A stretch of 58,736 nt of DNA, from NCBI GenBank assembly GCA_964437665.1, contig CAYTHS010000004.1, forward strand, positions 1 through 58,736, given 5' to 3'. The notes beneath the pieces were generated by a model. That model was not told where the DNA came from. It did not search any database and worked only from the letters and a program-made list of their open reading frames with translations. Shown here in pieces: positions 1-58,736 of the stretch. Source of the stretch: an uncultured Oscillospiraceae bacterium (GTDB lineage Bacteria > Bacillota > Clostridia > Christensenellales > CAG-138). Both the position numbers and the translations under genes were made by a program. Numbering within the stretch: the first letter of the stretch is position 1; every line of letters begins with the position of its first letter.

Positions 1-2
1 TC

Positions 3-1352
3 GATGCGAGTGGATGTATCGTGAGGGCGGGTGGGATCGACCCGCACTGCCATATTGCGGGCGAGCCGCTCGAACTGCTGCGTGACGCAGGAAATCCGAT
101 CGTGCCAAACGTGACACGGCTTGGAAACGAATATGCGGGGATGGGCTATACGCTCGCCGTCAACGCGGCGATGCCCGCGCTCTCCGCGCGGCGCACGATC
201 ATTGAGGAAAACGCGATCCCGCTGCTGGACACGGCGAACCTCGTCTGGGCAGGGGAAAACCCGGTATTGCTCGCACTCGCCGCGCGTGGTTCCGACGGGG
301 ACCTAGACGAATATTTAGCCTGGCTGACGGCCGTCTCCGGCGCACGCGGGCTCAAGCTGATCAATCCGCGCGGGGGGGTAAGCGAGGGCGAATTACCGTA
401 CGAAAAACTGACAGACCGTCTGATCGACGCCTGCATCCGGCTGAGATTGCCGCATCCGCTGCACTTGCACCATCCGTTCCTCGGACGCTTGGGCGCATAC
501 GAGGCGGTTGCGGAGACGATTGACCGCGCAGCGGGAAGACCGCTGCACCTTGCACATCTCCAGTTTTACGGATACCGGCAGAACGAGGCGGGACGGACCG
601 TCTCCGCTGCGGAAGCGCTGGCGGACGCGCTCAACGCGCATAAAAACGTCACCTGCGACGCCGGCGCGGTCGTGCCCGGCGTGGCCGCGGCGGTCACGGC
701 GGACGCAGAGTTTGCCAAAAAGCTTGGCAAGGGCAAGCGCGGCTTCCGAAGCGAGCTTTGGGAAGCGGGCGGCGGGTTCGGCGTACTGCCGTTGCATTAC
801 GATCCGGAGAACGTCATGGGCGCCACGCAGTTTTTGACCGGACTTGAGCTCATGCTGCGCGTCGGCGACGCATCTAGGATCTTTCTGACCACCGACCATC
901 CCAATGGAGGACCGTTTACGGCGTATCCCTATTTGATCCGTCTTCTGACGGACAAGGCGTTCCGGGACGAAGAGATCGGGATGATGAATCCGAAGGCTGT
1001 GTCGCGCAGTGCAGTTCCGTCGATACAGCGGGAATACTCGCTCTATGAAATCGCGCAGGCGACGCGCTCCGGCCCCGCATCGGCGCTCGGCCTGCCGGAC
1101 CGGGGACATCTCGGCATCGGCGCGGCCGGCGGCGTCGCCGTGTACCGCGAACAGAAAAACAAAGAAAAGATGTTCCGCAAGCCCAAAAAGGTCATCCGCG
1201 GGGGGACGCATGTGCTCGCCGCACGCGAGCGCGGCTGCGATTTGCCCCGCGTGAAACGACGCGTGTCGGACTTGCTCAGCATACCGTTTGAAGAGGCGCA
1301 CCCGGGAAACACTTTTTTCGAAGAACACCGCGTCGCGCGGGAGGAGGCGTGA
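3..1352 (+). CDS. fwdA: Formylmethanofuran dehydrogenase subunit A / FhcA-like amidohydrolase (5'-truncated by window edge)
   Basis: Frame is open from position 3 (DASGCIVRAGGIDPHCHIAG). FwdA/FhcA motifs present: GLKLINP (carboxy-Lys position), HLHH, HLQFYGY, TDHPNGGPFTAYP, REYSLYEIA..TR.GPA..LGL, GHLGIGA. Confidence 0.85.
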   Translation, partial: DASGCIVRAGGIDPHCHIAGEPLELLRDAGNPIVPNVTRLGNEYAGMGYTLAVNAAMPALSARRTIIEENAIPLLDTANLVWAGENPVLLALAARGSDGDLDEYLAWLTAVSGARGLKLINPRGGVSEGELPYEKLTDRLIDACIRLRLPHPLHLHHPFLGRLGAYEAVAETIDRAAGRPLHLAHLQFYGYRQNEAGRTVSAAEALADALNAHKNVTCDAGAVVPGVAAAVTADAEFAKKLGKGKRGFRSELWEAGGGFGVLPLHYDPENVMGATQFLTGLELMLRVGDASRIFLTTDHPNGGPFTAYPYLIRLLTDKAFRDEEIGMMNPKAVSRSAVPSIQREYSLYEIAQATRSGPASALGLPDRGHLGIGAAGGVAVYREQKNKEKMFRKPKKVIRGGTHVLAARERGCDLPRVKRRVSDLLSIPFEEAHPGNTFFEEHRVAREEA

Positions 1353-1353
1353 T

Positions 1354-2094
1354 ATGGGCGTGGTACTGACGCTGAAAAAACCGCTGGATACCCTGCTCGA
1401 TCTTGAGCCGCTTTCGGCGCACGTTTCCGCCGGCATATGGGAGATTTCAGACACGCCGCTGCGGTATGGCAGGGAACGGATATCCGCCGGAGAGCTATTT
1501 TGCGTTCGGGAAACTGAGCAGACAGGGCTGACGCTGTGCGGCGACATACACCTGGCGATCAATGTCGGCGCGGGCATGCGAAACGGCAGGATAACAGCCG
1601 AATCGACCGTCGGTGCGGGTGCGGGCGCGCGTATGGCCGGCGGCGAACTTATTATTGCCGGCGACGCGGGCAAAAAAGCCTGTTTTGAAATGCAGAACGG
1701 ATTCGTGCAGATTTTCGGGGGCGCCGGAGATGGATTCGCGCACGGGGTCCGTCGCGGAACGCTGATTCTGTACGGCCGTGCTGAGGGCGAAGCCTGCGTG
1801 GATTTTCGCGGAGGGACGGCGCTGCTGCTTGGCGGTGTCGGAGATGCGGAAAAGCTTGCGGACGGGATGTCCCGCGGCACGGTGCTGCTGCCGAAAGGTA
1901 CCGCTGCGCCGGGTGGATTTTTACGCGCAGCGAACGGCGATTTCGTATTTTTGCGGCTGCTGTTTGCGGTACTCGGGCAGCGCGGGGTTTCTCTTCCGGA
2001 AGGCTGGCCCGGCGGCGTTTTCACGTGCTGGGTCGGCGATGCGGCGGGACTCGGCAAGGGCGAAATTTTCATTCCCATGGAGGAACGCGTATGA
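1354..2094 (+). CDS. fwdC: Formylmethanofuran dehydrogenase subunit C / FhcC-like GXGXG beta-helix protein
   Basis: GAGGAGG RBS, ATG at 1354. Repeating G..M..G.I...G.AG beta-helix pattern and C-terminal GDAAGLGKGEI. Directly follows fwdA. Confidence 0.8.
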   Translation: MGVVLTLKKPLDTLLDLEPLSAHVSAGIWEISDTPLRYGRERISAGELFCVRETEQTGLTLCGDIHLAINVGAGMRNGRITAESTVGAGAGARMAGGELIIAGDAGKKACFEMQNGFVQIFGGAGDGFAHGVRRGTLILYGRAEGEACVDFRGGTALLLGGVGDAEKLADGMSRGTVLLPKGTAAPGGFLRAANGDFVFLRLLFAVLGQRGVSLPEGWPGGVFTCWVGDAAGLGKGEIFIPMEERV

Positions 2095-2945
2095 AGCGGT
2101 TTGCTGTTCTGGGGACGAAACCCGGCTGGCACTGTGAGCGGACTATTGCAGCGTTCAAGCGGCGCGGGGCAGAAGCGGAATTTGTGACCGTGGAAACGCT
2201 GGTTGCTCCACTCGGCCTGCCGGAGGCGAAAGCGCCGCTGGCGGAATACGACGGGTTGCTGATCCGTGGAATCCCCGGCGGCTCGCTCGAACAGGTCATC
2301 TATCGAATGGACGCGCTGCACGTGCTCGAGCGCGGCGGCCTCAAATGCGTCAATCCACCGAAGACGATCGAAAAGACCGTCGATAAGTTTCTAACATCCG
2401 CTCTGCTTGAACAGGCCGGTTTGCCGGTCCCTCCAACGATTTGCTGCGAGGACAGGCAGGCTGCACAGGCCGCTTTTTTTATGCTGGGTGAAGACGTGGT
2501 ATACAAGCCGCTCTTTGGTTCCTGCGGCAACGGATTGCTCCGGCTGAAGAGTGTCGGCGAGGCGGAACGGGCGTTCGGCGAAATCGAAGAAGCGGGCGGC
2601 GTTTTCTATCTGCAGAAGTTCATTCCTTCCGGAAACAGCGATATCCGCGCGTTCGTGGTCGGCGGACACGTGATTGCGGCTATGAGACGTACGGGCAGCG
2701 ACTGGTTTGCAAACGTCTCAAAGGGGGGGCGCGCACAGGCGTATGTGCTCACGGCATACGAAGAAGAACTTGCGCTCGCGGCAGCGGCGGTTGTGCAGGC
2801 GGACGTGGCGGGGGTCGATCTGCTCGCGGCCGAATCGGGAGAGACGTTCGTTACCGAGGTCAACGGCTGTCCCGGCTGGCAGGGGCTTTCGAGCGTGACG
2901 GACGCGGACATTCCGGACGAAATCGTGTCGCTGTTTTTTGATTGA
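2091..2945 (+). CDS. RimK-family ATP-grasp alpha-L-glutamate ligase, MptN/Orf5-like
   Basis: ATGA overlap with the fwdC stop. Motifs GSLEQVIYRMDAL, NP..IEKTVDK, KPLFGS.G.G, YLQKFI, DIRAFVVGG, GVDLL, EVNGCPGWQG. Context with fwdAC. Confidence 0.8.
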   Translation: MKRFAVLGTKPGWHCERTIAAFKRRGAEAEFVTVETLVAPLGLPEAKAPLAEYDGLLIRGIPGGSLEQVIYRMDALHVLERGGLKCVNPPKTIEKTVDKFLTSALLEQAGLPVPPTICCEDRQAAQAAFFMLGEDVVYKPLFGSCGNGLLRLKSVGEAERAFGEIEEAGGVFYLQKFIPSGNSDIRAFVVGGHVIAAMRRTGSDWFANVSKGGRAQAYVLTAYEEELALAAAAVVQADVAGVDLLAAESGETFVTEVNGCPGWQGLSSVTDADIPDEIVSLFFD

Positions 2946-2977
2946 GGCCAAAGGAAAAGCCGGGCGAACGCCCGGCC

Positions 2978-3173
2978 GAGACCGTAAAAAAACTTATTTT
3001 TTGACGGAGCAACCACGTTTTGCCTCTCGTCCTTCAGACTCCCGGGCGGCAAAACGCACAGAGAAACCGCCCGAAACGGGCGATCGTACTACGCCAGATG
3101 AACCGGCACAGCCGGAATATGCGGGTTAAGAGTTACGATCCTTAACAATCTCAGGGACTTCTTTGACAGGCTG
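2978..3173 (+). mobile_element. MITE-like family 1, copy A (196 bp), flanked by a 20-bp duplicated hairpin
   Basis: Ends GAGACCGTAAAAAAA...TTTGACAGGCTG. Flanks agccgggcgaacgcccggcc (2958-2977) and agccgggcgatcgcccggct (3174-3193). Body is closely similar to 56343-56537. Confidence 0.75.
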
Positions 3174-3275
3174 AGCCGGGCGATCGCCCGGCTCTTTTAG
3201 ACTTTGGAGAAAATGTGGTTTCTTTGTTTCTTTCTTTTTAAGAAAGAAGAGTGGAGTATCTCTGCTTCTCTCTTT

Positions 3276-5555
3276 TCAAAGAGAGAAGTCCCCTTTGAGC
3301 GCGGCGAGTATGCGTTCCGGCGTGACCGGCAGGTCGTTGAACGGGCGTCCGACTGCGTTGGAGACCGCGTTTGCAACGGCGGCGGCGGCGGGCACGACGG
3401 AGCACTCGCCGATGCTCTTCGCGCCGAAGGGCCCGGTGGGTTCGATCTCCTCGATCAGATCGATCATCAGGCGTTTTGGCATTTCGTTCGCGCGCAGCAT
3501 GCGATAGGTCCTGAGGGTCGCGTTTTTAACGCGGCCGTTTTCGTCCAGCAGGATTCCTTCCGTGAGCGCGTAGCCCGCGCCCATCTGGATCGCGCCTTCG
3601 ATTTGCCCGCGTACCGAAAGCGGGTTGATTGCCCTGCCTACGTCGTGCACTGCGGCGTAGTCGAGCAGTTCGACCTTTCCGGAAAGCGTATCCACGCGCA
3701 CCTTGACGATGTGCGCGCCGTAGGAAATCACGGATGCGGGGGAGGCAGCCGTCTTTTCGCTGACGAGTTCGGTGAGCTTTTTGTGCCGCGCAAACTGGAC
3801 GATCTCGCCGAGCGTTGCGCTTTTGCCGTCCGGGGTAGCCGCGTGGCCGCCGGAGAATGTGAAGTCCGCATCGCTCGTTCCCAGCAATCCGGCGGCGAAA
3901 CCGGCGAGCTTTTTACGCATGTCCTCGGCTACGAGCAGCGCCGCGCGTCCGGAGACGAATGCGCCACGGCTTGAATAGTCGCCTAGCTGATAGGGCGTCA
4001 ACTCCGTGTCGGCGGAGACGACGGAAATCATCTCCATCGGCAGGCCGAGCACTTCGGAAATCACTTGTTTCTGCAGCGTGATGGAGGCGTTGCCCATCTC
4101 GTGCGAACCCGAAAAGAGCACGCAGCTGCCGTCGTCGTTCATTTTGAGCATCATGGCCGTGACGTCGGTACGTATGCCGAACATACCGTTGCCGTGCGCG
4201 CCGACGCTCACGCCCACGCCGATGCGCAGGCGCGAAGACGCGCTTTCCGCTTGCTCGCTGAGGCATTTTTCGTAACCGATCAGTTCTGCGGCGCGGTTGA
4301 GGCAGTCGACCGGCCGCGCGTTGCCATGCGGCTGGCCGAAACGGTAGTCCAAGCCGTCCGGCAGGGTGAGGTTGATGCGTTGCAGGGTCGGCATGTCCAT
4401 GCCGAGCGTCTTTGCGGCGCGGTTCATGAGCCGCTGCTGGGCAAAGAATGTCTGCGGCGAGCCAAAGCCGCGCATCGGGCCGCCGAGCGGCGTATTGGTT
4501 ACGACAGGGTACCCAGTGAAGCGCATGTTTTTGCAGCGATGCACCTTAAAGAATTTGCCGCACATCGCCCAGACGATGTTGCTTGTACCGGAAGCGTACG
4601 CACCCGCGTTGCAATATACGCGCATGTCCTCGGCGAGGATGGTGCCGTCGTCCGCAATGCCCATCTTCAGGCGGATTTTCATCGCGTGACGCGTACGGGA
4701 GGAGACGATGTCCTCGCGGCGCGTGAAAACCAGCTTGACAGGCCGGCCGCATTGTATCGAGAGCGCCGCTGCGACGGGCTCGGTGATCATGTCCACCTTT
4801 CCCCCGAACGCACCGCCGACCGCGGGCACACGCACGCGCACGCGGCTCATCGGCAGCGAAAAGATGCGGGAAAGGTTGACGCGGACGGCGAAGCTGTCCT
4901 GAGAGGAGGTGCAGACGGTCAGCTTGCCGCCAGCGTCGTAAAACGCGACGGAACCATGCGGCTCGAGCGCGCCGTGATGGATGCGCGGCACGGTATATTC
5001 GTCCTCGAAAACGTGCGGCGCGGTCTGCATCGCCTCGTCCACGTTCCCGCAGCTCTGGCGCACGACCTCCATGAGATTGCCTTTGTAAAGACCGCCGTGC
5101 GTATGTAGCACGTACGCGTCGTCGCGCATGCCGGCTTCGGGGTCGAAGTTGACGGGCAGCGGATCGTATTCCACGCGGATAGCGCGTACGGCTGCAGCGG
5201 CAAGGGCGGGCGTTTCCGCCGCGACGGCTGCCACCCGGTCGCCGATAAAGCGGACGGTGTCGTCGAACACGCGCTCGGTTTTGAAAATATCCAGCGTCTC
5301 GCCGCTGCTGTTGTAGTAGACGGCGGGCGTGTTTTGACAGGTGACGACCGCGTGCACGCCCTCCATCGCTTCGGCGGCGGAGGCGTCTATTCTTTTGATG
5401 CGTGCATGCGGGACGGGCGAAAAGAGCAACTTACCGTAAAGCAGGCCGGGGAACTTGAGGTCGTCCACGTAGCGGAGCTGCCCGGTCGCCTTGAGCGCCG
5501 CGTCGTCGATGGGGAACGGCGTGCCGACAGACCCGTTCTGCGGCGTTTCAGTCAT
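3276..5555 (-). CDS. Xanthine dehydrogenase family molybdopterin-binding subunit (copy 2)
   Basis: Motifs ATGQLRYVDD, HGALEPH, VGGAFGGK, MRGFGSPQ, GQIEGAIQMG, GAKSIGE (catalytic Glu retained). Confidence 0.92.
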   Translation of the reverse strand: MTETPQNGSVGTPFPIDDAALKATGQLRYVDDLKFPGLLYGKLLFSPVPHARIKRIDASAAEAMEGVHAVVTCQNTPAVYYNSSGETLDIFKTERVFDDTVRFIGDRVAAVAAETPALAAAAVRAIRVEYDPLPVNFDPEAGMRDDAYVLHTHGGLYKGNLMEVVRQSCGNVDEAMQTAPHVFEDEYTVPRIHHGALEPHGSVAFYDAGGKLTVCTSSQDSFAVRVNLSRIFSLPMSRVRVRVPAVGGAFGGKVDMITEPVAAALSIQCGRPVKLVFTRREDIVSSRTRHAMKIRLKMGIADDGTILAEDMRVYCNAGAYASGTSNIVWAMCGKFFKVHRCKNMRFTGYPVVTNTPLGGPMRGFGSPQTFFAQQRLMNRAAKTLGMDMPTLQRINLTLPDGLDYRFGQPHGNARPVDCLNRAAELIGYEKCLSEQAESASSRLRIGVGVSVGAHGNGMFGIRTDVTAMMLKMNDDGSCVLFSGSHEMGNASITLQKQVISEVLGLPMEMISVVSADTELTPYQLGDYSSRGAFVSGRAALLVAEDMRKKLAGFAAGLLGTSDADFTFSGGHAATPDGKSATLGEIVQFARHKKLTELVSEKTAASPASVISYGAHIVKVRVDTLSGKVELLDYAAVHDVGRAINPLSVRGQIEGAIQMGAGYALTEGILLDENGRVKNATLRTYRMLRANEMPKRLMIDLIEEIEPTGPFGAKSIGECSVVPAAAAVANAVSNAVGRPFNDLPVTPERILAALKGDFSL

Positions 5556-6039
5556 CGTTTTCCGCCTCCTCTCGTAAAAGTTCGGCGGCGTATTGAATCG
5601 CCTCGACGATCCGCGCGTAGCCGGTGCAGCGGCAGAGGTTACCGCTGATCGCCGTGCGGATTTCCTCCTCGGTGGGGTTTGGGTTTTGATTGAGCAGTGC
5701 CTTTGCTGTGAGGATCATTCCCGGCGTGCAGAAACCGCACTGGATTGCGCCGCACTCAACGAACGCGCGCTGCAGCGGATGCAGTTTGTTGCCGCGCGCG
5801 AGCCCTTCGATGGTCAGAATAGCGTGTCCGTCCGCCTTTTTGACGGGGACGATGCACGAGCGCACGGCTTCACCGTCCATCAGAACCGTACACGCGCCGC
5901 AGTCGCCGGTACCGCAGCCGCATTTTGCGCCGGTCAGGTCGAGATGATCGCGCAGTACGGAAAGCAGCGTTGCGTTGGGTTTTGCGTGTACAAGGTAGGT
6001 TCTGTTGTTGACTACCAGTCGGTAGGTTTCCGTTTCCAT
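5548..6039 (-). CDS. (2Fe-2S)-binding subunit of a xanthine dehydrogenase family enzyme
   Basis: GAKCGCGTGDCGAC, QCGFCTPG, GNLCRCTGY. Start refined to ATG at 6039. Confidence 0.92.
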   Translation of the reverse strand: METETYRLVVNNRTYLVHAKPNATLLSVLRDHLDLTGAKCGCGTGDCGACTVLMDGEAVRSCIVPVKKADGHAILTIEGLARGNKLHPLQRAFVECGAIQCGFCTPGMILTAKALLNQNPNPTEEEIRTAISGNLCRCTGYARIVEAIQYAAELLREEAENDD

Positions 6040-6058
6040 CGTTATTTGAAAAACTCCT

Positions 6059-7267
6059 TTATTTTTCTTTAGGGCAGAGCCGGTTAAGGATGCCGGCGTA
6101 TCCACTCAGCGCGGTTTGGATTTCGTCCAGCGAAATCCATTCGTCACGCGTGTGCGCCAGCGTTTCCGCGGACGGGCCGAAACCGACGGTCGGGATACCC
6201 GCTTCACCCGCGTAGTGGCTGCCGTTGGTACAGAAATTGTAGTGTGTGATCGCGGGCGAAACGCCGCCCTCGCGCAGGCCGGCGAGCACCTCCTGCACAA
6301 ACGGCGCGTCGCTTGCAAACGACCATCCGGGGAAGAAACGTTCGCCCGTAATCGTTTCGCCGGTGTAACAGCGCTGTTCGCTTTGCGCATACGAGACCTT
6401 TGCCGAAAGCTGAGGGATCTCATTTTTCGTTTCATCCAACGCGGCCAACAGGGGCGCGAGCACACTTTCCTTCGTTTCGCCGACGAGCAGCCGCCGGTCG
6501 TAGGTCGCGCGACAGTAACTCGGCACGACCGAGGCGCCGGGGTACGGCTTGGACTTGATATCGGTCAGTTCGAGGATACCGGGGCCGAGAACGCTCGAGT
6601 GCGGCGGAATGATTTCCCGGATGCGGCGCACGAGCTCTGCCATGTGGTAGACTGCGTTCACGCCCTTATGGGGGCTGGCGGAATGAGCGCTTTTGCCGAA
6701 TGTTTCCAAAACGATCTCCGCTCGTCCGCGCTGACCGATCTTGAGATTGCATTCCGAAGCTTCGCCGATTATAACGAGGTCCGGTTCGACCCGCGCGCTG
6801 ATTTCACGCGCTGCGACGCCTTCGAAACATTCCTCATGCACAACGCCCGCGACGGCGATTGCGCCCGCAAAGTGTCCGCCGGTCTTTTGCCAGTGTGCGG
6901 CGGCGGCCGCCGCCATGCATGCGAGCGCGCACTTCATATCGGAAGCGCCGCGCCCATAGAGCCGGCCGTCAGCGATCTCGGCGGCAAAGGGCGGATGCGT
7001 CCAGGCGTTCTCGTCCACGACCGGGACGGCGTCCATATGCCCGTCGAGCAGAATCGTTTTGCCGGGTATGTCGCCGTGAAAAACCGCGATGAGACTGCCG
7101 CAGCGGTCGATGAAGATTTCACCTGCGCTGCGCGAGCGGAAAAAAGCCGCAAGCACGTTTGCGACGCCCTCTTCTTCTCCGGAAACACTCGGTTCGGCGA
7201 TGAGTTCACGGCAGAGGGAAAGACAATCGTTCAACAGTTGCCCGTTCGGGGCGGATTGCTGATTCAT
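6059..7267 (-). CDS. M20 family amidohydrolase, YgeY-like
   Basis: DGHMDAVP, GRGASDMK, HEECFEG, GQRGRAEI, SAHSASP, FCTNGSHYAGEAGIPTVGFGP, AHTRDE. GGAGG RBS before ATG at 7267. Confidence 0.85.
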   Translation of the reverse strand: MNQQSAPNGQLLNDCLSLCRELIAEPSVSGEEEGVANVLAAFFRSRSAGEIFIDRCGSLIAVFHGDIPGKTILLDGHMDAVPVVDENAWTHPPFAAEIADGRLYGRGASDMKCALACMAAAAAAHWQKTGGHFAGAIAVAGVVHEECFEGVAAREISARVEPDLVIIGEASECNLKIGQRGRAEIVLETFGKSAHSASPHKGVNAVYHMAELVRRIREIIPPHSSVLGPGILELTDIKSKPYPGASVVPSYCRATYDRRLLVGETKESVLAPLLAALDETKNEIPQLSAKVSYAQSEQRCYTGETITGERFFPGWSFASDAPFVQEVLAGLREGGVSPAITHYNFCTNGSHYAGEAGIPTVGFGPSAETLAHTRDEWISLDEIQTALSGYAGILNRLCPKEK

Positions 7268-7322
7268 AGAATCCTCCAGGTTATGCAGCTGCCTGCAAAT
7301 ATAGGACGCGCAGGCGGTTGCG

Positions 7323-8219
7323 CTATTCTTGCGGGCGTTCGATTTCGTCCAGAAGGGGACTAGTGCGCGCGCCGGAGCGTTCAATTGCAAACGCGGCGCA
7401 GCGATTGGCGAATGAAAGCCGGTTCTTCGGCGCGTCGCCGCGCAGTTCCGAAAAGAGGTACGCCGCCGCAAATGCATCCCCCGCGCCGGTGGTGTCGACG
7501 ACGCGTGCGGGGGCGGGCGGAGAGAATACAAAGCCGTTTGGGATGCAGAGCGCCGCGCCGCGCGCACCCTGTGTGACCAAGAGCGATGGAACGCCTTGGG
7601 AAAACAGCGCGTCCGCGCCGGAACGGACGTCGTCGCTTCCGGTCAGTTTTGCCAGTTCCGGCGTACTCAGAAGCATTGTGTCGCAGGCTTGCACCAGCGG
7701 CGCGATTTCAGCCAGACCGTAACCGCAAAGCACCCCGCCCGGCGCAAAAAATACGCGGCCGCCATGCGCGCGTACGCGTCGTGCGGCCTCGACGCCCACC
7801 GCGGGAAACGACTCGGCGATATAGAGCGCGTCCGCTGAAAAATCGATCCCGTCAAGCTGTGAAACGTCGGTATAGACCGCGTCTCCGCCGAGCGAAAACA
7901 TAATTCGCTCGCCATTTTCATCGACGGCGATGAACGCGCCCGCCGTACGTCCCTGCGGAAGGCGGAGCAGGTGCGCGCAGGAAACCCGTTCGTCTGCAAA
8001 CGCGCGTATGATTGCGTCTCCGTCCGCGTCCCCTCCGACGGTGCCGAGGAAAACGGTTTCTGCACCGAGGCGGCTCAGTGCGACCGCAACGTTCGCCGCG
8101 GATCCGCCGGGGATGCGCCTGATTTCCAGCGGGGAAACGATGTCGTCCTGTTGTGGGAAAGTCTGGACGCGCGCGACGGTGTCCATTGCGGCGGCGCCCA
8201 TGACAAGAATGCGGTTCAC
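7323..8219 (-). CDS. PfkB/ribokinase family carbohydrate or nucleoside kinase
   Basis: GGSAANVAVALSRLG, VGGDADG, VVDTTGAGDAFAA. GTG start. Confidence 0.9.
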   Translation of the reverse strand: MNRILVMGAAAMDTVARVQTFPQQDDIVSPLEIRRIPGGSAANVAVALSRLGAETVFLGTVGGDADGDAIIRAFADERVSCAHLLRLPQGRTAGAFIAVDENGERIMFSLGGDAVYTDVSQLDGIDFSADALYIAESFPAVGVEAARRVRAHGGRVFFAPGGVLCGYGLAEIAPLVQACDTMLLSTPELAKLTGSDDVRSGADALFSQGVPSLLVTQGARGAALCIPNGFVFSPPAPARVVDTTGAGDAFAAAYLFSELRGDAPKNRLSFANRCAAFAIERSGARTSPLLDEIERPQE

Positions 8220-8220
8220 C

Positions 8221-9036
8221 TCACATCACCCCGATGCCGAGCGTGGAGGTATAGATCAGCGCAGCGATCAGCACGAGCACCGCGATGCAGGCGGCGGACG
8301 CACCGGCGCTCGTCTTAACCGGACGAACGAATTTGGACTTTTTCGTTGCGCCGAAACCGCGCGCTTCCATGGTCAGCGCGATGTCCGAGCCGATTTCCAG
8401 AGAGTTCGAAAGCAACGGCGTGACGATGCGCATCATTTTCTTAAGCTTCACGCCTAACTTGCCTTTTTCCAACTCCATGCCGCGTGTCTTCTGCGCGTTC
8501 ATGAGGTTGATGGCCTGCCCGCGGATGATCGGGATGAAGCGCCAGGCGGTAGAGAAGATGAACGTGAGCTGTTTGGCCGCGAACGGCAGCTTACTTAGGC
8601 CGCGGATAAACTCCGTTGGCGGGACGGTGAAACCGAGAATCGCGATGGCGAACACCACCATATAGATCTTCAGGCACGCCGCAAGGCCGTAGAGCAACCC
8701 GCCGAGCATGACCGCGCCTTTTTGGTTTGGCAGTACATAGAACAAAACGGTCTTTTGAATCCATTCGCTGCGGATTAGGCTTGTGTCGATCGTAAACGCC
8801 TGAATCACAAGGATCAATACGGACGCAAACAGCGCGAATTTCAGAAACCACGCGATCTGCTTCCACGGGAAGCGGCAGCTTACGCCGGCGAGGTAAAGTG
8901 CGAGCGTCAGCGCGCCGAGGAAGAGAACGTTCGTCCAGACGATCGAGGCTACGATCACAAACAGCACGACCAGCATGGACACCTTCGGATTAAGGCGGTG
9001 CGCCCACGTATCCATTTTCCGGTAATCGACCAGCAT
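8221..9036 (-). CDS. ecfT: ECF transporter transmembrane T component
   Basis: Hydrophobic. N-terminal HRLNP.V, with AQKTRG and MEARGF conserved Arg motifs. Confidence 0.9.
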   Translation of the reverse strand: MLVDYRKMDTWAHRLNPKVSMLVVLFVIVASIVWTNVLFLGALTLALYLAGVSCRFPWKQIAWFLKFALFASVLILVIQAFTIDTSLIRSEWIQKTVLFYVLPNQKGAVMLGGLLYGLAACLKIYMVVFAIAILGFTVPPTEFIRGLSKLPFAAKQLTFIFSTAWRFIPIIRGQAINLMNAQKTRGMELEKGKLGVKLKKMMRIVTPLLSNSLEIGSDIALTMEARGFGATKKSKFVRPVKTSAGASAACIAVLVLIAALIYTSTLGIGVM

Positions 9037-9039
9037 GTG

Positions 9040-10761
9040 TTACGCCTCCTTTCGGGCCGCTGTGAAGCAGTTGTAAAATTCATTCACGGAAACGACGTTG
9101 TCCGGCATATACGGCAGCGCCTGTGCAATTTTCATTACGTCCGTTGGTTCGACATAAGCGGTTTTCAGGACGTCTGTTTTTGTGAAAACGTCCCGCGGCG
9201 CGCCGTCGAGCAGGATATTTCCGTTGCACATGACGACCACACGGCTGCAGTAGCGGTTCACGATCTCCATATTGTGCGTGATGATCAAAATCGTCTTGCC
9301 GCGTTCGTTGAGTTTTTTAAGCAAGTCCATGATCCAGAGCGTCTCGCGCCAGTCCTGACCGGTAGTCGGTTCGTCCACGATGACGACCTCCGGGTCCATT
9401 GTGATGATCGCGCCCATGCTCAGACGCTGACGTTCACCCTTTGAAAGGTATTTCGGCCAGGTGTTTTTGTAGCGTTCCAGTCCGACTTCGCAAAGGACTT
9501 CGGCGACCAGCGGGTCCGCGTCCGCACGGGGACGACCGAGATTGTCCGGCCCGAAATACAGTTCGTCGAGCACGCTGTCGGTGAAGATCTGTTCGTCCGG
9601 GTTCTGAAACACGTAACCGACGTCTGCGGAAAGCTCTGCTACTGTCCTGTCCACGATTTCATTTCCGCAGACGAGAATTCTGCCGGACTGCGGTTTCAAA
9701 AGACCGATGATGCTGCGCATAAGCGTCGTTTTACCCGCGCCGTTCTGTCCGATGACCGCTGCGAAATCGCCCTTGCGAAACGTAACGGAAACATCTTCTA
9801 GCTGGTTGGTCCCGCCGAGGTAACTGAACGCGAGGTGTTCCGCTTCGATGACCGGGTCCGCCGGAGAGGCCGGCTGATCCGCCGCGGGGGTGAACGTACG
9901 GGGCGTGTCCGGCATACCGGGCAGCGCAGAAAGCGTTTTGATCAGCGCGTCGGTCGAAAGAGGCACGCTGCCGATTACGCCGTCGCGCACGAGAAGATTC
10001 CCGATTTCGACGGACTGCGGCACGTTCATGCCCAACCCGGAAAGGCGCTCCGTCTGGGCGAAGACCTCCTCCGTCGTACCGCAGAGTACGATTCTCCCGT
10101 GGTCCATGACGCACACACGGTCGGCGTATTTCGCGACATGACTCATCTCGTGTTCGACAAGGACGATGGTGACGCCGTAGACCTTGTTGATGTCCTTAAT
10201 GATGGAAAACACGTTCTGCTTTCCCCAGGGGTCGAGCATGGACGTCGGTTCGTCGAATATGATGACCTCCGGCAGCATGGCGTACACACCGCCGATGGCC
10301 ACGGACTGCTTCTGCCCGCCGGAAAGCTCCTGCGGCTTGCGCTCGCGCAACGATTCGATGTTCAGGTCCTTTAGTGCTTTTCCAATGCGGCGCATGCATT
10401 CCGCGTAATCAAAGCCGAGGTTGCTCGGACCGAAGACGATGTCCTCCTCGACCGTCATGCCGAAGAGCTGCGCGTCTGCGTCCTGGAATACGAGACCGAC
10501 GCGTGGCGCCATCTCGTAGACCGGGTGCTTGCGCGTATCCAGCCCGGCGATGTTGACGCTGCCGGTCATAACGCCTTTGGTGAAATGCGGGACGATGCCA
10601 TTGAGACACTGGCAGAGGGTGCTTTTGCCCGCACCCGTCGGCCCGGTGACGACGAGGAACTCGCCCTTGTATACGTCGAGCCGGATATCGGCAATCGCCC
10701 GGCGGCGGCTGCCTTCGTACACGAAGTTTACGTTTTCAATTTTGATAATCGGTTCCGGCAT
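9040..10761 (-). CDS. ECF transporter fused double ATPase (A-A')
   Basis: Two ABC domains: GPTGAGKST/LSGGQKQ/DEPTS and GQNGAGKTT/LSKGERQ/DEPTTG. FQDAD and FQNPD Q-loops typical of EcfA. Confidence 0.92.
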   Translation of the reverse strand: MPEPIIKIENVNFVYEGSRRRAIADIRLDVYKGEFLVVTGPTGAGKSTLCQCLNGIVPHFTKGVMTGSVNIAGLDTRKHPVYEMAPRVGLVFQDADAQLFGMTVEEDIVFGPSNLGFDYAECMRRIGKALKDLNIESLRERKPQELSGGQKQSVAIGGVYAMLPEVIIFDEPTSMLDPWGKQNVFSIIKDINKVYGVTIVLVEHEMSHVAKYADRVCVMDHGRIVLCGTTEEVFAQTERLSGLGMNVPQSVEIGNLLVRDGVIGSVPLSTDALIKTLSALPGMPDTPRTFTPAADQPASPADPVIEAEHLAFSYLGGTNQLEDVSVTFRKGDFAAVIGQNGAGKTTLMRSIIGLLKPQSGRILVCGNEIVDRTVAELSADVGYVFQNPDEQIFTDSVLDELYFGPDNLGRPRADADPLVAEVLCEVGLERYKNTWPKYLSKGERQRLSMGAIITMDPEVVIVDEPTTGQDWRETLWIMDLLKKLNERGKTILIITHNMEIVNRYCSRVVVMCNGNILLDGAPRDVFTKTDVLKTAYVEPTDVMKIAQALPYMPDNVVSVNEFYNCFTAARKEA

Positions 10762-10766
10762 AACGC

Positions 10767-11777
10767 TTACGCCTCCTTTCCAGCGGAGCCGCGCGCTTTT
10801 GCGGCGGCTTTCATACGACGTATCAGTCCCCAGATAGCAAGGAGGAGGCCCAGCAGGCCGACCCAGTAGGTCCTGACGAATGTAAGGAACTCTGCAAACG
10901 ATGCAAATGCGACGTCCGGGCCCTTCTTCGTGCGGAGCAGCTTGTAGAAGATGAAAATGACCTGAAAGAGGACCATAGAACCGCCGAAAAAGAGCATGAA
11001 CGCTCCCTTGGGCGCTTTACGGGCTTGTTTTTCGCGGTACTGCGCTTTGAGCGCCGCGCCGGGATTGTCCTTTGCGTCCTGTTCGAGCATGGCGCTTACG
11101 ATACGCAGTTCTTCTTCGTCAACGGGTTCTTCATAGCGCCTGCGGGTCTGCGCGGCGGTAATCGCCGCGTACGCAAACGCCGCGAGCATGCAGTTCGCAT
11201 AAGAACCGAGCACCTGCTGAACGATGGTCGCCGCAAGCATGCCCCAGCCCATCATCAGCGGCCAGGGCGCGACGCAAAGGGTGTTAACGAACGTGCCGAC
11301 GATGATACCGGGAATTCTGCCAAACTTCTTGGTTGCGACGCCGAAGCTTGTGACAGCCAGAGCCATTGTGATCATGTAATAGGGCGCGAGCGGCGCCCAG
11401 CCGGAAAAGCCGCTCATGAGTTCCGAGAAGAACGCGCCGAACGCAGCAACGACCGCGCCGATCTGCCAGCCGAAAATCAGCGTTCCGAAGTAACCTGCCA
11501 GCGAGTCGAAGCGGATGCTGGTTGCGCCGGGCAGCGTGATAAGCCCGCCTGCGGCCGACAGCGCGGTGAGGATGGCGATGCGCGCAATGGTTCGGCTGCT
11601 CCAGCCGTCCTCCGCTACGGACGAAGGCAGGTGCTTGTTCCACCACAGGCCGAGGATGACCAGAAGGACGATATAAACCAGCGCGAACAGATACGAAACT
11701 GCCGCGCCTTTCGCGGTCATGCCGAGAGGCTTGAGCTTTTCAAGGACGTTCGGCACGACCAGCCAGATGTCGAGCAT
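10767..11777 (-). CDS. ECF transporter S component with extra N- and C-terminal membrane segments
   Basis: Core IARIAILTALSAAGG..LP...IRFDSLAGYFGTLIFG..IGAVVAAFG is typical of S components. Adjacent to A-A' and T. RBS AAAGGAGG before ATG at 11777. 336 aa. Confidence 0.75.
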   Translation of the reverse strand: MLDIWLVVPNVLEKLKPLGMTAKGAAVSYLFALVYIVLLVILGLWWNKHLPSSVAEDGWSSRTIARIAILTALSAAGGLITLPGATSIRFDSLAGYFGTLIFGWQIGAVVAAFGAFFSELMSGFSGWAPLAPYYMITMALAVTSFGVATKKFGRIPGIIVGTFVNTLCVAPWPLMMGWGMLAATIVQQVLGSYANCMLAAFAYAAITAAQTRRRYEEPVDEEELRIVSAMLEQDAKDNPGAALKAQYREKQARKAPKGAFMLFFGGSMVLFQVIFIFYKLLRTKKGPDVAFASFAEFLTFVRTYWVGLLGLLLAIWGLIRRMKAAAKARGSAGKEA

Positions 11778-12080
11778 GGTACGGGTCCCTCCTTTATGCA
11801 AACGATGTCTTTTCTTTTTGCCGTTCCCCCTCAACGCCGAGGAGCCGGAGAACCGGAGTGCGGAAGAGTCGGGTTTATCGGGCCGGGGGCCTTTGTTTTC
11901 CGCTTTCCGGACGCCAAGCGGCAGAGAAAGCTGTTTGAATCGGCCGGCATGCCCGTGGGACGGGGAGGCCTCCCTGCGTTTTTGCGGGGAGCTGGTTCGA
12001 CGTGCTGAGAAGCTCTGCCGGACGGGGCTGGAAAAGTTGCTGTAAAACGGTCTTCCGATTCGGCGGAGATACCCGCGATA

Positions 12081-12545
12081 TCAAGGCTCGCGTTCCGCCG
12101 CGTCCAGCACGGCTTCGATCATTTGTTCGTAACCTGTGCAGCGGCATAGGTTACCTGAAATGGCCACCTTGACCTCCTCGCGCGACGGGTGCGGGTTTTT
12201 GTCCAACAGCGCCTTTGCGCTCATGAGGAAGCCCGGCGTACAGAAACCGCACTGCAGCGCATGGTGATCGAGCACGGCCTGCTGCAGCCGGTCGAGCCTT
12301 CCGTCGTGCGCGAGACCTTCGACCGTCGTGACGCTTTTGCCCATGACGCGCATGGCCGGCATGAGGCAGGAGACCACCGCGTCCCCGTCGACGATGACCG
12401 TGCATGCGCCGCATTCGCCCACGCCGCAGCCTTCCTTGGTACCGGTCAGGCCCAGCGAATCACGGATTACGTCCACGAGCCTCGCACTGTCCTCAACTTC
12501 GACGCAGACGGGTTGCCCGTTCAGTGTAAATTTCAGTTCGCTCAT
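12081..12545 (-). CDS. (2Fe-2S)-binding subunit (XdhC/CoxS-like)
   Basis: GTKEGCGVGECGAC, QCGFCTPG, GNLCRCTGY. Confidence 0.92.
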   Translation of the reverse strand: MSELKFTLNGQPVCVEVEDSARLVDVIRDSLGLTGTKEGCGVGECGACTVIVDGDAVVSCLMPAMRVMGKSVTTVEGLAHDGRLDRLQQAVLDHHALQCGFCTPGFLMSAKALLDKNPHPSREEVKVAISGNLCRCTGYEQMIEAVLDAAEREP

Positions 12546-13417
12546 GCTTCCTCCTCCGTAACGCCCGCAGCGATGCAAAGCGCGCGGCTGACAACCGCCG
12601 AAAGCGCGGGATACTTGTATTCGGTTGACCAGCGTACGCCGGTGATTTTTATCATTTCCTCCGAAACGGCCTTACCGCAGCGCTCAAAAAGCTTTTCCGA
12701 CGGAGCGCATCCGAGCAGGAGTTGTTCCGCAGAAGAAACCCGGCGCGGAGACGCGAACACGCAGCCGGGGGAGATGCGCGCGTCCGCGATTTTGCCGTTT
12801 TCGAACCGGAGCGCCACGGCGGCGTTTATTCGTGAGATGGCGAGCGCTTTCCGGCGGCCGAGCTTGACGAACACGGTGCGCCAGGCGGTCAGCGGCCTGA
12901 ATGCAAGCCGGACAAGCAATTCGTCGGGATGGATTGCGGTTTTGCCTGCGCCCGTTACGAATTCCGTAAGCGGCAGTTCGCGGGTACCGGAAACGCTTTG
13001 CAGCGTGACGCATGCGTCCAGAGCGGCGAGCGGTGAGAGCGTGTCCGCGGCGACAGCCGCGTTGCAGATGTTGCCGCCGATGGTTGCAACGTTACGTATC
13101 TGCTGCGCGCCGACGCTGAAGCAAGCCTGCGCGAGCATGTCCGCCGCCGCATGCACGAGCGGGGAGCGCGAAACGGCGTCATGCGTAGCCATGGAGCCGA
13201 TACGGACAAGTCCGTTTTCCTCTGAAATGTCGGTTAGTTCGTCGACGCGCGCCAGATCAAGCGCGAAATCCATGCCGGGGAACGCTTGCAATTCGTTGCG
13301 CAGTTCGATCATCAAATCCGTACCACCCGCGAGTGGACGGATATGTCCCGCATGTTCATGCATGGCCGCGAGCGCTTCACCGAGTGTTTTCGGAGAGAGG
13401 TATGAAAAGCGTTGCAT
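12542..13417 (-). CDS. FAD-binding subunit (XdhB/CoxM-like)
   Basis: PLAGGTDL, QIRNVATIGGNICNAAVAAD, KLGRRKALAIS. Start refined to ATG at 13417. Confidence 0.92.
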   Translation of the reverse strand: MQRFSYLSPKTLGEALAAMHEHAGHIRPLAGGTDLMIELRNELQAFPGMDFALDLARVDELTDISEENGLVRIGSMATHDAVSRSPLVHAAADMLAQACFSVGAQQIRNVATIGGNICNAAVAADTLSPLAALDACVTLQSVSGTRELPLTEFVTGAGKTAIHPDELLVRLAFRPLTAWRTVFVKLGRRKALAISRINAAVALRFENGKIADARISPGCVFASPRRVSSAEQLLLGCAPSEKLFERCGKAVSEEMIKITGVRWSTEYKYPALSAVVSRALCIAAGVTEEEA

Positions 13418-13434
13418 GTGAAAAAAAGCGCCTC

Positions 13435-15756
13435 CTACCATAGTTTTTTGCCGAGCAGCACGTTTTCGAGTCCCGCCGGATTGCAGCGCACGCGCCTTCC
13501 GGTCGCGTTGGCGACCGCATTGGCGACGGCGGCTGCCACGCACTCCATAGCGGGTTCGCCGACGCTCTTTGCGCCGTATGTGCCGCTGGGGTCGTCGCAC
13601 TCGAAGATATTAATCTTGATTTCCGGCATGTCCATAGCCGTCGGAATCAGGTATTCGTCGAGGTTTTGCGTTTTGACGAGACCGTTCTTCGTGACGACTT
13701 CCTCCATGGTGCCGTAGCCTTGCCCCATGAGCACGCCGCCGTAAATCTGCCCCTTGACCTGCGCGGGATTGATGGCCGTGCCCGCATCGTGGCTGCTGGT
13801 GACGCGCGCAACGCGCACTTCACCGGTTCCCGTGTCCACCTCGACTTCGGCGACCACACAGGCGTAGGAATATGTGGGGAACGCTTTGCCCTGCTGGGTA
13901 TCGTGGTCCTGTACGCAGGGCGGCGGCGTGAACCACTCGTAAGCGGAAAGGCACATGCCGCGCCAGAGGCCCGCACCCGCGACGTCCGCCAGGGAAATGC
14001 GGTAGCTTGGGTAGCCTGGGTCAAAAAAGAATCCGTCCCGCAAGATCAGATCGTCCGCCGATCGGTCGTGCCCGCAGCCGCCTTTTCCAGCGGTGAAATG
14101 GCCGAGGTCGACCGCGTTCTGCCTTAAAACCCGGTTGAGCTTGTCGCCCGCTTTTTTAACCGGCTGTGCGCCCATGACCGTTCCGCGCGAAGCGACGGTC
14201 ATACCGCTGTCCGGGATGCAGTGCGTGTCCGTGCCGTAAAATTGGACGCTTTCAAACGGTACGCCGAGCGCCTCCGCGGCGATTTGGCAGTAAACGGTCT
14301 TGAGCCCTTGCCCGTTTTCTGCAAGACCAGAGTGCAGCAAAACGGAGCCGTCCTCGTTGACGATGATAAACGCGCCCGCCGCGTCCGGAGATTCCGCGCC
14401 GTATCCGCAGCCGCGGTGAGATATTGCCATGCCGACGCCGCGGCGGTACCGGCCGGTCTGTTTTTGATAGCGCGCGTGCTTTGCCGCATAGTCCGTCTGT
14501 TTGGCCGTGTAGTCTATCATTTCCGGCAGAACGACATGCTCGACCGCCGAGCCGGTTGCTACGTGAGAACCGTTTCTGAGGCAGTTGACGCGGCGCATCT
14601 CCAGCGGGGTGAGGCCGGCTTCTTCGGCGAGCTCTTCGATGAACTGTTCCTGCGCATAGATCAACTCCGGGCTGGAGTAACCGCGAAACGCCCCGGAATG
14701 GATATTGTTGGTGAACACGCCGAAGGTTTCCGCTTCGACGTTCGGGATGTCGTACGCACCCGCGCAGTGCGCCGTTGCGCGCCAGTTCATGAACTGTGTC
14801 TGGTTGTTATAAGCGCCTGAATTGTCGATCTGCGAGGCTTTCCATGCGACAATGCGCCCGTCTTTTTTAAGTCCGGCTTTATAGGTGAACAGAAACGGAT
14901 GGCGTTTGCTGCTTTCGAGCAGCGATTCTTCGCGTGAAAAGACCATTTTGACCGGGCGGTGCAGCAGGCGGCAGAGGTATGCGCAGCGTGCCGCAAGCAA
15001 CCCCACACCTTCCTCTTTGCCTCCGAACGTGCCGCCGAGCGTTTCCTGAATCAGGCGCACGCGGTTGAAAGGGATTTGCAAAATATCCGCAATGTAGCGC
15101 CGCGTGAAAAATGGATTCTGCGAGGAGGAGTGAACGGTCATTTCTCCGTTAGAAGGATTTTCGACGGCGACCGCCGCCTCCGGTTCGATATAGGCGTGCT
15201 CAACATACTGAGTTTCGTAGGTGCGTTCGACAATCAGGTCGGCTTCCGCAAACCCTTGCTCCGCATCGCCCTTTTTCAGCGTGTAGCGGGATTGTGTGAA
15301 GATGTTACCCGGATATTCCTCGTGCACGAGCGGTGCGCCGGGCGCCATTGCTTCGCGCACGCCGAACACGGCGGGGAGTTCTTCGTATTCCACCCGGATA
15401 TGCTTTTTCGCCGCCTCGGCCTGTTCCTTTGTTTCGGCGGCGATTAGAGCGACCACGTCGCCGACGTAGCGGATACGGTCGGTCAGATAACGGTACGTGG
15501 CCCAACTCTTCGTTTTCGGCATTTCGGCAGCGGTGACGACTGCCAGCACGCCCGCCTGCTTACGCGCCTCAGACGCGTCGATCGAGAGAATGCGCGCACT
15601 GACCACGCCGTCGAGCCGGAGCATCGCGCCGTGCGCCATGTGTGGGTACGATACGTCCGCGGCATAGTTTGCGCGGCCCGTCACTTTGTCGGGACCGTCG
15701 ATGCGAGGCGCCGAATGATTGACGATATGGAACTGTTTTTTACCGTACAAAGGCAT
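13435..15756 (-). CDS. Xanthine dehydrogenase family molybdopterin-binding subunit (copy 1)
   Basis: KVTGRANYAAD, HAYIEPE, LGGTFGGK, AFRGYSSP, ENGQG, GAKSVGEP. Confidence 0.92.
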   Translation of the reverse strand: MPLYGKKQFHIVNHSAPRIDGPDKVTGRANYAADVSYPHMAHGAMLRLDGVVSARILSIDASEARKQAGVLAVVTAAEMPKTKSWATYRYLTDRIRYVGDVVALIAAETKEQAEAAKKHIRVEYEELPAVFGVREAMAPGAPLVHEEYPGNIFTQSRYTLKKGDAEQGFAEADLIVERTYETQYVEHAYIEPEAAVAVENPSNGEMTVHSSSQNPFFTRRYIADILQIPFNRVRLIQETLGGTFGGKEEGVGLLAARCAYLCRLLHRPVKMVFSREESLLESSKRHPFLFTYKAGLKKDGRIVAWKASQIDNSGAYNNQTQFMNWRATAHCAGAYDIPNVEAETFGVFTNNIHSGAFRGYSSPELIYAQEQFIEELAEEAGLTPLEMRRVNCLRNGSHVATGSAVEHVVLPEMIDYTAKQTDYAAKHARYQKQTGRYRRGVGMAISHRGCGYGAESPDAAGAFIIVNEDGSVLLHSGLAENGQGLKTVYCQIAAEALGVPFESVQFYGTDTHCIPDSGMTVASRGTVMGAQPVKKAGDKLNRVLRQNAVDLGHFTAGKGGCGHDRSADDLILRDGFFFDPGYPSYRISLADVAGAGLWRGMCLSAYEWFTPPPCVQDHDTQQGKAFPTYSYACVVAEVEVDTGTGEVRVARVTSSHDAGTAINPAQVKGQIYGGVLMGQGYGTMEEVVTKNGLVKTQNLDEYLIPTAMDMPEIKINIFECDDPSGTYGAKSVGEPAMECVAAAVANAVANATGRRVRCNPAGLENVLLGKKLW

Positions 15757-15814
15757 GAAATAACCACCTTTACCGAACTGGTGCTTGTGCAAAAGACCTG
15801 TATGCTATACACAG

Positions 15815-15843
15815 ATTATAAGAAACCATTTTTTTCAAATCAA
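15815..15843 (-). promoter_or_regulatory. sigma70-type promoter for the xdh-ECF-pfkB-M20-xdh operon
   Basis: TTGATT-N17-TATAAT on the minus strand, about 60 nt upstream of the Mo-subunit start. Confidence 0.65.
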
Positions 15844-15880
15844 CTGAAAAGCGCCTGAAAACGGCGGTTTAACGGCTATA

Positions 15881-15894
15881 CGCACATATGTGCG
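15881..15894. promoter_or_regulatory. Palindromic candidate operator CGCACATATGTGCG
   Basis: Perfect 14-bp palindrome between divergent promoters. The same GCACA-N2-TGTGC core recurs at 35218-35229. Confidence 0.5.
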
Positions 15895-15945
15895 AGTATG
15901 TTTTGCAATTATGTCCGGATAATGAAAATAGATTATAATTAATAC

Positions 15946-17325
15946 ATGGGGTATAACGATATGGCAAGAAACACGGTTTTCATCAAAGGCGCGCGCATGG
16001 CGGCGGAAAACGGCGGGGAACAGATCTGCAGCCTGTTGCTTGCGGACGGCAAGATTGCCGCCATAGGAACAGACGAAGCGCCGGAGGGTGCGGAAACGTT
16101 CGACGCGACGGGATTGGTCGCGCTGCCGGGCGCGGTGGATTCCCACGTGCATTTCTTTATGCAGGCGGCGAACGGGAAAAGGAATGCGGACGATTTTTAC
16201 GCCGGTTCGAAAGGCGCCGTCTGCGGCGGTACGACGAGCATTGTCGATTTTGCGAGTCCCGTTCCTGGCGGAAGCTGGACGGACGGCGTGAACACCCGCC
16301 GCGCGGAAGCGGACGGGAACGTGTTTTGCGACTACGGGCTGCATATGGAGGTCACGGGCGCGTTTGAACAGGATATTTCAAGACTCGGCGAACTGCTCGA
16401 CGCGGGCGTACGCGTATTGAAGATCTACACGACCTACGGCGCGGACCGTTATCCGCGTAAAAAACTGCACGCGCTGTTTGCCGAGGCAAAGCGTCTGGGG
16501 ATGCCGGTCCTGGCGCACTGCGAAGACGACGAAATCATCCAGAAAACGAAACGACGCATGTGCAGGGAAGGCCGGATTGCGGCGGCGCTGCACGGGGTCA
16601 GCCGTCCGGCGGCTGCGGAGATTGCCGCAGTGCAAGAACTGATTGCGCTTTCGGAACAGACGGGCGCGGAATTGATCGTCGCGCACGTTTCCGTGGGCGA
16701 AGCGGGACTGTTGATTGCCTCGGCGAGAAAGCGCGGCGTACCGGTCCATGCGGAAACCTGCCCGCACTACCTTCTGCTCGACGAAAACCGCTATGCGGGG
16801 AAAGAGCCGCAGCGCTGGATTATGACCCCGCCGCTGCGGTCGAAGCGCGACGGCGAAATTCTCTGGGGACTGCTCGAAAGCGGCGATATCGGTATGGTTT
16901 CCACCGACCACTGCCCGTTTGCGCTTGCGCAAAAGCTCGCTGAGCCGACGTGTTTCGGCGCGATTCCCGGTGTAGGCGGGTGTGAAAACATGGTGTCGCT
17001 GCTCTTTTCGGAAGGGTATCAAAAAGGCCGGCTCACGCTGTCACAGCTTTGCAGAAGGCTGTCGGGCGAAGCGGCGCGGCGGTACGGACTATCCCCGCAA
17101 AAGGGAGGACTTACCGCCGGTTCGGACGCGGACGTGGTGCTGATTGACCCCGGCGCGCCGCGGGTTCTGCGCGCGCAAAGCGAGCACGGCAACGCGGGAT
17201 ACTCTATTTGGGAGGGGTTTCCGGTCGGCTGTTCGGTGCGGTATGTATTTTTGCGCGGGGAGCTCGCCGCCAGGGACGGCGAACCAGCCGGTGTGGCGCG
17301 GGGTATGTTTTTGCACAAAAAATAA
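15946..17325 (+). CDS. hydA: Dihydropyrimidinase / D-hydantoinase family cyclic amidohydrolase
   Basis: PGAVDSHVHF, GGTTSIVDF, KIYTTY, AHCED, HVS, ETCPHYL, MTPPLRS, STDHCPF, PGVGG.E. Start is either 15946 or 15961. Confidence 0.88.
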   Translation: MGYNDMARNTVFIKGARMAAENGGEQICSLLLADGKIAAIGTDEAPEGAETFDATGLVALPGAVDSHVHFFMQAANGKRNADDFYAGSKGAVCGGTTSIVDFASPVPGGSWTDGVNTRRAEADGNVFCDYGLHMEVTGAFEQDISRLGELLDAGVRVLKIYTTYGADRYPRKKLHALFAEAKRLGMPVLAHCEDDEIIQKTKRRMCREGRIAAALHGVSRPAAAEIAAVQELIALSEQTGAELIVAHVSVGEAGLLIASARKRGVPVHAETCPHYLLLDENRYAGKEPQRWIMTPPLRSKRDGEILWGLLESGDIGMVSTDHCPFALAQKLAEPTCFGAIPGVGGCENMVSLLFSEGYQKGRLTLSQLCRRLSGEAARRYGLSPQKGGLTAGSDADVVLIDPGAPRVLRAQSEHGNAGYSIWEGFPVGCSVRYVFLRGELAARDGEPAGVARGMFLHKK

Positions 17326-17337
17326 AAAACGTTTCCG

Positions 17338-17500
17338 GTGCACAGCCCCGGATTGAGATGGGACTGTACACCTAGAACCAATAAAATCAACGCGGGCCCA
17401 ACCCCCGCACTTCTCCCACGGGATTTTCCCTTGGGAGTTCCACAATGATACACTGGGTCCGAGGCGAGGGCTGAACGGTCCGCGGCGGGAGTCTGTGAAC
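17338..17500 (+). ncRNA. ssrS: 6S RNA-like rod-shaped RNA
   Basis: Nested pairings read by eye: cacag/ctgtg closing stem, ggactgt/acggtcc, an A-rich unpaired central strand (ACACCTAGAACCAATAAAATC), gggccca/tgggtcc, and a terminal hairpin ctcccacggga-ttt-tcccttgggag. The ACACCTnGAACCAATA...GGGCCCAAC segment resembles clostridial 6S RNAs as I recall them; not verified with a covariance model. Confidence 0.55.
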
Positions 17501-17531
17501 GTTGCATCAAAAGGGTCTTCGTTTGGTTGTG

Positions 17532-18680
17532 CTATGTGCTGAAACGTTCCGGCGAATAGGACTTTGCGTCTTCGGGAATCGTCCCCGTTTTCCAGTAGGA
17601 AGCGATCATATCCCCGATGGCGGGCGAGAGCGCGACCGCGCTGTGAAACGAATTCGCGATAAAGAGGTTGCCCGGCGAAGCGAACGCGCCGAAAACCGGC
17701 CGTTTATCTGGTGTGAAGGAAACAAGACCCGCCCACATACGGATGATTTCCAAGTCGGAAAGCGACGGGAAGAGACGGAGTACGCGGCGGGCAACGGCGC
17801 GCGGCCCCTCGAACGTGTTTGATTTGTCATAGCCGTCCGGTCGTGTGGTGGCCTGCGCCATGACGATGTTGCCGGAGGATGTCTGTGAAAGGCACGCGCC
17901 AACGACCATCGGGTTTTCTTCAGGCGGCTGGTTAAAAAGCGCGCCGTCGGTAATCATGCGCCGGATATGCGGAGCCGTCGGCATGCTTACCATCGCTTCA
18001 CCGCGTTCGTAGCAAACGGGCGTGTCGCGCCCGGCCATCCGGGCCAGATCGCGTGTCCAGGCTCCGCCTGCGAGTACGAACAGATCGGCTTTCACGCCGC
18101 CATCCGGCGTTTCGAGCGCGGAAACGAGCCCGTTATCCAGATGCAGGCCGGTCACGGGCGTATGCGGGCGCAGGCTTGCGCCGAGCTGCTTTGCGCGCGC
18201 GGCCATATGGAGGTTGAGCTTGAACGGGTTGACCCGTCCTTCGCCGGGACACCAGCATGCGCCGACGACCTGTCTTTCATCGAGCGCCGGTTCGAGTTCC
18301 TTTGCGCGTTTTGCGGAGACGAGGCCGATATCGTCCAGCCCGAGCGTCTTTGCGTGGCGGCACAGCCTCTCAAGCACAGCCGCCTGCGCATGGCTCGTCA
18401 GCGGGATGAGACCGCCGGACGGGACGTATTCCACATCGCCGATTTTTGCCTGTAACGCGTCCCAGTTTTGCTGCTGCTCGAGCGCGAGCGACATGCAAAG
18501 CCTGTCCTCTCGGTAACTGAGTACGCAGAATCCGGGATTGGTGCACGAAGCGCCCGCGCAGAGATCGTCCTTTTCGAGAAGGACGACGCGTGCGCCCGCC
18601 GCCGAGAGTTTCCAAGCCGCGGCTGCGCCGATTACGCCGCCGCCGACGATTGCAACGTCGAAATGCCGGTCTTTTTGCAT
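17532..18680 (-). CDS. FAD-dependent oxidoreductase, DAO family (sarcosine oxidase beta / HcnC / proline dehydrogenase beta-like)
   Basis: IVGGGVIG Rossmann motif, GASCTN.G, EGRVNPFKL, IIRMWAGL...TPDKRPVFG, C-terminal ALSPAIG. Confidence 0.85.
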   Translation of the reverse strand: MQKDRHFDVAIVGGGVIGAAAAWKLSAAGARVVLLEKDDLCAGASCTNPGFCVLSYREDRLCMSLALEQQQNWDALQAKIGDVEYVPSGGLIPLTSHAQAAVLERLCRHAKTLGLDDIGLVSAKRAKELEPALDERQVVGACWCPGEGRVNPFKLNLHMAARAKQLGASLRPHTPVTGLHLDNGLVSALETPDGGVKADLFVLAGGAWTRDLARMAGRDTPVCYERGEAMVSMPTAPHIRRMITDGALFNQPPEENPMVVGACLSQTSSGNIVMAQATTRPDGYDKSNTFEGPRAVARRVLRLFPSLSDLEIIRMWAGLVSFTPDKRPVFGAFASPGNLFIANSFHSAVALSPAIGDMIASYWKTGTIPEDAKSYSPERFST

Positions 18681-18691
18681 GCTCACCCCCG

Positions 18692-19660
18692 TCAAAGCGT
18701 GTTGAAAAAGTAGCTTTTCAGCAGCATGTCCGCGTCGGTCTGTCCTGCAAAAAACGTTCTGCCGGTCTTTTGATTGGTTAATTCGATGCGCGCGACCTTG
18801 TGTACGTTCGTATCCATCTTGAAGATGTCGCGCCCTGCGGCGTCATAGAGTTCGGCGAACGTTTTGCCGTTGTGCTCCGTGCCGGAAAACACCATGTGCG
18901 GCAGGACGCGCTCGATTTCTTCGTCCCTGCAGTATACGACATATTTTGCGACTGAGCCGTAGAGCGTGGAGGAATTGACGCGGTCCATTGCGATTAACTC
19001 GTCTTCGATTACCGGCGGAATTGCCGCGCTGCCCGAGAAGGACTTCACCTTTTCGAGCGGAAAACCGTTGTAGCCGAGTCCCCAGAGCGAGACCTCTGCC
19101 ATCCGCGCGGCGATCTGCACACATCCCACGAGACTGCCGGTTTTCGCCGCGAGCAGGTACACGTTTTCCGGCTTGACGCCGCAGGCCTGCGCCACCTCGT
19201 CCGCGACGGACTCGTCCGGAAGCGCGGCGGTCTGCAGTGCGAGGGCGGTTTTTTCAAATTTATCGTGGTACGGCCACATCTTTGCGATTCCGTCGTGGTA
19301 TGCGATTGCGCGCGCGGGGCCGGAGCCGAAGCCGGGCAGCTTGTACGCGCCGGAAGGCTTGATCTTCCAGGCGGAAAACTGGGAGGAAAGCGCCGCCTCC
19401 TGCGGATGGTCCAGCCGGATCTCGACGCTCTCGAGTTCGCGGGCGCCGACGTGGATTTTGCCGAATGCAACTTCACCGAGCGCACCGAGCGTGACCAGCG
19501 TGAACAGCCGTGCGGCCTCCCAGCCACCGGGAGCGTGAACGCCCATGTCGATTATGTTCGTTCCGTTTTTCAGCGTGTGTCGTTCGCATCCAAGCTCCCA
19601 AAGGCGCGGCAGAATCCGCTCCTCAATGAGCCGGCAGGTGTTTTGACTCAGACTAAGCAT
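18692..19660 (-). CDS. mch: Methenyltetrahydromethanopterin cyclohydrolase homologue (Mch-1)
   Basis: IIDMGV.APGGWEAA, ALSSQFSAW, GSGPARAIA, P....VA..CGV.PENVYLL.A.TGSLVG.VQIAARMAE, G.A.IPPV, AM.R.N...LYG. 322 aa, matching Mch size. Confidence 0.85.
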   Translation of the reverse strand: MLSLSQNTCRLIEERILPRLWELGCERHTLKNGTNIIDMGVHAPGGWEAARLFTLVTLGALGEVAFGKIHVGARELESVEIRLDHPQEAALSSQFSAWKIKPSGAYKLPGFGSGPARAIAYHDGIAKMWPYHDKFEKTALALQTAALPDESVADEVAQACGVKPENVYLLAAKTGSLVGCVQIAARMAEVSLWGLGYNGFPLEKVKSFSGSAAIPPVIEDELIAMDRVNSSTLYGSVAKYVVYCRDEEIERVLPHMVFSGTEHNGKTFAELYDAAGRDIFKMDTNVHKVARIELTNQKTGRTFFAGQTDADMLLKSYFFNTL

Positions 19661-20966
19661 GTAATTCCTCCATTATTCGGGTCAATACCGCAAAAAACTC
19701 TGCGTGAACGGCCGATTCGTCGAAACCGGTCACAACGCCTTCATGCAGCACAGGCCTGCCTCCGACGTATACGTCCCGCACGTCGCCGGAACGCGTGCAG
19801 TAGACCAGCGTTGAAATTATGTCCCCTGTGCCGAAGCCGAGGTGAGCCTTTTGCAACGGCACGATCGAAAAGTCTGCCGGCAGGCCTTTTTCGAGTACGC
19901 CGGAATCGAGCGAGAGCATCCGTGCGCCGCCTGCGGTCGCCATGCGGAATACGTCCTTTGCCGTTACGGCGGTCGGGTCCTGACACGCCGCCTTTTGCAG
20001 CATCGCCCCGAAACGCATCTCTTCGAACAGGTCGAGCCGGTCGTTGGAAGCCGGTCCGTCGGTCGCAAGCGCGATGTTGACCCCGGCACGCATCAACGCG
20101 GGGACCGGACAAATGCCGCTGCCTAGTTTTGCGTTGCTCTTTGGGTTGTAGACGAGCGTTATGCCGCGCTCGGCCGCGAGCTCGATTTCCCGCGGGGTCA
20201 TATGCACGCCGTGCACCGCGGAAAAACGCGGCGAAAGCAGGCCGAGGCGGTCGAGATAACAAAGCTCCGGTTCGCCCTTCTCGGCGACGCACTGGCGCGC
20301 TTCCGCGGCGGTTTCGTCAACATGTGTCTGCACGCGCGAGCTGTAGTTTTTTGCGAGCGCGGCGATGGAGCGCATTGCGGATTCGCTGGTCAGGTTCGGC
20401 TCGGACGGGGTCAGCACGCACTTTTCCGGATATGTCCCGAGCAACCGTTCGATCTCCGCAAGATCGCGCTTCAACCCCATGGGCGTGCTCATGAAAAGGT
20501 CGGCCAGTTCGATGCCGGCATAGCCGTGAACGCCGGCCTGCGCCGCAGCACGGAATATGCCGTCCTGCGCGTAGTTGACGTCCATGTCGAGAAAAGCCGT
20601 CACGCCGCTTCTGAGCATTTCCGCGATGCCGCACGCCGCCCACAGGTACGAAAACCGTTCGCGTTCCGGCTTCGGGATTTTCCCGTAAAGCGCGGCGACC
20701 ATCGGGCCGAGCACCTCACCGCACCAGCCGCTCAGCGGCAGGTCGTCCCGCCGCCCGACCAGCAGCATTTGGTACAGGTGCGTATGTGCGTTGACAAAGC
20801 CCGGCAGCACGGCGCAGCCCGCGCAGTCGATTTGCTCCGCGCCGCTCGGTACGGGCAGACGTGCGCCGACGCTTCGGATCCGTCCTTCTGCAACGAGCAT
20901 GTCCACGTTTTGCAAAACGTCGTCCGCGTTTACAACTAGATATGAAATGTTCTGAAAAACACGCAT
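19653..20966 (-). CDS. Amidohydrolase, MTA/SAH deaminase (MtaD)/AtzA-like
   Basis: PGFVNAHTHL, HVDET (HxxE), AVHGVH, NPKSNAKLGSG, LATDGPASN. Start refined to ATG at 20966. Confidence 0.88.
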   Translation of the reverse strand: MRVFQNISYLVVNADDVLQNVDMLVAEGRIRSVGARLPVPSGAEQIDCAGCAVLPGFVNAHTHLYQMLLVGRRDDLPLSGWCGEVLGPMVAALYGKIPKPERERFSYLWAACGIAEMLRSGVTAFLDMDVNYAQDGIFRAAAQAGVHGYAGIELADLFMSTPMGLKRDLAEIERLLGTYPEKCVLTPSEPNLTSESAMRSIAALAKNYSSRVQTHVDETAAEARQCVAEKGEPELCYLDRLGLLSPRFSAVHGVHMTPREIELAAERGITLVYNPKSNAKLGSGICPVPALMRAGVNIALATDGPASNDRLDLFEEMRFGAMLQKAACQDPTAVTAKDVFRMATAGGARMLSLDSGVLEKGLPADFSIVPLQKAHLGFGTGDIISTLVYCTRSGDVRDVYVGGRPVLHEGVVTGFDESAVHAEFFAVLTRIMEELHA

Positions 20967-21016
20967 GTCAAACAAGTCCTTTGATACTTGCGTTCGCAAA
21001 ACCGCGGTCCGGGCGG

Positions 21017-21934
21017 TCAGGAGAACGTCTTTTTGTCCCGACGCATGCGGCGGCGGGAATACATGCTTGCAGCGATCAGCGCGCCGAGAAACGGCAGCAT
21101 CTGCACCACGCGCGCGGGGAAGCCGCTCGTCGCCTGCAGGATGTCGCCCAGCGCGGAGAGCGCGCCGAGCGCCCAGGCGGAAAACAGCACTGTATAGGGG
21201 TTGCTTTGGGCGAGGATGACGACCGCCATGGCCAGCCACCCGCGCCCATTGGTCATGCCGGTGAATCCGCCCACAAAGATTCCCTGGTTCAGCGAAAGCG
21301 AAGCGCCGGCTAGTCCGCAGAGCAAGCCGCAGAGCGCGTAGGAAGCATAAATCATCCCCGCCACGGGAATGCCGCGCGCGGAAGCAACCCATTCGCTGAT
21401 GCCGACCGCGCGGAGACGCCGCCCGAATGCGGTTTTAAAGATCACCGCGTAGAGCACGGCTACGAGGACGATCGCCAGATAGTCCAGCAAGGTATGGTTG
21501 CTGAGCACCTGATTGACATAGGGGATGCTTTCAATCAGCGGTGTGGCGAGCTTGACGAGGCGCGGCGCATAAGGATAGATGATCGAACCCTGCGAGCTGG
21601 TGAGCACGAAGATCAGAAACGTGGTTAGTCCGGTGCCGAGGATGTTGACAGCCATGCCGGCGATGTAGATGTCCACGCCGAGGCGGATGCTCATAAACGC
21701 CATCAGAAGCCCGACGGCGACGGTGACGCTTATACCCATCAGAAGACCGAGCAAAAGGCTGTTCCAGAGGTTGGCAAAATAGAGCGAAAAGAAAGCGGAG
21801 AAGAGCATCATGCCTTCCATGCCGAGATTGAAACGGCCGGACAGCCCGGTCATCATACCGCCGAGCGAGCAGAGTATCAGCGGCGTGCCATAGGCGATCA
21901 TCGTGTAGAGGAATCCCGAAACAAACTCGTTCAT
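21017..21934 (-). CDS. Nucleoside-type ABC transporter permease
   Basis: PLILCSLGG...SGRFNLGMEG, T.FGRRLRAVG, GRGWLAMAVVI. Confidence 0.9.
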   Translation of the reverse strand: MNEFVSGFLYTMIAYGTPLILCSLGGMMTGLSGRFNLGMEGMMLFSAFFSLYFANLWNSLLLGLLMGISVTVAVGLLMAFMSIRLGVDIYIAGMAVNILGTGLTTFLIFVLTSSQGSIIYPYAPRLVKLATPLIESIPYVNQVLSNHTLLDYLAIVLVAVLYAVIFKTAFGRRLRAVGISEWVASARGIPVAGMIYASYALCGLLCGLAGASLSLNQGIFVGGFTGMTNGRGWLAMAVVILAQSNPYTVLFSAWALGALSALGDILQATSGFPARVVQMLPFLGALIAASMYSRRRMRRDKKTFS

Positions 21935-22989
21935 GCGCCGGCCGCCTCCTTTTTACGGGTTTTTCCGCGCCGATGTGAACCGGTCAAAAATTCGATGAGC
22001 CGTTCGCTGGTCACGAGCAGCAGGATCGCGCCCTGGATGATCTGGGAAACGTCCGGCGTGATGTCCGCAAACAGCGCCGCGCACTCCGCACCCTTGGTCA
22101 GGTATGCAAAAAACAGCGATACAGGCAAGACGAGCAGCGGATGATTGCGGCTGATCATCGCAATGGAAAGGCCGCTCCATCCGATTCCGCAGAGCTGGTT
22201 GCGCACCCGAAACGACGTGCAGAGCACGTACGTCATGCCGCCTACGCCGCTTAGGCCGCCGGAAAGCAACATTGCAAAGCCCGCGACCGCCGCGGTGCTT
22301 ACGCCGCCGTAGCGCGCAAACACAGGATTCTGGCCCGTCATGCGGATTTCATAGCCGATACGCGAGCGCCGCAACGCAAAGTAGATGACGGCCGCGAGCG
22401 CGAGTGCAAGGAACAGCGTTGTATTCAGGTCGGAAGGGGAAAGGATTTTTGCAAAGCGGAACGCCTCCGGTACGGCCTGCGTCGTCACGCCCTGATCGGA
22501 ATTCATGTCGCGCAGGGGCCCTTCCACCAGCATGAAGACGAGATAGAATACCACATTGGCGAGCATCAGAGAGGACATCATCACGTCCAGGTCGAACCTG
22601 CGCTTTAGGAAGTTGCAAACTGCCGCGAGCAGCGCGCCGCCCGCGAATGCCGCAACGAACATCAGCGGAACCGCCGCCGCGGCCGGCCAGCCCTCCATCG
22701 CTACAGCCGCCATTGTACCTGCGAGCATACCAAAGTATACCATGCCTTCGAGTCCGAGGTTCCAAACCGAGGCCGTGAACGAAACGCTTGCGGCCAGACC
22801 GCAGATGATCAGCGGCACGGCGGTGTTGAGCATGTCGCCGAAAAAGTATGCGCTTGAAAACGGGCCAACGAAGAAATACCGGAGAGCGGCGGCCGGTTCG
22901 TCGCTGCAGAGCAGGATAACCACAAGCGCCATGACCAGCCCCGAAAGGATTACCAGCAGTTCAAACAGCGTACGTTTCGCCTGTTTCAT
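21931..22989 (-). CDS. Nucleoside-type ABC transporter permease
   Basis: WNLGLEGM, IGYEIRMTGQNP.FARYGG, G.GWSGLSIAMI.RNHP. Confidence 0.9.
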   Translation of the reverse strand: MKQAKRTLFELLVILSGLVMALVVILLCSDEPAAALRYFFVGPFSSAYFFGDMLNTAVPLIICGLAASVSFTASVWNLGLEGMVYFGMLAGTMAAVAMEGWPAAAAVPLMFVAAFAGGALLAAVCNFLKRRFDLDVMMSSLMLANVVFYLVFMLVEGPLRDMNSDQGVTTQAVPEAFRFAKILSPSDLNTTLFLALALAAVIYFALRRSRIGYEIRMTGQNPVFARYGGVSTAAVAGFAMLLSGGLSGVGGMTYVLCTSFRVRNQLCGIGWSGLSIAMISRNHPLLVLPVSLFFAYLTKGAECAALFADITPDVSQIIQGAILLLVTSERLIEFLTGSHRRGKTRKKEAAGA

Positions 22990-24542
22990 GCATGCGCCCC
23001 CTTTTCGTTCGTGGGCTGCATGCGCCGGATGCCAAGCATATATTCACCGATTTCCTCGCGACTGAGCGACGCGCCGTTTTGCAGGTTGGCGGTGATTTCT
23101 CCGCCGCGCATGACGAGCACGCGGTCTGAGAGTTCCAAAATTTCGTTGATATTGCTCGAAACGAGCAGGATAGCCATGCCCCGCTCGCGCAAAAAAAGCA
23201 TTTCGTCGTGAATATAGCGTGCCGAGAGCACGTCCAGCCCCATCGTGACCTCCGCGGCGAGCAGCAGCTTCGGCTTGGCCGAGAGTTCGCGCGCGAGGAT
23301 GGTCCGTTGGATGTGCCCGCCGGAGAGCCCGCCAACGACGCGCCGTCCGTCCGAAACCTTGATATTGTAGCGGCTTACAAGCTCGTCTGTGAGCGCATTG
23401 AGCGGTTTTGCGCGCAGCAGGCCGTGCCTGCAGTACGGTGCTTTGTTCCGCCGGTCAATCAGCAGATTTTCCGAAACGGAAGCGCTCGCGCAGGAGCCTA
23501 CGTGGATGCGGTCCTCGGGGATGTAACTGACGCCGGCGTTTCGCCGTGCGCTGGGCGAAAGCCGCGCGACGCTTTCGCCGCAGAGCAGGATTTCACCGCC
23601 GCTTGCTTCCCGGAGGCCGAAGAGCGCCTCGAGCAGTTCCTGCTGGCCGTTGCCGTTGACGCCCGCGACGCCGACGATTTCGCCTGCACGGATGCGGAAG
23701 CTTGCGTTTTTCACCATGTCGAGCGGACCGTTTTTTACGGTAAGGTTTTGCACACGCAGTACGCATGCGCCCGCATCAAGCGGCCCCCGCGTCTCTTCGG
23801 GCGCGAGTGCCTGCCCGACCATGAGGCGCACCGTCTCCGCGGCGTCGAGGTCTTCGGTCGGTCCGGTGAATACCGCCTCGCCGTCGCGCAGAACGGTCAC
23901 TTCGTCGGTGACGTCGAGCACCTCCTCGACCTTGTGACTGATATAGACGATGGTTTTTCCGGCGGCCTTCAGCATCCGAATGGTGTCTAATAATCCCCTG
24001 ACTTCCTGTTCGACCAGCACGGAGGTGGGTTCGTCGAAGACGAGCAACTCCGCCCTGCCGTTGAGCACGCGCATGATCTCGACCTTCTGCCTTTCACCCA
24101 TCGAGAGCGTGCCGACTTTCCGGTCGAGTTCGATGGAGAAGCCGCATTGCTCCGCAGCGGCCGCGGCGGCCTTTTTTGCGGCCTTTTCGTCCACAAAACC
24201 GAACGCTTTGACCGGTTCCATACCGAGTACGACGTTTTCGACGACTGTGTATTCGTCCAGCAGCGAAAAGTGCTGATGCACCATGCCAACGCCGTGTTTT
24301 GCCGCGGCAAGCGCATTTTTGATGCGTACGGGCTCGCCGCAGAGCAGGATTTTACCCGTGTCCATATGCTCTACGCCCGAAAGAATTTTCATGAGCGTGG
24401 ACTTGCCCGCGCCGTTTTCGCCGAGCAGACCGTGTACCGTGCCTTTCTTCACGCAGAAGTCCACGCCCTTGAGCGCGTGCACCTCGCGGCTGAACGAACG
24501 GTATGTTTTTGTGATGCCAAGCATCTGCAGATAGTCCGGCAT
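22986..24542 (-). CDS. Nucleoside/sugar ABC transporter double ATPase (NupA-like)
   Basis: GENGAGKSTLM, GMVHQHF, DEPTSVL, YIPEDR, LSGGHIQR. Confidence 0.92.
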   Translation of the reverse strand: MPDYLQMLGITKTYRSFSREVHALKGVDFCVKKGTVHGLLGENGAGKSTLMKILSGVEHMDTGKILLCGEPVRIKNALAAAKHGVGMVHQHFSLLDEYTVVENVVLGMEPVKAFGFVDEKAAKKAAAAAAEQCGFSIELDRKVGTLSMGERQKVEIMRVLNGRAELLVFDEPTSVLVEQEVRGLLDTIRMLKAAGKTIVYISHKVEEVLDVTDEVTVLRDGEAVFTGPTEDLDAAETVRLMVGQALAPEETRGPLDAGACVLRVQNLTVKNGPLDMVKNASFRIRAGEIVGVAGVNGNGQQELLEALFGLREASGGEILLCGESVARLSPSARRNAGVSYIPEDRIHVGSCASASVSENLLIDRRNKAPYCRHGLLRAKPLNALTDELVSRYNIKVSDGRRVVGGLSGGHIQRTILARELSAKPKLLLAAEVTMGLDVLSARYIHDEMLFLRERGMAILLVSSNINEILELSDRVLVMRGGEITANLQNGASLSREEIGEYMLGIRRMQPTNEKGAHA

Positions 24543-24585
24543 GAGAACAGTTCCTTTCCGCTGGCCTGCGCGGGATGAACGGCGT

Positions 24586-25695
24586 CTATTCGTCGATCGG
24601 CGCGCGCGGGTCTATCGTTCCGTCGATCAGCCCCTGATAAGCGGCCTGCATCTTTTCGAGAATGTCCCCCGGGACCTTCTCCTGCGTGACGGGGTCGTCG
24701 AACGTAAACGAAATCACGCCCTCGGCGGCGCCGACGGTACGGCCCGTGCCGTATGCAAGCGTGCCGGTCACCGCGCCGTATGCCGCGTCGTATGCCGCCT
24801 GATAGCCCTGCACGAGCGTACAGCCGACGATTGTGTCCGGTGAGAGCGATATGGCGTTGTTGTCGTTCGCCACGGCGTATTTATTCTGTGTTTCGGCTTC
24901 GGTCACGCATCCGTAGGCGGAGGCGCCGGTGGTATAGTACACGACGTCAGCGCCCTGCGCGAACAGCGCGCGCGTAACGTCCGCGCCCTTCTGCGGGTCC
25001 ACCCAGTCGCCAATAATCGAATTGAGGACTGTGATATTCTCACCGGCGGCCATCACGCCGTTGGTAAAGCCGGTTTTGACGTCCACCTCCCAGGCGTCGT
25101 ACACGTCCGTAAACACGAGGCCGACGACAAGGTCGGCATTAGCGCGTTCCATATCGCTCTGTGTGATCAGTCCGCAAAAGTATCCGCCGAGGTAACCGAG
25201 CTGGTAGAGGTCGAAAGACACGCCCCATACCGTGGACGGGATAACGCCGCCGTCGAACTGGCTTTGATACCCGATCAGGTCGGCGTCGATAAGCACAAAC
25301 TTCTGATCAGGATAGGATTTGAGTGTTTCTTTGACGCAGTAACGCATCACGTCCGTCGTGGTAAAAATCACGTCATAAACACCCGCCTCCGCGAGGCTCG
25401 TCAGATATTTACCGTAAGCCGTCCACTGGTCGCCGCCTTCGACCACCTTCGGTTCGGGTGCGCCGAGGTCCGAACAGGCCGTGCGGATGCCGTCTGCGAT
25501 CATTTGGAAAATTGCATTTTCACCTTCGATGCCGGGTAGCATCAGCGCGGTTTTGAAATCTTCGTAGGCGCTTCCGCCGGAGCTTTCGGAGGTTTCGTCC
25601 GAGGCCCCGTCCGCGGAGGGCGCGGCTTCTCCGCAGGCGGCGGCAAAGAGCAGCAGCAGACAGAGCAGAATGGCGAGGATTGCTTTGCGTTTCAT
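24586..25695 (-). CDS. BMP family ABC substrate-binding lipoprotein
   Basis: Lipobox AAACG, GYLGGYF.G, F.NGV, GADVVY...GAS..G. Start refined to ATG at 25695. Confidence 0.85.
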   Translation of the reverse strand: MKRKAILAILLCLLLLFAAACGEAAPSADGASDETSESSGGSAYEDFKTALMLPGIEGENAIFQMIADGIRTACSDLGAPEPKVVEGGDQWTAYGKYLTSLAEAGVYDVIFTTTDVMRYCVKETLKSYPDQKFVLIDADLIGYQSQFDGGVIPSTVWGVSFDLYQLGYLGGYFCGLITQSDMERANADLVVGLVFTDVYDAWEVDVKTGFTNGVMAAGENITVLNSIIGDWVDPQKGADVTRALFAQGADVVYYTTGASAYGCVTEAETQNKYAVANDNNAISLSPDTIVGCTLVQGYQAAYDAAYGAVTGTLAYGTGRTVGAAEGVISFTFDDPVTQEKVPGDILEKMQAAYQGLIDGTIDPRAPIDE

Positions 25696-25727
25696 GTCCG
25701 GATTCCTCCTTAATGATGTTTTGGGCG

Positions 25728-26675
25728 TTATACGAGCAGTTCGGGGTACAGGGAACCTGCGCGGAACGCCTTGCCGCACGCCGGATCGAAGACTTCAGCT
25801 ACGGCGAGCTTGTTGATATGCTGCAGGTTCGGGATTTTGAAAAAATCGCCGCCCGCCTGATCGAGCAGGTCGGAAAAGTACGCACCAAAGATATCCGCCG
25901 ACTCAAACGCGAGTTTTTTTGCAAGCTTCTCCGGGTCGAGACCGGAGGTTTCGTTCAATGTGAGGCGGGAAAACGCGCCATAGTGCAGAAAATCGTCAGG
26001 AAGCAGCGCTTTTCCGCTCTTTGTTTTTGCGCCGGGAGGGCAGACGGGGGCATAACCTGCGACGTACGAAACACAAGACGCGTCAATCCCGAGAGAACGT
26101 TCCATGGTAAAGATCATATTCTCGTTCATGCGGCCCGCGATCTGCGCCGCACCGAGCGTGCTGTCCTGTGCGGCTACGAGCAGGGTCAGTTTCTCCGGCG
26201 AACAGCCGGCGGCGTCCGCCAACAAAGAAACCCAGCGGTCATCCGGCGTTTCGTCCGCCTGCACGAGCGCGCACAGACTGCCGCCGGACGGGTCGCTTGG
26301 ATCGCCGATTTCTTCCGTGTGCTCCAGGTGCAGTTTGAGCGGACCGGAGATCATATGACCGGAAAACGAGTGCGCGGACTGCAGTGCGAGCGCCGCAAGA
26401 CGCGGATATGCGGTTTCGGAGCGGACAAACGGGTACGTCCGGTCACACAACGGCGCGGAGTATGCCCGCGTTTCGGCCAGCCCGCCTTGGCAAAGCGCCG
26501 CAGCCAGCGCGCCGGCGGCCGTGCTGCCGGGCGTCTCGTTTTCCACGGTTATCAGCAAAGCGCCGCAGTGCGCACGGCTGGTGACGAGTCCGTATGCGCC
26601 GGCGTTTTGCGTTAGTTCGCCGATCAGCGCTGCACAGTTCGATCCGATTTTGCCGAGGGTCGGTTTTTCGCGCAT
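25728..26675 (-). CDS. Divergent methenyl-H4MPT cyclohydrolase homologue (Mch-2)
   Basis: GS..AG...A..CQGGL, P.LAAL..Q, SGP, P....LA...GC.PE.L.LLVA...S..G.AQIAGRMNE, G.APVCP, LHYG. 315 aa. Alignable by eye to Mch-1. Confidence 0.65.
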   Translation of the reverse strand: MREKPTLGKIGSNCAALIGELTQNAGAYGLVTSRAHCGALLITVENETPGSTAAGALAAALCQGGLAETRAYSAPLCDRTYPFVRSETAYPRLAALALQSAHSFSGHMISGPLKLHLEHTEEIGDPSDPSGGSLCALVQADETPDDRWVSLLADAAGCSPEKLTLLVAAQDSTLGAAQIAGRMNENMIFTMERSLGIDASCVSYVAGYAPVCPPGAKTKSGKALLPDDFLHYGAFSRLTLNETSGLDPEKLAKKLAFESADIFGAYFSDLLDQAGGDFFKIPNLQHINKLAVAEVFDPACGKAFRAGSLYPELLV

Positions 26676-26708
26676 AGGGCCTCCTTTCCTTCCGGACGCT
26701 AGCGTGCG

Positions 26709-27917
26709 CTAGAGCGCTTTGATTTTTTCACCGAGCGCTTCCAGTTCCGCTTCGCGTTCGCGGTCGGCTTCGCTTTGCGGACAGATATCCGTGCTCAGCG
26801 CTCCGGTCGGGCAAACGTCCGCGCATGCACCGCAGGCCCGGCACAGATCGGTATCGACATGCATGTTGGGGTAGTCGAGCGAACGCGCGCCGTAACTGCA
26901 TATGGTTACGCAGCGGCGGCAGTTCGAGCAGCCGCGCGCGCCGGTGCGCGCGTTGGCGTAAGGTTCAAAGGTGAATTTAAGCCGTGAAACCACGTCTGAT
27001 TCCGGCAGGAACGGCAGTACAGCGCCGCGCGCGGATTCGATATCCGGATACCCGAGTTCAGCAAGCAGAGAGGAAAGGTCGCGGCAAAGGCGTTCGACAA
27101 CGTCGATACCGCGCAGGATGCCGATCGTGCAGATGCCGACACAGGAGCAGCCGGCCATGAAATATTCCACCGCGTCGTGCGCGCTCATGCAACCGCCGGA
27201 TCCATAGAGGTTGCTAAAATCCGTGCGGCGCTTTGCGATACCTGCGTTGACATGCAGGCTCAGCGGCCGGAGCGCTTCGCCGCTCATCCAGCCGCGCCCG
27301 TCCGCACCGGCCAGCGCTGGTCGCGCATGCTCTACGTCGATCTTCAGCACGGGACCGATGGAGTCGATTGCGCAGATGCCGTCCGCGCCGTGTTCGATGC
27401 ACCGTATCCCCGCTTCGACCGCATCCGGCCAGTTGGTGGAGAGCTTGCAGACTACGGGGATATCCACGAGGTTTTTCGCGGTCTCGAGCATCGGGAGCAT
27501 CGCTTCTTCCGAATAGGAAACCAGTTCAATCATGTCCGCGCCTGCTTTCGCCGCGTCCGGAACGATCACGCGCGCTTCCTCAGGCGTGTGCCCGACGGAT
27601 GCAATCACGACCGCGCCGGCTTTTTTAGTCAGCGGGATTTCGCGCTCGTACCATTGTTCACGCTCCAAATCCGACCATTTTTCGCAGTTGACGAGCGAAC
27701 TGTGGCCGAACGCGGCGATATGCCGCACGGGGTTGATGGCGCGGCCGATGCGGATGGTCTTGGTCACAACCGCGCCGCAGCCTGCGCGGTGTGCGCGTAT
27801 CAGCCCCTCCGCATTGTAGCCAAGCGGTCCTGAACTAAGGATGAAAGGCGTTTTCAGCGGGACGCCGCAAAGCTCGGTCGAGATATCGGCTCCGGTAAGA
27901 GTGTTCGGTTCAAACAT
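26709..27917 (-). CDS. Dihydropyrimidine dehydrogenase PreA-like FMN TIM-barrel with C-terminal 2x[4Fe-4S], atypical active site
   Basis: PFILSSGP, GAVVTKT, KLSTN, GWMSG..LRPLSL, GSGG. C-terminal CSNCRRCVTIC and CRACGACADVCP. Confidence 0.8.
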   Translation of the reverse strand: MFEPNTLTGADISTELCGVPLKTPFILSSGPLGYNAEGLIRAHRAGCGAVVTKTIRIGRAINPVRHIAAFGHSSLVNCEKWSDLEREQWYEREIPLTKKAGAVVIASVGHTPEEARVIVPDAAKAGADMIELVSYSEEAMLPMLETAKNLVDIPVVCKLSTNWPDAVEAGIRCIEHGADGICAIDSIGPVLKIDVEHARPALAGADGRGWMSGEALRPLSLHVNAGIAKRRTDFSNLYGSGGCMSAHDAVEYFMAGCSCVGICTIGILRGIDVVERLCRDLSSLLAELGYPDIESARGAVLPFLPESDVVSRLKFTFEPYANARTGARGCSNCRRCVTICSYGARSLDYPNMHVDTDLCRACGACADVCPTGALSTDICPQSEADREREAELEALGEKIKAL

Positions 27918-29244
27918 GTTGGGTTTCCTCCTGTATTCCGGCCCAGAACTCCTTTGCGCATTGAGAAAGCTCCGCCTTTGTTTCGGCGGCGTTTACGGTG
28001 AGCAGACGGTGGTCCCTCTTAAGGAAACGGCCATTCGCCATCACGTCACAGACGTTCTGCGGGTTGCGGAAGAGTACGAGCTGGTCATAAACGTTATACC
28101 GGTTGATCGGGGTGGGCGTGTCGAGATCGATGGTGATCAGGTCCGCTTTGCAGCCCGGTTCAAGCCGGCCGGTATCCGGCAGTCCGGCCGCCCGTGCGCC
28201 GAGCGAGGTCGCCATGCGAAAAACGGCTTCGGCAGGCATCACGTTCGTGTCCTGACAGTGCGCTTTGGGGATTAAAAAAGCGCCGCGCATGATTTCGAAA
28301 AAATTATTGATATAGCCGTCCGAGCCGAGCCCGACCGTCATGCCGCGCGAGAGCATATCGCTCACTGGGGCGACCCCGCCGCCGACTTCGCAGTTGGACA
28401 GCGGCATATGTACGGCGCGCACGCCGCGTTTTGCGAGGATGTCCAGTTCGGCGGACGTAACCTGTACGCACTGGGAGGCGAGTACGGTTTCGTCCAGAAA
28501 GTTAAGCTCGTCGTATACTTCGACCGGACGTTTACCGTAGTGCGCAAGCGACCAGTCCGGCTCGAAAACGCTTTCCGAGAGGTGCATATGGATCCCGCAT
28601 CCGAGTTCGCCCGCAATGCGTTTTGCTTCCTTAATATATTCCGGGTTGCAGGTAAAGAGCGTGTGGATGCTCATCATGCCGGTTACGGAGGCTCCGCAAC
28701 GGTTGTGTGCGCGCACGAATCCGGCATTTTCCATAAGTCCCAGTCTGGCGGCCTTTTCGCCCGCCCGCTGACAGGCCTCGAATGTGAGGATTGCGCGAAG
28801 GCCTGCCTGCCGTGCAACGTCCCGCCCGATTTCCAGCGCGTGCGGAATTGCGTTCGGGGCTTCGAGCACATCCAAGAAGGTCGTCACGCCGCAGTCAATC
28901 ATCTCCGCCATGCCGTATGCGCTCGTTGCGCGGACAAGATCGTGATCGATGCGGTTTTCAACACACGGCCACCAGAAATCTTCCAGAAAACTGGAAAACC
29001 CGCCCGCGGGCACGGTCGCCGTGATGCCGTGGGAAAGCACGCCGTAAAGGTGCGTGTGGCCGTTGACGAATCCCGGAGCGATCAGCTTGTCCGGCACGTC
29101 GATAACGGAATCGCCCGGTTCGGGGGCGAGCGCCGCGTTTGGGCCGACCTGCAGAATGCGATCGCCCGACACGACCACGCCCGCGTTTTCAATCAGACCG
29201 TCCGGTCCTAAAAGGTATCCGCCGCGGATGACGATGCGGGACAT
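27910..29244 (-). CDS. Amidohydrolase, SsnA-like
   Basis: PGFVNGHTHLYGVLSHG, GVTTFLD, HTLFTC, IHMHLSES, HMPLSN, LGSDG. Start refined to ATG at 29244. Confidence 0.85.
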   Translation of the reverse strand: MSRIVIRGGYLLGPDGLIENAGVVVSGDRILQVGPNAALAPEPGDSVIDVPDKLIAPGFVNGHTHLYGVLSHGITATVPAGGFSSFLEDFWWPCVENRIDHDLVRATSAYGMAEMIDCGVTTFLDVLEAPNAIPHALEIGRDVARQAGLRAILTFEACQRAGEKAARLGLMENAGFVRAHNRCGASVTGMMSIHTLFTCNPEYIKEAKRIAGELGCGIHMHLSESVFEPDWSLAHYGKRPVEVYDELNFLDETVLASQCVQVTSAELDILAKRGVRAVHMPLSNCEVGGGVAPVSDMLSRGMTVGLGSDGYINNFFEIMRGAFLIPKAHCQDTNVMPAEAVFRMATSLGARAAGLPDTGRLEPGCKADLITIDLDTPTPINRYNVYDQLVLFRNPQNVCDVMANGRFLKRDHRLLTVNAAETKAELSQCAKEFWAGIQEETQHV

Positions 29245-29330
29245 ATTTGCCACCTCCGGTTCGGGGAATTGTCCGTTTCCCGTTTTGCTTTCCGGGAAAG
29301 GAAGGGGAAAAGGAACTTGTTTATCCTTTT

Positions 29331-30722
29331 CTATCTGGATATACGAGGGAGAACATGGATCGCTTCCCCGGTGAAACGCTGGACGCACTCCATAAACGCC
29401 TCCGAGAGTGTCGGGTGTGCGCGCATGGTGTGTGCGGCCTCTTCAACGGTGAGCATCGCCTTCATGGACGTTGCCGCCTCGGCGATCAGGTCGCTTGCAT
29501 GCGGCCCGGCGATATGCACCCCGAGGATACCACTGCAATCGCTCTTGGAGAGGATTTTGATAAATCCGTCCGTTTCACCGAGCGAAAGCGCTTTACCGTT
29601 GCCTGCAAAATGGTAACGAGAGACAGTGTAATCGACGCCGCTTTCCCTAAGTTGCGCCTCGGTTTGGCCAATGGCGGCGATTTCAGGGAAGGCGAATACG
29701 CAGTTTGGCACGAGTGCGTAATCCACGCGCGTGTGCATGCCGCACATGCGTTCGACGCAGACGCGGCCCTCGTCGGAGGCAACGTGGGCAAGCATAACGC
29801 GCCCGGTCACGTCGCCGATGGCGTAGATCCCGTTTACGTTCGTGCGGTAGTTTTCGTCAACCGGGACGCCCTTGCGGCCGAAAGCGACGCCCGCGGCTTC
29901 AAGGTGCAGCCCGTCCGCGCAGGGTACGCGGCCCGCGCAGGAAAGTACATGCGTGCAGTCGATCGAAACGGGGCCGTTCGGTCCGTCGACCGAAACGCAC
30001 AGATTACCAGGTGCTCCCTCGATCCCGGTCACTTTGGTTCCGGTCAGGATCGAAACGCCCTGTGCGCGGAGCCGTTTCGCGGCGAATTTTGCGAGTTCGC
30101 CGTCGAGGGTGGAGAGGATGGAAGGCAGGAATTCCACAATCGTGACCTGCGCGCCGAACGCGCGGTAAACGCCCGCCAGTTCCGTGCCGATCACGCCGCC
30201 GCCGACGAGCACGAGGTTTTCCGGGATTTCGTTCAGCCGGAGCGCGGAAGCGCTGTCCAGGACATAGTCGCGTTCAAAACCGGGAATCGGCAGTGTTACG
30301 GATTTGCTTCCGGTCGCGACGATAAAAGCGTCCGCCGTGCAGGTCTCGTTCCCGACACATAGGGTATTTGCGTCCAGGAAGGAGGCTTCGCCCGGCATAA
30401 CGGTCACGCCGTTGGCCTTTAGCAGCGAACGTACGCCGGAAACCAGCGTTGCGACAACTTTTTCCTTGCGCGTACGGGCTGCCTCGAGATCGAGACGAAC
30501 CGCTTCGGTGTGTACGCCGTAACGAGAGGCGTTTTTCGCCTCCATGAGCACCTCGGCGGTGCGATAGAGCGTTTTGGTCGGGATGCAGCCGTGGTTGAGA
30601 CACGTGCCGCCGATGCGTTCGCGTTCGATCAAAGCGACTTTTTTCCCCAGTTGTGCGGCGCGGATAGCCGCGACGTAGCCGCCCGGTCCGCCGCCGATGA
30701 CGATCAGTTCAAAATGCAGCAT
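29331..30722 (-). CDS. lpdA: Dihydrolipoamide dehydrogenase (E3)
   Basis: GGGPGGYVAAIRAAQLG, GGTCLNHGCIPTK, AIGDV, LAHVA..EG, HPTLSE. Confidence 0.95.
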   Translation of the reverse strand: MLHFELIVIGGGPGGYVAAIRAAQLGKKVALIERERIGGTCLNHGCIPTKTLYRTAEVLMEAKNASRYGVHTEAVRLDLEAARTRKEKVVATLVSGVRSLLKANGVTVMPGEASFLDANTLCVGNETCTADAFIVATGSKSVTLPIPGFERDYVLDSASALRLNEIPENLVLVGGGVIGTELAGVYRAFGAQVTIVEFLPSILSTLDGELAKFAAKRLRAQGVSILTGTKVTGIEGAPGNLCVSVDGPNGPVSIDCTHVLSCAGRVPCADGLHLEAAGVAFGRKGVPVDENYRTNVNGIYAIGDVTGRVMLAHVASDEGRVCVERMCGMHTRVDYALVPNCVFAFPEIAAIGQTEAQLRESGVDYTVSRYHFAGNGKALSLGETDGFIKILSKSDCSGILGVHIAGPHASDLIAEAATSMKAMLTVEEAAHTMRAHPTLSEAFMECVQRFTGEAIHVLPRISR

Positions 30723-30731
30723 GACGGCGCG

Positions 30732-32021
30732 TCACCTCCAGTCGGTTTCGTTCAGGATATCGACGACTTCCTGCAGATAGCGGCAGGCGGGCGCGCCGTT
30801 GAGCACGCGGTGATCGTAGGTCAGGCAAAGATTCATCACAGGCTCGATAAACACCCCGCCGTTCTTGGCGATCGGCATGTCCCGCAGTTTGCATACGCCA
30901 AGGATCGTTGTTTCCGGCGGGTTCAGAATCGGCGTGAACGAGGTCGCGCCCGCCATGGCGAGGTTTGTGACCGTCGTGGCAGCGTCGCCGAAGTCGCTTT
31001 CGGACAGCCCGCCGCTTTTGGAGCGTGCGGCGAGGCCGGAAACGTCCCGGCAGAGCGCGCGCAGCGTTTTTTTGTCCGCATTGCGCACGACGGGAACGAG
31101 CAGCCCGCGTTCGGTATCGACCGCTACGCCGATGTGCACCCCTTCCGGCAGAAGGAAGCTTTTTTCATCATGATACTGCATCCGCACGTCCTCGCGGGAA
31201 GCGAGCGCGCGGGACACGGCAAATACGATCATCGCCGTGTATGAAAGCTTGATTCCTTCTGCTGCATAGATCGGTTTGAGCCGTCTGTACGCCGAAGCGA
31301 GCAACGCAAAGCCGCTCTCGATGCAGACGGTTGTCTGCGCGGCGGTTTCGAGACTCTTTTTCATCGCGGCGGCGGTCGCGCGCTGTACACTGTTCATCGG
31401 GACGACCTTCACGCTCGCGGGCTTGCCGTACGTTTTCACGTCCGCGACGGTCACCATGCCAAGCAGCCCGGTGCCGCGGATATGCTCGTAAGAAAGGTGT
31501 TGCTTTTCGGCGAGCATCCTTGCGCGCGGCGTGATGGAAACCGGGTGTGCGGGGGATTGTTCCTTCGGCATGTCTGCCGCGGCGCGCACGTCGTCGATTG
31601 TGATTTTCCCATCGCGGGCGGTGCCGGTCACTGTGCTTGGATCTAATCCACGTTGCTGCATGACGGTTTTTGCGCGCGGGGTGGCGGATACCGCATAACC
31701 GGCGGACGACGGTTCAATCGCCGGCTTCGGCGCGGGTGCGGATTGTACAGCCCCGTGCGAAGACGCGGGGGAGGCGGACTCGCCCGGTTCGCCGATTGAG
31801 CAGATGGGTTCCCCGCATGGCGCGGAGTCGCCGGGTTCCAAAAAATATCGAAGCATCGTGCCGTCCGCAGAGGCGACGGCGTCGTTGGTGAGCTTTTCCG
31901 CTTCGATCACGGCGATCGGATCGCCGCGTTTCACCTTGGCGCCGATGGGAACGAGCCATTCGGAGACGACGCCTTCTTCCATAGACAGCCCGAATTTGGG
32001 CATAATTTCAATCGTTGCCAT
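30732..32021 (-). CDS. Dihydrolipoamide acyltransferase (E2), AcoC-like with two peripheral-subunit-binding domains
   Basis: MPKFGLSMEEG, lipoyl motif EAEKLTND, ATPRAK and ITPRAR binding domains, GLLVPVVR, TYDHRVLNG. Confidence 0.9.
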   Translation of the reverse strand: MATIEIMPKFGLSMEEGVVSEWLVPIGAKVKRGDPIAVIEAEKLTNDAVASADGTMLRYFLEPGDSAPCGEPICSIGEPGESASPASSHGAVQSAPAPKPAIEPSSAGYAVSATPRAKTVMQQRGLDPSTVTGTARDGKITIDDVRAAADMPKEQSPAHPVSITPRARMLAEKQHLSYEHIRGTGLLGMVTVADVKTYGKPASVKVVPMNSVQRATAAAMKKSLETAAQTTVCIESGFALLASAYRRLKPIYAAEGIKLSYTAMIVFAVSRALASREDVRMQYHDEKSFLLPEGVHIGVAVDTERGLLVPVVRNADKKTLRALCRDVSGLAARSKSGGLSESDFGDAATTVTNLAMAGATSFTPILNPPETTILGVCKLRDMPIAKNGGVFIEPVMNLCLTYDHRVLNGAPACRYLQEVVDILNETDWR

Positions 32022-32108
32022 TTTTTGCCCTCCCTGGGCGCGTATTTGTACTCGCGATGAAAAAAACGGGCCGAGGATGCGTTTCATCGCTGCCAAACGA
32101 CCGCCTTT

Positions 32109-33086
32109 TTAGAACGCCGCAATCTCTTTTGCGGCGCGTACAACGTCCGCAGACCTGAGCATATAATAGTCTTCGAGCACAGGCGCGAATGATACCGGCA
32201 CATCCAGGCACGTCACGCGTGCAACCGGCGCGGCGAGGTATTCAAAGTATTTTTCACCGATCATGGCGGAAATCTCCGCCGCCCAGCCGCCGACCTTCGG
32301 GCCTTCCTGCGCGATCACGAGACGCCCCGTCTTTGCGACCGACGCGGCGATCAGTTGCTCGTCGTAGGGCTTGATCGTGCGCAGATTGATCACTTCCGCC
32401 GAAACGCCTTCCTTTTCGAGTTCAGCTGCGGCTTTAAGCGCCATGCCGACGGTGATTTGCAGCGCGGCGATAGTCACGTCCGTGCCCTCGCGCTCGATCA
32501 CCCCCTTGCCGAGCGGCAGGGTATAGGGTTCCTCCGGCACGTCGCCCTTTGCGTTAAGCAGCATTTTATGCTCCAAAAAGAGCACCGGATCATCGCTCCG
32601 GATGGCGGAAATCAAGAGTCCTTTGGCTTCATACGGCGTGGCGGGGGAAACGATCACGAGGCCGGGAGTGCTTAAAAACCAGCTTTCGACCGTCGCGGAA
32701 TGATGGTAGGCGCAGCGGATACCCGCGCCCTGCGGCGCGCGGATGACGACGGGGCAGTTCGCCTCGCCCTGAAACATGAAGTTGAGCTTGGCGGAGCTGT
32801 TGACAATCTGGTCGAACGCAACGCCCGCGAAGTCCGCAAACATGATCTCCGCGACGGGCCGCAGCCCCGCGATGGCTGCGCCGTTTGCAAGGCCGACGAT
32901 TGCCGACTCGGAGAGTGCAGTGTCGAAAATGCGGTCCGGCCAGCGGTGATAGATGTTCTGCGTCAGGCCGAAATCGCCTCCCATTTTGGCGACGTCCTCG
33001 CCGAGCACGAACACGGAATCGTCCCGTTCCATCTCTTGGATCAGGGCTTCGTTGATCGCCTTGGTATAGGTCAGTTTGCGGCTCAT
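32109..33086 (-). CDS. TPP-dependent 2-oxoacid/acetoin dehydrogenase E1 beta
   Basis: VLGEDV, DTALSESAIVG, PVAEIMF.DF, HHS..VE, DDPVLFLEHK. Confidence 0.92.
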   Translation of the reverse strand: MSRKLTYTKAINEALIQEMERDDSVFVLGEDVAKMGGDFGLTQNIYHRWPDRIFDTALSESAIVGLANGAAIAGLRPVAEIMFADFAGVAFDQIVNSSAKLNFMFQGEANCPVVIRAPQGAGIRCAYHHSATVESWFLSTPGLVIVSPATPYEAKGLLISAIRSDDPVLFLEHKMLLNAKGDVPEEPYTLPLGKGVIEREGTDVTIAALQITVGMALKAAAELEKEGVSAEVINLRTIKPYDEQLIAASVAKTGRLVIAQEGPKVGGWAAEISAMIGEKYFEYLAAPVARVTCLDVPVSFAPVLEDYYMLRSADVVRAAKEIAAF

Positions 33087-34066
33087 CGTTCCACCTCCAC
33101 CGTAAATCCTTCGTATACGTGCGAAACCGCTTCCGAAACGTCCGGTACGGGGCTTTCGATCGAGAAACGCAGCATTTCTTTTATCTGCGCGTCTACATCG
33201 CCCTCGATGGCCCCGAGTTCTTCTTCGGATACTTTTTCGCGTTCCTTAAGTACGTTTCTCGTGAGCAGCACGGGGTCGCGCTTTTTCCAGTAGGCGAGCT
33301 CTTCTTCCGGCCGGTAGGAGGCGGGGTCTCCTGCAAAGTGCCCCTGCCATCGGTAGGTAACGAACTCGATCAGCGACGGGCCGCCGCCGCTTCTGGCGAT
33401 CTGCACCGCCTGTTCCGTGGTTTCGACGACGGCTTCCACATCGTTTCCGTCCACACGCCACGAAGGCACGCCGTAGCCGTCCGCCCACTGGCGCAGTTCT
33501 TGCTGCGGGTGCGCGGTGCCGCAGGGCGTCGAGATCGCGTAGCCGTTGTTGATGAGGCAGTAGACCACCGGCAGTTTCCAGGTTGCGGCCATGTTCAGGC
33601 TCTCGTGGCAGGTGCCTTCACCAAGCGTTCCATCGCCCATGAATACGGCGGAAACGTCGTCCGTGTGGCGGTATTTGGCCGCGAACGCCGTTCCGAGCGC
33701 GGTGACGACGGTCGAACCCTGAATGCCGTTGAAGCCGTGATTCCGGCAGGACCAGTCGTGGATATGCATGGAACCGCCGCGGCCGCCGTTGACGCCCGTG
33801 GCCTTGCCGAAAATCTCGGCCATAACGTATTTGGGATCGGTTCCGCATAAAAGAATCGCCCCGTGGCCGCGGTGGTCGGGGTATTTGTAGTCTGTTTTTC
33901 TCAGCGCGCGCACCACGCCCGCCTGACAGGCTTCCTGCCCGGTGGAAAGGTGCACGAAACCGGGGATGGTGCCGTTCGCTGCATATTCCTTGATCACGTC
34001 TTCAAAATTGCGGATCAAAAACATATCGCGGTAAAGTCCCTTGAGACGCTCTTTTTCCAATGCCAT
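33083..34066 (-). CDS. TPP-dependent 2-oxoacid/acetoin dehydrogenase E1 alpha
   Basis: PGFVHLSTGQEA, HRGHG, GRGGSMH, GDG..GEG...ESLNMAA.WKLPV....NN, TYRW.GH..GD. Confidence 0.92.
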   Translation of the reverse strand: MALEKERLKGLYRDMFLIRNFEDVIKEYAANGTIPGFVHLSTGQEACQAGVVRALRKTDYKYPDHRGHGAILLCGTDPKYVMAEIFGKATGVNGGRGGSMHIHDWSCRNHGFNGIQGSTVVTALGTAFAAKYRHTDDVSAVFMGDGTLGEGTCHESLNMAATWKLPVVYCLINNGYAISTPCGTAHPQQELRQWADGYGVPSWRVDGNDVEAVVETTEQAVQIARSGGGPSLIEFVTYRWQGHFAGDPASYRPEEELAYWKKRDPVLLTRNVLKEREKVSEEELGAIEGDVDAQIKEMLRFSIESPVPDVSEAVSHVYEGFTVEVER

Positions 34067-34287
34067 AATCATTCCTCCGATTTCAGATGCTCGACGCTGT
34101 CTGCGGTTTCTATAGATTCCCCGCGCGGCGCAGAAATGCCGGAGCGGGCGTTGTATGCATAAGAGGTGTGGCTGCCGGATGGGCGAGAACCGCTGTTTTG
34201 CGGCGCGGCGCCGCAGATACGACCGATAAGATTTTTAATGGAGAGACGTATTTTTGAATGGCTGGCGCGAATGTATCGCGCCAGCCG

Positions 34288-34360
34288 CAGGCTTTCAAAA
34301 GTCCCTGGGATTGTTAAGAGGCGCTGCCCCTTAACCCGTGTATATGCCGGCCGTGCCGGT
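34288..34360 (-). mobile_element. MITE-like family 1, partial copy B
   Basis: gtccctgggattgttaag...cttaacccg..tat..ccggc.gtgccggt matches the reverse complement of the right half of copy A. It abuts the hairpin ggctggcgcga-atgta-tcgcgccagcc. Confidence 0.6.
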
Positions 34361-34366
34361 CAGCCC

Positions 34367-35125
34367 TTATGCGCCGGGCTGGATATAGAGGATGCTGTAG
34401 AGCGTATATTCGCCGATGCCCGGGACCTCCGCGTCTACGCGGTCTTCGATCCAGGAGATATAGCATTCGCCGATTTCGTCGGCGGCGACGTTATGAGTGT
34501 ATTCGTCGGTGCAGATGAAGTCATAGCTGTCTGCTTCGACCATGCCGAGCGCGTCAAACACGTCCTGAACGCTGATTTTGTCCTTATAGGAGGTCATGAA
34601 CGCATCCGAACCGAAATTGATGTACGCAACTTCCCAGACAGCCCAGTCGGGGTCCTGCGCTTCGCCGACGACGACAGGGGCGTTGTCGCCTTCCAGCGTC
34701 AGGTACTTCTGGAGGATATCGCTGAGGACTTCGTCGCCGACATAACCGTCCGAGCCGATCACCTGCACGTCCTCGTTGCCCATGACGCCGCACTTGTCGT
34801 ACACTTCCTGAATCGAGTATGCCGAACGAAGATCGCCCTCGTAACGGGGCTGGTCGCTGGGGGTCAGGCCTTCGATGGCGTTATTCCACACGATGATGCG
34901 GGAAACGCCTTCCGCTGTGTCGGCAGGCTCTTCCGCCGCTTCGGCGGGTTCTTCCGCTGCTTCAGCGGGTTCTTCCGCCGCTTCAGCAGGCTCTTCCGCC
35001 GCTTCGGCGGGTTCTTCCGCTGCTTCGGCGGCGGGCTCGGTCGTCTCGGGTGCTTCCTGCGCGGTGCACGCAAACAGCGAAAATACCATCAACAGAGCAA
35101 ACAGCAAAGCAAGAGTTTTTTTCAC
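34367..35125 (-). CDS. Acidic lipoprotein with an (EAAEEPA)5 linker and two internally repeated domains
   Basis: GTG start with AAGGAGG RBS, lipobox LFAC. First gene of the ~17.6-kb minus-strand operon. Confidence 0.8.
   Translation of the reverse strand: MKKTLALLFALLMVFSLFACTAQEAPETTEPAAEAAEEPAEAAEEPAEAAEEPAEAAEEPAEAAEEPADTAEGVSRIIVWNNAIEGLTPSDQPRYEGDLRSAYSIQEVYDKCGVMGNEDVQVIGSDGYVGDEVLSDILQKYLTLEGDNAPVVVGEAQDPDWAVWEVAYINFGSDAFMTSYKDKISVQDVFDALGMVEADSYDFICTDEYTHNVAADEIGECYISWIEDRVDAEVPGIGEYTLYSILYIQPGA
34926..35030. repeat. Five tandem 21-bp coding repeats
   Basis: Unit gg(c/t)tcttccgc(c/t)gcttc(a/g)gc(g/a) x5 with no spacers. Units 1 and 4 are identical. Confidence 0.95.
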
Positions 35126-35217
35126 GATGGGTCCCTCCTTAAAGATGTTTCGGGCGGCAATACGTCCGATAAATATATTCTAAACTACCCGCGGCGCGGA
35201 TGTATATAATAATTGCC

Positions 35218-35229
35218 GCACATTTGTGC
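35218..35229. promoter_or_regulatory. Palindromic candidate operator GCACATTTGTGC
   Basis: Lies in the second divergent promoter region and shares its core with 15881-15894. Confidence 0.5.
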
Positions 35230-35321
35230 ATGTTTATCCATTCCTGCTGAAATGGGGCTGTTTTTCACGCAGGATTACGGTAGAATCATGTATATACTGT
35301 TGGAGAGGCGGTGAGCGGGCG

Positions 35322-35651
35322 GTGCGCAGAGTGACGCGGCATCCCGTGATAGAGATTGAACCGAAGGCTGAAATAACGATTGTTGCAGACGGAAAAACGC
35401 TGTATGCGCACGAGGGCGAAACCGTCGCCGCTGCATTGAGCGCCAACGGTATACGCGTGTTCCGGCATACGGCGAAACGGCACGAGCCACGCGGGATTTT
35501 CTGCGGGATTGGCCAGTGTACGGACTGCGTGATGGAGATCGACGGCGTTCCGAACCGGCGCGCGTGCATGACGATCGTGCGAGAAGGCATGGTCGTCAAT
35601 ACGCAGCAAGGTAACGGGAAATGCGGGGTAGGATGCGATGCAGATGTATGA
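35322..35651 (+). CDS. (2Fe-2S)-binding protein, HcnA / sarcosine oxidase alpha N-terminal-like
   Basis: GETVAAAL..NG, PRGIFCGIGQCTDC.M.IDG.PN.RAC. GTG start. Confidence 0.88.
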   Translation: MRRVTRHPVIEIEPKAEITIVADGKTLYAHEGETVAAALSANGIRVFRHTAKRHEPRGIFCGIGQCTDCVMEIDGVPNRRACMTIVREGMVVNTQQGNGKCGVGCDADV

Positions 35652-36723
35652 CGTGATCGTCGTCGGCGCGGGACCGGCCGGCCTCGGCGCTGCCATCGAA
35701 GCGGGAAAACATGGTGCAAGCGTGCTGCTGCTGGATGAAAATGCGCGTCCCGGCGGACAGCTCTTCAAGCAGATCCACAAATTCTTTGGATCCAGGGAAC
35801 ACTATGCGGGCACGCGTGGGTATGCCATCGGTCAAAACCTGCTTGCCGAAGCGGACGCGCTCGGCGTGGAGTTCCGGCTTGGCATGCGCGTTTGGGGCGT
35901 ATACCCGTACGGCGGCGTGTCCGCGACGGACGGTGAAACGAGCGTGCGTTTTTTTGGAAGGAAAATCATCCTGGCAACGGGCGCGTCTGAAAACGCGTTG
36001 AGTTTTCCCGGCTGCACGCTGCCCGGCGTGATGACCGCAGGCGCGGTGCAGACTATGGTCAACGTCCAGCATGTGCTGCCTGGAGAGCGGTTTGTGATGA
36101 TCGGCTCCGGCAATGTTGGGCTGATCGTGGCGTATCAGTTGCTGCAGGCGGGTGCGGAAGTTCGCTGCATCCTCGAAGCCGCGCCCAGAATCAGCGGTTA
36201 CGGTGTGCACGCGGCGAAGGTCAGGCGCGCTGGCGTGACGGTTTATACAGGGCGTACCATCGTCCGCGCGAACGGCAAAGACGGCGTGGAAAGCATCGTT
36301 ACGGCGGAAGTAGACGCGTGTTTTTGCCCGGTTGGAGGCACGGAAAAGACGATTGAATGCGACACGGTCGCGCTGGCGGTCGGACTTTCGCCGAGGATCG
36401 AGCTAGCAGGCGTGAGCGGCTGTGAAATGGCGTATTCAGCCGCACTCGGCGGCATGCTGCCGCTGCATAGCGACGATATGGAGACGACCTGCGAAAACAT
36501 GCTGATAGCGGGCGACCTTGCCGGCATCGAGGAAGCGAGTACGGCGCTGGACGAAGGCCGCATGGCGGGCTGCCGCGCGGCGTATCTGCTCGGCTGCCTG
36601 ACAAAAGAAGAATACGAAAAGGAAAAACGCGCGCTGCTTTCCCGGCTGAACGCGCTGCGGGCGGGGCCGTTCGGGGAAAAACGGCGTACGGCCAAGGAGG
36701 CTCTATGGAACACGATGCGGTGA
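35638..36723 (+). CDS. FAD/NAD(P)-dependent oxidoreductase, HcnB / opine oxidase A / proline dehydrogenase alpha-like
   Basis: VVGAGPAGLGAA, GGQLFKQ, ILATGASE..L.FPG.TLPGVM, IAGD.AGIEEA..A..EG. Confidence 0.88.
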   Translation: MQMYDVIVVGAGPAGLGAAIEAGKHGASVLLLDENARPGGQLFKQIHKFFGSREHYAGTRGYAIGQNLLAEADALGVEFRLGMRVWGVYPYGGVSATDGETSVRFFGRKIILATGASENALSFPGCTLPGVMTAGAVQTMVNVQHVLPGERFVMIGSGNVGLIVAYQLLQAGAEVRCILEAAPRISGYGVHAAKVRRAGVTVYTGRTIVRANGKDGVESIVTAEVDACFCPVGGTEKTIECDTVALAVGLSPRIELAGVSGCEMAYSAALGGMLPLHSDDMETTCENMLIAGDLAGIEEASTALDEGRMAGCRAAYLLGCLTKEEYEKEKRALLSRLNALRAGPFGEKRRTAKEALWNTMR

Positions 36724-37028
36724 ACGCCGAGATCGTCTGCCGCTGTGAGGAAGTCACTGCGGAGGAGATCATGGAGGCGATACGAAACGGCGCGGATTCG
36801 CTGGACGCGGTGAAGAGAGCCACGCGGGCGGGGATGGGATTCTGTCAGGGGCGCACCTGTAAGCGGCTGATCGCGCGCATGCTTTCCTGCTATTATGAAA
36901 TGCCGGTCGACCGGTTTTTACCGGGGAGCCTGCGTTTGCCGGTCGCGCCGGTCAAGCTCTCGCTGCTGGCGGAAACTGAGGATGTGCAGAACGGGAAAAC
37001 GGAGGACGGCGCATGCGAAAAATCCTGA
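36705..37028 (+). CDS. BFD-like [2Fe-2S]-binding protein
   Basis: IVCRCEEVT, KRATRAGMGFCQGRTC, R.PV.PV. Confidence 0.88.
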   Translation: MEHDAVNAEIVCRCEEVTAEEIMEAIRNGADSLDAVKRATRAGMGFCQGRTCKRLIARMLSCYYEMPVDRFLPGSLRLPVAPVKLSLLAETEDVQNGKTEDGACEKS

Positions 37029-37441
37029 TCGACTGCCGGGAAAGCATCCCATGTGATCCCTGCCGCTATGCTTGCCCCGCACATGCTATCGTGATCGAGG
37101 GCGACATTACGAACCTGCCGCAGGTGTTTCCGGAGCGCTGTACGGGCTGCGGGCTTTGCGTTGCGGCGTGTCCCGGCCAGGCGTGTTTCTTGGTGGACGA
37201 GTATTACGCCGAGGGGCGTGCAAGCGTGGATTTCCCTTACGAATACCTGCCGCTGCCCGAGGTGGGTATGCGCGTAACTGCGCGGGACAACGACGGTTGC
37301 GACGTATGCGAAGCGCTCGTGGAACAGGTGATTTTGCGCAAAAGCGCACAGAATACAGCCGTCGTGCGCGTGAGCGTGCCGAAAGAATTCGCATTCCACG
37401 TGCGCGGCATGAAGCCTCTCCGCTTTCGGGAGAGGGAATAG
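37013..37441 (+). CDS. 2x[4Fe-4S] ferredoxin-domain protein
   Basis: C..SIPCDPC..ACP and CTGCGLCVAACPGQA, plus the C-terminal PYEYLPLP..G domain. Confidence 0.88.
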   Translation: MRKILIDCRESIPCDPCRYACPAHAIVIEGDITNLPQVFPERCTGCGLCVAACPGQACFLVDEYYAEGRASVDFPYEYLPLPEVGMRVTARDNDGCDVCEALVEQVILRKSAQNTAVVRVSVPKEFAFHVRGMKPLRFRERE

Positions 37442-37534
37442 TTCTTATGTTTCTCAAAAGAAAAGAAGCAAAATACTTGACTTGTTTTCCTTTCTTTTCT
37501 CAATTTTATATCGATCCGGAAACGGGTGTTTTAT

Positions 37535-37557
37535 AAAAACGCCTTGGGCGTTTTTTT
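37535..37557 (+). terminator. Intrinsic terminator of the Fe-S/flavin operon
   Basis: aaaaacgcc-ttg-ggcgttttt followed by a T-run. Confidence 0.65.
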
Positions 37558-37571
37558 ATGCTGCGGGCATG

Positions 37572-37673
37572 AAAAAAGGCGAAGCATAAGCCTCGCCAAA
37601 GCAACTCAGATTCGGCGGAGACCAGTTTCATGCTGCTGCTAGCGTGGATGGCCGACACGCCGAATCTTCTACT
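37572..37673 (-). ncRNA. Candidate standalone ~100-nt small RNA
   Basis: Minus-strand TTGACA (37700-37705) and TATA-rich -10, a perfect 10-bp stem agattcggcg/cgccgaatct, then terminator ggcgagg-cttatg-cttcgcc-TTTTTT. No ORF. Confidence 0.4.
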
Positions 37674-37709
37674 GAATATATATAACGCAAAGACTTAGCT
37701 GTCAATGCC

Positions 37710-37871
37710 TAGGGTGTGTTCCCAAAATCACAAAAGCGCATTACCGCCGCTTCAACTTGCATATTTTTGTTGAAAAGCCGCGCCGCAGCACCACTGCGCC
37801 TGTGTTTTTCGTCTCAACCTTCAAGCCGATCCAGCAAAACTGCATCTTTCAGGCTTTAAAACACACCTCAG
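37710..37871. mobile_element. MITE-like family 2, copy 1 (162 bp)
   Basis: Terminal inverted repeats TAGGGTGTGTT...AACACACCTCAG. Body is closely similar to 51257-51419. Confidence 0.75.
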
Positions 37872-38057
37872 GGGCATAATAGAGAAGATATCTCGTTTGC
37901 ATTCGATAAAAAAGCAGTGTGGATTCGGATATTACCGCGTCTTCGCCTGCTGCTGGCTCGGTCGGCAGGCACACAGAATCTACGGTCGAACATATATCAC
38001 GCGACGGTCCGGCTGTCAGTGCCCGGGGAAATAATAGGGAAGATTTCCCGTTTACAC

Positions 38058-38086
38058 TCGACAGAAAAACGATTCCTGATTAAAAT
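38058..38086 (+). promoter_or_regulatory. sigma70-type promoter for the giant-protein operon
   Basis: TCGACA-N17-TAAAAT about 100 nt upstream of ATG at 38185. Confidence 0.55.
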
Positions 38087-38184
38087 AATAAAAGAAGGAC
38101 CATTCATTTCTGATCGACGGCTTGATCGGTGCAACAATACCGGCGCCGGGCGCAACGCCTTGCGCAGACGGAGAGGTATCCCAC

Positions 38185-41100
38185 ATGGACGAACGCAACA
38201 CCGGGTTTGGCACGGCCGACGCGTTTTACGCGGAGTTTGCCAAAAGCGCCGGTATTCCGGTCAGGCAGATGCGTGCGCTGGCCGCGCGGACGGATTTCGG
38301 CAAAGGGTATAAGCGACTGTGCGGCGGCAGGATTTCCTGCAGGGAGGCGGCCGTGCTCTGCGAACCGATAGTAAAGCACATCGGCGGGATGCCGGAAGAA
38401 GGGATGCTGACTTTTGCCTACGAGTCGCTTTCCGCGGGGCTTTACCCTTATTCAGGTGCGCCGAAAACGGACAGGACAAAAAAAAGCGCGCTGCGTTTCT
38501 TTCTTGCGGTGCTTGCTAAGCTGCTAGACACGGAACGGGAAAATGCGTTCGACCCACTGCTTGACTATATACCCGTTACCATGGCCGAGATTGAAAAAAG
38601 CCCGATCGCCGAACAGTGCGCTAGGTTTTCTGAATCGATCAAGCGAAGCGGTTACCGCGAATTGCTGCGCATCGGACGTGAGATCATGCCTTTCGATCCG
38701 GCGGGGCATACGTTCGGCGTGCGTTACGTTGCGCTGCATATGGCGCGCCAGGCGGAAACATGCGGACTGCCCGTGGACGTGGCGCTTGTCGGCGCGGCGG
38801 CCCTGGCGCACGATATCGGAAAGTTCGGCTGCCGCGGCGAGGACATGCCGCGCATTCCGTATCTGCATTACTATTATACATGGAAGTGGCTCGAGGACGG
38901 CGGGATGCCGGACATTGCGCACATTGCGGCGAATCATTCCACTTGGGACCTCGAATTCGAGAACCTGCCGATTGAGTCGCTTCTGCTTATTTACTCGGAT
39001 TTCCGCGTGCGCGCCGAGCGGACGGCGGACGGCGAAAAAGCGGTGATTTGTACGCTCGCCGAGGCACGCGAACGTATCTTTAACAAGCTGGCGGACATGA
39101 CGCCACAGAAACGGCTCCGTTACGAAACAGTCTACAGCAAGCTCGACGATTTCGAACGTTTCATGCAGTCCAAAGGCGTGAACACCGATCCAAGCGACGA
39201 AACGCTGCACGCCGCGGACGTTCGAGACCCGGCGCTGCTTTCACAGGGCGAGGTCGTGCGCGCGCTTTGCAACCACGCGTTCGATAATAACGTCCACCTG
39301 ATGCATACCATTACCGTGAGCGATTCGTTTGAAGCGCTGCTCGAACAGGCGCGCGCGGAGAAAAATCTTAGCCGCATTCGTACCTATCTGTTGCTTTTTG
39401 AAGAATACAGTACCTATATGACCCGAACACGAAAGCTGCTCACTCTCCGTTTTCTATATGAATTGCTTATGCATCACGACGGCGACGTGCGTAGGCACGC
39501 GGGGCGCATCATGGGGGACATTCTCGCAAACTCCGGTCCGCGCTACCGCAAGGAACTGCCGCGCGGTGCAGGCGCGCTGGCGATCGCCCCCGCACTGCAT
39601 GCGGTGCTCAGCGAGTCCACCACGCTTTGGGACGAATACATCGAGCTTTGCCTGCATCCGGACTACAGGATTTCGCAGAAGCATGCCGCTCGCATTTCCA
39701 ACTCGCTCAAGACCATCGCTGGGAGTCTGTTCGCCAGCTGTCTGCCCGAAGAACGGCGCGGATACTGGGAAAAGCTGTTCCATCGTATCCTTTCGAGCGG
39801 AAGCGACGACCTGTTTGCGCTGATGGACACGCTTCCGCACGTGCCGGAGGCGGCGATTACGCGCGGCGAGGCGCAGCGCATGCTGCCGATCCTTTCCGCG
39901 GCGGCGTCGTCGCTCGAGGTGCGGGTACGCATCTGTGCGCTTCGGAGCCTGAGCGCCGTGGCAGACGGGGACGCGGCGCTTCTTAAGAGCGCGCTCGAGC
40001 TGGTGCGCCTCCCGCAGGATGCGGAATTTGCGTCTGTTTGGTTCGTCAACCGGCTGCGGAAAAAGGCGGGGATGCCGGCTCTGCCCGTACCGGCGCTGCC
40101 GATTGCGGAGATCTATCTTTCCAATCTTAAAAGCAGCGTTCCCTGGATGATGAAACTTGCGCAGATCGACCGGCTCTGCGATTATGTGCGTGAATTCCCC
40201 GCCGAAGCGTTCCATGCGGCCATGCACCTTTCCAACCTGCTTTCGGTGAGCGAACACCTGCCGGTCCGAGAACGGGCTGGCGAGGCGCTGGTGGAGGTGT
40301 CCGGACATCTGAGCGTAGATCAGCGCAACGAAATCATGATCGACCTGCTGCGCGAACTGGAAACCGGACAGAACGAGATATCCGGCTACATTCCGCCGTA
40401 TCTCGGCCAGTTGATCTGCGGCGTGCCGGAAAAGGAGATGGACGAAGGCATCGATTATCTCGAAGCGCTGATCCGTGCCTCCAACACGCGCGCGGCGCGC
40501 GCGGCGCTTTCGACGCTCTGCACTGTGCTCTCCGTTTACGTGAGCGAAAACAGCGCACGGATGAATGCGATGAGCGAACGGGTCTTCGGTCTGCTGCTAA
40601 CCGGCGTGGGGCACTTCGACGACGGGATACGGCTTACCGCGCTGGAGGTGATCTGCCGCAACTACTTCGCCAACGGTGCCTGTCCGCTGCAAGCGCGGCG
40701 TGCCGGTCTCGTCCGTTTCGGGAAAAAGCTTCTGACGCTGCTTGGCGAACGTCGGGACGGCATGCTGGCATTTTTCAACGAGGCGGCCATGCTCAACCAT
40801 CTTTACCGCTTCATCACGCTTTGCGAAACCGGCGGCGGGTTTGCCTATCCGCCGCTCAAGCCCGTCGCGTTTTTCCCCGGCACGTTCGATCCGTTTTCCG
40901 CCGGCCACAAGCGTATTGTGGAGGAAATCAAGGGACGCGGGTTCGAGGTGTACCTCGCGGTGGACGAATTTTCCTGGAGCAAGCGCACGCTGGCCAAGCT
41001 TATGCGGCGGCAGATCGTGAGCATGAGCGCCGCTTCTCTGCCGGACGTGTATCTTTTCCCCGACGATATCCCCGTCAATCTTGCCGTGCCGGACGATCTG

Positions 41101-42843
41101 TCGGACCTCTGCGCGCTGTTCCCCGGCAGGGAACTGTTCATCGTCGCGGGAAGCGACGTGGTCCTCAACGCGAGCGCCTACCGGCAGGGCGGCACAGACA
41201 CGGCACCGTATTACAACCACATTCTTTTTACGCGCGTGGAAGCCGCGCATACCGACGATCCGCGCCGGGCGGAGGATATCCTGAAGGGCAAGATTGTCTC
41301 TCTTACGCTCCCGGCGTACTACGAATCCGCAAGCAGCACGCAGATACGCGACTACATCGACAAGGACATCGACATCGGCATGCTGGTCGATCCGGTTGTG
41401 CAGGATTTCATCTATGCGCGGGGACTGTACCTGCGTATGCCGCAGTACAAGCGCAAACTCAGCGCGTCCGCGTCCGGCGGATTCGAGGTGCGCGAGGCGG
41501 CCGGTGTATATGATGCGACTGCAAGGGACGCTTCCGGCGATGCGCTTTCGCGTATCCGGGCAAAGAGCATCGGCGTGACCGACCTTTACGACGCGCTCGG
41601 GGGCAGGCGCACGGCGGCGGAGGCCGTACGGCGCTTCGCTTCGGGCAGAATACTCTTAATCGAGCGGACCGAGGGACGCGGGGAAGAGCTGCGCGCGCTG
41701 CTTTGCGGCCTGTTGGCGCGCTCGCTGAAAAACGAACACACCTATGCGCTCTACCGCTGTGAAAACGAAGCCGACCGCGCCGCCGCGCTGCAGACGGGGT
41801 TTTTACCCGTGCCGGGGGCAAACGATCTTCTCTGCGCGGATATGCGCGCGCCGCTGGTGCTGATCGAGGATGCGCTCCAGCGCATCAAAGAACCGTTTGC
41901 CGGTGACGAAGCTGTCCGCGAGGCTGTCGTTTCCGCGCGCCCCCCGCTGCGGCAGGCCATCGCCAGTATGTTTCCAGGCAAGCTGCTGCTCTGCTTCGAT
42001 ATGGAGGCCATCAATACCGGGCTGATCGAAAAGGTGCGCGCGCGCAACGGCGTTTCGTCCGTTTCGCCGGGGGACAGGCGGCTCGGCAAATATATGTGCG
42101 TTCCGTACGGCAAAATCCTCGCGGATACGATCGTACCCAACACGGTGACCAAAGCGCTTCATGTAGACAAGGTTTTCCGCGCGGACGAAAGCGGATTCGA
42201 CATCACCGAATCGCCGGGGTATTCTCCCCTTGCCAATCAGGTAAAAACGCTCAAGTCGTTCCGCAGGCCTGTGCTCCTGATCGACGATTTACTGCACAAC
42301 GGCTACCGGCTCGAAAAGCTGGACCCGTTGTTCCGCGAACAGGGAGTTGAGATCGAGCGCATCATCGTCGGCGTGCTTTCCAGCCGCGGGCTCGACCTTA
42401 TGCGCGAACAGAAACGCGAGGTAGACTGTGAATACTTCATCCCCAACATGCAATACTGGTTTACCGAGAGCCTGCTGCTGCCGTTCCTTGGCGGGGACAG
42501 CGTCTCCGGAGAAATCGGCGTACGTGATTTTCCGCCGAGCATCAACCTGATACTGCCGTATCAATACCCGAAATACCTGCATGGCGCGCCGCCGCCGGCC
42601 GTGCGCCAGTTCTCGCGCGTGGCGCTCAAAAACGCGCTGACCGTGCTGAGCGTGCTGGAGGAGCGATACCTCAAGCTGCAGGGCACGGGGCTGACGCTGC
42701 GCAGGCTTGGCGAGGCGCTTCTGCGTCCGCGTCTGCCGGACAAGGGCGCGCACGTGCAGTACGATCTCAACGCAATGGCGACGGCGTATATCCGCGACGA
42801 TATCCGCCAGATGCGGCGCATCTCCAACGCGGAGGATGTTTGA
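38185..42843 (+). CDS. Large multidomain protein: HD phosphohydrolase, helical repeats, NadD-like cytidyltransferase, degenerate GNAT-like region, PRTase-like domain
   Basis: HD set GHT..V, AHDIGK, H, NHS, YSD. NTase motifs FPGTFDPFSAGH, AGSD, SASSTQIR. PRTase loop VLLIDDLLHNG. 1552 aa from ATG at 38185 (GGAGAGG RBS). Confidence 0.8.
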   Translation: MDERNTGFGTADAFYAEFAKSAGIPVRQMRALAARTDFGKGYKRLCGGRISCREAAVLCEPIVKHIGGMPEEGMLTFAYESLSAGLYPYSGAPKTDRTKKSALRFFLAVLAKLLDTERENAFDPLLDYIPVTMAEIEKSPIAEQCARFSESIKRSGYRELLRIGREIMPFDPAGHTFGVRYVALHMARQAETCGLPVDVALVGAAALAHDIGKFGCRGEDMPRIPYLHYYYTWKWLEDGGMPDIAHIAANHSTWDLEFENLPIESLLLIYSDFRVRAERTADGEKAVICTLAEARERIFNKLADMTPQKRLRYETVYSKLDDFERFMQSKGVNTDPSDETLHAADVRDPALLSQGEVVRALCNHAFDNNVHLMHTITVSDSFEALLEQARAEKNLSRIRTYLLLFEEYSTYMTRTRKLLTLRFLYELLMHHDGDVRRHAGRIMGDILANSGPRYRKELPRGAGALAIAPALHAVLSESTTLWDEYIELCLHPDYRISQKHAARISNSLKTIAGSLFASCLPEERRGYWEKLFHRILSSGSDDLFALMDTLPHVPEAAITRGEAQRMLPILSAAASSLEVRVRICALRSLSAVADGDAALLKSALELVRLPQDAEFASVWFVNRLRKKAGMPALPVPALPIAEIYLSNLKSSVPWMMKLAQIDRLCDYVREFPAEAFHAAMHLSNLLSVSEHLPVRERAGEALVEVSGHLSVDQRNEIMIDLLRELETGQNEISGYIPPYLGQLICGVPEKEMDEGIDYLEALIRASNTRAARAALSTLCTVLSVYVSENSARMNAMSERVFGLLLTGVGHFDDGIRLTALEVICRNYFANGACPLQARRAGLVRFGKKLLTLLGERRDGMLAFFNEAAMLNHLYRFITLCETGGGFAYPPLKPVAFFPGTFDPFSAGHKRIVEEIKGRGFEVYLAVDEFSWSKRTLAKLMRRQIVSMSAASLPDVYLFPDDIPVNLAVPDDLSDLCALFPGRELFIVAGSDVVLNASAYRQGGTDTAPYYNHILFTRVEAAHTDDPRRAEDILKGKIVSLTLPAYYESASSTQIRDYIDKDIDIGMLVDPVVQDFIYARGLYLRMPQYKRKLSASASGGFEVREAAGVYDATARDASGDALSRIRAKSIGVTDLYDALGGRRTAAEAVRRFASGRILLIERTEGRGEELRALLCGLLARSLKNEHTYALYRCENEADRAAALQTGFLPVPGANDLLCADMRAPLVLIEDALQRIKEPFAGDEAVREAVVSARPPLRQAIASMFPGKLLLCFDMEAINTGLIEKVRARNGVSSVSPGDRRLGKYMCVPYGKILADTIVPNTVTKALHVDKVFRADESGFDITESPGYSPLANQVKTLKSFRRPVLLIDDLLHNGYRLEKLDPLFREQGVEIERIIVGVLSSRGLDLMREQKREVDCEYFIPNMQYWFTESLLLPFLGGDSVSGEIGVRDFPPSINLILPYQYPKYLHGAPPPAVRQFSRVALKNALTVLSVLEERYLKLQGTGLTLRRLGEALLRPRLPDKGAHVQYDLNAMATAYIRDDIRQMRRISNAEDV

Positions 42844-42847
42844 ACCT

Positions 42848-44089
42848 ATGAAGTATTACCGCTATTGTTCGTTCTGCCTCTGCCAGGCCGGCGGAGCACT
42901 CCCGGAAGGCGCTGAACCCGCAGACGAAGCGTTTACGCCGCTCGTCTTCCTTGTGGAACGCGACCCGAAGCAAAGCCGCGGATACTATGCGATACGCAGC
43001 CTTTCCGAACGAAGCGAGCCGGAAGGCGCGAACCTGCTGCTGCCTGCATGCCCGGCGAAAGAAAACGGCGCGCTCGCCCGATTGGTAAGTGCGAACGGCG
43101 CATGTGTGATCAACACGGCGTTTTCGCGTGGTTTCGACGTGCTGCAATATTCGGCCGTGCGTGCAAACGTGCGAAAAAAAGTCTGTCTGGTCGGCCTTGG
43201 CGACGTTGGCGGAGCGGTGCTCACCGGACTAAAACTTCTCGGTACGGATTTGTCCGAAATCGGCCTTTACGATCCGGACGGCAAGAGATGCGCCCGCTAC
43301 GAGGCGGAGTTGAATCAGATTCTGCCCGTACGCGGTGGCGAAGCGCTTCCGGAAGTGAAAATCGTGTCCGAAGCGGAATTATTCGATTGCGACGCGCTGA
43401 TCTTCACCGCGTCACGCGGTGTGCCGCCCGTCGGCAGGGAAGCGGGCGACGTGCGCATGGCTCAGTACGCCGCCAACCGCGATATGCTGCGCGCCTACGC
43501 GCACCGTGCGCGGAAAAGCGGCTTTTGCGGGCTGTTCTGCCAAGTGTCCGATCCGGTCGATCAGCTCGCACGCGCGGTGTTTTTGATGAGCAACGAAACC
43601 GATACGGGAGAGTTCGACGCGAACGGGCTTCTGCCCGAACAGGTGCGCGGATTCGGATTAGGCGTAATGCGTGCGCGCGCGGTTTATCTTGCGAAAAGAC
43701 AGGGGATACCGGCGGAAGCGTTCTGCGCGTTTGGACCGCACGGCGCGGGGCTTGTGATTGCGAACGCGCCGGAAGAGGGGTACGACGACGCGCTTTCAAG
43801 GCGGCTCACCGAAGAAACGGTGCAGGCCAACCTATCCATCCGCGCGCTGGGGTATAAGCCGTATATCGCGCCCGGACTTTCTTCGGCGGCGATCTCGATA
43901 CTGCGTGCGCTGCGCGGCGAATGGCACGACGCGGCGATTCCCGGGGGCGGGGTGTACTTCGGCTGCGAAACGCGCCTGACGAAAAACGGGTCCGAGCGCA
44001 GGCGACGCGGGCTCGACCCGGCGCTGTATGCGCGGATTAAGGAAAGCTGGCGGCGCTTAAAGGAGTTTGATGCGGCATGGACGAACTGA
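42848..44089 (+). CDS. Lactate/malate dehydrogenase-fold protein with N-terminal extension
   Basis: VGLGDVGG, IGLYD, DALIFTAS, VRMAQ..AN, VSDPVD, GPHG. Start is 42848 or 42836. Confidence 0.8.
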   Translation: MKYYRYCSFCLCQAGGALPEGAEPADEAFTPLVFLVERDPKQSRGYYAIRSLSERSEPEGANLLLPACPAKENGALARLVSANGACVINTAFSRGFDVLQYSAVRANVRKKVCLVGLGDVGGAVLTGLKLLGTDLSEIGLYDPDGKRCARYEAELNQILPVRGGEALPEVKIVSEAELFDCDALIFTASRGVPPVGREAGDVRMAQYAANRDMLRAYAHRARKSGFCGLFCQVSDPVDQLARAVFLMSNETDTGEFDANGLLPEQVRGFGLGVMRARAVYLAKRQGIPAEAFCAFGPHGAGLVIANAPEEGYDDALSRRLTEETVQANLSIRALGYKPYIAPGLSSAAISILRALRGEWHDAAIPGGGVYFGCETRLTKNGSERRRRGLDPALYARIKESWRRLKEFDAAWTN

Positions 44090-45126
44090 TCGTCATAACG
44101 GCAGGCCGAAGCGATCGCCTGGACGAGACGCTCCGCTTTGCGCTTTCCGGTATACCGCATGCAACTGCGGACGCTGGGAACGCGCTGCAAAATCTCGCCG
44201 GGAGGCGGGTGCTTTTTGCGCTCGCGGCAGACGAAGCGGGTATGAGCAAAAGCACGTTTTTACTGATCGCCGCGCTGCGGCGGAAGTCGTGTGCGATGGA
44301 AGGCTCGATTGCCGGGATCCTGCTTGACGGTGATGGCGAGCTTTATACCAAGCAGACCGCAGACCAGCTTGCGTTGGCGGCAAACCTTGCCGGCTGCATC
44401 TTTCCGGGAAGACCGCTTGTGGAGGCGACCGGTTCGCTGGCCAACTGGCGTGTGCAGGGAAAGCGCCGGGATGTGGAACCAGCGGAAGCCTATCGGCTCG
44501 CCGCGCGCGAGCTCGTCATGCGGCTGGCGGCGTTTGAAGCGCCGCGGTTTGCAAAACCGAAAATACTGATGCTCCACGCGTCGGACAAGGGGACTTCCAA
44601 TACGCTGCAGATCGGGTCGAACGTCTGCGGGCGGCTGCGAGGCCGGTTCGACGTGCGGGAGTTGTCGCTGCAGAACGGTACGATTTACGATTGCCGCGGC
44701 TGCTCGTTTACGACCTGCGCACACTACGCCGCGCAGAATTCCTGCTTCTACGGCGGAAGCATTGTCAGCGAAGTATATCCCGCGCTGATGGCGTGTGACG
44801 CGTTGCTGCTGCTCTGCCCGAATTACAATGATTCCGTGAGCGCGAATATCATGGCGTTCATCAACCGCCTCACGAGCCTTGTGGTGTTCAATCCGCCCTA
44901 CGATAAATATCTTTACGCCGTCGTTGTTTCGGGTTACAGCGGGGGCGACCTTGTGGCGCAGCAGACGCTCGGCGCGCTTTGCCTCAACAAAGCGTTCATG
45001 CTGCCGCCCCGTTTTTGCCTGTTGGAGACGGCCCATTATCCCGGTGAAGCGATGCGGTCCGCGAATATCGAAAAACGCATCGACGCCTTTGCCGAAGGCA
45101 TCGCGAATACGCTGATTGCCCGATGA
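44077..45126 (+). CDS. Tandem flavodoxin-fold / iron-sulfur flavoprotein-like NAD(P)H oxidoreductase
   Basis: C-terminal half: LHAS...SNT, DCRGCSFTTC...NSC, DALLLLCPNYN.SVSANIMAFINRL. N-terminal half is a degenerate flavodoxin-like repeat. Overlaps the LDH-like stop. Confidence 0.75.
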   Translation: MDELIVITAGRSDRLDETLRFALSGIPHATADAGNALQNLAGRRVLFALAADEAGMSKSTFLLIAALRRKSCAMEGSIAGILLDGDGELYTKQTADQLALAANLAGCIFPGRPLVEATGSLANWRVQGKRRDVEPAEAYRLAARELVMRLAAFEAPRFAKPKILMLHASDKGTSNTLQIGSNVCGRLRGRFDVRELSLQNGTIYDCRGCSFTTCAHYAAQNSCFYGGSIVSEVYPALMACDALLLLCPNYNDSVSANIMAFINRLTSLVVFNPPYDKYLYAVVVSGYSGGDLVAQQTLGALCLNKAFMLPPRFCLLETAHYPGEAMRSANIEKRIDAFAEGIANTLIAR

Positions 45127-45148
45127 GGCAAATCGCGTTTTGCGACGT

Positions 45149-45177
45149 TTGAATCCGTCGCGGACGCATGTTAAAAT
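45149..45177 (+). promoter_or_regulatory. sigma70-type promoter upstream of the methyltransferase
   Basis: TTGAAT-N17-TAAAAT. Confidence 0.45.
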
Positions 45178-45473
45178 GCAAAATATACTGGGATGCAGCC
45201 GAATGAAACGCCAAAAGGAAGTGTCGGTTTGGCCGTTGTTCTGCAAGGGACATGCAAAAAAAAACAATCGCAATAGGATTACGAAAAAAGGCCGTTTATT
45301 GGGGCTGCCTGCTGTTTCGTACGGAAACACCAGGCCGTGCGGCATACAAAGCTCACCGGATCGACCGTGGTTTACCCCGGCCGCTTTCTTTTTCCGCAGG
45401 GAAACGGGTTCTGCATGTATAGATGGAAGCAAACAAAAAAATGTTATGACGTAATACCGAAAGGGAAGAGAGA

Positions 45474-46190
45474 ATGAAATTTGTAAACACAAACATGTTT
45501 ACCGAGGCCTTTATTCGCGAGAACATCATGGGACCGAATCCTGCAAAACTGCTGGAAGAGACGATTCACCGTTACCCGGTCGAGCGCGGGTCGGTCGTGC
45601 TTGACCTTGGCTGCGGCAAGGGGGTTACGTCCGTTATGCTGGCGAAGGAATACGGTCTGCGAGTGTTCGCAACCGACCTTTGGATTCCGCCGACGGAGAA
45701 CTGGGCGCGCTTCCGTACGTTTGGTCTCGGCGCGGACGAGATCGTCCCCGTCTATGCGGAGGCGCATGCGCTGCCGTACGCCGAGGCGTTCTTCGATGCG
45801 GCCGTCTGCATCGATGCATATCAATACTTCGGTATTGACCCTGCGTACCTCGGCAAACACCTGCTCCCGCTCGTTAAGCGCGGCGGCATACTTCTTTTCG
45901 TCGTGCCGGGGATGAAACGCTGCTTTGGCGGTGATTATCCGCAGGAAATGCTGCTTTCATGGACAAAGGAAGACCTTGCAACGCTGCGCGCGCGCGAATT
46001 CTGGATTGAAAACCTTTCGCACACAGAGGAAGCGGAGGTGCTCGACGTCTGGGAACTGCAACACTTTGACGAATGCTGGAACGACTGGCTGGCGTGTGAA
46101 AACGAACATGCTATACAGGACAGGCCTTCGATGGAAGCCGGCGCCGGAAAACACATGAATCTGCTGGCCATGGCGCTGCGCCGGAAATAG
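45474..46190 (+). CDS. Class I SAM-dependent methyltransferase
   Basis: VLDLGCGKG motif I, A..LPYA..FFDA..C.DAYQYFG, LVKRGG. Confidence 0.9.
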   Translation: MKFVNTNMFTEAFIRENIMGPNPAKLLEETIHRYPVERGSVVLDLGCGKGVTSVMLAKEYGLRVFATDLWIPPTENWARFRTFGLGADEIVPVYAEAHALPYAEAFFDAAVCIDAYQYFGIDPAYLGKHLLPLVKRGGILLFVVPGMKRCFGGDYPQEMLLSWTKEDLATLRAREFWIENLSHTEEAEVLDVWELQHFDECWNDWLACENEHAIQDRPSMEAGAGKHMNLLAMALRRK

Positions 46191-46267
46191 CGTACTCGAA
46201 AAGCGTTGCAGGAGAGATTGTAAGTAATACAATAAATGGAGGAGTTTTCCATTGCTGCGAAGGCGCC

Positions 46268-46460
46268 CGATTGGTCAAAAAAATTTCCGGGATTGTTAAG
46301 GGCAGCAGCCCCTTAACCCTTTGATTCCAGCGGCGACGGTTCATCCGGCGCAGTACGATCGCCCGTTTCGAACGGTTTGCGGTGTGTTTTGCCGTTCGTG
46401 CGGCCAAAATCCGAAAGGAAAGGAACGATTATCCCATTCAAAAAACAGTTTTTACGATTT
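46268..46460 (-). mobile_element. MITE-like family 1, diverged copy C (~193 bp)
   Basis: Contains ggattgttaaggg...ccttaaccc and ggttcatccggcgcagtacgatcgcccgtttcg, the reverse complement of the copy D/E core. Confidence 0.7.
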
Positions 46461-46474
46461 CGGCGCTTCCTGTT

Positions 46475-47086
46475 TCAGCGGGAAGCGCTGCATTCATTCT
46501 GTTGGGAAGGGAGATCGCCGTGTTCGTCGTCCGGCAGCTTCAGCGCGATGATTTTGCCTGCGAGCAGGCGTGTGAAGCTTGAAGCGATTGCCGTGCCAAC
46601 CACGAGGTCGTTGACTTCTGTGCCGGTGTTGGACGTTTCGTCGTAAATCGGTCCCGCGACGCTTTTGACCTGCTTGATGAAGTAGAGCGCAAGGCGTTTG
46701 TGGCTTGCGACGAAGCGCTCGTAGTCCGCGCGGATTTTCTCTTCATCGTCCGGCGGCAGCATCTGCTCGACGGCGGCCATGCTCAGCGACTGTTTGAAGG
46801 TACAGATCATGATCAGCAGCGCGATGTGTTTTCTGCTGTATTTCTTTTTAACCGGAGGCGGAAGAAGGCGCATTTTGACGTAATTATTGACCATGGAAGG
46901 CGTGAGCAGCTTTTCCTCGCCCGGATCATAAACGAAAAAGCCGAGAAACTGTGTAATCAACCCGATCATCTGATCCATGTACAATTTAATCCGAGGAAGT
47001 TCGTCCCAGTCCGGCAGCCGGAAATCGTTCATGAAGTTTTCCCAGCGAATTAATTTTTCCGCAATTTGGTTTTTATCGTATCGCAT
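46475..47086 (-). CDS. DUF1836 domain protein (predicted HTH-type regulator)
   Basis: LP.W.ELP.I.LYMDQ, LT.SMVNNYVK..L.PPP.KKKYSR.HIA.LI.I...KQ.LS. Confidence 0.88.
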   Translation of the reverse strand: MRYDKNQIAEKLIRWENFMNDFRLPDWDELPRIKLYMDQMIGLITQFLGFFVYDPGEEKLLTPSMVNNYVKMRLLPPPVKKKYSRKHIALLIMICTFKQSLSMAAVEQMLPPDDEEKIRADYERFVASHKRLALYFIKQVKSVAGPIYDETSNTGTEVNDLVVGTAIASSFTRLLAGKIIALKLPDDEHGDLPSQQNECSASR

Positions 47087-47234
47087 GGTTTTGCCCCGAT
47101 CGACGCGTATTTTTGTCTATTATAATCGCTGAAACAAAAAAAAGCCAGCAAACGCCGTTTATAAAATCTCTTTACATAGAAAGAAAAAATGTTTAATATA
47201 GTACAACAAACCAGATAAGGAGGTGGGAAACACA

Positions 47235-48101
47235 ATGTCGTTTCAGATTTTTACCGATTCTTCAGCAAATCTGTTTGAGGATGAGGTAAACCGACTCGGA
47301 CTCAAGATCGTTTCTCTGACGCTTTCGATCAACGAGGACGAGGTGCTTTGCTACGGGCCGGGCGCGCCGTTCGACTTCGATGCGTTTTTCAAGCGCATGC
47401 GCGAGGACGGAACACTTGTACTCAAAACATCCATGATCAATACGAGTGCGTTTTTAGCTGCATTCGAGCCTGTTTTGCAGGCGGAAATGGATGTGCTCTG
47501 TCTTACGATGTCATCCGGACTCAGCGGGACCTGGTCGGGCGGGCAAAAAGCCGCCGATATCCTGCAAAAGAAGTATCCGGAGCGCGAAATACGCGTGGTG
47601 GACACGCTTTCCGCGACCATCGGCGAGGGCCTGCTTGTGCGCGAAGCGGTGGAGATGCGCAACGGCGGCAAGACCGTTTCGGAGATTGCCGCGTATATCG
47701 AGCAGCGCAAAACACAGCTCCGTCAGTTCTTCATGGTGGACGATCTCAACTTTCTCAGGCGCGGCGGCAGGCTTTCCGGCAGCGCGGCGCTGGCGGGATC
47801 GATCATGCATCTCAAGCCTATCCTGAAAGGCGATGAAGAGGGGAAAATCGTTCTTGACCGGAAACTTTTCGGCAGGAAAAAGGCGCTCGCGACGCTTGTT
47901 GAGGTTTTCTCCGAACTGCACGGCGAACGGACGGAAAACCGGCGTTTCGGTGTTTCGCACACCGGCGCGGAAGAGGAGGCACACCTGCTTGCGGCGCAGA
48001 TCATCGACCGTTATCCGGGCGCAGGGGCGGACATCGTGCCGTTTGAACCTTGTACCGCGTCCCATGTTGGCCCTGGGGCGGTGGGGTTGTTTTTCTTTTG
48101 A
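47235..48101 (+). CDS. degV: DegV/FakB family fatty-acid-binding protein
   Basis: IFTDSSANL, KTS.IN, SSGLSGT, VVDT, VDDLNFLRRGGRLS, HVGPG. Confidence 0.93.
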   Translation: MSFQIFTDSSANLFEDEVNRLGLKIVSLTLSINEDEVLCYGPGAPFDFDAFFKRMREDGTLVLKTSMINTSAFLAAFEPVLQAEMDVLCLTMSSGLSGTWSGGQKAADILQKKYPEREIRVVDTLSATIGEGLLVREAVEMRNGGKTVSEIAAYIEQRKTQLRQFFMVDDLNFLRRGGRLSGSAALAGSIMHLKPILKGDEEGKIVLDRKLFGRKKALATLVEVFSELHGERTENRRFGVSHTGAEEEAHLLAAQIIDRYPGAGADIVPFEPCTASHVGPGAVGLFFF

Positions 48102-48166
48102 CGGGAGCGTACTTCCAAAAATTCCAGACACGAAATCATTGATAAATTATTTTACTATTATTCAGA

Positions 48167-48189
48167 AAGGCGGCGCATTTGCGCCGCCT
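48167..48189. terminator. GC hairpin between the convergent degV and TspO-like genes
   Basis: aggcggcgca-ttt-gcgccgcct. Confidence 0.5.
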
Positions 48190-48220
48190 GAGACCGTCAA
48201 AGAACATGTTTTTTGACGGG
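48190..48220 (+). mobile_element. MITE-like family 1, left-end-only mini copy F
   Basis: GAGACCGTCAAAGAACATGTTTTTTGACGGG matches the left ends of copies A and E and directly abuts the hairpin at 48167-48189. Confidence 0.5.
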
Positions 48221-48268
48221 TTCATAACTCGCGCCTGCGAGCCTTTCCTCGTTTCTGACTGTGGAACT

Positions 48269-49075
48269 TTATGTCTGCGCTTTTTTTCGCAGGATTGAAA
48301 GAACAAACGCGGCGGCAAAAAGCACCATGCACGCAACCGCGGCCCAGATTACACCCGGATACGCGCCGGCATGCCCGGCGGGCGAGATATGGCTGACCAG
48401 GATGCCAGTATACGCCCAGATCAGCACCAGAGCGTACGCCGGGTCGCGAAACCGCAGCGTCGTGAGCGTGCCGAGGATCGCCGCGACGGCGAGGATGATT
48501 ATCGTCCAGACCGGCTCGGAGACGCCGAAACCGTCCCAGCCGACGTGCACGAGCAGCGCTGTGATGTTTGCGACTGTCGCGACCGTGATCCAGCCGAAAT
48601 AGAGGCTGAAGGGGATCTGCACCAGAATTCGTTCGCGCGCGGCCTTTGCCTCGCCAGCGGTCAGGTAACGCACGATGATCAGACTGACGAGCAGAAGCAG
48701 CATCATAACAACGCTCAGTACGATCGCCCCATAGTGCCAGCAAAACAACCACGCGACGTTCGCAACCGAAGAAACGGCGAAAAGAACGGCGGCTTTATTG
48801 AGCAGGGCTTCGTTCGCGGGCGCTTTACCCCGGAAAACACCGAGTTCGTAGAGCGTAAAAAGCAGCAGTGCCAGATAGATAACGCTCCAGATAGAAAACG
48901 TATAGCCGGCGGGAACGAAAAGGTTCGGGTACATGGCGGAAACGTCCTGTGGCGTTACGCCGTTGAGCGGGAGCAGCGCGGAAAGCGCATTGACGGCGAT
49001 CATCAGCACGAACGACGCGGCAACGATCAGGCTGCGGAAGAGTGTGCCTGATTTTCCTGCATGAGGTTCTGGCAT
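48269..49075 (-). CDS. TspO/MBR-related tryptophan-rich membrane protein
   Basis: VNALS..LPLNG.T..DVS..YPNLFVPAGYTFSIWSVIY, NVAWLF.WHY, FSLYFGWITVATVAN. Confidence 0.75.
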   Translation of the reverse strand: MPEPHAGKSGTLFRSLIVAASFVLMIAVNALSALLPLNGVTPQDVSAMYPNLFVPAGYTFSIWSVIYLALLLFTLYELGVFRGKAPANEALLNKAAVLFAVSSVANVAWLFCWHYGAIVLSVVMMLLLLVSLIIVRYLTAGEAKAARERILVQIPFSLYFGWITVATVANITALLVHVGWDGFGVSEPVWTIIILAVAAILGTLTTLRFRDPAYALVLIWAYTGILVSHISPAGHAGAYPGVIWAAVACMVLFAAAFVLSILRKKAQT

Positions 49076-49133
49076 GGTCTTCTCCTTTCTTGCGTTGGTC
49101 GGGTTTGGAAAACACGGCGCTTTTGCAGCGCGG

Positions 49134-50414
49134 TCACGGCGCGTCCTCGGAACGGAGGACGAAATAATAGGAGTCGAGCAGGTAGTCCGTATCATATTTT
49201 TGTGCGAGCCGAAAGAGATAGGTTTTTATCTGAACGAGTGTGGCGCCGCCCGCAAGATATCGCGACAATAGGCTGAAGAAGCGTTTTTGTTCGGCGGCGG
49301 AAGCGTCTTTTTTGAAATACCCCCACGCGTGTTCCAGCGCGTTGGCAGCGCGGCCGCGATGACCGGGCGTATGGAGCGCGCTCTCGATCATGCGGTAAAA
49401 AACGACGGGGTCCGGCCGTTTTCCGGTTCGCCACAGTGCGCGCAGGTTTGCCGCTGCGGCAGGGGAGCGTTCGAGCACTGCGTATTTGTAACGGGCCCAT
49501 TCCGCCTGCAGCGCGCCCGGCGGTGCGCCGCGTGTGCAGAGCGAACACTTAAGTGCGGAGAGATTTTTGTCCTTGACTTCTAACATTACGTCCAGCGTAT
49601 CGCAGGGCAGCGTGCGCACAAACGCAAGAAACGGGTCGATGGCGATTGAAGCGGAGTGAGCACCGCGCGCTTTATAAGGATGCTGCTGGGAATAGTGAAT
49701 CTTCTGTGCGCCGTCGTGCGGCTTCCAGGTCGCCGCGGCCTGCGCAATCCAGTACGCGTCCGTTTTCGTGGGGTCGGCGGGATGGATAGCGTTATGCAGG
49801 TTGTCGTAGACCGCGGGCAGGCCGGTATGCGCGCAGAGATCGAGCACCTCGGCGATATCATAGATCATGCCGTCGTTTTCCAGCACGAGCCGCCGTTTGA
49901 TCGCATGGTCCAAGTCGTTGAAGCGTGTGCAGAATCGCACCACAGCGCTTTTCGCGTCGCCGTATTTTCCGCCTGCGTGCAAGATTATCTTATGCTCCGG
50001 TCCGAGCCCGAGCGCATCCAGAACACGCGCATGGTAAGCGAGATCGGCAACGGAGCGGCGCGCTACGTCGGCATCCGGCGAACCCGGCACCGTGTACTGC
50101 CCGGGGTGCATGGAAACGCGCATGCCCGAGCGGACGATTTTTTCGCTGATAGAGGCAAGCCGCTCTTTGTTTTCGTGTTCCCAGGCCAGCGAACGCGCGG
50201 CGGAAGAACCGAACGGGACCAAATCCGAACTGATGCGGAAAAGACGTATATTATTTTTAATATTGTAATCGACGATGCGCTCCAGCACGGCGAGATTATG
50301 CGCTGCGAGCGCAAGCAACCGCTCCGGCAAAGCGTTTTTCAGCGTGCAGCTCCGCAAATCCGCGTCTTGCACGGCCAGTGCGATACAGGCGTAACCGATT
50401 CGCAAATCAATCAC
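49134..50414 (-). CDS. uvsE: UV DNA damage endonuclease with C-terminal DUF1722-like domain
   Basis: RIGYAC, LFRISSDLVPF, SMHPGQY, LHAGG, LVLEND, DNLHN, KIHYSQ, MLEVKDKNL. C-terminal AANALEHAWGYFKK. Confidence 0.9.
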   Translation of the reverse strand: MIDLRIGYACIALAVQDADLRSCTLKNALPERLLALAAHNLAVLERIVDYNIKNNIRLFRISSDLVPFGSSAARSLAWEHENKERLASISEKIVRSGMRVSMHPGQYTVPGSPDADVARRSVADLAYHARVLDALGLGPEHKIILHAGGKYGDAKSAVVRFCTRFNDLDHAIKRRLVLENDGMIYDIAEVLDLCAHTGLPAVYDNLHNAIHPADPTKTDAYWIAQAAATWKPHDGAQKIHYSQQHPYKARGAHSASIAIDPFLAFVRTLPCDTLDVMLEVKDKNLSALKCSLCTRGAPPGALQAEWARYKYAVLERSPAAAANLRALWRTGKRPDPVVFYRMIESALHTPGHRGRAANALEHAWGYFKKDASAAEQKRFFSLLSRYLAGGATLVQIKTYLFRLAQKYDTDYLLDSYYFVLRSEDAP

Positions 50415-50503
50415 CTCCGGAGGGCGAAAAAAAGGAAATGAGTTTTATTACCTAATTATAACTTTGCAGGTGTAATTACGCAAATAATCTATGTGATTAT
50501 CGA

Positions 50504-51217
50504 TCAGAGCCTGCGCACAGACAGCGTGCATGCCGCCGCATCGAAGGAGAGTGAAACGGGATTGAACAGACCGGAAAGCAAGGCAATCGCCGCGGCGGAA
50601 GGGGCGTGTGCCTGTTCGATCGCGAAGGTTGCGGGAAGCGAGCCGCGGTCAAGCGCGCCCTGTATCTGCCGTATCAGCGGCAGCAGAGCGGCATATGCGC
50701 CGTCGACGACGCGGTAAGCCGGGAGGTACGCGCGGCGGTAGGTTTCGCTGTGCCGCACCATGGGACTGCCCGCCGCCCGGTATCTGTCGAGATAAGAGTC
50801 CAGCGCTTCCATAGAAAAAGCGAACGCGCCGTCCGCCGCCGCGCGGACTACTTCTTCAAGTACGCGTTGAAATGTTTTCATATCGCCGCCCGCTCCCTGC
50901 GCTGAGCGGACGAACATACGGTTGAGCAGCGCGTCCGGGAGAGGCAGTAAGGACGGGGAACCGAGATTCATGCGCGCATAGCCGAGACCGATCGGCAGGA
51001 ATGCTTCCTGTGTGGCGCTGCGGCGTTTGTTCGAACACGTTTTTTTGCGCTCCTCCGTGAGGAAGGCGAGGCTGTTCGCCTCGCTCGCAATCAGATGCCC
51101 GCCGCCGAACACACTTTGATATGCGAACTTGACCGCGTCCGCAGGTTCCATTTTGGGATAACGCCCGGCGTGCAGCGTAAGGATTTTTCGGAAAGGTCCA
51201 GGATCGAACGTTAGCAT
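50504..51217 (-). CDS. Conserved hypothetical protein (HA.RYP.ME..D..K..YQ..FGGGH family)
   Basis: Coding-like ORF ending ...HSETYRRAYLPAYRVV plus a short degenerate tail. Confidence 0.6.
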   Translation of the reverse strand: MLTFDPGPFRKILTLHAGRYPKMEPADAVKFAYQSVFGGGHLIASEANSLAFLTEERKKTCSNKRRSATQEAFLPIGLGYARMNLGSPSLLPLPDALLNRMFVRSAQGAGGDMKTFQRVLEEVVRAAADGAFAFSMEALDSYLDRYRAAGSPMVRHSETYRRAYLPAYRVVDGAYAALLPLIRQIQGALDRGSLPATFAIEQAHAPSAAAIALLSGLFNPVSLSFDAAACTLSVRRL

Positions 51218-51256
51218 ATAATCGCCTTTCTTGCGCTGAGTTTGCGGGTTGCTTTT

Positions 51257-51419
51257 TAGGTTGTGTTTCTAAAGTCACAAAAGCGCATTTCCGCCGCCTC
51301 GACTTGCATGTTTTCGTTAATAAGCCTCGCCGCAGCACCACTGCGTCTGTGTTTTTCGTCTCAATCTGCAAGCCGATCCAGCAAAATTGCATCTTCTAGG
51401 CTTTAGAAACACACCCTAG
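51257..51419. mobile_element. MITE-like family 2, copy 2 (163 bp)
   Basis: TAGGTTGTGTTTCTAAA...TTTAGAAACACACCCTAG. Core cgccgcagcaccactgcg.ctgtgtttttcgtctcaa and aagccgatccagcaaaa shared with copy 1. Confidence 0.78.
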
Positions 51420-51555
51420 CATACCGCTGAAGATTTGTAAACAGCGGCGCGTTTGCAAACGTGAAAAGCTGTGGTACAATCCGCTTGAGAAAACACAGCG
51501 AATCGAGAGGCCGGGGCCGCTGCAAAGCGAACATCCGGCCGGACGGGAGACAAAC

Positions 51556-52110
51556 ATGAATAAACAAACTGAACTCCGGGAAGAAACCGTATCGTCCAAA
51601 GAGATTTTCCGCGGTAAGGTGGTACACCTTTTTCAGGATGTCGTGCGGCTGGTCAACGGCAAAACTACCGTACGTGAAGTGATTCACCATATGGGAGCGG
51701 TTGCGATCGTTGCGCTGACGGACGAAGGCGAGGCGCTCATGGTGCGTCAGTACCGCTATCCGTTCGGCATGGCGTTGCTGGAAGTGCCGGCGGGCAAACT
51801 CGACCAGGGGGAATCGCCGGAGGCGTGCGCGCGGCGCGAACTCTCCGAAGAGACGGGCGCGGCGGCAAAAACGCTGACCTATATCGGGGATTTTTATCCG
51901 TCCGTGGCGATCCTGGACGAAAACATCCGCCTGTTCGTGGCAAAAGGGCTGACCTTCGGCAGTGCACATACAGACGAAGATGAGTTTTTGAATCTGGAAC
52001 GCATCCCGCTCGAAACGCTCGTGCAGATGGTACTGCGCGGCGAAATCTGCGACGGAAAGACGCAGGCGGCGATCCTCAAGGTATGGTGCATGGAAAACGG
52101 TGCGTGCTGA
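51556..52110 (+). CDS. nudF: Nudix hydrolase, ADP-ribose pyrophosphatase-like
   Basis: VRQYRYP, LEVPAGKLD.GESPEACARRELSEETG Nudix box, DEDEFL, DGKT. Confidence 0.88.
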   Translation: MNKQTELREETVSSKEIFRGKVVHLFQDVVRLVNGKTTVREVIHHMGAVAIVALTDEGEALMVRQYRYPFGMALLEVPAGKLDQGESPEACARRELSEETGAAAKTLTYIGDFYPSVAILDENIRLFVAKGLTFGSAHTDEDEFLNLERIPLETLVQMVLRGEICDGKTQAAILKVWCMENGAC

Positions 52111-52135
52111 TTCGGTCCCAAACCGCTTTACCGTT

Positions 52136-52284
52136 TTTTACCTCTCGTCCTTTGGCCGCGCGGGCGGCAAAGTACACAGAAAAACCGCCCGAAACGGGCG
52201 ATCGTACTGCGCCGGATGAACCGGCGCAGGCGGAATCAACGGGTAAGGCTTCGGTTCTTTAATAAGGACTTTTTTGACAGGCTG
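52136..52284 (+). mobile_element. MITE-like family 1, left-truncated copy D
   Basis: cctctcgtcc...gggcggcaaa...aaaccgcccgaaacgggcgatcgtactgcgccggatgaaccggcgcag...ttttttgacaggctg. Confidence 0.72.
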
Positions 52285-52311
52285 AAGCGGGGGTTGTCCC
52301 CGCTTTTTTTG
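52285..52311. terminator. Bidirectional terminator between nudF and lgt
   Basis: aagcggggg-ttgt-ccccgctt followed by a T-run. Confidence 0.65.
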
Positions 52312-53139
52312 TTATTTTGTTTCGTCCGGCGCGGGTGGGGCGATCAAGTATTTACCTGTATACGGTTTCGCCCTGAGCACGCCTTTATGAACGAGCACCA
52401 GCAGCGCGATTCCGACCAGAACGAGCACGGCGGAAAGCGCCTGCGAAACGCGGATATTTCCGAAGAGGTACAGGCTGTCGGTGCGCAGTCCCTCGATCAA
52501 TGCGCGCCCGATTCCGTAGCCGATGAAGTAGACGGCCATCAGTGTGCCGTCCTTTACGCGTTTCCTGCCGAGCAGCAGTACCACGCATAGCAGGATCAGA
52601 TTCCACGCGCTTTCATAAAAGAATGTCGCTTGATGCCACTCGCCGAGGGACTGGATATACACGCCGACCGGGAAAAACTGGAGCCGGGGGTTCGTAATTA
52701 GTTCGCCGAACGCTTCCTGATTGACGAAGTTCCCCCAGCGGCCGACTGCCTGACCGAGAATCAGGCTTGGGATAGCGAGGTCGACGAGCGTCAGAAAAGG
52801 GAACTTATTCGCTCGGGTGAGGATCATCGCTCCGAGAAAACCGCCGATTACGCCTCCGTAAATCGCCAGGCCGCCCTGGTTGACCGCGAATATTTTCCAG
52901 AGATCCTGCGCATAGCTCTCCCACTCGAACGCGACATAATACAGCCGCGCGCCAATTACGGCCAGCGGGACAGCCAACAGCACCAGATCGAGTATCACGT
53001 CCGAACGAAAACCGCGCCGTTTTGTGCGGAGCACCGCGAGCAGTATACCGAGCAGCATCCCGCTGGCAATGATCACGCCGTACCAGGCGATGTTAAGCCC
53101 TTCGACACCAAATAGATTTGTAACGGCAAACCGGTTCAT
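52312..53139 (-). CDS. lgt: Prolipoprotein diacylglyceryl transferase
   Basis: IAWYG, GARLYYV, GGLAIYGG, GQAVGRWGNFVNQEAFG, FFYES, IEGLRTD. Confidence 0.96.
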   Translation of the reverse strand: MNRFAVTNLFGVEGLNIAWYGVIIASGMLLGILLAVLRTKRRGFRSDVILDLVLLAVPLAVIGARLYYVAFEWESYAQDLWKIFAVNQGGLAIYGGVIGGFLGAMILTRANKFPFLTLVDLAIPSLILGQAVGRWGNFVNQEAFGELITNPRLQFFPVGVYIQSLGEWHQATFFYESAWNLILLCVVLLLGRKRVKDGTLMAVYFIGYGIGRALIEGLRTDSLYLFGNIRVSQALSAVLVLVGIALLVLVHKGVLRAKPYTGKYLIAPPAPDETK

Positions 53140-53341
53140 TCGATCAGACCTCCTTGTCTGTAAGGCATATAAACAACAGAGTGTGTTATCTGGGTCTTCA
53201 TATTACGATACTGCGCCGGTTTTCCGGCGAAGCGTCCTGCCCGCGAACAAGCATATTGTAACAAGCGCTTCGGCTGTGTGCAAGCGGACGCGCCGGATGC
53301 GCTGCATGGATAAAACTTTTTCACAGCGCGAAAAAATAGGG

Positions 53342-53400
53342 TTGACAATAGGAGTTAGATACGTTAAACTCCATACAGAAATAAGTTAGACGGTTCTAAC
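53342..53400 (+). promoter_or_regulatory. feo promoter with two GTTAG-N6-CTAAC-type boxes
   Basis: TTGACA-N17-TAAACT. Box gttag-atacgt-taaac (53354-53369) overlaps the -10. Perfect box gttag-acggtt-ctaac at 53385-53400. Confidence 0.65.
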
Positions 53401-53445
53401 GGATTAGGCCGTGGGATTGTGTTCTGACGAGCAGGAGGCGCTGGA

Positions 53446-53658
53446 ATGATGCCGCTGACATTGGCACAACAGGGGGAGACGAACTATATCCAAAAGATTA
53501 CCGGAAAGGACGAGGTGCGCCAGCATCTTGCGGAACTTGGTTTCGTGGTAGGCGGGCGTGTGACGGTGGTCAGTGTCGTCGCCGGAAACATGATTCTGCA
53601 GGTCAAGGATTGCCGCGTAGCGCTAAACCGGGACATGGCGCAGCGCATCATGATATAA
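53446..53658 (+). CDS. feoA: Ferrous iron transport protein A
   Basis: HLAELGFVVG..VTV, NMILQVKDCRVAL....A.RI. Confidence 0.92.
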   Translation: MMPLTLAQQGETNYIQKITGKDEVRQHLAELGFVVGGRVTVVSVVAGNMILQVKDCRVALNRDMAQRIMI

Positions 53659-53673
53659 AAAAGGAGGCAACTT

Positions 53674-53895
53674 ATGAAAACGCTGAGGGATGTGAAGATC
53701 GGCCGCACGGCAAAGGTGCTGCGGCTGCATGGCGAGGGTGCGCTTAAGCGGCGCATTATGGATATGGGAATCACCAACGGCACGGAGATTTACGTGCGTA
53801 AAGTAGCGCCGCTGGGCGACCCGATGGAAGTAACCGTGCGCGGTTATGAGCTTTCCGTGCGCAAGAGCGATGCGGAAAACATAGAAGTTTCGTAA
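53674..53895 (+). CDS. feoA: Ferrous iron transport protein A (second copy)
   Basis: RRIMDMGIT.G.EI.VRKVAPLGDP.E...RGYELS.RK..A. Confidence 0.95.
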   Translation: MKTLRDVKIGRTAKVLRLHGEGALKRRIMDMGITNGTEIYVRKVAPLGDPMEVTVRGYELSVRKSDAENIEVS

Positions 53896-53946
53896 ACGGG
53901 GGTTTGTTTCGGATGGCGGGCGGCCGCCGATTTTTTCGGGACGTAA

Positions 53947-53962
53947 GTTAACAGCATCTAAC
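53947..53962. promoter_or_regulatory. Third GTTA(A/G)-N6-CTAAC box directly upstream of feoB
   Basis: gttaa-cagcat-ctaac. Confidence 0.5.
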
Positions 53963-53980
53963 TGGAAAGAGGAGGTTTCT

Positions 53981-56140
53981 ATGGCAATTAAGATTGCGCT
54001 TGCCGGCAACCCGAACAGCGGCAAGACGACGATGTTCAATGAACTGACGGGCAGTGCGCAGTATGTGGGCAACTGGCCCGGCGTGACCGTTGAAAAAAAA
54101 GAAGGAAAGATTAAAGGGCGTTCGGAGGCGATTCTGCAGGACCTGCCGGGTATCTATTCGCTTTCGCCGTATACGCTCGAAGAGGTGATTGCGCGCAGCT
54201 ATCTTGTCAATGAACGGCCGGACGCGATCATCGACATTGTGGACGGAAGCAACCTCGAGCGCAACCTTTACCTGACGACACAGCTTCTCGAACTTGGCAT
54301 TCCGACGCTGGTTGCACTGAACATGATCGACATTGTGCGTAAACACGGCGACGTGATCGACATCAAGAAACTCGGTGAAGCGCTTGGCTGCGAGGTGGTC
54401 GAAACCTCCGCGCTCAAAGGTTACGGTGCGAAGGAAGCGGCTGAAAAGGCCATAACTTTAGCAAAAAGAGGCGTTTCCGGCGAGCCGCCGCATGTTTTCT
54501 CCGGCAGTGTGGAGCACGCAATCGCGCACATCGAAGAATCGATAGAGGATAAAGTTCCGGCGATTCTTTTACGCTGGTATGCCGTTAAGCTGTTCGAGCG
54601 CGATGAGAAAGTGCTTGCCGAGCTCAAACTCGACGCAGGAACGCACGCGCATATCGAAGAGCATATCGCCGACTGCGAAAAGGAACTCGACGACGACGCA
54701 GAAAGCATCATCACCAATCAGCGTTACGCTTATATCAGCCGCATTATGGACCTTTGCGTCGTTAAAAAACATAAGGGTGTCAAGCTCAACGCATCCGACA
54801 AGACCGACCGAATCGTAACCAACCGATGGCTGGCGTTGCCGATTTTTGTGGTTGTGATGTTCGTTGTGTATTATATTTCCGTAACGACAATCGGCGCGGT
54901 CGTGACCGACTTTACCAATGACACGTTCTTTGGGGAGTGGATTGCGGGTAATCTTGGCGCGTGGTTCGAGGCGGTGAACGTGGCTCCCTGGCTCAGCGGG
55001 TTGATCGTGGACGGCATCGTCGGCGGCGTGGGCGCTGTCATCGGCTTCGTTCCACAGATGCTGGTGCTCTTCTTCCTTCTGGCGCTGCTTGAAGACGTCG
55101 GCTACATGGCGCGCGTCGCGTTCATCATGGACCGCATCTTCCGCAAGTTTGGTCTCTCCGGCAAGTCGTTTATCCCGATGCTCATCGGTTCGGGCTGTTC
55201 GATTCCGGGTATTATGGCCAGCCGTACGATTGAGAACCAGCGTGACCGGCGCATGACCATTATGACCACGGCGTTTATCCCCTGCGGTGCGAAAATGCCG
55301 ATTATCGCGCTGTTTGCCGGCGCGATCTTCGGCGGCGCATGGTGGGTTGCGTCGAGCGCGTATTTCATCGGGGTGGCTGCGGTTATCGTCAGCGGTATCC
55401 TCCTGAAAAAGACAAAGGCGTTTGCGGGCGATCCCGCGCCGTTCGTCATGGAATTGCCGGCCTATCACGCGCCTTCTATGAAAAACGTGTTGCGCAGCAC
55501 CTGGGAGCGCGGCTGGAGCTTCATCAAGCGTGCTGGAACGATCATCCTGGCTTCTGCGATCGTTTTGTGGTTCCTGCAGGGATTCGGTGTGATCGACGGC
55601 GTGTTCGGCATGGTTGAGGACAACAACACGAGCCTGCTGGCCGCCGTCGGCAATTTCATTTCGCCTATCTTTGCGCCGCTGGGGTTCGGGAGTTGGAAAC
55701 CTGCCGTTGCAACATTTACCGGCCTGATCGCCAAAGAGAATGTTGTAAACACCTTCGGCGTGCTCTACGGGTTTGCCGAAGTCGCCGAGGACGGCTTGGA
55801 AATCTGGAGCAACATTGCGCTGGATTTCACCGCGCTGAGCGCATACAGCTTCATGCTCTTCAACCTGCTCTGCGCACCGTGCTTCGCGGCGATGGGCGCG
55901 ATCAAGACTGAGATGAACAGCGCAAAATGGACCTGGGGCGCGATCGGTTATATGACGGTGTTCGCTTACGCGGTGTCGCTGATCGCCAACCAGCTTGGCC
56001 TTTGGATCGGTGGAAACGGATTCACGGCCGGTACGGCCGTCGGACTGATCGTCCTGGCTGTTCTGCTCTTCTTCCTGTTGCGTAAGAACCCTTATGAATC
56101 CAAAAACAAACTGGCGAAAGGAGTGGTTGAAACATGCTGA
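53981..56140 (+). CDS. feoB: Ferrous iron transporter B
   Basis: GNPNSGKTT, VGNWPGVTVEKK, DLPGIYSL, NMID, PCGAK, FVMELP.Y. Confidence 0.97.
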   Translation: MAIKIALAGNPNSGKTTMFNELTGSAQYVGNWPGVTVEKKEGKIKGRSEAILQDLPGIYSLSPYTLEEVIARSYLVNERPDAIIDIVDGSNLERNLYLTTQLLELGIPTLVALNMIDIVRKHGDVIDIKKLGEALGCEVVETSALKGYGAKEAAEKAITLAKRGVSGEPPHVFSGSVEHAIAHIEESIEDKVPAILLRWYAVKLFERDEKVLAELKLDAGTHAHIEEHIADCEKELDDDAESIITNQRYAYISRIMDLCVVKKHKGVKLNASDKTDRIVTNRWLALPIFVVVMFVVYYISVTTIGAVVTDFTNDTFFGEWIAGNLGAWFEAVNVAPWLSGLIVDGIVGGVGAVIGFVPQMLVLFFLLALLEDVGYMARVAFIMDRIFRKFGLSGKSFIPMLIGSGCSIPGIMASRTIENQRDRRMTIMTTAFIPCGAKMPIIALFAGAIFGGAWWVASSAYFIGVAAVIVSGILLKKTKAFAGDPAPFVMELPAYHAPSMKNVLRSTWERGWSFIKRAGTIILASAIVLWFLQGFGVIDGVFGMVEDNNTSLLAAVGNFISPIFAPLGFGSWKPAVATFTGLIAKENVVNTFGVLYGFAEVAEDGLEIWSNIALDFTALSAYSFMLFNLLCAPCFAAMGAIKTEMNSAKWTWGAIGYMTVFAYAVSLIANQLGLWIGGNGFTAGTAVGLIVLAVLLFFLLRKNPYESKNKLAKGVVETC

Positions 56141-56304
56141 AATGGCTGAGCGCAAACTGGGCTTCCCTTGTCGTGGGATTGGTGCTCGCCTGTATCGTCG
56201 CCGCTGTAATCGTCAAGATGGTCCGTGATAAAAAGCGCCATAAGAGTACCTGCGGCTGCTCCTGCGCAGGGTGCCCGGGATCGGATATCTGCCACAGGGG
56301 CTGA
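56134..56304 (+). CDS. FeoB-associated Cys-rich small membrane protein (56 aa; not in ORF track)
   Basis: My translation: MLKWLSANWASLVVGLVLACIVAAVIVKMVRDKKRHKSTCGCSCAGCPGSDICHRG. RBS AAAGGAG; overlaps the feoB stop. Confidence 0.85.
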   Translation: MLKWLSANWASLVVGLVLACIVAAVIVKMVRDKKRHKSTCGCSCAGCPGSDICHRG

Positions 56305-56342
56305 TGAGGCAAGTAAGGGCGTGGAGTGAAAACTCCGCGCCT

Positions 56343-56537
56343 GAGGCCGTTAAAACCCTTTTTTTTGACGGAGCAACTACGTTTTGCCTTTCGTCCTTCG
56401 GACTCCCGGGCGGCAAAGCGCACAGAGAAACCGCCCGTTCTGGGTGATCGTACTGCGCCGGATGAACCGGCGCAGCCGGAATATACGGGTTAAGGGGTGC
56501 GGCCCTTAACAATCCCAGGAACTTTTTTGACAGGCTG
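56343..56537 (+). mobile_element. MITE-like family 1, copy E (195 bp), flanked by a 26-bp duplicated hairpin
   Basis: GAGGCCGTTAAAA...TTTTTTGACAGGCTG. Flanks gggcgtggagtgaaaactccgcgcct (56317-56342) and gggcgcggggtgaaaactccgcgcct (56538-56563). Confidence 0.8.
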
Positions 56538-56625
56538 GGGCGCGGGGTGAAAACTCCGCGCCTCAGGTTATGTACAGTAGTTTTTGATCGGCAACGGTCG
56601 TGCGGGAAAACACGCCGCGGGGAAT

Positions 56626-57693
56626 CTATTCAAGCAGGGCTTTGCGCAGCAGATCGGAAAGTTCGCCGATGCGGCCTGCGTTGAAAGAATAGTTGAGTTT
56701 TACGCCTTGCTTTTCGATGCTTACCATGCCGGTGCTTGCCAGTTCGTTCATATGATGCGAGACCGTTGCGGCGGAGAGCCCCGTGAGCGCAACGATCTCC
56801 TGTCCGCAGAGCGGGGTGCTTTTGAGGGCGGTCAGGATTTCAAGCCGGCGTTTGTCGTCAAGCACATGTAACAGTGTGAGCAGAGACTCCGCCGTGTCCC
56901 GCTCCGTTTCGGCACAACTGTTGATGCGGTCGATAAGGCAGCCGTAAGCGATGAACGTATGCTCCGGTTCGCCGAAGTGCGACGCGGCGGCAATGTTGGA
57001 AAAAAGCGCAATGCCGGAGAACTGGAAAACAAAAGGAAAGACGTCAGCGTTGATGCAGTCCAGCTTCAGACCGGCTTCGGCCAGGTGTGAAAAGAGTTTT
57101 CCTCCGCTCGGGTCGTCGGAGAAGCCGCTCAGCGCGGCGTCTGCATACGGCTGGAGCAGATCGGTTTTTTCGCGGACCAGTGCTTCCGTGTGATCGAGCA
57201 GCAGATCGAGCCTTGCTTGGTATTCGTTGTAGTGCAGGCATGAGTCTGTGAACAGCCAGCGCGCTTCGTTTGATACGGGCAGTGTATGCGCGAAGGCGAG
57301 CAGGCTGGAAATATCCGCGTGGTCATAATCCGGTTCCGCATCCGGGTCTTTGGCCATAACGGCGATGCGCATATTCAGATCCTGTACCCGCTCTTTACCG
57401 AGGACGCGGGCGAGCAGCAGAAACGCCTCGTAGATGCTGCTTTGCAGCCCGTCGCATACGCCGAAGAGCGTAAGCAGTTCCTCTTCGTCGTATTCGAGAC
57501 GGGATTTGATATATGCATACGCCTCCGTCAATCCAGCGAACTCTTCGATCGGTACGCCGTATTTACGGCTGTAATATGCCGCCGCGGAACGCATGTCGCC
57601 CGCGGCTTGCGAATCGCCGCGGTATGCGAGGCGCAAGAGAAACGAACCTGCTTCCAGGCGTGGATCGAGCGGTAAAAATCGAATGGTGCTCAT
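56626..57693 (-). CDS. ArsR/SmtB family transcriptional regulator (C-terminal wHTH, long N-terminal domain)
   Basis: LDDKRRLEIL..L, EIVALTGLSAATVSHHMNEL...GMV. Confidence 0.85.
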   Translation of the reverse strand: MSTIRFLPLDPRLEAGSFLLRLAYRGDSQAAGDMRSAAAYYSRKYGVPIEEFAGLTEAYAYIKSRLEYDEEELLTLFGVCDGLQSSIYEAFLLLARVLGKERVQDLNMRIAVMAKDPDAEPDYDHADISSLLAFAHTLPVSNEARWLFTDSCLHYNEYQARLDLLLDHTEALVREKTDLLQPYADAALSGFSDDPSGGKLFSHLAEAGLKLDCINADVFPFVFQFSGIALFSNIAAASHFGEPEHTFIAYGCLIDRINSCAETERDTAESLLTLLHVLDDKRRLEILTALKSTPLCGQEIVALTGLSAATVSHHMNELASTGMVSIEKQGVKLNYSFNAGRIGELSDLLRKALLE

Positions 57694-57833
57694 ATGCGTA
57701 CCTCCTTGCCGTACAATTTGTGTTCAGCCTGTTTACAGTGCTTCATAGCAGAAAAACGTAGCCTGCATGAAAATCAGGTGCATTTGCATTTCGCTCCTTT
57801 CTCAGTCGGGCGGTCGGGAAGGGGAGAAGACGC

Positions 57834-58736
57834 TCAAAGCGCGTAGAGGTTTTTTACACGCGCGATTGAAAGGTACAAAGCGATCGCGACAACACCGGAA
57901 GCGAAGATTGCGGAACCGATCGGCAGCACGGCCGCCAGGCCTGAGCAGATGAAACTCCCGATGGGGAACGAACACACGAGGATGGCGTTGGAAAGCCCGG
58001 AAAGCCGCGCCATATAGTCGGGCGGTACGAGCTTGAGCAGCGCTGTGCCGAACACCACGTTGACGATACCCGCACCGAGGCCGATCAATAAACACGCAAA
58101 GAACACGGCTCCGAAACGAAGCGGCGCCCCGGACAGGTTTCCGCCAAGCGCGAACAGGCAGATGCCGACGCCCTGCGCAATTCCGAAAAACACAAGCTGC
58201 AGCCGTTCGCTCAGGCGATTAATCCGCGGCGCAACCGCCGAACCGAGCGCCATTCCAGCAACGAAGATGATTTGGATGATTGAAAGCGTTTCCGCGCCGC
58301 CGTGCAGTACCTCGGCGATGAACGGTACGGCAAAGGTGTTGAGCGGCACGAAGGTGAAGTTCATTAATGCGCCGAGCAGAAGCAGCGTCAGCAGAACGCT
58401 TTTTTCGCGGATTAGCCGAAACCCACCGCTAAGGCTCTCCAGCGTGGAACGGATGTTTATTCGGGAAGTATCCAGCGTTTCATGCAGGTGGATGAAGACG
58501 ATGATGAGCGCTGAGAGGAAAAACGTCCCCGCGTCGATGAGCAGCGCGCCTTCGCAGCCGATCAGCGCGACCACGCCGCCCGCAATCGCCAGGCCGGCCA
58601 ATTCGGCGATACGGCTTGCGCTCTGGTTGAGCGCCGTGCCGGTTTTGTACAGGTCTTCCTTGATTAGTTTCGGTACGATGGCGGCGCCGGCTGGGGCGCG
58701 AAAAGCTTCCATGGTGGAAATGATGAGCGTCATGAC
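57834..58736 (-). CDS. MFS transporter (macrolide efflux/DHA3-like), 5' end outside window
   Basis: Hydrophobic helices. AFRAPA..AIVPKLI, LYKTGTALNQSA, VP..YMARLSG. Frame is open at the window edge. Confidence 0.85.
   Translation of the reverse strand, partial: VMTLIISTMEAFRAPAGAAIVPKLIKEDLYKTGTALNQSASRIAELAGLAIAGGVVALIGCEGALLIDAGTFFLSALIIVFIHLHETLDTSRINIRSTLESLSGGFRLIREKSVLLTLLLLGALMNFTFVPLNTFAVPFIAEVLHGGAETLSIIQIIFVAGMALGSAVAPRINRLSERLQLVFFGIAQGVGICLFALGGNLSGAPLRFGAVFFACLLIGLGAGIVNVVFGTALLKLVPPDYMARLSGLSNAILVCSFPIGSFICSGLAAVLPIGSAIFASGVVAIALYLSIARVKNLYAL

Follow-up and report, generated by a model that had tools for sequence, protein, structure and literature searches.

A non-canonical Mch-fold protein in a clostridial operon points to a role of the family in the breakdown of nitrogen-ring compounds

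Gene content of the locus

The window, the whole 58,736-nucleotide stretch of DNA from an uncultured Oscillospiraceae bacterium that was analyzed here, carries a minus-strand catabolic operon encoding two homologs of methenyl-H4MPT cyclohydrolase (Mch). The operon includes genes for 2-oxoacid dehydrogenase E1α, E1β, E2 and E3 (29331..34072; E1α is pyruvate-dehydrogenase-like), a set that precedes Mch-2 in every cluster from Clostridia. An SsnA-like amidohydrolase (27910..29388; 263 bits against NF005540, cut-off 444) is followed by a PreA/DHODH-like flavoprotein with two 4Fe-4S motifs (26709..27917), which resembles UacX (PMC12507026). Mch-2 (25728..26675) comes next and precedes a BMP-type ABC importer, consisting of a substrate-binding lipoprotein of the BMP/PnrA family (24586..25695; PF02608; its listed ORF extends to 25779), an ATPase (22986-24542) and two permeases (21931-22989 and 21017-21934), the ATPase and permeases being assigned by synteny. 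The coordinates therefore bear out the predicted order of PreA-like protein, Mch-2 and ABC binding protein. Further downstream are AmhB, a deaminase-type amidohydrolase (19653..20969; PF01979) whose listed ORF runs to 21392 and whose start near 20969 is a reading from relatives of ~440 amino acids, and Mch-1 (18692..19660). The last gene of the operon encodes a DAO-family FAD oxidoreductase resembling the β subunit of glycine/sarcosine oxidase (17532..18695; PF01266 209 bits, ThiO 138 bits).

Other genes of the window lie on the plus strand. A dihydropyrimidinase/hydantoinase (HyuA-like; 15946..17325) is convergent with the operon and scores 367.8 bits against TIGR02033 (cut-off 393). A divergent four-gene electron-transfer set (Fer2_4, Pyr_redox_2, BFD/SO_alpha_A3 and a 2x4Fe-4S protein; 35226..37441) is conserved beside the operon. 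At the contig end are an FhcA/FwdA-like amidohydrolase cut by that end (3-1352; TIGR03121 337 bits), an FhcC/FwdC-like protein (1288-2094; TIGR03122 93 bits) and an MptN/MyfB-like ATP-grasp ligase of the RimK type (2025-2945; NF040720 226 bits). The gene context also includes a PfkB ribokinase-like kinase, two Mo-hydroxylases and a YgeY-like gene. Neither YgeW nor YgeX is among the genes annotated in the window, the 37.5-58.7 kb part of which was covered by sampling.

Mch-2 comprises 315 amino acids read from an ATG start on the minus strand, and a strong Shine-Dalgarno sequence (AAGGAGG) lies 5′ of this ATG. The same sequence precedes the start of the BMP-family protein, whose likely ATG at 25695 is 33 nt past the Mch-2 stop. 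In an operon scan, terminator or promoter matches inside the operon, which would divide it, stayed near chance level, and the sole plausible terminator was found at 17411-17389, after the DAO gene. No RNA run was found to contain the Mch-2 gene. The Mch-2 translation reads AAQIAGRMNEN, MISGPLKLH, LLPDDFLHYGA and TPDDRWVSLLADAAGCSPEKLTLLVAA, and every motif quoted in the original prediction is found in it. A plus-strand gene at 25728-26675 is ruled out, as frame 1 meets a stop; the 311-aa plus-strand ORF at 25680-26615 that overlaps Mch-2 is a high-GC shadow frame and no gene.

Fold, active-site residues and selection

Mch-2 had been proposed as a second, more divergent Mch paralog, and profile and structure searches confirm both the intact frame and the fold. 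The protein matches Pfam PF02289 (MCH) over profile positions 5-307 of 311 (E 1.5e-35; 123.4 bits, cut-off 25), and its sequence directly matches the solved Mch structures 4fio, 1qlm and 4gvq with E-values of 1e-19 to 1e-21. Its AF2 model has a pLDDT of 95.2 and is aligned by Foldseek to 1qlm, 4gvq and 4fio with TM scores of 0.82-0.83 and a probability of 1.0. The next Foldseek match has an E-value of 0.19, and nothing else rises above noise. Identity to the solved Mch proteins in structure-based alignments is 24-26%. Against TIGR03120, the equivalog model for EC 3.5.4.27, Mch-2 scores 118.5 bits, below the cut-off of 228.8. Mch-2 is an intact, non-canonical member of the Mch fold.

Mch-1 (322 amino acids, clade A) is a near-canonical homolog, scoring 292 bits against PF02289 and 237.9 bits against TIGR03120, above its cut-off, and matching 1qlm with an E-value of 4.7e-57. 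It carries His at the family-wide Phe284 and Ser at Asp228. The two copies share 26% identity, and BLASTP aligns only their C-terminal 182 residues.

Residues were compared at the 26 alignment columns with a conservation of 85% or more among 85 canonical-like Mch sequences, using Methanopyrus kandleri numbering. Mch-2 keeps Q93, S109-G110-P111, S173, G176, Q179, R183, E186, G208, P211, P214, D228, G262 and F265. In its own numbering, R182, E185 and Q99 align to M. kandleri R183, E186 and Q93, and the S110-G111-P112 loop is kept. In 2012, Upadhyay and colleagues reportedly assigned catalytic roles to Arg183, Glu186 and a Gln of segment 93-95 of Mch. Twenty residues are invariant across 37 members of the Mch-2 clade, R182, E185 and Q99 among them. 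D227, H231 and N288 are invariants specific to the Mch-2 type, and D228 is conserved family-wide. No clostridial clade keeps the family-wide Phe284, which is Asn (Asn288) throughout the Mch-2 clade, His in clades A-C and Asp in clade D. The family-wide Asp37/Gly39 motif is lost in the Mch-2 subclade of the window, where T43 and E45 are found instead; this loss may impair or alter catalysis.

The dN/dS ratio of Mch-2 is 0.06-0.18 in 12 pairs (NG86; some values for the BMP protein, AmhB and SsnA were disregarded as artifacts of paralogs or of frame mis-extraction). Every full-length relative examined is free of internal stops, and a TAA flagged in the ortholog of one genome (G161) lies outside the gene, which is intact. 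Identity among relatives is 42-62% for Mch-2 vs 66-85% for Mch-1. Mch-2 has evolved about twice as fast as its neighbors, mainly in its N-terminal domain. That Mch-2 is a decaying, functionless duplicate would fit its conservation between relatives, lower than that of any other operon protein, and its score well under the TIGR03120 cut-off. However, this reading is barely credible, as the selection and conservation data already contradict it: the low dN/dS and the 20 residues invariant across phyla rule out a pseudogene or relaxed selection, which the original prediction had named as grounds for rejecting it, and the frame is intact, the ribosome-binding site strong, the model confident and the position of the gene kept in 16 clusters. 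Judged from these comparisons, Mch-2 is under purifying selection.

Distribution, conserved neighbors and formyl handling

In the family tree, Mch-1 and Mch-2 fall in deeply separated clades, which rules out a recent tandem duplication of Mch-1 and agrees with the earlier proposal of two different substrates, in that the copies are not redundant. The Mch-2 clade is deep and separate, with members in Clostridia, Thermotogae and Bipolaricaulota. Mch-2 is not the derived copy: its type is found more widely than that of Mch-1, and Mch-1 looks like the addition. Carrier genomes have 2 to 13 matches to the Mch model, and the family has expanded within one clostridial family. One genome (G015) has 13 matches, at least 8 of which read as full-length; another (G007) has 8, including 6 full-length.

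Co-occurrence of the two clades is found in part. In 7 further Clostridia genomes, 3 of which were submitted as single chromosome records, exactly one Mch-1-type and one Mch-2-type gene are present, 2-7 kb apart, and G007 has a second paralogous pair, an Mch-2-type gene and a sister of Mch-1 accompanied by DAO and an AmhB-like gene. In MAGs of Thermotogae and Bipolaricaulota (G151-G153), the Mch-2 type is the sole Mch present, and the clostridial G015 cluster carries it but lacks Mch-1. Mch is oligomeric, and Mch-2 could be conceived as a non-catalytic or structural partner of Mch-1 in a mixed oligomer, where it would tune the specificity of Mch-1. The strict one-to-one pairing in Clostridia, the second pair in G007, the faster evolution of Mch-2, mostly in the N-terminal domain, and the loss of Asp37/Gly39 in the subclade of the window would suit such a partner. 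It is nevertheless a very improbable one, given that the Arg, Glu and Gln residues, needless for a scaffold, are invariant across the whole clade. The heteromer suggested in the original prediction is, at least in an obligate form, unlikely because the Mch-2 type occurs without Mch-1.

The position of Mch-2 is conserved in 16 informative clusters, and SsnA and the PreA-like UacX homolog are absent from 4 of these. In four clusters the order is Mch2-AmhB-Mch1-DAO, uninterrupted by transporter genes. AmhB adjoins Mch-2-type genes in three phyla, and MAGs of Thermotogae and Bipolaricaulota have Ftr, Mch-2 and AmhB side by side. The nearest solved structures to AmhB are MTA/SAH deaminase 4f0r and TM0936. 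The conserved neighbors of the Mch-2 clade are Ftr and the purine-type deaminase AmhB, not the SsnA/PreA-like pair, which is facultative. A module of amidohydrolase, optional reductase and Mch does occur twice in the window, as had been noted; it is no conserved unit in relatives, and the amidohydrolase that is conserved beside Mch-2 is AmhB, encoded downstream, not the upstream pair with which Mch-2 had been grouped.

Formyl-handling genes are linked to the cluster. On contig C82, the genome of the window encodes an Ftr that scores 359 bits against TIGR03119, above the equivalog cut-off of 292.6. Its Fhc-like set further contains the FhcA- and FhcC-like proteins (the former 5′-truncated), both below their cut-offs, the MyfB/MptN-like ligase and an FhcB-like protein that is a short and very divergent remnant (26 bits). 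In one other locus (L035), FhcA, FhcC, the ligase, the FhcB-like protein and Ftr are contiguous with Mch genes. Of this set, only Ftr accompanies Mch-2 in Thermotogae and Bipolaricaulota, where a Zn-ADH, a DAGK-like kinase and a sugar-type ABC system lie beside Ftr-Mch2-AmhB. Homologs of these three lie beside Ftr on C82, a different contig of the assembly from that with Mch-2 and AmhB. An Ftr of equivalog grade and a MyfB/MptN-like ligase would also suit a true carrier system of the H4MPT/furan type. The original prediction had two ring-opening substrates or a heteromer "rather than a single C1 step", a wording that proves too strong: since a complete Ftr/Fhc-like set is linked to the cluster, formyl (C1) chemistry probably follows ring opening.

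Markers of cofactor biosynthesis were searched for in carrier genomes. β-RFAP synthase (TIGR00144) is absent from ~6-7 of them including that of the window, 3 of the genomes being single chromosome records, and MfnB (PF04476), of methanofuran/methylofuran core biosynthesis, is absent from 7; positive controls were matched in both searches. The absence of biosynthesis is read from these two marker families and leaves room for other routes or for cofactor uptake. A search for methylene-H4MPT dehydrogenase (MtdA/B; PF09176) had 0 of 7 genomes matching, with no control genome matched either. These results bear on whether Mch-2 could be a second true methenyl-H4MPT cyclohydrolase that, with Ftr and Fhc, oxidizes C1 units from heterocycle breakdown on H4MPT and methylofuran, the cofactor being made by an unrecognized route. 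Its intact catalytic residues, the Ftr above NCBIfam equivalog cut-offs, the FhcA, FhcC, FhcB-like and MptN/MyfB-like proteins, and the equivalence of this gene set to the "archaeal-like" cluster of methylotrophs (PMC8141765) speak for such an isoenzyme. However, it is an unlikely one: the two biosynthesis markers are missing where controls were positive, the Mtd search, itself lacking a positive control, was empty, Mch-2 falls far below the TIGR03120 cut-off, Phe284 is replaced, and 2-13 matches per genome would make no sense for a single step at the cofactor level.

Carrier genomes come from sludge, wastewater and sediment, habitats rich in methanogens. It has to be considered, then, that Mch-2 and Ftr strip C1 units from exogenous methanopterin-type cofactors of neighboring methanogens, before the pterin is deaminated and oxidized and its ribitol or ribose is used as carbon. 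Mch and Ftr, which are unrelated folds that bind H4MPT, occur together beside uptake systems in three phyla without the biosynthesis markers, and genes suited to polyol or sugar use co-travel with them (Zn-ADH, DAGK-like kinase, DeoC aldolase, ADP-ribosylglycohydrolase and PfkB). The deaminase and Mo-hydroxylases would suit pterin breakdown. However, the case is purely circumstantial, and Phe284, conserved in H4MPT-binding enzymes, is lost; up to 13 matches in one genome suggest many substrates, and UacX, SsnA, HyuA, YgeY and the BMP importer suit purines at least equally well. Scavenging of this kind is quite unlikely. The same low standing applies to its wider form, whereby Clostridia, Thermotogae and Bipolaricaulota living beside methanogens would import and degrade an archaeal coenzyme through a retuned Mch-2 and Ftr, the Mch family having radiated onto further pterin- or purine-like substrates.

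Proposed role and comparison with known systems

On balance, Mch-2 is favored, by a modest degree, to be a catalytically competent hydrolase and to represent a separate subfamily that opens the cyclic formamidine of an imported purine- or pterin-like intermediate and does not act on methenyl-H4MPT made by the cell. The purine- or nucleoside-like context is suggested by the kinship of AmhB to MTA, SAH and adenosine deaminases and by the BMP/PnrA importer, PfkB, the Mo-hydroxylases and the UacX-, SsnA-, HyuA- and YgeY-like genes. A non-classical substrate is suggested by the TIGR03120 score, the replaced Phe284, the missing β-RFAP synthase and MfnB, and the number of Mch matches per genome. In the proposed mechanism, Glu185, Arg182 and Gln99 would activate water, which would open the ring at the N-CH=N carbon of an amino-substituted heterocycle that probably bears a sugar or polyol. 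The product would be an N-formyl amine, whose formyl group would pass to the co-encoded formyltransferase of the Ftr/FhcD type; in the organism of the window, the FhcA/B/C-like hydrolase part could then free it as formate. AmhB is posited to work on the same scaffold, and Mch-1 may catalyze the corresponding reaction at a second ring or at a later intermediate. Because Mch catalyzes a reversible reaction, it is also conceivable that Mch-2 closes the ring.

To our knowledge, Mch is known only from methanogenesis and methylotrophic formaldehyde oxidation, and databases name all homologs accordingly. A full-text literature search found no publication that places a bacterial Mch or Ftr in the catabolism of heterocycles. 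The present data reveal an Mch subfamily that is conserved, under selection and equipped for catalysis, and whose genes accompany those for Ftr and a purine-type deaminase in the catabolic operons of three or more bacterial phyla without the cofactor-pathway markers. They point to an undescribed role of the Mch family outside methane and methanol metabolism, within a cluster for the breakdown of N-ring compounds. If this is true, it would constitute a new anaerobic opening of N-heterocycles, from cyclic amidine through N-formyl amine to formate via Ftr/Fhc, and fill missing steps in the anaerobic degradation of purine-, pterin- or nucleoside-type compounds. It would also correct a systematic mis-annotation and demonstrate that "archaeal" C1 enzymes can be recruited to other chemistry.

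Canonical Mch (EC 3.5.4.27; PF02289, TIGR03120; 1QLM, 4GVQ/4GVR/4GVS, 4FIO) has in common with Mch-2 a two-domain fold, a similar length, the Arg/Glu pair, the Gln of the active-site segment and the S-G-P loop, and in methylotrophs it is likewise encoded near an Ftr/Fhc set. However, Mch-2 reaches about half the TIGR03120 cut-off, has Asn in place of Phe284 and possesses a new invariant motif, PDDxxHY. Genes for a deaminase, an importer, a 2-oxoacid dehydrogenase and a flavoprotein share its catabolic operon, and the host of Mch-2 lacks the markers of methanopterin and methanofuran biosynthesis.

The hydrolytic opening of a C-H amidine in a purine ring to an N-formyl amine, followed by deformylation, has counterparts in other enzyme pairs, namely PurH/PurO (IMP cyclohydrolase/AICAR transformylase) and ArfA/ArfB (GTP cyclohydrolase III and formamide hydrolase). 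The chemistry of Mch-2 may be modeled on that of Mch itself, on PurH/PurO running in reverse or on ArfA/ArfB. The chemical logic of the latter two systems would be alike, whereas their folds and families are unrelated to Mch.

Another comparison is offered by the reductive uric-acid (2,8-dioxopurine) cluster, XdhD-YgfK/UacX-SsnA-HyuA-YgeW/UacY-YgeY-YgeX (PMC12507026; bioRxiv 10.1101/2025.04.24.650524). The text of both papers contains no mention of Mch, methanopterin, Ftr or Fhc, and a single mention of a "cyclohydrolase" (PMC12507026). The window shares Xdh-like, UacX-like, SsnA-like, HyuA-like and YgeY-family genes with this cluster, and Mch-2 directly follows UacX and SsnA. Mch-2 is also present in clusters devoid of SsnA and UacX, however, and the SsnA-like and HyuA-like proteins of the window score below equivalog cut-offs.

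The formyltransferase/hydrolase complex Fhc of methylotrophs, which contains a methylofuran prosthetic group (PMC6926001, PMC8141765), differs in that an MfnB-type furan synthase and, by its markers, H4MPT synthesis are absent here, FhcB is present only as a remnant, and Ftr stands alone beside Mch-2 in Thermotogae and Bipolaricaulota. The formyl donor would probably be a catabolic intermediate. The two systems nevertheless have in common FhcD (Ftr), FhcA, FhcC, an FhcB-like protein and a RimK-type ligase like MyfB, all linked to Mch genes, and the expected output of both would be formate from an N-formyl donor.

Fold and constraint of Mch-2

Mch-2 (25728-26675, minus strand) is a protein of 315 aa whose ATG start lies five bases downstream of AAGGAGG, and its translation contains all the motifs quoted in the original prediction. 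The next gene encodes a BMP-type binding protein, for which the ATG at 25695, 33 nt past the Mch-2 stop, is the most likely start; this ATG is also preceded by AAGGAGG. Plus-strand translation of 25728-26675 is interrupted by a stop, and a 311-aa plus-strand ORF antisense to Mch-2 (25680-26615) was read as a GC-rich shadow frame rather than a gene.

Mch-2 matches the Pfam MCH model end to end (E 1.5e-35, 123 bits), and phmmer recovers all four distinct solved Mch sequences with it. An AlphaFold2 model, computed from an alignment of 37 clade members (mean pLDDT 95.2), was matched by Foldseek to 1qlm, 4gvq, 4gvr and 4fio at TM 0.81-0.83 with probability 1.0; beyond Mch structures, the remaining PDB matches were noise. 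The predicted Mch fold is therefore confirmed. Against TIGR03120, the equivalog model for canonical Mch, Mch-2 reaches half the cut-off score.

In an alignment of 85 canonical-like Mch sequences, 26 columns are at least 85% conserved (M. kandleri numbering), among which Mch-2 retains Gln93, Ser109-Gly110-Pro111, Ser173, Gly176, Gln179, Arg183, Glu186, Gly208, Pro211, Pro214, Asp228, Gly262 and Phe265. Work on the A. fulgidus enzyme by Upadhyay and colleagues in 2012 reportedly placed the active site at Arg183, Glu186 and segment 93-95. Twenty positions are invariant over 37 Mch-2 clade members, including R182, E185 and Q99; D227, H231 and N288 are invariant and clade-specific, whereas D228 is invariant yet conserved family-wide. 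The aromatic residue 284 is substituted across all clostridial clades: Phe in canonical enzymes, it is Asn throughout the Mch-2 clade, His in clades A-C, including Mch-1 (18692-19660, minus strand), and Asp in clade D. Asp37-x-Gly39, kept by all other Mch-2-type and canonical sequences, is lost in the subclade of the window (17 sequences), where LITVENE replaces xIDxGVx (26535-26549, Mch-2 residues 43-47). Mch-1 itself scores only just above the equivalog cut-off. Phe284, Asp228 and Pro211 are replaced in it by His, Ser and Ala, respectively, and methenyl-H4MPT may not be its substrate either.

Mch-2 evolves at about twice the rate of its neighbours, with 42-62% identity to relatives versus 66-85% for Mch-1, and the excess divergence lies mostly in the N-terminal domain. 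It is nonetheless constrained, because Nei-Gojobori dN/dS among orthologues is 0.06-0.18 (Mch-1, 0.04-0.14; E1 and the FAD oxidoreductase DAO, 0.01-0.17, mostly <0.08). That Mch-2 is a dead gene is hardly credible given these ratios and the 20 invariant positions, and pseudogenisation, which the original prediction listed (in relatives) as a refuting outcome, is ruled out.

Lineages and distribution of the two Mch types

Mch-1 and Mch-2 share 26% identity, and BLASTP aligns only their C-terminal 182 residues. A tree of 150 family members groups Mch-1 (clade A) with four other clostridial clades within the main radiation and sets the Mch-2 clade apart as a long-branched lineage; it follows that Mch-2 did not arise by decay of a Mch-1 copy.

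Mch genes occur in just 7 of the 151 genomes from the taxonomic family, and the eight other genomes sampled from the genus have none. Carriers hold 2 to 13 matches to the Mch model. The largest sets occur in GCA_038562375.1 (G015; 13 matches, eight read as full-length genes) and GCA_964440115.1 (G007; eight matches, six full-length), where the expansion spans at least six subfamilies (loci L007-L034 and L058-L069). Another seven Clostridia genomes, including three deposited as single chromosome records, each carry exactly one gene of each type, 2-7 kb apart. The Mch-2 type stands alone in three Thermotogae and Bipolaricaulota MAGs, and one clostridial cluster (GCA_038562375.1) has Mch-2 and lacks Mch-1; the Mch-1 type was never seen without the Mch-2 type among the sampled genomes. 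A second G007 cluster combines one gene of the Mch-2 type and one of clade B, the latter a sister of Mch-1, with a DAO, an electron-transfer set and an AmhB-like gene. The original prediction took the two paralogues to argue for either different substrates or a heteromer. Their distribution speaks for two distinct, cooperating functions; it is very unlikely that Mch-2 is a non-catalytic partner in a hetero-oligomer with Mch-1, and an obligate heteromer conflicts with the occurrence of the Mch-2 type without Mch-1.

Formyl-handling and neighbouring genes

In 16 informative Clostridia clusters (MAG labels Oscillospiraceae, Christensenellaceae, Clostridiaceae, Lachnospiraceae, Clostridia or Bacillota), the common order is a divergent four-gene electron-transfer set, lipoprotein, E1alpha, E1beta, E2, sometimes E3, the facultative SsnA-like and UacX-like (PreA/DHODH-like flavoprotein) pair, Mch-2, a facultative BMP ABC importer, the deaminase-type amidohydrolase AmhB, Mch-1, DAO and a convergent hydantoinase. 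The SsnA/UacX pair is missing in four clusters. In four clusters the importer is missing, giving the order Mch2-AmhB-Mch1-DAO. The neighbours shared in Thermotogae and Bipolaricaulota are solely a divergent Ftr directly upstream of Mch-2 and an AmhB-type amidohydrolase directly downstream. Mch-2 therefore has Ftr and AmhB as its conserved partners, and the repeated amidohydrolase-(reductase)-Mch module originally proposed is an accident of the local arrangement. AmhB is nearest to MTA/SAH/adenosine deaminases (4f0r, TM0936). Its ORF (19653-21392, minus strand) gives 579 aa from the first ATG versus about 440 aa in relatives; the first 140 residues are rich in Arg and Ala and their coding sequence overlaps the permease gene, and the true start is likely near 20969 (MRVFQNISYLV...).

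At the start of the window (3-2945) lie genes for an FhcA/FwdA-type amidohydrolase truncated at its 5' end (337 bits to TIGR03121), a protein resembling FhcC/FwdC (93 bits to TIGR03122) and an MptN/MyfB-like RimK ligase. Another contig of the same genome (C82:132-2092) ends with a full Ftr/FhcD, scoring above both NCBIfam cut-offs, then a 295-aa FhcB-like remnant. At locus L035, Ftr-FhcB-FhcA-FhcC-ligase-hydantoinase is contiguous with DAO-Mch1-AmhB-Mch2; therefore C82 almost certainly adjoins the window, the set being divided by a contig break. Ftr/FhcD, FhcA, the FhcC-like and FhcB-like proteins and the RimK ligase resemble a methylotroph gene set that forms the formyltransferase/hydrolase complex, in which the RimK-like ligase Orf5/MyfB builds the polyglutamate tail of the methylofuran prosthetic group (PMC8141765; PMC6926001). 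In three of the five other Ftr-bearing family genomes (G007, G015, G053), Ftr is close to the Mch-1/Mch-2 cluster, and in G141 and G055 it is on a different contig; the single family carrier without Ftr also lacks the Mch-2 type.

Beside Ftr on C82 (2141-12661) are a DeoC-type aldolase, Zn-ADH, DAGK-like kinase and sugar-type (CUT1-type) ABC system, together with an ADP-ribosylglycohydrolase and a TIM-barrel protein resembling xylose isomerase. At three Thermotogae/Bipolaricaulota loci (L052, L054, L057), Zn-ADH, kinase and permease homologues, the last for more than one permease, occur in the same order beside Ftr-Mch2-AmhB; DeoC has a homologue at L052 only. A sugar or polyol moiety is therefore a probable part of the substrate.

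Neighbour families recur around other Mch clades in G015, G007, G096 and G053: clade C and D paralogues adjoin E1-E2-E3 complexes, clade B paralogues adjoin DAO and the electron-transfer set, and BMP-type importers, AmhB-like amidohydrolases and Mo-hydroxylases are further neighbours. The pattern resembles a modular toolkit serving a number of related substrates, in which Mch would open the ring and flavoprotein and 2-oxoacid dehydrogenase steps would then harvest the carbon skeleton. Genes for a YgeY-family hydrolase (427 bits to NF009555, which exceeds the cut-off) and for a ribokinase-like kinase of the PfkB type (6059-8219, minus strand) are flanked on one side by the second Mo-hydroxylase and on the other by an ECF transporter whose S component is oversized.

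A candidate ring-opening pathway

Beta-RFAP synthase catalyzes the committed step of methanopterin synthesis, and MfnB makes the furan of methanofuran and methylofuran. The former is absent in this genome and six other carriers (three being single chromosome records) and the latter in seven genomes; control genomes were positive for both. A true H4MPT/methylofuran module, with cofactor biosynthesis by an unrecognised route, is unlikely given these absences, the half cut-off score and the replaced residue 284, and up to 13 cyclohydrolases per genome are needless for one cofactor. Scavenging or degradation of methanogen-derived methanopterin would suit the sludge, wastewater and sediment habitat, the uptake systems and the polyol genes, and is judged quite unlikely.

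Mch-2 is a Mch-fold enzyme with an intact Glu/Arg/Gln water-activating set, genetically tied to a deaminase and a formyltransferase. It would open an imported amino-heterocycle (of purine or pterin type, and possibly a nucleoside) by hydrolysis at a cyclic formamidine carbon, giving an N-formyl amine; Ftr would hand the formyl group to a carrier, FhcA would release formate, and Mch-1 may perform the equivalent reaction on a second ring or intermediate. In purines of the adenine and hypoxanthine type there are two such carbons, C2 and C8. This general mechanism, ring opening to an N-formyl amine with Ftr/Fhc handling the formyl group, is on balance probable; any particular substrate is much less so. 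The literature searched yielded no description of Mch or Ftr homologues in heterocycle catabolism, and the pathway around Mch-2 is undescribed. Mch-2 is classed as a new subfamily within a known enzyme kind, and its substrate is probably new.

N5-formyl-H4MPT is a 5-formamido-6-amino-pyrimidinone resembling ring-opened guanine; it therefore appears chemically plausible that both folds that bind H4MPT were recruited to substrates of this type. The proposed route would mirror the logic of IMP cyclohydrolase/AICAR transformylase, run in reverse, and would share that of GTP cyclohydrolase III and ArfB.

Follow-up and report, generated by a model that had tools for sequence, protein, structure and literature searches.

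A predicted reductase without the catalytic cysteine loop of dihydropyrimidine dehydrogenase, translationally coupled to an SsnA-like hydrolase in a purine-catabolic island

We have analysed a stretch of 58,736 nucleotides from an uncultured Oscillospiraceae bacterium (hereafter the window) in which a flavoprotein gene with the fold of dihydropyrimidine dehydrogenase (DPD) and dihydroorotate dehydrogenase (DHODH) sits within a purine-catabolic island (Table 1). The annotation covers the window as far as about 38 kb. The stop codon of the SsnA-like gene overlaps the start of the reductase gene (ATGTTTGA, preceded by AGGAGG), and on account of this overlap we regard the two as translationally coupled. 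The SsnA-like protein scores 252-263 bits against SsnA models, below their cut-offs of 455 and 444, and is 27% identical to E. coli SsnA; we propose that it is the ring-opening partner of the reductase. The coupled hydrolase, and the place of the locus in a paralogue of the reductive purine pathway described in 2025, were absent from a first-pass annotation of this DNA. The island also holds two Mch-like cyclohydrolases (Mch paralogues), an ECF transporter and an MptN-like glutamate ligase. A plus-strand ORF at 12189-13421, which has matches in 41 of 80 related loci, was considered as a clade-specific partner and set aside as an antisense artefact of the minus-strand gene for the XDH FAD subunit.

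Table 1. Features of the reductase gene and its surroundings, in window coordinates
Feature	Coordinates	Strand	Remarks
Cys-less 'VSY' clade reductase gene	26709..27917	minus	402 aa; FMN barrel and C-terminal 2x[4Fe-4S]
Two CxxCxxCxxxC [4Fe-4S] motifs	26811..26930	minus	C330/333/336/340 and C359/362/365/369
N77-x-E79-x-W81 motif	27675..27689	minus	Asn common to DPD
Residues 131-136 (E-L-V-S-Y-S)	27510..27527	minus	3-residue turn in place of the mobile N-x-S-C-P catalytic loop
Asp185-Ser186	27360..27365	minus	replaces substrate-binding Asn-Thr of DPD/DHODH; Asp185 is a clade hallmark
SsnA-like amidohydrolase	27910..29244	minus	ORF to 29388, probable start Met49
Divergent Mch-like cyclohydrolase	25728..26675	minus	operon of the reductase, 33 nt downstream
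Bmp/PnrA-type substrate-binding protein, ABC ATPase and two permeases	21017..25779	minus	downstream, operon of the reductase; read as substrate uptake
E1alpha-E1beta-E2-E3 2-oxoacid (pyruvate-type) dehydrogenase complex	29331..34072	minus	upstream, operon of the reductase
XDH-family paralogue 'XDHb', three subunits	12081..15792	minus	Mo 13435-15792, FAD 12542-13600, 2Fe-2S 12081-12578
YgeY-family M20 hydrolase	6059..7567	minus	NF009555 427 bits, above cut-off; read as downstream ureido/amide cleavage step
D-hydantoinase/dihydropyrimidinase (HyuA-like)	15946..17325	plus	
2Fe-2S / FAD-NAD / BFD-like / 2x[4Fe-4S] module	35226..37441	plus	

In Pfam terms the reductase consists of PF01180 and Fer4 domains, with neither Fer4_20 nor Pyr_redox_2; the PF01180 match is 68 bits and is confined to residues 135-285. 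Its AlphaFold2 model has a mean pLDDT of 96.2, and the top fold match of that model is pig DPD (TM 0.80). Across the family there is no variation at the FMN-site positions K53, N77, K158 and G241-G242 or at any of the eight [4Fe-4S] cysteines, and the first-pass annotation was right to describe the FMN-binding motifs and both cluster motifs as retained. Trp81 is invariant in the family and also in two UacX-like sequences aligned alongside it, and with Y135, D185 and W210 it is one of the pocket residues that are newly conserved. Sequence and model point to an intact FMN and 2x[4Fe-4S] reductase with the DPD fold, predicted to be active, in which the two clusters would serve as the wire by which electrons enter.

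The protein has lost the loop that carries the catalytic cysteine. Residues 130-144 read IELVSYSEEAMLPML; in the alignment with pig DPD the loop stretch is shortened to ELVSYSEEAML, and by comparison with E. coli PreA and with the PyrD of the same genome 15 alignment columns, N-x-S-C-P among them, are absent. The deletion is structural, since the AlphaFold2 model passes from strand 129-133 to helix 137-150 by a turn of three residues. Relative to pig DPD, the Cys671 loop is gone, Asn668 is replaced by Val (V133) and Asn736-Thr737 by Asp-Ser (D185-S186), the latter pair lying within AIDSIGP (184-190) where the alignment of E. coli PreA and the genome's own PyrD has INT/VNT. Both the loop deletion and the substitution of IDS for Asn-Thr had been noted on first reading, with the reservation that the deletion might be private to this genome. 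It is not: IELVSY is invariant in 120 homologue clusters (at least 50% identity), and among 85 sequences E131 and Y135 are invariant, with V133 and S134 each kept in 90% or more. Short loops without the cysteine in fact mark a large radiation, amounting to 116 clusters (50% identity) at E<=1e-30. Position 135 is Tyr in the VSY clade, His in the UacX-like clade and Ser in the Cys-loop enzymes, and position 185 is Asp in 100% of the VSY clade as against Asn in 91% of the UacX-like clade. The hallmarks of the VSY clade are E-L-V-S-Y, N-x-E-x-W and A-I-D-S-x-G-P, and Tyr135 and Ser134 are candidate proton donors.

PreA, domains IV-V of mammalian DPD and L. lactis DHODH B (PDB 1H7W, 1GTE, 1EP3) are like the reductase in fold, in the Lys, Asn and Gly-Gly of the FMN site and in the C-terminal di-cluster domain, but the reductase differs from them in having neither the catalytic Cys671 loop nor a PreT partner and in scoring far below the PreA and PyrD cut-offs. 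Its best NCBIfam match is NF006183 (PreA), at 148.7 bits where the equivalog cut-off is 335, and against TIGR01037 (class 1 dihydroorotate dehydrogenase) it reaches 119.6 bits where the cut-off is 270. The FMN TIM barrel and C-terminal 2x[4Fe-4S] expected of PreA are present; the cysteine of the N-x-S-C-P loop and the Asn and Asn-Thr pyrimidine contacts were not found in the protein. As the first-pass annotation had observed, PreT is absent nearby: no PreT/GltD-like gene was found on the contig of the reductase, and in the genome the only matches to E. coli PreT lie on contigs C5, C43 (inside YgfK) and C128. A canonical PyrD with ELNISCPN is present in the same genome, on contig C3.

We compared the neighbourhoods of 80 related loci. 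The SsnA-like hydrolase is adjacent to or near the reductase in 66 of them, and seven such partners from other loci score 242-280 bits against the SsnA cut-offs of 444 and 455. XDHb, which in other genomes is placed between the SsnA-like gene and the reductase, is represented by its Mo subunit in 58 loci (median identity 59%) and by its FAD subunit in 53. An FeS component is found in 55 loci, YgeY in 45, mostly directly after the reductase, HyuA in 28 and YgeW in 26; the YgeX family is also among the neighbours, and Lachnospiraceae operons of the clade include NCS2 nucleobase permeases and an M19 peptidase. The Mch-like cyclohydrolase is confined to some 10 loci, the closest ones, the Bmp-ABC genes are present only in the closest relatives, and the 2-oxoacid dehydrogenase genes in 7 or 8 loci, depending on the subunit. 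Because this context of Mch, Bmp-ABC and 2-oxoacid dehydrogenase is found in only about 10 of the 80 loci, the variant in the window may handle another substrate, for example a pterin-like ring.

The same comparison bears on the electron donor. The first-pass annotation read the protein as a reductase of different chemistry or of a larger heterocycle, taking electrons through its ferredoxin domain, perhaps from the module at 35.3-37.4 kb. Much of this reading holds, in that the protein does not look like an ordinary uracil, thymine or dihydroorotate enzyme, a larger heterocycle of purine type is likely and entry through the ferredoxin domain is supported; the proposed donor is not, as the module is present in only 8 of the 80 loci and its occurrence follows that of the SoxB-like flavoprotein (17532-18695), its more likely partner, and not that of the reductase. 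A donor is instead seen in the relatives: in 21 of the 80 loci the barrel is fused, in YgfK order, to Fer4_20 and Pyr_redox_2, that is, to a PreT/GltD- or YgfK-like NAD(P)H module; the fused protein of locus L037, for example, has 846 aa.

Elucidation of the anaerobic uric-acid (2,8-dioxopurine) pathway dates only from 2025. In that pathway YgfK and SsnA convert 2,8-dioxopurine to ureidomethyl-hydantoin (Li et al. 2025, PMC12507026), YgfK (DOPOR, E. coli b2878) being an NADPH:2,8-dioxopurine oxidoreductase (Liu et al. 2025 bioRxiv 10.1101/2025.04.24.650524; Li et al. 2025). UacX (C. difficile Q181U4), a PF01180 protein that replaces YgfK, has been proposed to be a ferredoxin-dependent 2,8-dioxopurine ('yanthine') reductase (Li et al. 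2025, Life Metab 4:loaf031, PMC12507026); a UacX assay is described in the Methods of that paper, the main text of which gives no UacX result. UacX is the closest named relative of the reductase studied here, and 2,8-dioxopurine, one of the test substrates suggested at first reading, is the substrate of both YgfK and, as proposed, UacX.

As UacX-type references we took PF01180 proteins that lie beside true SsnA and HyuA (loci L120, L121 and L225) and one from a genome, found by way of locus L169, in which the five xdh loci are laid out as in the published description of C. difficile; these 'ELSTHY' proteins are taken to be UacX by gene order and by the operational definition of Li et al., and are not Q181U4 itself. 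The reductase is 31-34% identical to them, and in the tree it belongs to a separate clade, sister to the ELSTHY clade. The likenesses to UacX are considerable: a barrel and 2x[4Fe-4S] without an FAD/NAD domain, a short Cys-free loop, N-x-E-x-W, S-x-G-P and W210, and a purine-catabolic cluster with an SsnA-type hydrolase, HyuA, YgeY and an XDH-type enzyme. PF01180 and a ferredoxin domain, without an FAD domain, do occur here in a uricolytic-type cluster, but the neighbouring SsnA-like protein reaches 252 bits where IPR017700/TIGR03314 asks for 455.5, and the reductase falls outside the clade of PF01180 proteins that flank true SsnA and HyuA. The loop of the UacX type is ELSTHY, with 34 residues where the reductase has ELVSY and 30 (129 to K158), and the Asn and Gln of the UacX type are Asp185 and Gly261 in the reductase. 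A further difference is that the VSY clade is found in genomes that also have YgfK-SsnA or UacX-SsnA. On these grounds we conclude that the reductase is, in all likelihood, not UacX.

With YgfK the reductase is supposed to share reductive dearomatisation coupled to an SsnA-type hydrolase, and its fused relatives have the same domain order as YgfK (barrel, Fer4_20, Pyr_redox_2, Fer4). YgfK proper (TIGR03315, IPR017701) is a protein of about 1000 aa with four domains, whereas the reductase is a stand-alone protein of 402 aa. The N-terminal barrel of YgfK was also tried as a recognisable homologue; BLAST and hhalign (probability 6.8%, E 0.005) aligned only 35 columns around the G-W/Y-M-S-G...G-G phosphate site, and we rejected the match as too weak. 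The same genome carries an XdhD-YgfK-SsnA set on contig C43, where the true SsnA adjoins YgfK. More broadly, true SsnA is present in 36 of 41 carrier genomes (88% with the uric-acid pathway) compared with 21 of 399 background Clostridia, and full YgfK adjoins true SsnA in 17 of the 20 carriers checked. The module of the reductase thus appears to run parallel to the YgfK-SsnA set and not to replace it.

Our preferred reading, to which we give a probability of about 0.55, is that the protein is a low-potential reductase coupled to the SsnA-like hydrolase and acting on a relative of 2,8-dioxopurine that is probably a different purine, the nature of the substrate being read from the gene neighbours alone. 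A low-potential donor, here a ferredoxin or other Fe-S protein and in the fused relatives NAD(P)H, would reduce the FMN by way of the two clusters. The substrate would be an oxopurine-type nucleobase that the XDH paralogue of the cluster itself makes or trims, and the FMN would then pass a hydride to an electrophilic carbon in the ring of this base, probably C6. We propose that the DPD cysteine is dispensable in this enzyme because the proton would go to a ring nitrogen or come from Tyr135 or Ser134, and that the SsnA-like partner would draw the unstable dihydro product onward by hydrolysing its ring at once, in the way that Li et al. envisaged for the YgfK-SsnA pair. That the purine is probably not 2,8-dioxopurine is suggested by the fact that carriers mostly keep YgfK-SsnA and that the binding-site Asn is always Asp in the clade.

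The reductase could alternatively have the same function as UacX/YgfK, as a ferredoxin-linked isozyme that reduces 2,8-dioxopurine, with the SsnA-like protein an isozyme of SsnA and both sets kept for different electron donors or conditions. The same pathway families surround it (XDH type, SsnA type, HyuA, YgeY, YgeW and YgeX), its clade is sister to the UacX-like proteins and in the fused forms the domains follow the order of YgfK. We nevertheless think this unlikely, since the reductase, hydrolase and molybdoenzyme are all deep paralogues (about 30% identity), a divergence that extends beyond the redox parts, and since NAD(P)H-linked fused versions exist within the clade, so that a choice of donor does not by itself account for the duplication; the fixed change of the substrate-site Asn to Asp and the YgfK already standing beside SsnA in most carriers checked weigh in the same direction. 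The reductase might also act on a non-purine N-heterocycle, such as a pterin, a lumazine or another bicyclic ring derived from a cofactor; in the variant of the window, the Bmp/'B6-like' ABC system would bring the substrate in and the two Mch-like cyclohydrolases would open it further. Genes that suit this reading lie in the island, namely those for the Mch paralogues, the Bmp-type binding protein, the ECF transporter and the MptN-like glutamate ligase. We judge it improbable, given that the Mch/Bmp-type neighbours are restricted to so few loci, that the partners conserved across the clade are purine-pathway families, with NCS2 nucleobase permeases in Lachnospiraceae operons, and that 88% of carrier genomes have the uric-acid pathway.

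Two further readings take the PreA likeness or the loss of the cysteine at face value. The architecture and best NCBIfam match are those of PreA, and with the hydantoinase and M20 hydrolase of the island a ferredoxin-dependent dihydropyrimidine dehydrogenase of clostridial type (PydA/PreA function), with uracil or thymine as its substrate, would have its reductive pyrimidine pathway completed by the HyuA-like and M20 enzymes. Yet the PreA score is less than half the cut-off, the Cys loop is gone, the pyrimidine-binding positions carry Val and Asp-Ser, and the tightest partners, the SsnA-like hydrolase and the XDH-type enzyme, would be superfluous to a pyrimidine route, all of which makes this reading very improbable. 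We give still less credence to a catalytically dead barrel that persists as an Fe-S electron-transfer or scaffold subunit, as loss of the canonical acid/base residue might suggest: the FMN-site and pocket residues are invariant, Y135, W81, D185 and W210 are newly conserved, the structure model is highly confident and the related YgfK system is catalytically active.

It is conceivable, at somewhat less than even odds in our estimation, that the ELVSY reductase, the SsnA-like hydrolase and the three-subunit XDH paralogue make up a second, undescribed route of reductive purine ring cleavage that acts on a different purine beside the 2,8-dioxopurine pathway. Its substrate might be, for example, 8-oxopurine, 2-oxopurine, 6,8-dioxopurine or 2-amino-8-oxopurine; Asp185 would recognise an NH or NH2 group at the point where UacX recognises a carbonyl, and the ring would be reduced by transfer of hydride to a C=N-type centre, for which no cysteine is needed. 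Many anaerobes would possess such a route, gut Lachnospiraceae, Oscillospiraceae and C. difficile-like genomes among them. A comparable order of steps is found in Eubacterium barkeri, in which a Mo/Se hydroxylase, a ferredoxin-dependent ring reductase (6-hydroxynicotinate reductase) and a ring-opening amidohydrolase (enamidase) act in succession; the pathway logic is that proposed here and the substrate class is different.

The 2,8-dioxopurine pathway is being pursued for probiotics against gout and hyperuricaemia. Our findings suggest that many of the same anaerobes possess a full set of paralogues of the molybdoenzyme, the reductase and the ring-opening hydrolase, and part of the turnover of purines or N-heterocycles in gut and sludge may be unaccounted for. 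A whole radiation of DPD/DHODH-fold enzymes without the textbook catalytic cysteine also raises the question of the proton donor and of C=C versus C=N reduction. Proteins of the Cys-less clades are at present mislabelled PreA or dihydroorotate dehydrogenase, and for their annotation ELVSY with Asp-Ser, ELSTHY with Asn-Ser and NxSCP with Asn-Thr can serve as clade markers.

The target reductase, translated from the window as a minus-strand reading frame of 402 residues, combines a DHO_dh barrel with 4Fe-4S domains (Pfam), and the first-pass annotation had read it as a PreA/DHODH-like flavoprotein that has lost the Cys loop and carries IDS in place of the usual substrate-binding motif, with its FMN and two [4Fe-4S] motifs retained. 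Each of these points holds. A segment of pig DPD (30 letters or more) aligns in HMMER with the shorter ADMIELVSYSEEAML of the reductase. When MAFFT is used to align the reductase with E. coli PreA, a comparison proposed in that annotation, and with the PyrD of the source genome, whose ELNISCPN loop is normal, a 15-column gap in the reductase exactly covers N-x-S-C-P. In an AlphaFold2 model (85-sequence input, mean pLDDT 96.2) strand 129-133 joins helix 137-150 through a three-residue turn, S134-Y135-S136, and the closest folds are pig DPD (TM 0.80 on the query) and L. lactis DHODH B. AIDSIGP aligns with ATNTVSG of pig DPD, the eight Cys residues make up two CxxCxxCxxxC motifs, and the FMN-site residues K53, N77, K158 and G241-G242 do not vary in the family alignment.

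The deletion is not private to the source genome. Among 5.8 billion proteins searched, 416 match at E<=1e-10; the best 120 of these are 51-82% identical to the target reductase, with IELVSY and AxDSxGP invariant in all of them. When 1.84 billion cluster representatives were scanned in full with HMMER, 116 clusters matched at E<=1e-30. Three classes can be told apart by their loops: VSY and Asp-Ser go with a loop of about 30 residues, S-T-H-Y and Asn-Ser with one of about 34, and N-x-S-C-P and Asn-Thr with one of 42-47. A FastTree tree of the barrel with the source genome's PyrD as root places the Cys-loop enzymes (E. coli PreA included) at the base and makes the two Cys-less groups, which we refer to as the VSY clade and the UacX-like clade, sisters; the target reductase lies inside the VSY clade. 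We found no mention of the loss of the Cys loop, or of a second clade, in the literature searched. In a comparison of 27 VSY-clade sequences with 22 from the UacX-like clade and 25 with the Cys loop, all of the first (100%) have Asp at position 185, where Asn is found in 91% of the second and 68% of the third; residue 135 is Tyr, His or Ser in the three groups in turn, and residue 261 is Gly in the VSY clade and Gln in the other two. Both Cys-less clades have S-x-G-P (188-189), Trp210 and Ser160 in common, unlike the canonical enzymes. The 85-sequence family alignment, with two UacX-like proteins among its members, has Trp81 throughout. The counterpart of Asp185 in DPD, Asn736, is one of the pyrimidine-binding residues, and an Asp fixed at this position would argue for a substrate with an NH or NH2 where uracil and 2,8-dioxopurine have a carbonyl.

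The reductase gene lies within a long minus-strand operon that runs from 2-oxoacid dehydrogenase E1alpha, E1beta, E2 and E3 through an SsnA-like amidohydrolase to the reductase, and then to a divergent Mch-like cyclohydrolase, a Bmp/PnrA-type binding protein, an ABC ATPase, two permeases, a second deaminase-type amidohydrolase, a near-canonical Mch and a SoxB-like flavoprotein. The stop codon of the SsnA-like gene overlaps the start of the reductase (AGGAGG-N8-ATGTTTGA), and the first Mch-like gene begins 33 nt after the reductase with its own Shine-Dalgarno sequence. The listed GTG start of the SsnA-like gene overlaps the E3 gene by 58 nt; because homologues and the HMM alignment begin near residue 49 (MSRIVIRGG...), the true start is probably 29244. 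Genes for two molybdoenzymes of the XDH family, a D-hydantoinase and an M20 hydrolase of the YgeY family lie elsewhere in the window. A plus-strand ORF at 12189-13421, with no family match and conserved tblastn matches in 41 loci, proved to be an antisense artefact of minus-strand XDH genes, and since these are the FAD and 2Fe-2S genes of the adjoining large subunit, that XDH is a complete three-subunit molybdenum hydroxylase.

Positions of the features discussed, in the window unless a contig or locus is named
Feature	Position	Strand	Remarks
XDH 2Fe-2S subunit	12081-12578	minus	
XDH FAD-binding subunit	12542-13600	minus	
XDH large subunit	13435-15792		partners: the FAD and 2Fe-2S subunits
Target reductase	26709-27917	minus	
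SsnA-like hydrolase, as listed	27910-29388		
Mch-like cyclohydrolases	18692-19660; 25728-26675		
RimK-family ligase	2025-2945		
Canonical cluster of source genome	C43:11170-18038 (locus L124)		XdhD-like, FeS, YgfK, SsnA
UacX-type cluster of C. difficile-like genome G321	~3.49 Mb (L225, G321:C1:3478000-3497999)		YgeX, YgeY, 527-aa ORF, SsnA, NCS2 permease, UacX-like gene, HyuA, fused XdhD
VSY-type cluster of G321	~2.2 Mb, multi-xdh region (L123, G321:C1:2208500-2228499)		YgeY, HyuA, deaminase, FeS, XdhD-like, SsnA-like, VSY-type reductase
Peptidase_M19 genes	L015:12416-13345; L024:6606-7553		two of 15 loci
Creatininase-family amidohydrolase	L043:17879-18646		one of seven loci

As the first-pass annotation had suggested, we collected the ELVSY subfamily with its neighbourhoods, fetching 80 loci from named genomes of Christensenellaceae, Oscillospiraceae, Lachnospiraceae (Dorea, Faecalimonas, Lacrimispora), Oscillibacter, Pseudoflavonifractor, Peptococcaceae, Moorella, Anaerolineaceae, Spirochaetes, Cloacimonadota, Halanaerobiales and Atribacterota, and counting neighbours by tblastn with window proteins and E. 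coli pathway proteins as queries. The SsnA-like hydrolase is near the reductase in 66 of the 80 loci (median 55% identity to the window copy) and a homologue of the three-subunit XDH in 58 (59% identity), with its FeS subunit in 55 and its FAD subunit in 53; YgeY is found in 45, HyuA in 28 and YgeW in 26. The commonest gene order in relatives is SsnA-like, XDH(Mo), FAD, FeS, reductase, YgeY, and in Lachnospiraceae the operons also contain an M19 peptidase and two NCS2 permeases of the xanthine/uracil family. In 15 of the 80 loci a Peptidase_M19 (renal-dipeptidase-like) gene comes after YgeY or the reductase; in nine of these the two permeases are present as well. The peptidase may provide an alternative ureido/amide-cleaving step of the module. 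We also note a creatininase-family amidohydrolase near the module in seven loci (Christensenellaceae, Oscillibacter).

Two studies from 2025 solved the anaerobic uric-acid pathway, in which XdhD/DOPDH strips the 6-oxo group to give 2,8-dioxopurine, YgfK/DOPOR reduces this compound, SsnA opens the ring to yield ureidomethyl-hydantoin, and HyuA, YgeW or UacY, YgeY and YgeX complete the route to pyruvate (Li et al., PMC12507026; Liu et al., bioRxiv 10.1101/2025.04.24.650524). In C. difficile a PF01180 protein without the FAD domain, presumed to be ferredoxin-dependent and named UacX, takes the place of YgfK; its assay is given in the Methods, without a result in the main text, and the authors argue that the reduction is driven forward only by SsnA, which would account for reductase and ssnA genes occurring together (Li et al., PMC12507026). 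Judged by the features that define UacX, the target reductase is not UacX. Its hydrolase partner, like seven partners from other loci, scores 242-280 bits against SsnA cut-offs of 444 and 455.5, whereas E. coli SsnA scores 710-738 bits on the same models and is only 27% identical to the partner. The source genome has a true SsnA elsewhere (contig C43, 622 bits), adjoining an XdhD-like gene and a full YgfK with 43% identity to that of E. coli, as well as YgeW and YgeY on C65 and XdhA/HyuA on C18. This genome has five XDH-family large subunits, and a second E1/E2/E3 2-oxoacid dehydrogenase set adjoins the C43 cluster. SsnA above cut-off is present in 36 of 41 genomes carrying a VSY-type locus vs 21 of 399 sampled background Clostridia, and full YgfK flanks it in 17 of 20 carrier genomes inspected. 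PF01180 proteins adjoining true SsnA, which we assigned as UacX-type by this position, have ELSTHY and INS, are 31-34% identical to the target reductase and form the sister clade; they are found in Clostridium aquiflavi, with close relatives of the same type in C. perfringens, Romboutsia faecis and others. Both types occur in G321 (4.1 Mb, one contig, 30% GC, family of Romboutsia faecis), whose xdh loci fit the published description of C. difficile and whose VSY-type reductase is 45% identical to the target; we found no discussion of this VSY-type set in the literature searched. Given the weak SsnA scores, the coexisting true SsnA and YgfK, the separate clade and the presence of both sets in G321, the VSY-type module is a further, paralogous set that is distinct from the UacX/YgfK step.

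No PreT partner had been seen nearby, and E. coli PreT indeed has no match anywhere on the window's contig. This is accounted for by the relatives: in 21 of the 80 loci (L037:10001-12541, L030, L042, L069 from Candidatus Formimonas and L070 from Moorella among them) the barrel belongs to a longer single chain of about 840 residues (ELVSY barrel, Fer4_20, Pyr_redox_2, two [4Fe-4S]), with a PreT/GltD-like module inserted before the C-terminal di-cluster domain. The Fer4_20 and Pyr_redox_2 module is 32% identical to the corresponding part of E. coli YgfK, which has the same domain order, whereas that of mammalian DPD is permuted. The ELVSY barrel is a reductase that receives its electrons via its clusters, presumably from NAD(P)H in the fused proteins and, in the stand-alone ones, from an external donor of low potential. 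The 35.3-37.4 kb module, proposed earlier as this donor, resembles accessory subunits of SoxB/Hcn/proline-dehydrogenase-type complexes and co-occurs with the SoxB-like gene, not with the reductase, and we do not favor it.

We propose that electrons from a ferredoxin or other Fe-S donor would reach FMN by way of the two [4Fe-4S] clusters (those of fused relatives would begin at NAD(P)H and travel through FAD), and that FMN N5 would deliver a hydride to an oxopurine-type base at an electrophilic ring carbon. By analogy this carbon would be C6, once the XDH paralogue of the cluster had taken away or introduced an oxo group. The proton might go to a ring nitrogen or come from Tyr135/Ser134; loss of the carbon-protonating Cys loop in the VSY clade, the UacX-like clade and apparently YgfK would follow from either. 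The reduced ring would be opened by the SsnA-like hydrolase, produced stoichiometrically via translational coupling, and its breakdown completed by YgeY, HyuA-type and, in the window, perhaps Mch-type enzymes.

It is possible, though we consider it doubtful, that the target reductase is instead an isozyme for 2,8-dioxopurine, which would leave unexplained why its hydrolase and molybdoenzyme are deep paralogues and why NAD(P)H-fused versions of the VSY clade exist. That the substrate is a pterin or other heterocycle is suggested by the Mch and ABC context, but we regard this as improbable, as that context is confined to the closest loci. Ordinary pyrimidine reduction is unlikely given that PreA, the top-scoring NCBIfam model, reaches only 148.7 bits against a cut-off of 335 (scores against PyrD models are also far under theirs), the absent Cys loop and the altered clade residues, and a dead enzyme is unlikely given invariant FMN-site residues and newly conserved pocket residues.

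Reduction of an oxopurine-type base by the paralogous module remains the reading that we prefer. Only the ~10 closest of the 80 loci have the Mch, Bmp-ABC, 2-oxoacid-dehydrogenase and SoxA/SoxB genes, and both bacterial Mch-like cyclohydrolases of the window are likewise limited to them; purely as speculation, a cyclic formamidine (C8-H imidazoline) formed once a purine is reduced would suit the chemistry of such enzymes as a substrate. Lastly, a RimK-family ligase near the purine genes has as its top match MptN, a tetrahydromethanopterin:alpha-L-glutamate ligase, at 226 bits, below the cut-off of 350.

Follow-up and report, generated by a model that had tools for sequence, protein, structure and literature searches.

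Five genes in a stretch of 58,736 nucleotides from an uncultured Oscillospiraceae bacterium (the window) very probably specify the subunits of a single soluble flavin/Fe-S enzyme, an amine (C-N) dehydrogenase of the same kind as archaeal PDH2, opine dehydrogenase and D-hydroxyproline dehydrogenase. Four of these genes form an electron-transfer module on the plus strand (35322-37441), and the fifth, a DAO-type gene on the minus strand, would encode the dedicated catalytic subunit (Table 1). Sequence and genomic context support what is described below on the identity of the subunits, their cofactor ligands, the palindrome, the inherited split and the pairing of DAO and module; the substrate is read, with corresponding reserve, from the neighbouring genes.

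Table 1. Features of the window that are relevant to the proposed dehydrogenase.
Feature	Position	Strand	Evidence or remark
FwdA/FhcA-like (cut by contig start), FwdC/FhcC-like and MptN/RimK-like genes	21-2945	+	
FAD-less Mo hydroxylase and its 2x[2Fe-2S] subunit	3276-6105	-	Module dependence unsupported
Second palindrome copy, other divergent region of the cluster	15882-15893	.	In 5/5 orthologous regions
DAO-fold catalytic (beta) subunit	17532-18680	-	PF01266 2e-61; N-terminal ADP-binding motif
Mch homologue 1	18692-19660	-	TIGR03120 238 vs cut-off 229
Deaminase-type amidohydrolase	19653-20966	-	Conserved companion of the DAO clade
PreA/UacX-like flavoprotein	26709-27917	-	Module dependence unsupported
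E1alpha, E1beta, E2 and E3 of a 2-oxoacid/acetoin-type dehydrogenase	29331-34072	-	Frequent DAO companion
Palindrome GCACA-N2-TGTGC, candidate operator in the divergent control region	35218-35229	.	In 8/8 orthologous intergenic regions
[2Fe-2S] subunit (Fer2_4)	35322-35651	+	Pfam PF13510 7e-32; ligands C61, C66, C69, C82
FAD/NAD(H) oxidoreductase, alpha-subunit core	35638-36723	+	Pyr_redox_2; soxA positions 169-488
BFD-like Fe-S subunit (Fer2_BFD/SO_alpha_A3)	36720-37028, alternative ATG 36705	+	PF04324, PF17806
2x[4Fe-4S] ferredoxin-like subunit (Fer4 dicluster)	37013-37441	+	Fer4_7

The four-gene module, as described in the initial annotation, is real: the reading frames are intact, free of stops and tightly overlapping. 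Its Fe-S cysteines are all present and invariant across relatives, including the four of the [2Fe-2S] subunit (16 homologues), C7, C9, C42 and C47 of the BFD-like subunit and the eight of the 2x[4Fe-4S] subunit (14 homologues), which also carries a conserved C-terminal domain. The [2Fe-2S] subunit aligns to soxA positions 11-100 and resembles OdhC/HcnA as well as the N-terminal part of SoxA/PDH alpha. For the oxidoreductase, the top PDB matches are the SoxA chains 2GAG_A and 1VRQ_A; the protein is an alpha core of 361 aa from which the folate-binding (GcvT) domain is absent. The BFD-like subunit has 1Y56_A (residues 414-491) as its sole PDB match, is the counterpart of the C-terminal domain of PDH1 alpha and is predicted to be the docking piece for the DAO. 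Its C-x-C...C-x4-C unit has an inner spacing of 32 residues, compared with 15-20 in the legend of PMC4575208, and aligns to 1Y56_A. The 2x[4Fe-4S] subunit is, by inference, like the PdhF of Thermococcus profundus.

The DAO-type gene had been proposed as the partner of this module and as the only gene of its type, and the first proposal is supported by adjacent orthologues, co-occurrence, a shared motif and a complex model. Orthologous DAOs (49-50% identity) directly adjoin the same module in other genomes. In loci L160, L161 and L166, the orthologue immediately precedes Fer2-FADox-BFD-Fer4, with the module genes ordered as in the window; L158 has the same DAO-first order up to Fer2, where the sequence is cut, and in L078, L079 and L164 the DAO is co-oriented with the module with one to two genes inserted. 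These orthologues form a single clade (17 rows, support 100). The initial annotation held that another contiguous DAO gene in orthologous loci, together with a failure of the complex to form, would speak against its reading; such contiguous genes do exist, yet they are orthologues of 17532-18680 itself, and the pairing is thus confirmed. Within the genus, the module, the DAO orthologue and Mch are found in the same 9 of 40 genomes, which are kin and not independent. In addition, a model of the DAO with the BFD-like subunit reached a complex score of 0.76 (best of three controls, 0.00), passing a mark that 58 of 80 solved complexes attain, against 2 of 110 mismatched pairs. Contacts agreed by at least 49% between runs, the partner pLDDT was at least 69 and the modelled interface takes in residues 307-316, although this pass may stem from likeness to 1Y56. 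A mirror-tree comparison (rho 0.59, permutation p 0.0005, 46 pairs) is inflated by relatedness and carries little weight. The oxidoreductase tree, with an unresolved backbone and an FngB outgroup whose long branch prevented its placement, was not used for the direction of events.

The claim of a singular DAO-type gene stands in part. The gene is the sole stand-alone DAO in the genome, but two further full-length DAO domains occur on contigs C82 and C53. Both belong to FngA/GlpA-type DAO-BFD fusions with their own oxidoreductase gene directly after them (truncated on C82, where the contig ends), and on these grounds they were rejected as module partners. It is also highly improbable that the module serves several DAO subunits by exchange, or that it is an orphan with its true partner lost or unassembled. 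Exchange has a precedent in OdhB1/OdhB2 of B. japonicum, two DAOs flank a single module in L160 and L161, genome G454 combines a DAO-BFD pair that lacks the remaining module genes with a module that has no DAO within 19 kb, and the assembly studied here is 92% complete. Nevertheless, this genome holds one stand-alone DAO, module and DAO are found in the same genomes within the genus, and the gap that follows the module holds no DAO remnant (best HMM score -0.7 bits). With no remnant there, the idea that a DAO once adjoining the module had broken down or been lost was rejected. The extra DNA beside the module includes a dispersed repeat.

As had been noted, the DAO gene closes a minus-strand run and lies 16,642 bp from the module with 14 genes between them; the gene past its end (15946-17325) is on the plus strand. 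A 294-bp gap follows the first gene of the run and may hold an internal promoter, which makes a single transcript for the run less secure. The initial annotation also rightly took the subunit genes to be normally contiguous, as they are in 29 of 31 scorable Clostridia loci. The divergent split is retained at about 17 kb in G019, G006, G055 and G453 and is shorter in G050 (12 kb) and G052 (9.4 kb). It is most likely the result of ordinary, inherited gene shuffling within one apparently co-regulated cluster. The palindrome in the divergent region has four exact matches genome-wide, two of them in the cluster, and its conservation suggests that the module and the DAO are co-regulated. Promoter and terminator scans stayed near shuffle level, and nothing was found in an Rfam search.

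The catalytic subunit has 1Y56_B as its best match both by sequence and by fold (TM 0.84), and it shares only about 25% identity with the beta subunits that have been characterised. R314 and W316, which form the Arg-x-Trp motif known as the FMN-binding motif of beta subunits (PMC4575208), are invariant in 41 DAOs. V320 aligns with an Arg of glycine oxidase 4YSH, and no Arg is found there in the 41 rows. In addition, V53 and A350 occupy the positions equivalent to R52 and K348 of MSOX. Judged from these alignments, the active site is non-canonical, with the usual carboxylate-binding Arg/Lys positions replaced, and the invariant R57 might stand in for the missing residue. With the ThiO model, a score of 138 against a cut-off of 251 bits was obtained, the ThiO-type Arg is absent, and the gene was recognised neither as a glycine oxidase nor as an L-proline dehydrogenase.

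In the proposed enzyme, the substrate would be oxidised at the DAO FAD, and electrons would pass from FMN at the DAO-BFD interface via the BFD cluster and the oxidoreductase FAD to NAD+, with the [2Fe-2S] and 2x[4Fe-4S] subunits connecting to ferredoxin. The co-regulated cluster would serve anaerobic N-heterocycle breakdown. The leading, still tentative, suggestion for the chemistry is that a ring- or carrier-bound N-CH2-N or cyclic amine is oxidised to an amidinium, which Mch opens to an N-formyl compound that Ftr/Fhc deformylate. The next candidate, possible but somewhat doubtful, is that a ring-opened amino acid is deaminated to a 2-oxo acid for E1/E2/E3, replacing the missing YgeX, which was not found in five genomes in a search that detected its positive control. 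Mch is the most constant neighbour of the DAO, adjoining it in 17 of 19 loci. E1 or E2 adjoins the DAO in L079, L164 and L082 and is one gene off in L076, and the DNA retrieved for L078, L160 and L161 shows no E1. The ftr and fhcB-like genes are on contig C82 here and sit beside the cluster in relatives with closed genomes; Ftr is present in all five genomes examined. Searches for mptG and mfnB found neither.

This one-carbon context also bears on whether the enzyme could be an N-demethylase, similar to sarcosine oxidase or N-methylglutamate dehydrogenase, that passes a methylene group to a pterin carrier and on through an Mtd-Mch-Ftr-Fhc route. Such a function is unlikely, even though the module and DAO are homologous to SoxA and SoxB, Mch, Ftr, Fhc and an MptN-like ligase belong to the cluster, and Mtd adjoins the DAO in L082 and L167. 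The alpha core has no GcvT, the scores fall well short of the cut-offs for soxA (152 vs 1164 bits) and soxB (85 vs 529 bits), and the other genes nearby encode purine-type hydrolases and an ABC importer of the nucleoside type. Mtd had no match in this genome by tblastn with the L082 Mtd as query (an earlier Pfam search gave no control match), and where it lies beside the DAO, in L082 and L167, the DAO is not simply an Mtd substitute. The genome has one GCV_T domain, on contig C68. A SoxD search had no match in five genomes, the control genome giving none either.

The initial annotation further proposed the module as an electron hub for the DAO, a PreA-like enzyme and an FAD-less Mo enzyme. The latter lies at 3276-5555, and the Mo enzyme at 13435-15792 has an FAD subunit. 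A physical hub, in which the module also docks on these two enzymes to supply or remove electrons, is nevertheless very unlikely. The window has PreA without PreT and one Mo enzyme without an FAD subunit, the module is encoded separately and is apparently co-regulated with the whole cluster, and the closest PreA homologue of G453 has a fused Pyr_redox_2/Fe-S unit, indicating that NAD(P)H coupling can help. However, the client types are also found without the module: genomes of the genus that lack a module match hold PreA-like (6) and Mo (6) homologues, including the single-contig G049. Conversely, loss of the cluster PreA in G052 spares the module and DAO, and contig C37 of G453 likewise has both without a cluster PreA. 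The same FAD-less architectures are shared by UacX and XdhD of C. difficile, which are proposed ferredoxin users (PMC12507026).

An indirect connection, which is compatible with the five-gene dehydrogenase, is possible though less likely than not: the enzyme may bifurcate electrons between ferredoxin and NAD and share a ferredoxin pool with the UacX-/XdhD-like enzymes without binding them. In favour of bifurcation, amine/imine couples have more positive potentials than NAD+/NADH. FngABC, an electron-bifurcating glycerol-3-phosphate oxidoreductase (PMC13689815), is built from a DAO+BFD subunit together with a Pyr_redox subunit and also has a low-potential cluster. The oxidoreductase is 37% identical to the FngB-type protein of the same genome, and the module has one further [2Fe-2S] cluster as well as two [4Fe-4S] clusters. 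On the other hand, the Gln-Cys-Ile-His motif of FngB is Lys-Gln-Ile-His here (KQIH or KQTH in 47/47 module homologues), the DUF1667 subunit is lacking and the literature search found no paper demonstrating bifurcation in PDH2-type enzymes. The full combination, in which a five-subunit ferredoxin/NAD-bifurcating C-N dehydrogenase makes an amidinium for Mch/Ftr/Fhc in an undescribed anaerobic N-heterocycle pathway without methanopterin/methanofuran synthesis and shares ferredoxin electrons with UacX-/XdhD-like enzymes, is improbable as a whole. If true, the bifurcating reading would bring a core of the FngABC type into the PDH2-like family.

The pairing of the DAO with the module defines which five genes need to be co-expressed to obtain the enzyme. 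Mch, Ftr and Fhc occur in Firmicutes and Atribacterota without cofactor-synthesis genes (PMC5020050), and a literature search found no paper assigning them a function there. The enzyme offers a testable route to this role and to the question of electron bifurcation, as in the distantly related FngABC, in the PDH2-like complexes that are widespread among clostridia. Most likely, the enzyme belongs to a known family while its pathway with methanogen-type one-carbon enzymes is undescribed; no description of this cluster was found in a literature search that was incomplete for primary PDH papers.

Among known systems, the clostridial five-gene operon Fer2-FADox-Fer4-BFD-DAO, which turned up in 30 genomes of a sample of about 400 from Clostridia, shares the module at 41-56% identity and differs in its contiguity, its other DAO clades (23-31% identity) and the absence of Mch from the fetched DNA. 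In the heterotetrameric sarcosine oxidase SoxBDAG (2GAG, 1VRQ), the N-terminal half of SoxA has the same Fer2-FADox-BFD order and the beta fold is similar; here, the folate-binding domain is absent, no SoxD/SoxG genes were found in the cluster and the Fe-S clusters are kept. FngABC (PMC13689815), of which the genome carries its own set on C53, has the same DAO + BFD + Pyr_redox_2 core; unlike FngABC, the enzyme has an unfused, amine-oxidase-type DAO and BFD, KQIH for QCIH and Fer2_4 plus a Fer4 dicluster for DUF1667. The flavin-containing opine dehydrogenase OdhABC, D-hydroxyproline dehydrogenase and the hydrogen cyanide synthase HcnABC, which share exchangeable beta subunits (PMC4575208), resemble it in the separate [2Fe-2S] subunit with C-x4-C-x2-C-x12-C (Hcn by description), two ADP-binding folds and the FMN motif; unlike in these systems, BFD is a separate gene, a 2x[4Fe-4S] subunit is added and the host is anaerobic. 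The dye-linked L-proline dehydrogenase PDH2 of T. profundus consists of pdhA, pdhF, pdhX and pdhB (alpha-beta-gamma-delta), as cited in PMC4364671. Compared with PDH2 and with PDH1, the enzyme of the same type from Pyrococcus horikoshii (1Y56), alpha is split into separate genes here, beta is 16.6 kb off on the other strand, identity is about 25%, the active-site residues differ and the context is Mch/Ftr/Fhc rather than proline. With direct sequence comparison made to 1Y56, an N-terminal 2Fe-2S-type domain and an extra ferredoxin subunit are also likenesses, together with the DAO-fold beta subunit, the BFD domain, the dinucleotide-binding alpha core and the Arg-x-Trp motif.

The initial annotation described a four-gene electron-transfer module without a DAO subunit of its own, and this description is borne out: the four ORFs are intact and overlap end to start, and no DAO remnant was found in the DNA next to the module. 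The Fe-S ligands of the module proteins are invariant among homologues. Read in order, the first three genes correspond to the N-terminal half of SoxA (soxA 11-100, 169-488 and the A3 domain); in PDH1 alpha (1Y56_A), the BFD protein has its match in the C-terminal domain. The second Rossmann fold of the oxidoreductase carries a GxGxxG motif with an acidic residue after it, which suggests NAD(H) as the nucleotide. A MITE-like repeat of ~160 bp with short terminal inverted repeats is present twice in the window, and 90 near-full-length copies occur across 58 contigs.

Features of the window, of other contigs of the same genome (G000) and of loci in relatives (L numbers)
Feature	Position	Strand	Remark
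Fer2_4 protein	35322-35651	+	intact ORF
Pyr_redox_2 flavoprotein	35638-36723	+	intact ORF
BFD/SO_alpha_A3 protein	36720-37028	+	intact ORF
2x[4Fe-4S] protein	37013-37441	+	intact ORF
DAO	17532-18680	-	ends the divergent run as its 15th gene; 16,642 bp from module
FhcA-, FhcC-, MptN/RimK-like genes	21-2945		cluster
ftr and fhcB-like genes	G000:C82:132-1909		adjoin cluster in closed relatives
Lipoprotein-like protein, 252 aa	34367-35125		unannotated; Ala/Glu/Pro repeat linker; heads minus operon
MITE-like repeat	37710-37867; 51257-51415
FngABC-type set (L027)	G000:C53:11882-15060		DAO-BFD fusion, QCIH-bearing B subunit, small Cys-rich C subunit
Second FngABC-type set	G000:C82:11200-12971		cut by contig end; downstream of sugar ABC operon
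Further exact palindrome matches	G000:C24:14049; G000:C45:12259		near gene starts; no evident cluster link
PreA homologue, 848 aa	L190:4769-7315 (G453:C22)		PreT-like Fer4_20/Pyr_redox_2 unit between DHO_dh domain and C-terminal ferredoxin
Mtd gene	L082:4614-5522		convergent with DAO orthologue, as in L167

The DAO gene had been taken as the only such subunit; it is indeed the sole stand-alone DAO of the genome, but two further full-length DAO domains are present, both as DAO-BFD fusions with their own oxidoreductase downstream. By sequence and by fold, its best match is PDH1 beta (1Y56_B), and in the tree it falls in a separate clade of 17 rows with support 100. V320 stands at the glycine-oxidase Arg position in the alignment, and V53 and A350 take the place of the other usual carboxylate ligands. 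The residues N48, Y56, R57, E228, Q266, Q276 and H346 are invariant. R314 and W316, kept in all 41 aligned sequences, form the Arg-x-Trp pattern known as the FMN motif in beta chains of multi-subunit enzymes (PMC4575208). A sister DAO clade (32-34% identity; L160, L161, L183, L185) is also linked to Mch, amidohydrolase and ECF transporters.

This DAO was proposed as the catalytic partner of the module, which is strongly supported by adjoining orthologues, co-occurrence and the FMN motif. In three loci (L160, L161, L166), a single strand reads Mch-DAO-Fer2-FADox-BFD-Fer4, which repeats the module order of the window; identity to the window proteins is 49-50% for DAO and 60% for the oxidoreductase. 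Module, DAO orthologue and Mch share one distribution: all three are found in an identical set of 9 of 40 genus genomes, which are related and not independent. Gene order varies freely within the clade: BFD adjoins DAO in L078, with an amidohydrolase gene inside the module; E1alpha/beta lies between module and DAO in the Atribacteria-type loci L079 and L164; and the module is convergent with DAO, 8.7 kb away, in L082. The divergent window order is kept in G019, G006, G055, G453 (~17 kb), G050 (12 kb) and G052 (9.4 kb). Complex modelling, suggested by the initial annotation, was run on DAO+BFD. The pair scored 0.76 and the best of three controls 0.00; of solved complexes, 58 of 80 reach this mark, and of mismatched pairs, 2 of 110. 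At least 49% of contacts were shared between runs, the partner had a pLDDT of 69 or more, and DAO residues 307-316 lie in the interface. Because resemblance to 1Y56 may account for this pass, the model is evidence of likeness and not of binding.

Sharing of one module among several DAO subunits has precedent (PMC4575208) and is plausible in L160 and L161, where two DAOs flank one module, and in G454; the single stand-alone DAO of G000 argues against it there. In G454, the module at one locus (L186, C17) is complete, has aconitase X and proline racemase genes after it and lacks a DAO within 19 kb; another locus (L076) holds a BFD-DAO pair without the rest of a module.

Subunits of such enzymes were expected to be contiguous. 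A search of ~400 sampled Clostridia genomes with the oxidoreductase gave 37 other matches at E<=1e-70; 35 loci were retrieved, 4 of which end at a contig edge, leaving 31 scorable. DAO directly follows the small Fe-S genes in 29 and lies 3-4 kb away on the same strand in two; therefore, contiguity is the rule, for DAOs only 23-31% identical to that of the window. The split in the window is ordinary gene shuffling. The divergent units would be jointly regulated through a candidate operator, because the palindrome GCACA-N2-TGTGC is kept in 8/8 copies of the divergent region between module and minus operon and in 5/5 copies of the cluster's second divergent region; G000 has four exact matches. 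Across the genus, the lipoprotein-like protein is conserved, and a copy also lies close to the G453 cluster.

The module had also been viewed as an electron hub shared with the PreA-like and FAD-less Mo enzymes, but a physical hub is not supported. Among genus genomes, 15 have PreA-like proteins and 14 have close homologues of the FAD-less Mo enzyme; six in each set gave no module match, and the single-contig G049 has both side by side with neither module nor Mch. G052 lost the PreA of the cluster, the SsnA-like hydrolase, one Mo enzyme and the importer and retained module, DAO, both Mch and E1/E2/E3, while G453:C37 has module and DAO with no PreA in the cluster. The nearest PreA homologue of G453 bears its own fused Pyr_redox_2/Fe-S unit. 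Clostridioides difficile UacX and XdhD have no FAD partners, and ferredoxin use has been proposed (PMC12507026). Thus, a physical hub is unnecessary and, for this genome, improbable. Frames of length similar to the 848-aa homologue occur in G454 and G455.

Among the 19 DAO loci with context, Mch adjoins DAO in 17 and lies within the cluster in all, and E1 or E2 is seen in 12. The fhcA-, fhcC-, MptN/RimK-like, ftr and fhcB-like genes make up a formyl-transfer branch; C82 probably adjoins the window contig, as in closed relatives, the ends having no exact overlap. Homologues of XdhD, UacX, SsnA, HyuA and YgeY are present; searches of five genomes for mptG, mfnB and YgeX found none, with positive controls detected, and Mtd (methylene-H4MPT dehydrogenase, Mpt_N) was not found in G000. 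Formation of an amidinium for Mch, followed by Ftr/Fhc deformylation, is a tentative reading of the substrate; deamination of an amino acid to supply E1/E2/E3, as a substitute for YgeX, is somewhat doubtful, and N-demethylation is improbable. The interest lies in an uncharacterised DAO beta clade tied to Mch/Ftr/Fhc, not in the split.

OpnDH contains two FAD, an interface FMN and a [2Fe-2S] cluster (PMC4575208), and by family knowledge electrons would pass from substrate to DAO FAD, FMN, the BFD cluster and the alpha FAD. FngABC, with the same DAO + BFD + Pyr_redox core, bifurcates: reduced ferredoxin drives NAD+ reduction by a high-potential substrate (PMC13689815). The module oxidoreductase shares 37% identity with an FngB-type protein and could draw on three more clusters; ferredoxin/NAD bifurcation by the five-gene enzyme is therefore plausible by analogy, if rather doubtful. 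However, the QCIH motif of FngB is KQIH or KQTH in 47/47 module homologues, so the oxidoreductase is not an FngB family member. Identities as sarcosine oxidase, glycine oxidase or FngABC failed the tests of those families. As judged from sequence, the five-gene enzyme likely works like a PDH2/OpnDH-type dehydrogenase, all testable sequence features of that family being present.

Follow-up and report, generated by a model that had tools for sequence, protein, structure and literature searches.

A five-module NadD-like and HD protein encoded with two putative redox proteins in Clostridia

Bacterial regulators of the GlnD and Rel/SpoT types share a layout that combines an HD domain and a nucleotidyltransferase with C-terminal domains of the ligand-binding type. 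HIGH-class NadD-like enzymes are, to our knowledge, small-molecule enzymes only, and CitC is the only characterised protein type we know of in which a GNAT-like fold is joined to a HIGH-class nucleotidyltransferase. Combinations of a PRTase with an NMNAT are known from phage pathways that rebuild NAD. Here we describe a single giant protein that brings together HD, helical-repeat, NadD-like, GNAT-like and PRTase-like modules and is encoded in a window of 58,736 nucleotides, the whole stretch of DNA that was analysed (contig CAYTHS010000004.1, assembly GCA_964437665.1), from an uncultured Oscillospiraceae bacterium.

The giant gene (P0001) occupies positions 38185..42843 of the + strand, with an ATG start, GGAGAGG located 5' of it and a TGA stop at 42841-42843, and its product has 1552 residues. 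It is a genuine gene, as both the ORF call and the full-length homologues show. The homologue search returned about 800 full-length clusters or homologues that are 37-88% identical from end to end, which excludes chance, and such identity over 1550 residues implies strong selection on the protein. The family is present in at least 574 species and in about 6% of the sampled Clostridia genomes, from gut, rumen, sludge and sediment, and the cultured carriers include Anaerotignum neopropionicum, Anaerovorax odorimutans and Hominibacterium faecale. Its distribution is patchy, as the gene can be present or absent within a single genus. Low-level metatranscriptome transcripts of the giant gene and of the flavoprotein gene described below were found for one cultured relative, on contigs of low depth.

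The N-terminal HD phosphohydrolase domain (38692..39174, + strand, approximately residues 170-330) is recognized by Pfam PF01966, which covers residues 174-254 and scores 23.4 bits where the cut-off is 22. Its motifs comprise H175, H209-D210 within HDIGK, H228, NHSTWD with H251 and YSDFRV with D272. H175, H209, H228, H251 and D272 are invariant among 39 orthologues, and conservation of D210 reaches at least 90%. By strict patterns, HD[IVL]GK and NHSTWD were each recovered from 88 or more of the 96 full-length proteins, and most of the misses reflect errors in ORF picking. Alignment with the YqeK of the same genome by hhalign covered only 36 columns around the H...HD motif, at a probability below 1%. 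The following segment (39232..40830, + strand, approximately residues 350-882) is an ARM/HEAT-like alpha-solenoid. The AlphaFold model of residues 1-890 (pLDDT 88.8) is all-alpha from about residue 290 to 882, and Foldseek matches this helical region to armadillo/HEAT proteins in the PDB (E 2.6e-7).

The solenoid leads into a NadD/NMNAT-like HIGH-class nucleotidyltransferase (NT) domain (40852..41439, + strand, residues 890-1085), which PF01467 matches on residues 896-1055 at 25.6 bits (cut-off 21). Its motifs are GTFDPFSAGH (899-908), GSD (989-991), SSTQIR (1050-1055) and DEFSWSKR. In SAGH (905-908) a Ser replaces the first His of (H/T)xGH and the final His is present. Strict patterns find this first motif in at least 86 of the 96 full-length orthologues, ending in His in each case, and the ISST-type motif in at least 88 of them. 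The best Foldseek matches are NadD/NMNAT proteins (E 3e-8, TM 0.7-0.8), and hhalign aligns the domain with the genome's own NadD over 178 columns at 96.8% probability. Within this alignment GSD...Y999, with the aromatic residue at +8, pairs with GSD...W, and SKR pairs with HKR. Since the ATP motifs, the ribose-binding GSD, the stacking aromatic Y999 and SKR, which supplies the basic residue of the PPHK loop, all align with NadD, the sequence indicates a putative acceptor pocket of the mononucleotide type. NadD-family models nevertheless score the domain at 19-30 bits vs curated cut-offs of 112-187 (29.6 vs 150 for NF000840, and 19.2, or 23 in the genome search, vs 112.45 for TIGR00482). The possibility that the giant protein is the housekeeping NadD is ruled out, as the same genome encodes a separate NadD-YqeK fusion that scores 152 bits against a cut-off of 112.

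The region at 41482..41886 (+ strand, approximately residues 1100-1234) has a GNAT-like fold. Foldseek searches of BFVD return GNAT proteins at probability 1.0 (TM 0.63, rmsd 2.8-6.5), and a profile built from the GNATs of the same genome aligns with the region by hhalign at 50% probability and an E-value of 1.6e-4, compared with at most 0.2% for controls. A weak Pfam GNAT match (PF00583) is seen in just one of 39 orthologues, and the acetyl-CoA pyrophosphate loop (Q/R-x-x-G-x-G/A) is not conserved, with residues around 1160-1170 variable and gap-rich across orthologues. The remainder of the protein (41908..42840, + strand, approximately residues 1242-1552) is a type I PRTase-like domain with C-terminal helices, with the motifs CVPYGK, TVTKALH and RPVLLIDDLLHNGYR. 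Pfam PF00156 scores it at 12.9-14.7 bits, below the cut-off of 26.3, and 10 of 39 orthologues match, all on the loop LLIDDLLHNG (residues 1364-1373). The order of secondary structures agrees with the PRTase fold, and the BFVD matches are to Hpt (E 9e-4, probability 0.99), APRT, the OPRT domain of UMP synthase (probability 1.0) and PRPP synthetase, overall at probabilities of 0.84-1.0. Alignment with the genome's own PRTases by hhalign gives an E-value of 0.0026 over 122 columns vs 0.04-0.2 for controls. The loop continues as LHNGYR, without the usual Ser/Thr-Gly-Thr phosphate binders. D1367 and D1368 are invariant, and strict patterns find the loop with its DD in at least 71 of 96 full-length orthologues. 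An acidic pair in active type I PRTases binds the ribose of PRPP, and as this pair is kept the domain may be catalytic, which counts against a role as a sensor only.

The family also includes HD-less paralogues, which keep the PRTase-like loop and in which the transferase motif is often degenerate (xxRD or xxKD for xxGH), so that the NT fold can persist in the superfamily without catalysis. A class-wide genome search with an HD-less query returned full-length members in every case. The divergent second copy in one genome (G140) adjoins a lipid-kinase-like gene and BipA.

The AlphaFold models of the giant protein have a pLDDT of 88, the architecture is unchanged across orders and the mean column identity of the domains is 49-55%, the accessory domains being as conserved as the NT domain. 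A preliminary description had proposed, from sequence, an N-terminal HD metal-ligand set, helical repeats, a HIGH-class nucleotidyltransferase, a degenerate GNAT-like stretch and a PRTase-type loop lacking the usual Thr residues. All five modules hold up in profile and/or fold tests, the HD and NT domains with scores above the Pfam cut-offs. Its statement that no characterised protein has such a combination also stands after profile, fold and literature searches. A PDB profile search with the whole protein gave weak PPAT/NMNAT, HD and HEAT matches only, one with the C-terminal 463 residues gave no match, and the literature search found no papers on the family name or the domain combination. 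The five-module architecture is without a characterised counterpart.

Two partner genes lie downstream in translational coupling with the giant gene. Partner 1 (42848..44089, + strand) starts 4 nt past the giant gene's stop and encodes a divergent LDH/MDH-fold protein of 413 residues, in which GxGxxG, DVRM, SDPVD and GPHG are conserved, GLGVMRAR replaces the usual Asp-containing motif and the first 100 or so residues are variable. Its homologue list consists of close cassette members only. Partner 2 (44077..45126, + strand) overlaps partner 1 by 13 nt and encodes an Isf-like Fe-S flavoprotein of 349 residues, in which an N-terminal domain of about 160 residues that has no assignment precedes an FMN_red flavodoxin-like domain. 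The latter domain bears a conserved Cys cluster, CxxC followed by two more Cys at distances of 4 and 8 residues, an arrangement shared with iron-sulfur flavoproteins. Of 80 loci, 66 have partner 1 and 65 have partner 2 after the giant gene, and both are kept in 19 of 20 independently drawn loci from eight families. The flanks of the cassette across loci contain no other conserved neighbour and no gene for making a special base.

Upstream of the giant gene a repeat search found two copies of a 43-nt direct repeat on the + strand, the first at 37871..37913 with the short palindrome GAGAAGATATCTC and the second, 79% identical, at 38026..38068 with the palindrome GGGAAGATTTCCC, which is preserved by compensatory changes. 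The core pattern of the repeat occurs twice in the window vs zero expected, and the repeat is absent from related loci. A sigma-70-like promoter candidate, TCGACA-17-TAAAAT (38058..38086, + strand), matches the consensus at 10 of 12 positions, which is its sole basis. Because the second copy overlaps the -35 of this promoter-like site, it may be an operator. A search of the upstream region with Rfam gave nothing relevant at E <= 1, neither a riboswitch nor a leader.

The genes surrounding the cassette point to nitrogen assimilation. One or more of asnB, GS type III, gdhA, amtB and split glutamate synthase (GOGAT) flank the cassette in 28 of 100 loci, in at least 10 different arrangements, while 72 of the 100 have no nitrogen neighbour. 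Among these neighbours asnB scores 599 bits and NADP-gdhA 648 bits. In two genomes amtB and three GOGAT genes lie inside the operon, between the giant gene and the partners, the GOGAT genes on the operon strand and amtB on the opposite one. No nitrogen genes adjoin the cassette of the window, and those of its genome are on another contig. Every carrier has some GS. In the class sample of 25 cassette-bearing genomes vs 374 others, GS type III is present in 2 of 25 carriers vs 274 of 374 others, an anticorrelation that we reject as phylogenetically confounded and that is contradicted by 10-11 loci in which a 700-residue GS adjoins the cassette.

We tentatively propose that the three proteins form a complex for the synthesis and hydrolysis of an NAD-like adenylylated nucleotide, with a functional tie to the assimilation of ammonium, glutamate and glutamine. 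We infer its substrates, its assembly, the direction of its chemistry and its physiological role as follows. The giant protein would be the large catalytic and scaffolding subunit, with partner 1 as an LDH-fold protein that binds NAD(H) and partner 2 as an Fe-S flavoprotein. The PRTase-like domain would bind PRPP or a compound containing ribose-5-phosphate, perhaps making a mononucleotide, and the NadD-like domain would transfer AMP from ATP onto this phosphate to yield a dinucleotide-type product. This product, or a related phosphoanhydride, would be hydrolysed by the binuclear HD domain at the N-terminus. The HEAT solenoid would dock both redox partners, which could consume the nucleotide, change its redox state or link it to nitrogen assimilation that depends on NAD(P)H. 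In favour of this proposal are the domain folds and motifs, the conserved three-gene unit, the separate NadD-YqeK and the recurrent nitrogen neighbours. Against it stand the low scores with NadD-family models, the PRTase-like loop with its missing phosphate binders and sub-threshold Pfam score, the lack of an accompanying gene for a special base, the degenerate NT motif of HD-less paralogues, and the lack of nitrogen neighbours in the window and in 72 of 100 loci.

The main rival, which we regard as a serious if rather unlikely alternative, is a sensor and regulator of nitrogen status that follows the logic of GlnD and RelA/SpoT. What the NadD-like domain writes and the HD domain erases would be a small signalling nucleotide or an adenylyl mark on a target protein. 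The GNAT-like and PRTase-like domains would sense glutamine, glutamate, 2-oxoglutarate or PRPP, and the partners would report the NAD(P)H or redox state. The domain layout described at the outset fits this logic, as do the GNAT-like domain without its conserved acetyl-CoA loop and the HD-less paralogues that keep the PRT-like loop and lose the NT motif. Nitrogen regulators typically have neighbours such as asnB, glnN, gdhA, amtB and GOGAT, and the class sample shows canonical PII in only 1 of 25 carriers, compared with 159 of 374 other genomes (p = 6e-5). However, the negative association with PII is weak within one family (f47; 7 of 26 cassette-bearing vs 22 of 44 cassette-free genomes, p = 0.08), so the class-level contrast is largely phylogenetic, and the genome of the window carries PII and the cassette together. 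The idea that the cassette replaces PII is not accepted, given the weak association in f47. A regulator of this kind is also opposed by the small-molecule chemistry of all the HIGH-class NadD-like enzymes we know of, by the absence of a candidate target gene within the cassette, by the lack of a riboswitch match upstream of the operon in the window and by a search upstream of 69 orthologues that found neither GlnR/TnrA boxes nor sigma-54 promoters. A fuller version, to which we assign a small likelihood, is a three-protein nitrogen-status device of many anaerobic Clostridia, most of them without canonical PII/GlnD signalling. Here the NadD-like domain would write and the HD domain erase an adenylylated signal (a new NAD-like dinucleotide or an adenylyl mark), in response to ligands bound by the GNAT-like and PRTase-like domains and to redox state perceived by the LDH-like protein and the flavoprotein, with GS, GOGAT, GDH and AsnB under its control.

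Still more doubtful is the view that the partners act as a module for electron input or redox function, dependent on NAD(P)H, that serves a split glutamate synthase putatively without a beta subunit, or GDH-linked metabolism, with the giant protein as a regulated scaffold. In two loci (L107 and L113) the genes of the LDH-like protein and the flavoprotein come immediately after the three genes of the split GOGAT, and the genome of the window has a split GOGAT of the same type. The GOGAT FMN subunit bears an N-terminal 2x[4Fe-4S] domain that suits an Fe-S partner such as the flavoprotein, with its conserved 4-Cys cluster and FMN site. On the other hand GOGAT is nearby in only 3 of 100 loci, enzymes of the LDH fold pass hydride to 2-oxoacids and not to flavins, and the conserved catalytic-type motifs of three nucleotide domains would be left unexplained.

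We consider it very improbable that the giant protein is no more than a second NadD, an adenylyltransferase of NaMN/NMN whose accessory domains have decayed. The NadD/NMNAT proteins that match the NT domain best in fold and profile searches, and the label of NaMN adenylyltransferase given to the protein in one source, would favour this, and they are outweighed by the bona fide NadD-YqeK, the coupling to two partner genes, the even conservation of the accessory domains and the invariant HD ligands and PRT loop. An anti-phage defence or NAD-reconstitution system, as suggested in the preliminary description, is equally far-fetched, since the phage NAD-rebuilding precedent and the patchy presence within genera are set against neighbours that are core metabolism and housekeeping nitrogen genes rather than defence islands or mobile elements, high sequence conservation with an architecture stable across orders, and a PADLOC search in which neither the giant protein nor the flavoprotein had a match and the LDH-like protein matched E1-E2 at just 12.8 bits. 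Of that earlier interpretation the domains and architecture stand and the defence role, unsupported by PADLOC and the neighbours, does not. Its proposal of an enzyme that writes and erases a nucleotide product or mark, with the GNAT and PRTase modules as putative sensors, may hold, and it fits both the recurrent ammonium-assimilation neighbours, where GlnD-type logic would be expected, and the HD-less paralogues that retain the PRTase-like loop.

Three folds of NAD and nucleotide synthesis are thus joined to two redox proteins, repeatedly beside genes of ammonium assimilation. If the complex that we favour does produce a new dinucleotide cofactor or signal, this would be a new molecule for the biochemistry of anaerobes, and a regulatory role, if true, would fill a gap in the poorly understood nitrogen sensing of Clostridia that lack PII and GlnD.

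Comparison with described systems places the cassette near several of them. The NadD-YqeK proteins of Firmicutes likewise combine a HIGH-class adenylyltransferase of the NadD fold and a metal-dependent HD phosphohydrolase in one unit, but in the giant protein the domain order is reversed, some 550 residues of HEAT repeats lie between, the HD domain shares with the genome's YqeK no specific feature other than the H...HD motif, and GNAT-like and PRTase-like domains and two conserved redox partners are added. With GlnD and Rel/SpoT it shares a nucleotidyltransferase, an HD hydrolase, C-terminal domains of the sensor type and an association with ammonium-assimilation genes, whereas its transferase is Rossmann-type and HIGH-class rather than pol-beta-type, no ACT or TGS domains were found in it, no PII gene lies beside the cassette and canonical PII is absent from 24 of the 25 carriers in the class sample. 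The predicted fold and the invariant VLLIDD are those of the type I PRTases (Hpt, Apt, PyrE, Xpt) and the regulators PurR and PyrR, but the PRTase-like domain of the giant protein reads LHNGYR in place of (S/T)-G-x-(S/T), scores below the Pfam cut-off, has additional helices at its C-terminus and follows a GNAT-like fold in the same chain. A CitC-like gene is present in the same genome and a viral CitC is among the BFVD fold matches, yet CitC has the opposite domain order, the NT domain of the giant protein is closer to NadD and there is no citrate lyase context. Like the L-lactate and malate dehydrogenases, partner 1 has an N-terminal NAD-binding domain, a loop Arg and a catalytic-type His, and it differs in lacking the Asp of the His-Asp pair, in its variable extension of about 100 residues and in scoring far below the LDH/MDH cut-offs. 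Partner 2 resembles Isf in its FMN_red fold and compact 4-Cys motif, and is set apart from it by the additional N-terminal domain of about 160 residues.

The giant gene (38185-42843, plus strand) is an intact reading frame that runs from ATG to TGA, is preceded by GGAGAGG and codes for 1552 residues, and it is firmly established as encoding a five-module protein in which the HD, nucleotidyltransferase (NT) and, in part, phosphoribosyltransferase-like (PRT-like) modules keep conserved residues of catalytic type. The HD and HIGH-class nucleotidyltransferase assignments of the preliminary description are borne out by Pfam, where an HD domain (residues 174-254) and a cytidylyltransferase-like, HIGH-class domain (residues 896-1055) both score above gathering, and a sub-threshold Pribosyltran match (residues 1361-1417) lies exactly on the PRT loop. 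Two confident AlphaFold2 models built on orthologue alignments cover residues 1-890 (pLDDT 88.8) and 880-1552 (pLDDT 88.2). The N-terminal half is modeled as entirely helical, with the HD domain followed by an alpha-solenoid of ∼550 residues that matches armadillo/HEAT proteins in Foldseek, in agreement with the helical repeats noted before. For the C-terminal half, the best 50 PDB matches listed are NadD/NMNAT without exception (E down to 3e-8, TM 0.6-0.8 relative to target), while the GNAT and PRTase folds become visible in a viral structure library because it is smaller, the matches there being to GNAT acetyltransferases (prob 1.0, TM 0.63) and to type I PRTases (Hpt, APRT, the OPRT part of UMP synthase, and PRPP synthetase). 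Profile-profile (hhalign-type) comparisons with enzymes of the same genome pair the NT domain with NadD (96.8% probability over 178 columns, versus only 32 columns for the PPAT control), the GNAT-like domain with a GNAT profile (50% probability, controls 0.2% or less) and the PRT-like domain with PRTases (E 0.0026 over 122 colinear columns, controls E 0.04-0.2), and they agree with the fold matches.

The HD metal-ligand set that had been proposed also stands, as H175, H209, H228, H251, and D272 are invariant in a 39-sequence alignment and D210 is nearly so. Such a ligand set is typical for binuclear HD phosphohydrolases, and by analogy the HD domain is probably of this type; it has no specific likeness to the YqeK of the same genome. 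Across 96 full-length orthologues, strict patterns find the first NT motif in at least 86, the ISST-type motif and HDxGK in at least 88 each, and the PRT loop with DD in at least 71. In the NT domain, SAGH replaces the HSAH of the genome's own NadD, GSD is followed at +8 by Y999 rather than by Trp, SWSKR is found instead of the PPHKR of NadD, and SSTQIR is present. Given these motifs, the ATP site looks intact, as does an acceptor pocket of mononucleotide type. The GNAT-like domain, previously called degenerate, has the fold, and no conserved acetyl-CoA loop is found in the orthologue alignment. In the PRT-like domain the acidic pair in VLLIDD is invariant, as are the loops CVPYGK and TVTKxLH, and LHNGYR stands where a Ser/Thr-rich phosphate loop is usual, consistent with the original reading of a PRTase-type loop that lacks the usual Thr residues. 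Xanthine PRTase likewise has no Thr residues in its PRPP loop, and their absence is therefore no proof that the PRT-like domain is inactive.

The giant gene is, beyond reasonable doubt, obligately coupled to two redox proteins, with which it forms what we term the cassette. The first partner gene (42848-44089, plus strand) starts 4 nt past the giant gene's stop and encodes a divergent protein of the LDH/MDH fold that conserves GxGxxG, a loop Arg, SDPVD, and GPHG, has another residue in place of the Asp of the His-Asp pair and varies in its N-terminal extension. The second (44077-45126, plus strand), which overlaps the first by 13 nt, encodes a flavoprotein with an unassigned N-terminal domain of ∼160 residues ahead of an FMN_red domain that has a conserved four-cysteine motif, like that of iron-sulfur flavoproteins. 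Both are found behind the giant gene in 65-66 of the best 80 loci. The same holds for 19 of 20 loci of a second, independent set, taken from an even sample of genomes that spans eight families, where the sole exception is a divergent second copy in one genome. No further neighbor is shared by more than 11 of the 80 loci.

A search of 5.8 billion proteins gave ∼800 matches to the giant protein; all 120 of those listed are relatives of full length (1500-1640 residues), named in databases only as "hypothetical," "cytidyltransferase-related domain protein" or "NaMN adenylyltransferase"; no paper mentioning the family was found in the literature. At least 574 species carry the gene (GTDB, one genome per species) across Christensenellales, Oscillospirales, Anaerovoracaceae, and Lachnospirales, and the cultured carriers include Anaerovorax odorimutans, Hominibacterium faecale, Anaerotignum neopropionicum, and Faecousia intestinalis. 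From end to end, these homologues are 37-88% identical to the window's protein, and mean column identity in the 39-sequence alignment is 49% in the N-terminal and 55% in the C-terminal half. The gene is present in 25 of 399 evenly sampled Clostridia genomes (19 of 217 genera) and in 26 of 70 genomes of one family, where its presence varies inside two genera. Hence, being patchy in distribution and conserved, it is an accessory yet strongly constrained gene. One Christensenellaceae chromosome (OY762290.1; loci L003 and L004) has two full copies, and genome G140 has a second, very divergent copy of 1686 aa (L122) that matches no Pfam family, lacks the partner genes and is followed by a DAGK/YegS-like kinase gene. 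At L057 and L074 the open frame holding the giant gene extends to 2179 and 1912 aa, respectively, from stop to stop, which could be an N-terminal fusion or merely an open upstream frame. When 1.84 billion representatives were searched, the profile of the GNAT-like and PRT-like domains matched the giant-protein family only (557 clusters). These clusters include HD-less members of 1050-1300 aa, in many of which the NT motif is degenerate (xxRD or xxKD) and which retain the PRT-like loop and CVPFGK; conversely, in one 1714-aa member with an HD domain it is the PRT loop that is degenerate. The shared core of the superfamily thus seems to be the PRT-like module, and the NT fold can persist without its catalytic motif.

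Upstream of the giant gene, a terminator-like hairpin behind the preceding operon is followed by a spacer of ∼600 nt containing a single promoter-like site (38058-38086) and two copies, 79% identical, of a 43-nt direct repeat (37871-37913 and 38026-38068). Compensatory changes preserve a short palindrome in each copy (GAGA...TCTC versus GGGAA...TTCCC), and the repeat may be an operator since its second copy overlaps the -35 element. It is absent from related loci and private to the window's genome, and searches of the upstream region turned up neither an Rfam family nor a GlnR/TnrA box or sigma-54 promoter. The organism was found in sludge and wastewater metagenomes, the runs located being of DNA only; for Anaerotignum neopropionicum, low-depth metatranscriptome contigs are identical to the giant and flavoprotein genes. 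An upstream operon (35226-37441) encoding Fer2_4, Pyr_redox_2, BFD-like [2Fe-2S] and 4Fe-4S proteins forms an opine/sarcosine-oxidase-like set whose position beside the cassette is shared by the closest relatives alone (L001, L005, and L032). A 2-oxoacid dehydrogenase E1 alpha subunit gene (33083-34072, minus strand) precedes three ORFs in the same orientation (29331-33086) whose sizes fit E1 beta, E2, and E3, only E1 alpha having been checked. The downstream genes for a class I SAM methyltransferase (45474-46190) and a DegV-family protein (47223-48101) are common only to close Christensenellales relatives and lie outside the conserved unit.

The cassette is firmly and recurrently associated with genes of ammonium assimilation. 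Its recurrent neighbors are asparagine synthase B (599 bits versus a cut-off of 499), a 700-aa type III-like glutamine synthetase (GS), seen as a repeated neighbor cluster, NADP-glutamate dehydrogenase (648 bits versus 536) and, in the independent sample, amtB with a three-gene split glutamate synthase (GOGAT). They are not universal: at least one such gene lies in the fetched flanks of 28 of 100 loci, where roughly 1-3% would be expected by chance, an estimate from three or four such loci per 3-Mb genome. The distinct arrangements number at least 10 and are spread over several families, so a single inherited block of synteny does not account for them; they include glnN-asnB immediately upstream and codirectional, asnB-glnN on the downstream side in either orientation, and gdhA upstream (divergent or same strand) or 3' of the third gene. 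At loci L107 (7918-13236) and L113 (11243-16446), the giant gene is separated from the partner genes by amtB, which runs against the operon, and by three GOGAT genes, which run with it; this split GOGAT is archaeal-type, with GATase_2, Fer4 plus Glu_synthase, and GXGXG subunits, and a gltD-type subunit was not seen at the insertion. The window's own genome has its nitrogen island away from the cassette, on contig C5 (10507-19347), with asnB and the 700-aa GS on the minus strand and a split GOGAT and a gene for a GS-like protein of 412 aa on the plus strand; amtB and PII are paired on contig C80.

Of the 399 genomes sampled, 160 encode canonical PII, yet just 1 of the 25 carriers does (p = 6e-5). 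The contrast shrinks within one family (7 of 26 carriers versus 22 of 44 non-carriers, p = 0.08) and PII coexists with the cassette in the window's genome, so the negative association is weak and largely phylogenetic, which weakens the idea that the cassette replaces PII; the apparent avoidance of the 700-aa GS by carriers is likewise weak and largely phylogenetic. Some GS is present in every carrier. In several (G242, G320, G344, G217, G362, G163, G043, and G067) the sole GS-like gene encodes a form of ∼640 aa that reaches no more than about 120-147 bits with the GSI model and, at E ≤ 1e-60, does not match the type III form of 700 aa.

We tentatively propose that the cassette proteins form a complex that makes and hydrolyzes an NAD-like adenylylated nucleotide in service of nitrogen assimilation, by a mechanism that we infer. 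The NadD-like domain would make this nucleotide, perhaps starting from a mononucleotide derived from PRPP; its hydrolysis would fall to the HD domain, and the redox partners would use or modify the nucleotide. That the cassette is a sensor-regulator in the style of GlnD/RelA we consider doubtful. It is improbable that the cassette is an electron-input module for a beta-less GOGAT. There is very little to recommend the giant protein as a plain NadD, as NadD models are its top NCBIfam matches but with scores far under the cut-offs and its own genome has a separate NadD. A defense system is equally implausible, as PADLOC finds no match for the giant protein.

The separate enzyme passes the TIGR00482 cut-off (152 bits versus 112), which rules out the giant protein as the housekeeping NadD, and the independence of the two is firmly established. 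Its reading frame continues as a fusion into an HD domain of YqeK type (L081, contig C2, about 4494-5700), and the organism therefore has two distinct NT-plus-HD combinations; PPAT, RibF, a CitC-like protein, and a TmcAL-like protein are also encoded. NadD-YqeK is the nearest known system, and it differs from the cassette in domain order, partners, and membership scores. No characterized system is known to have more than two of the cassette's seven domains.
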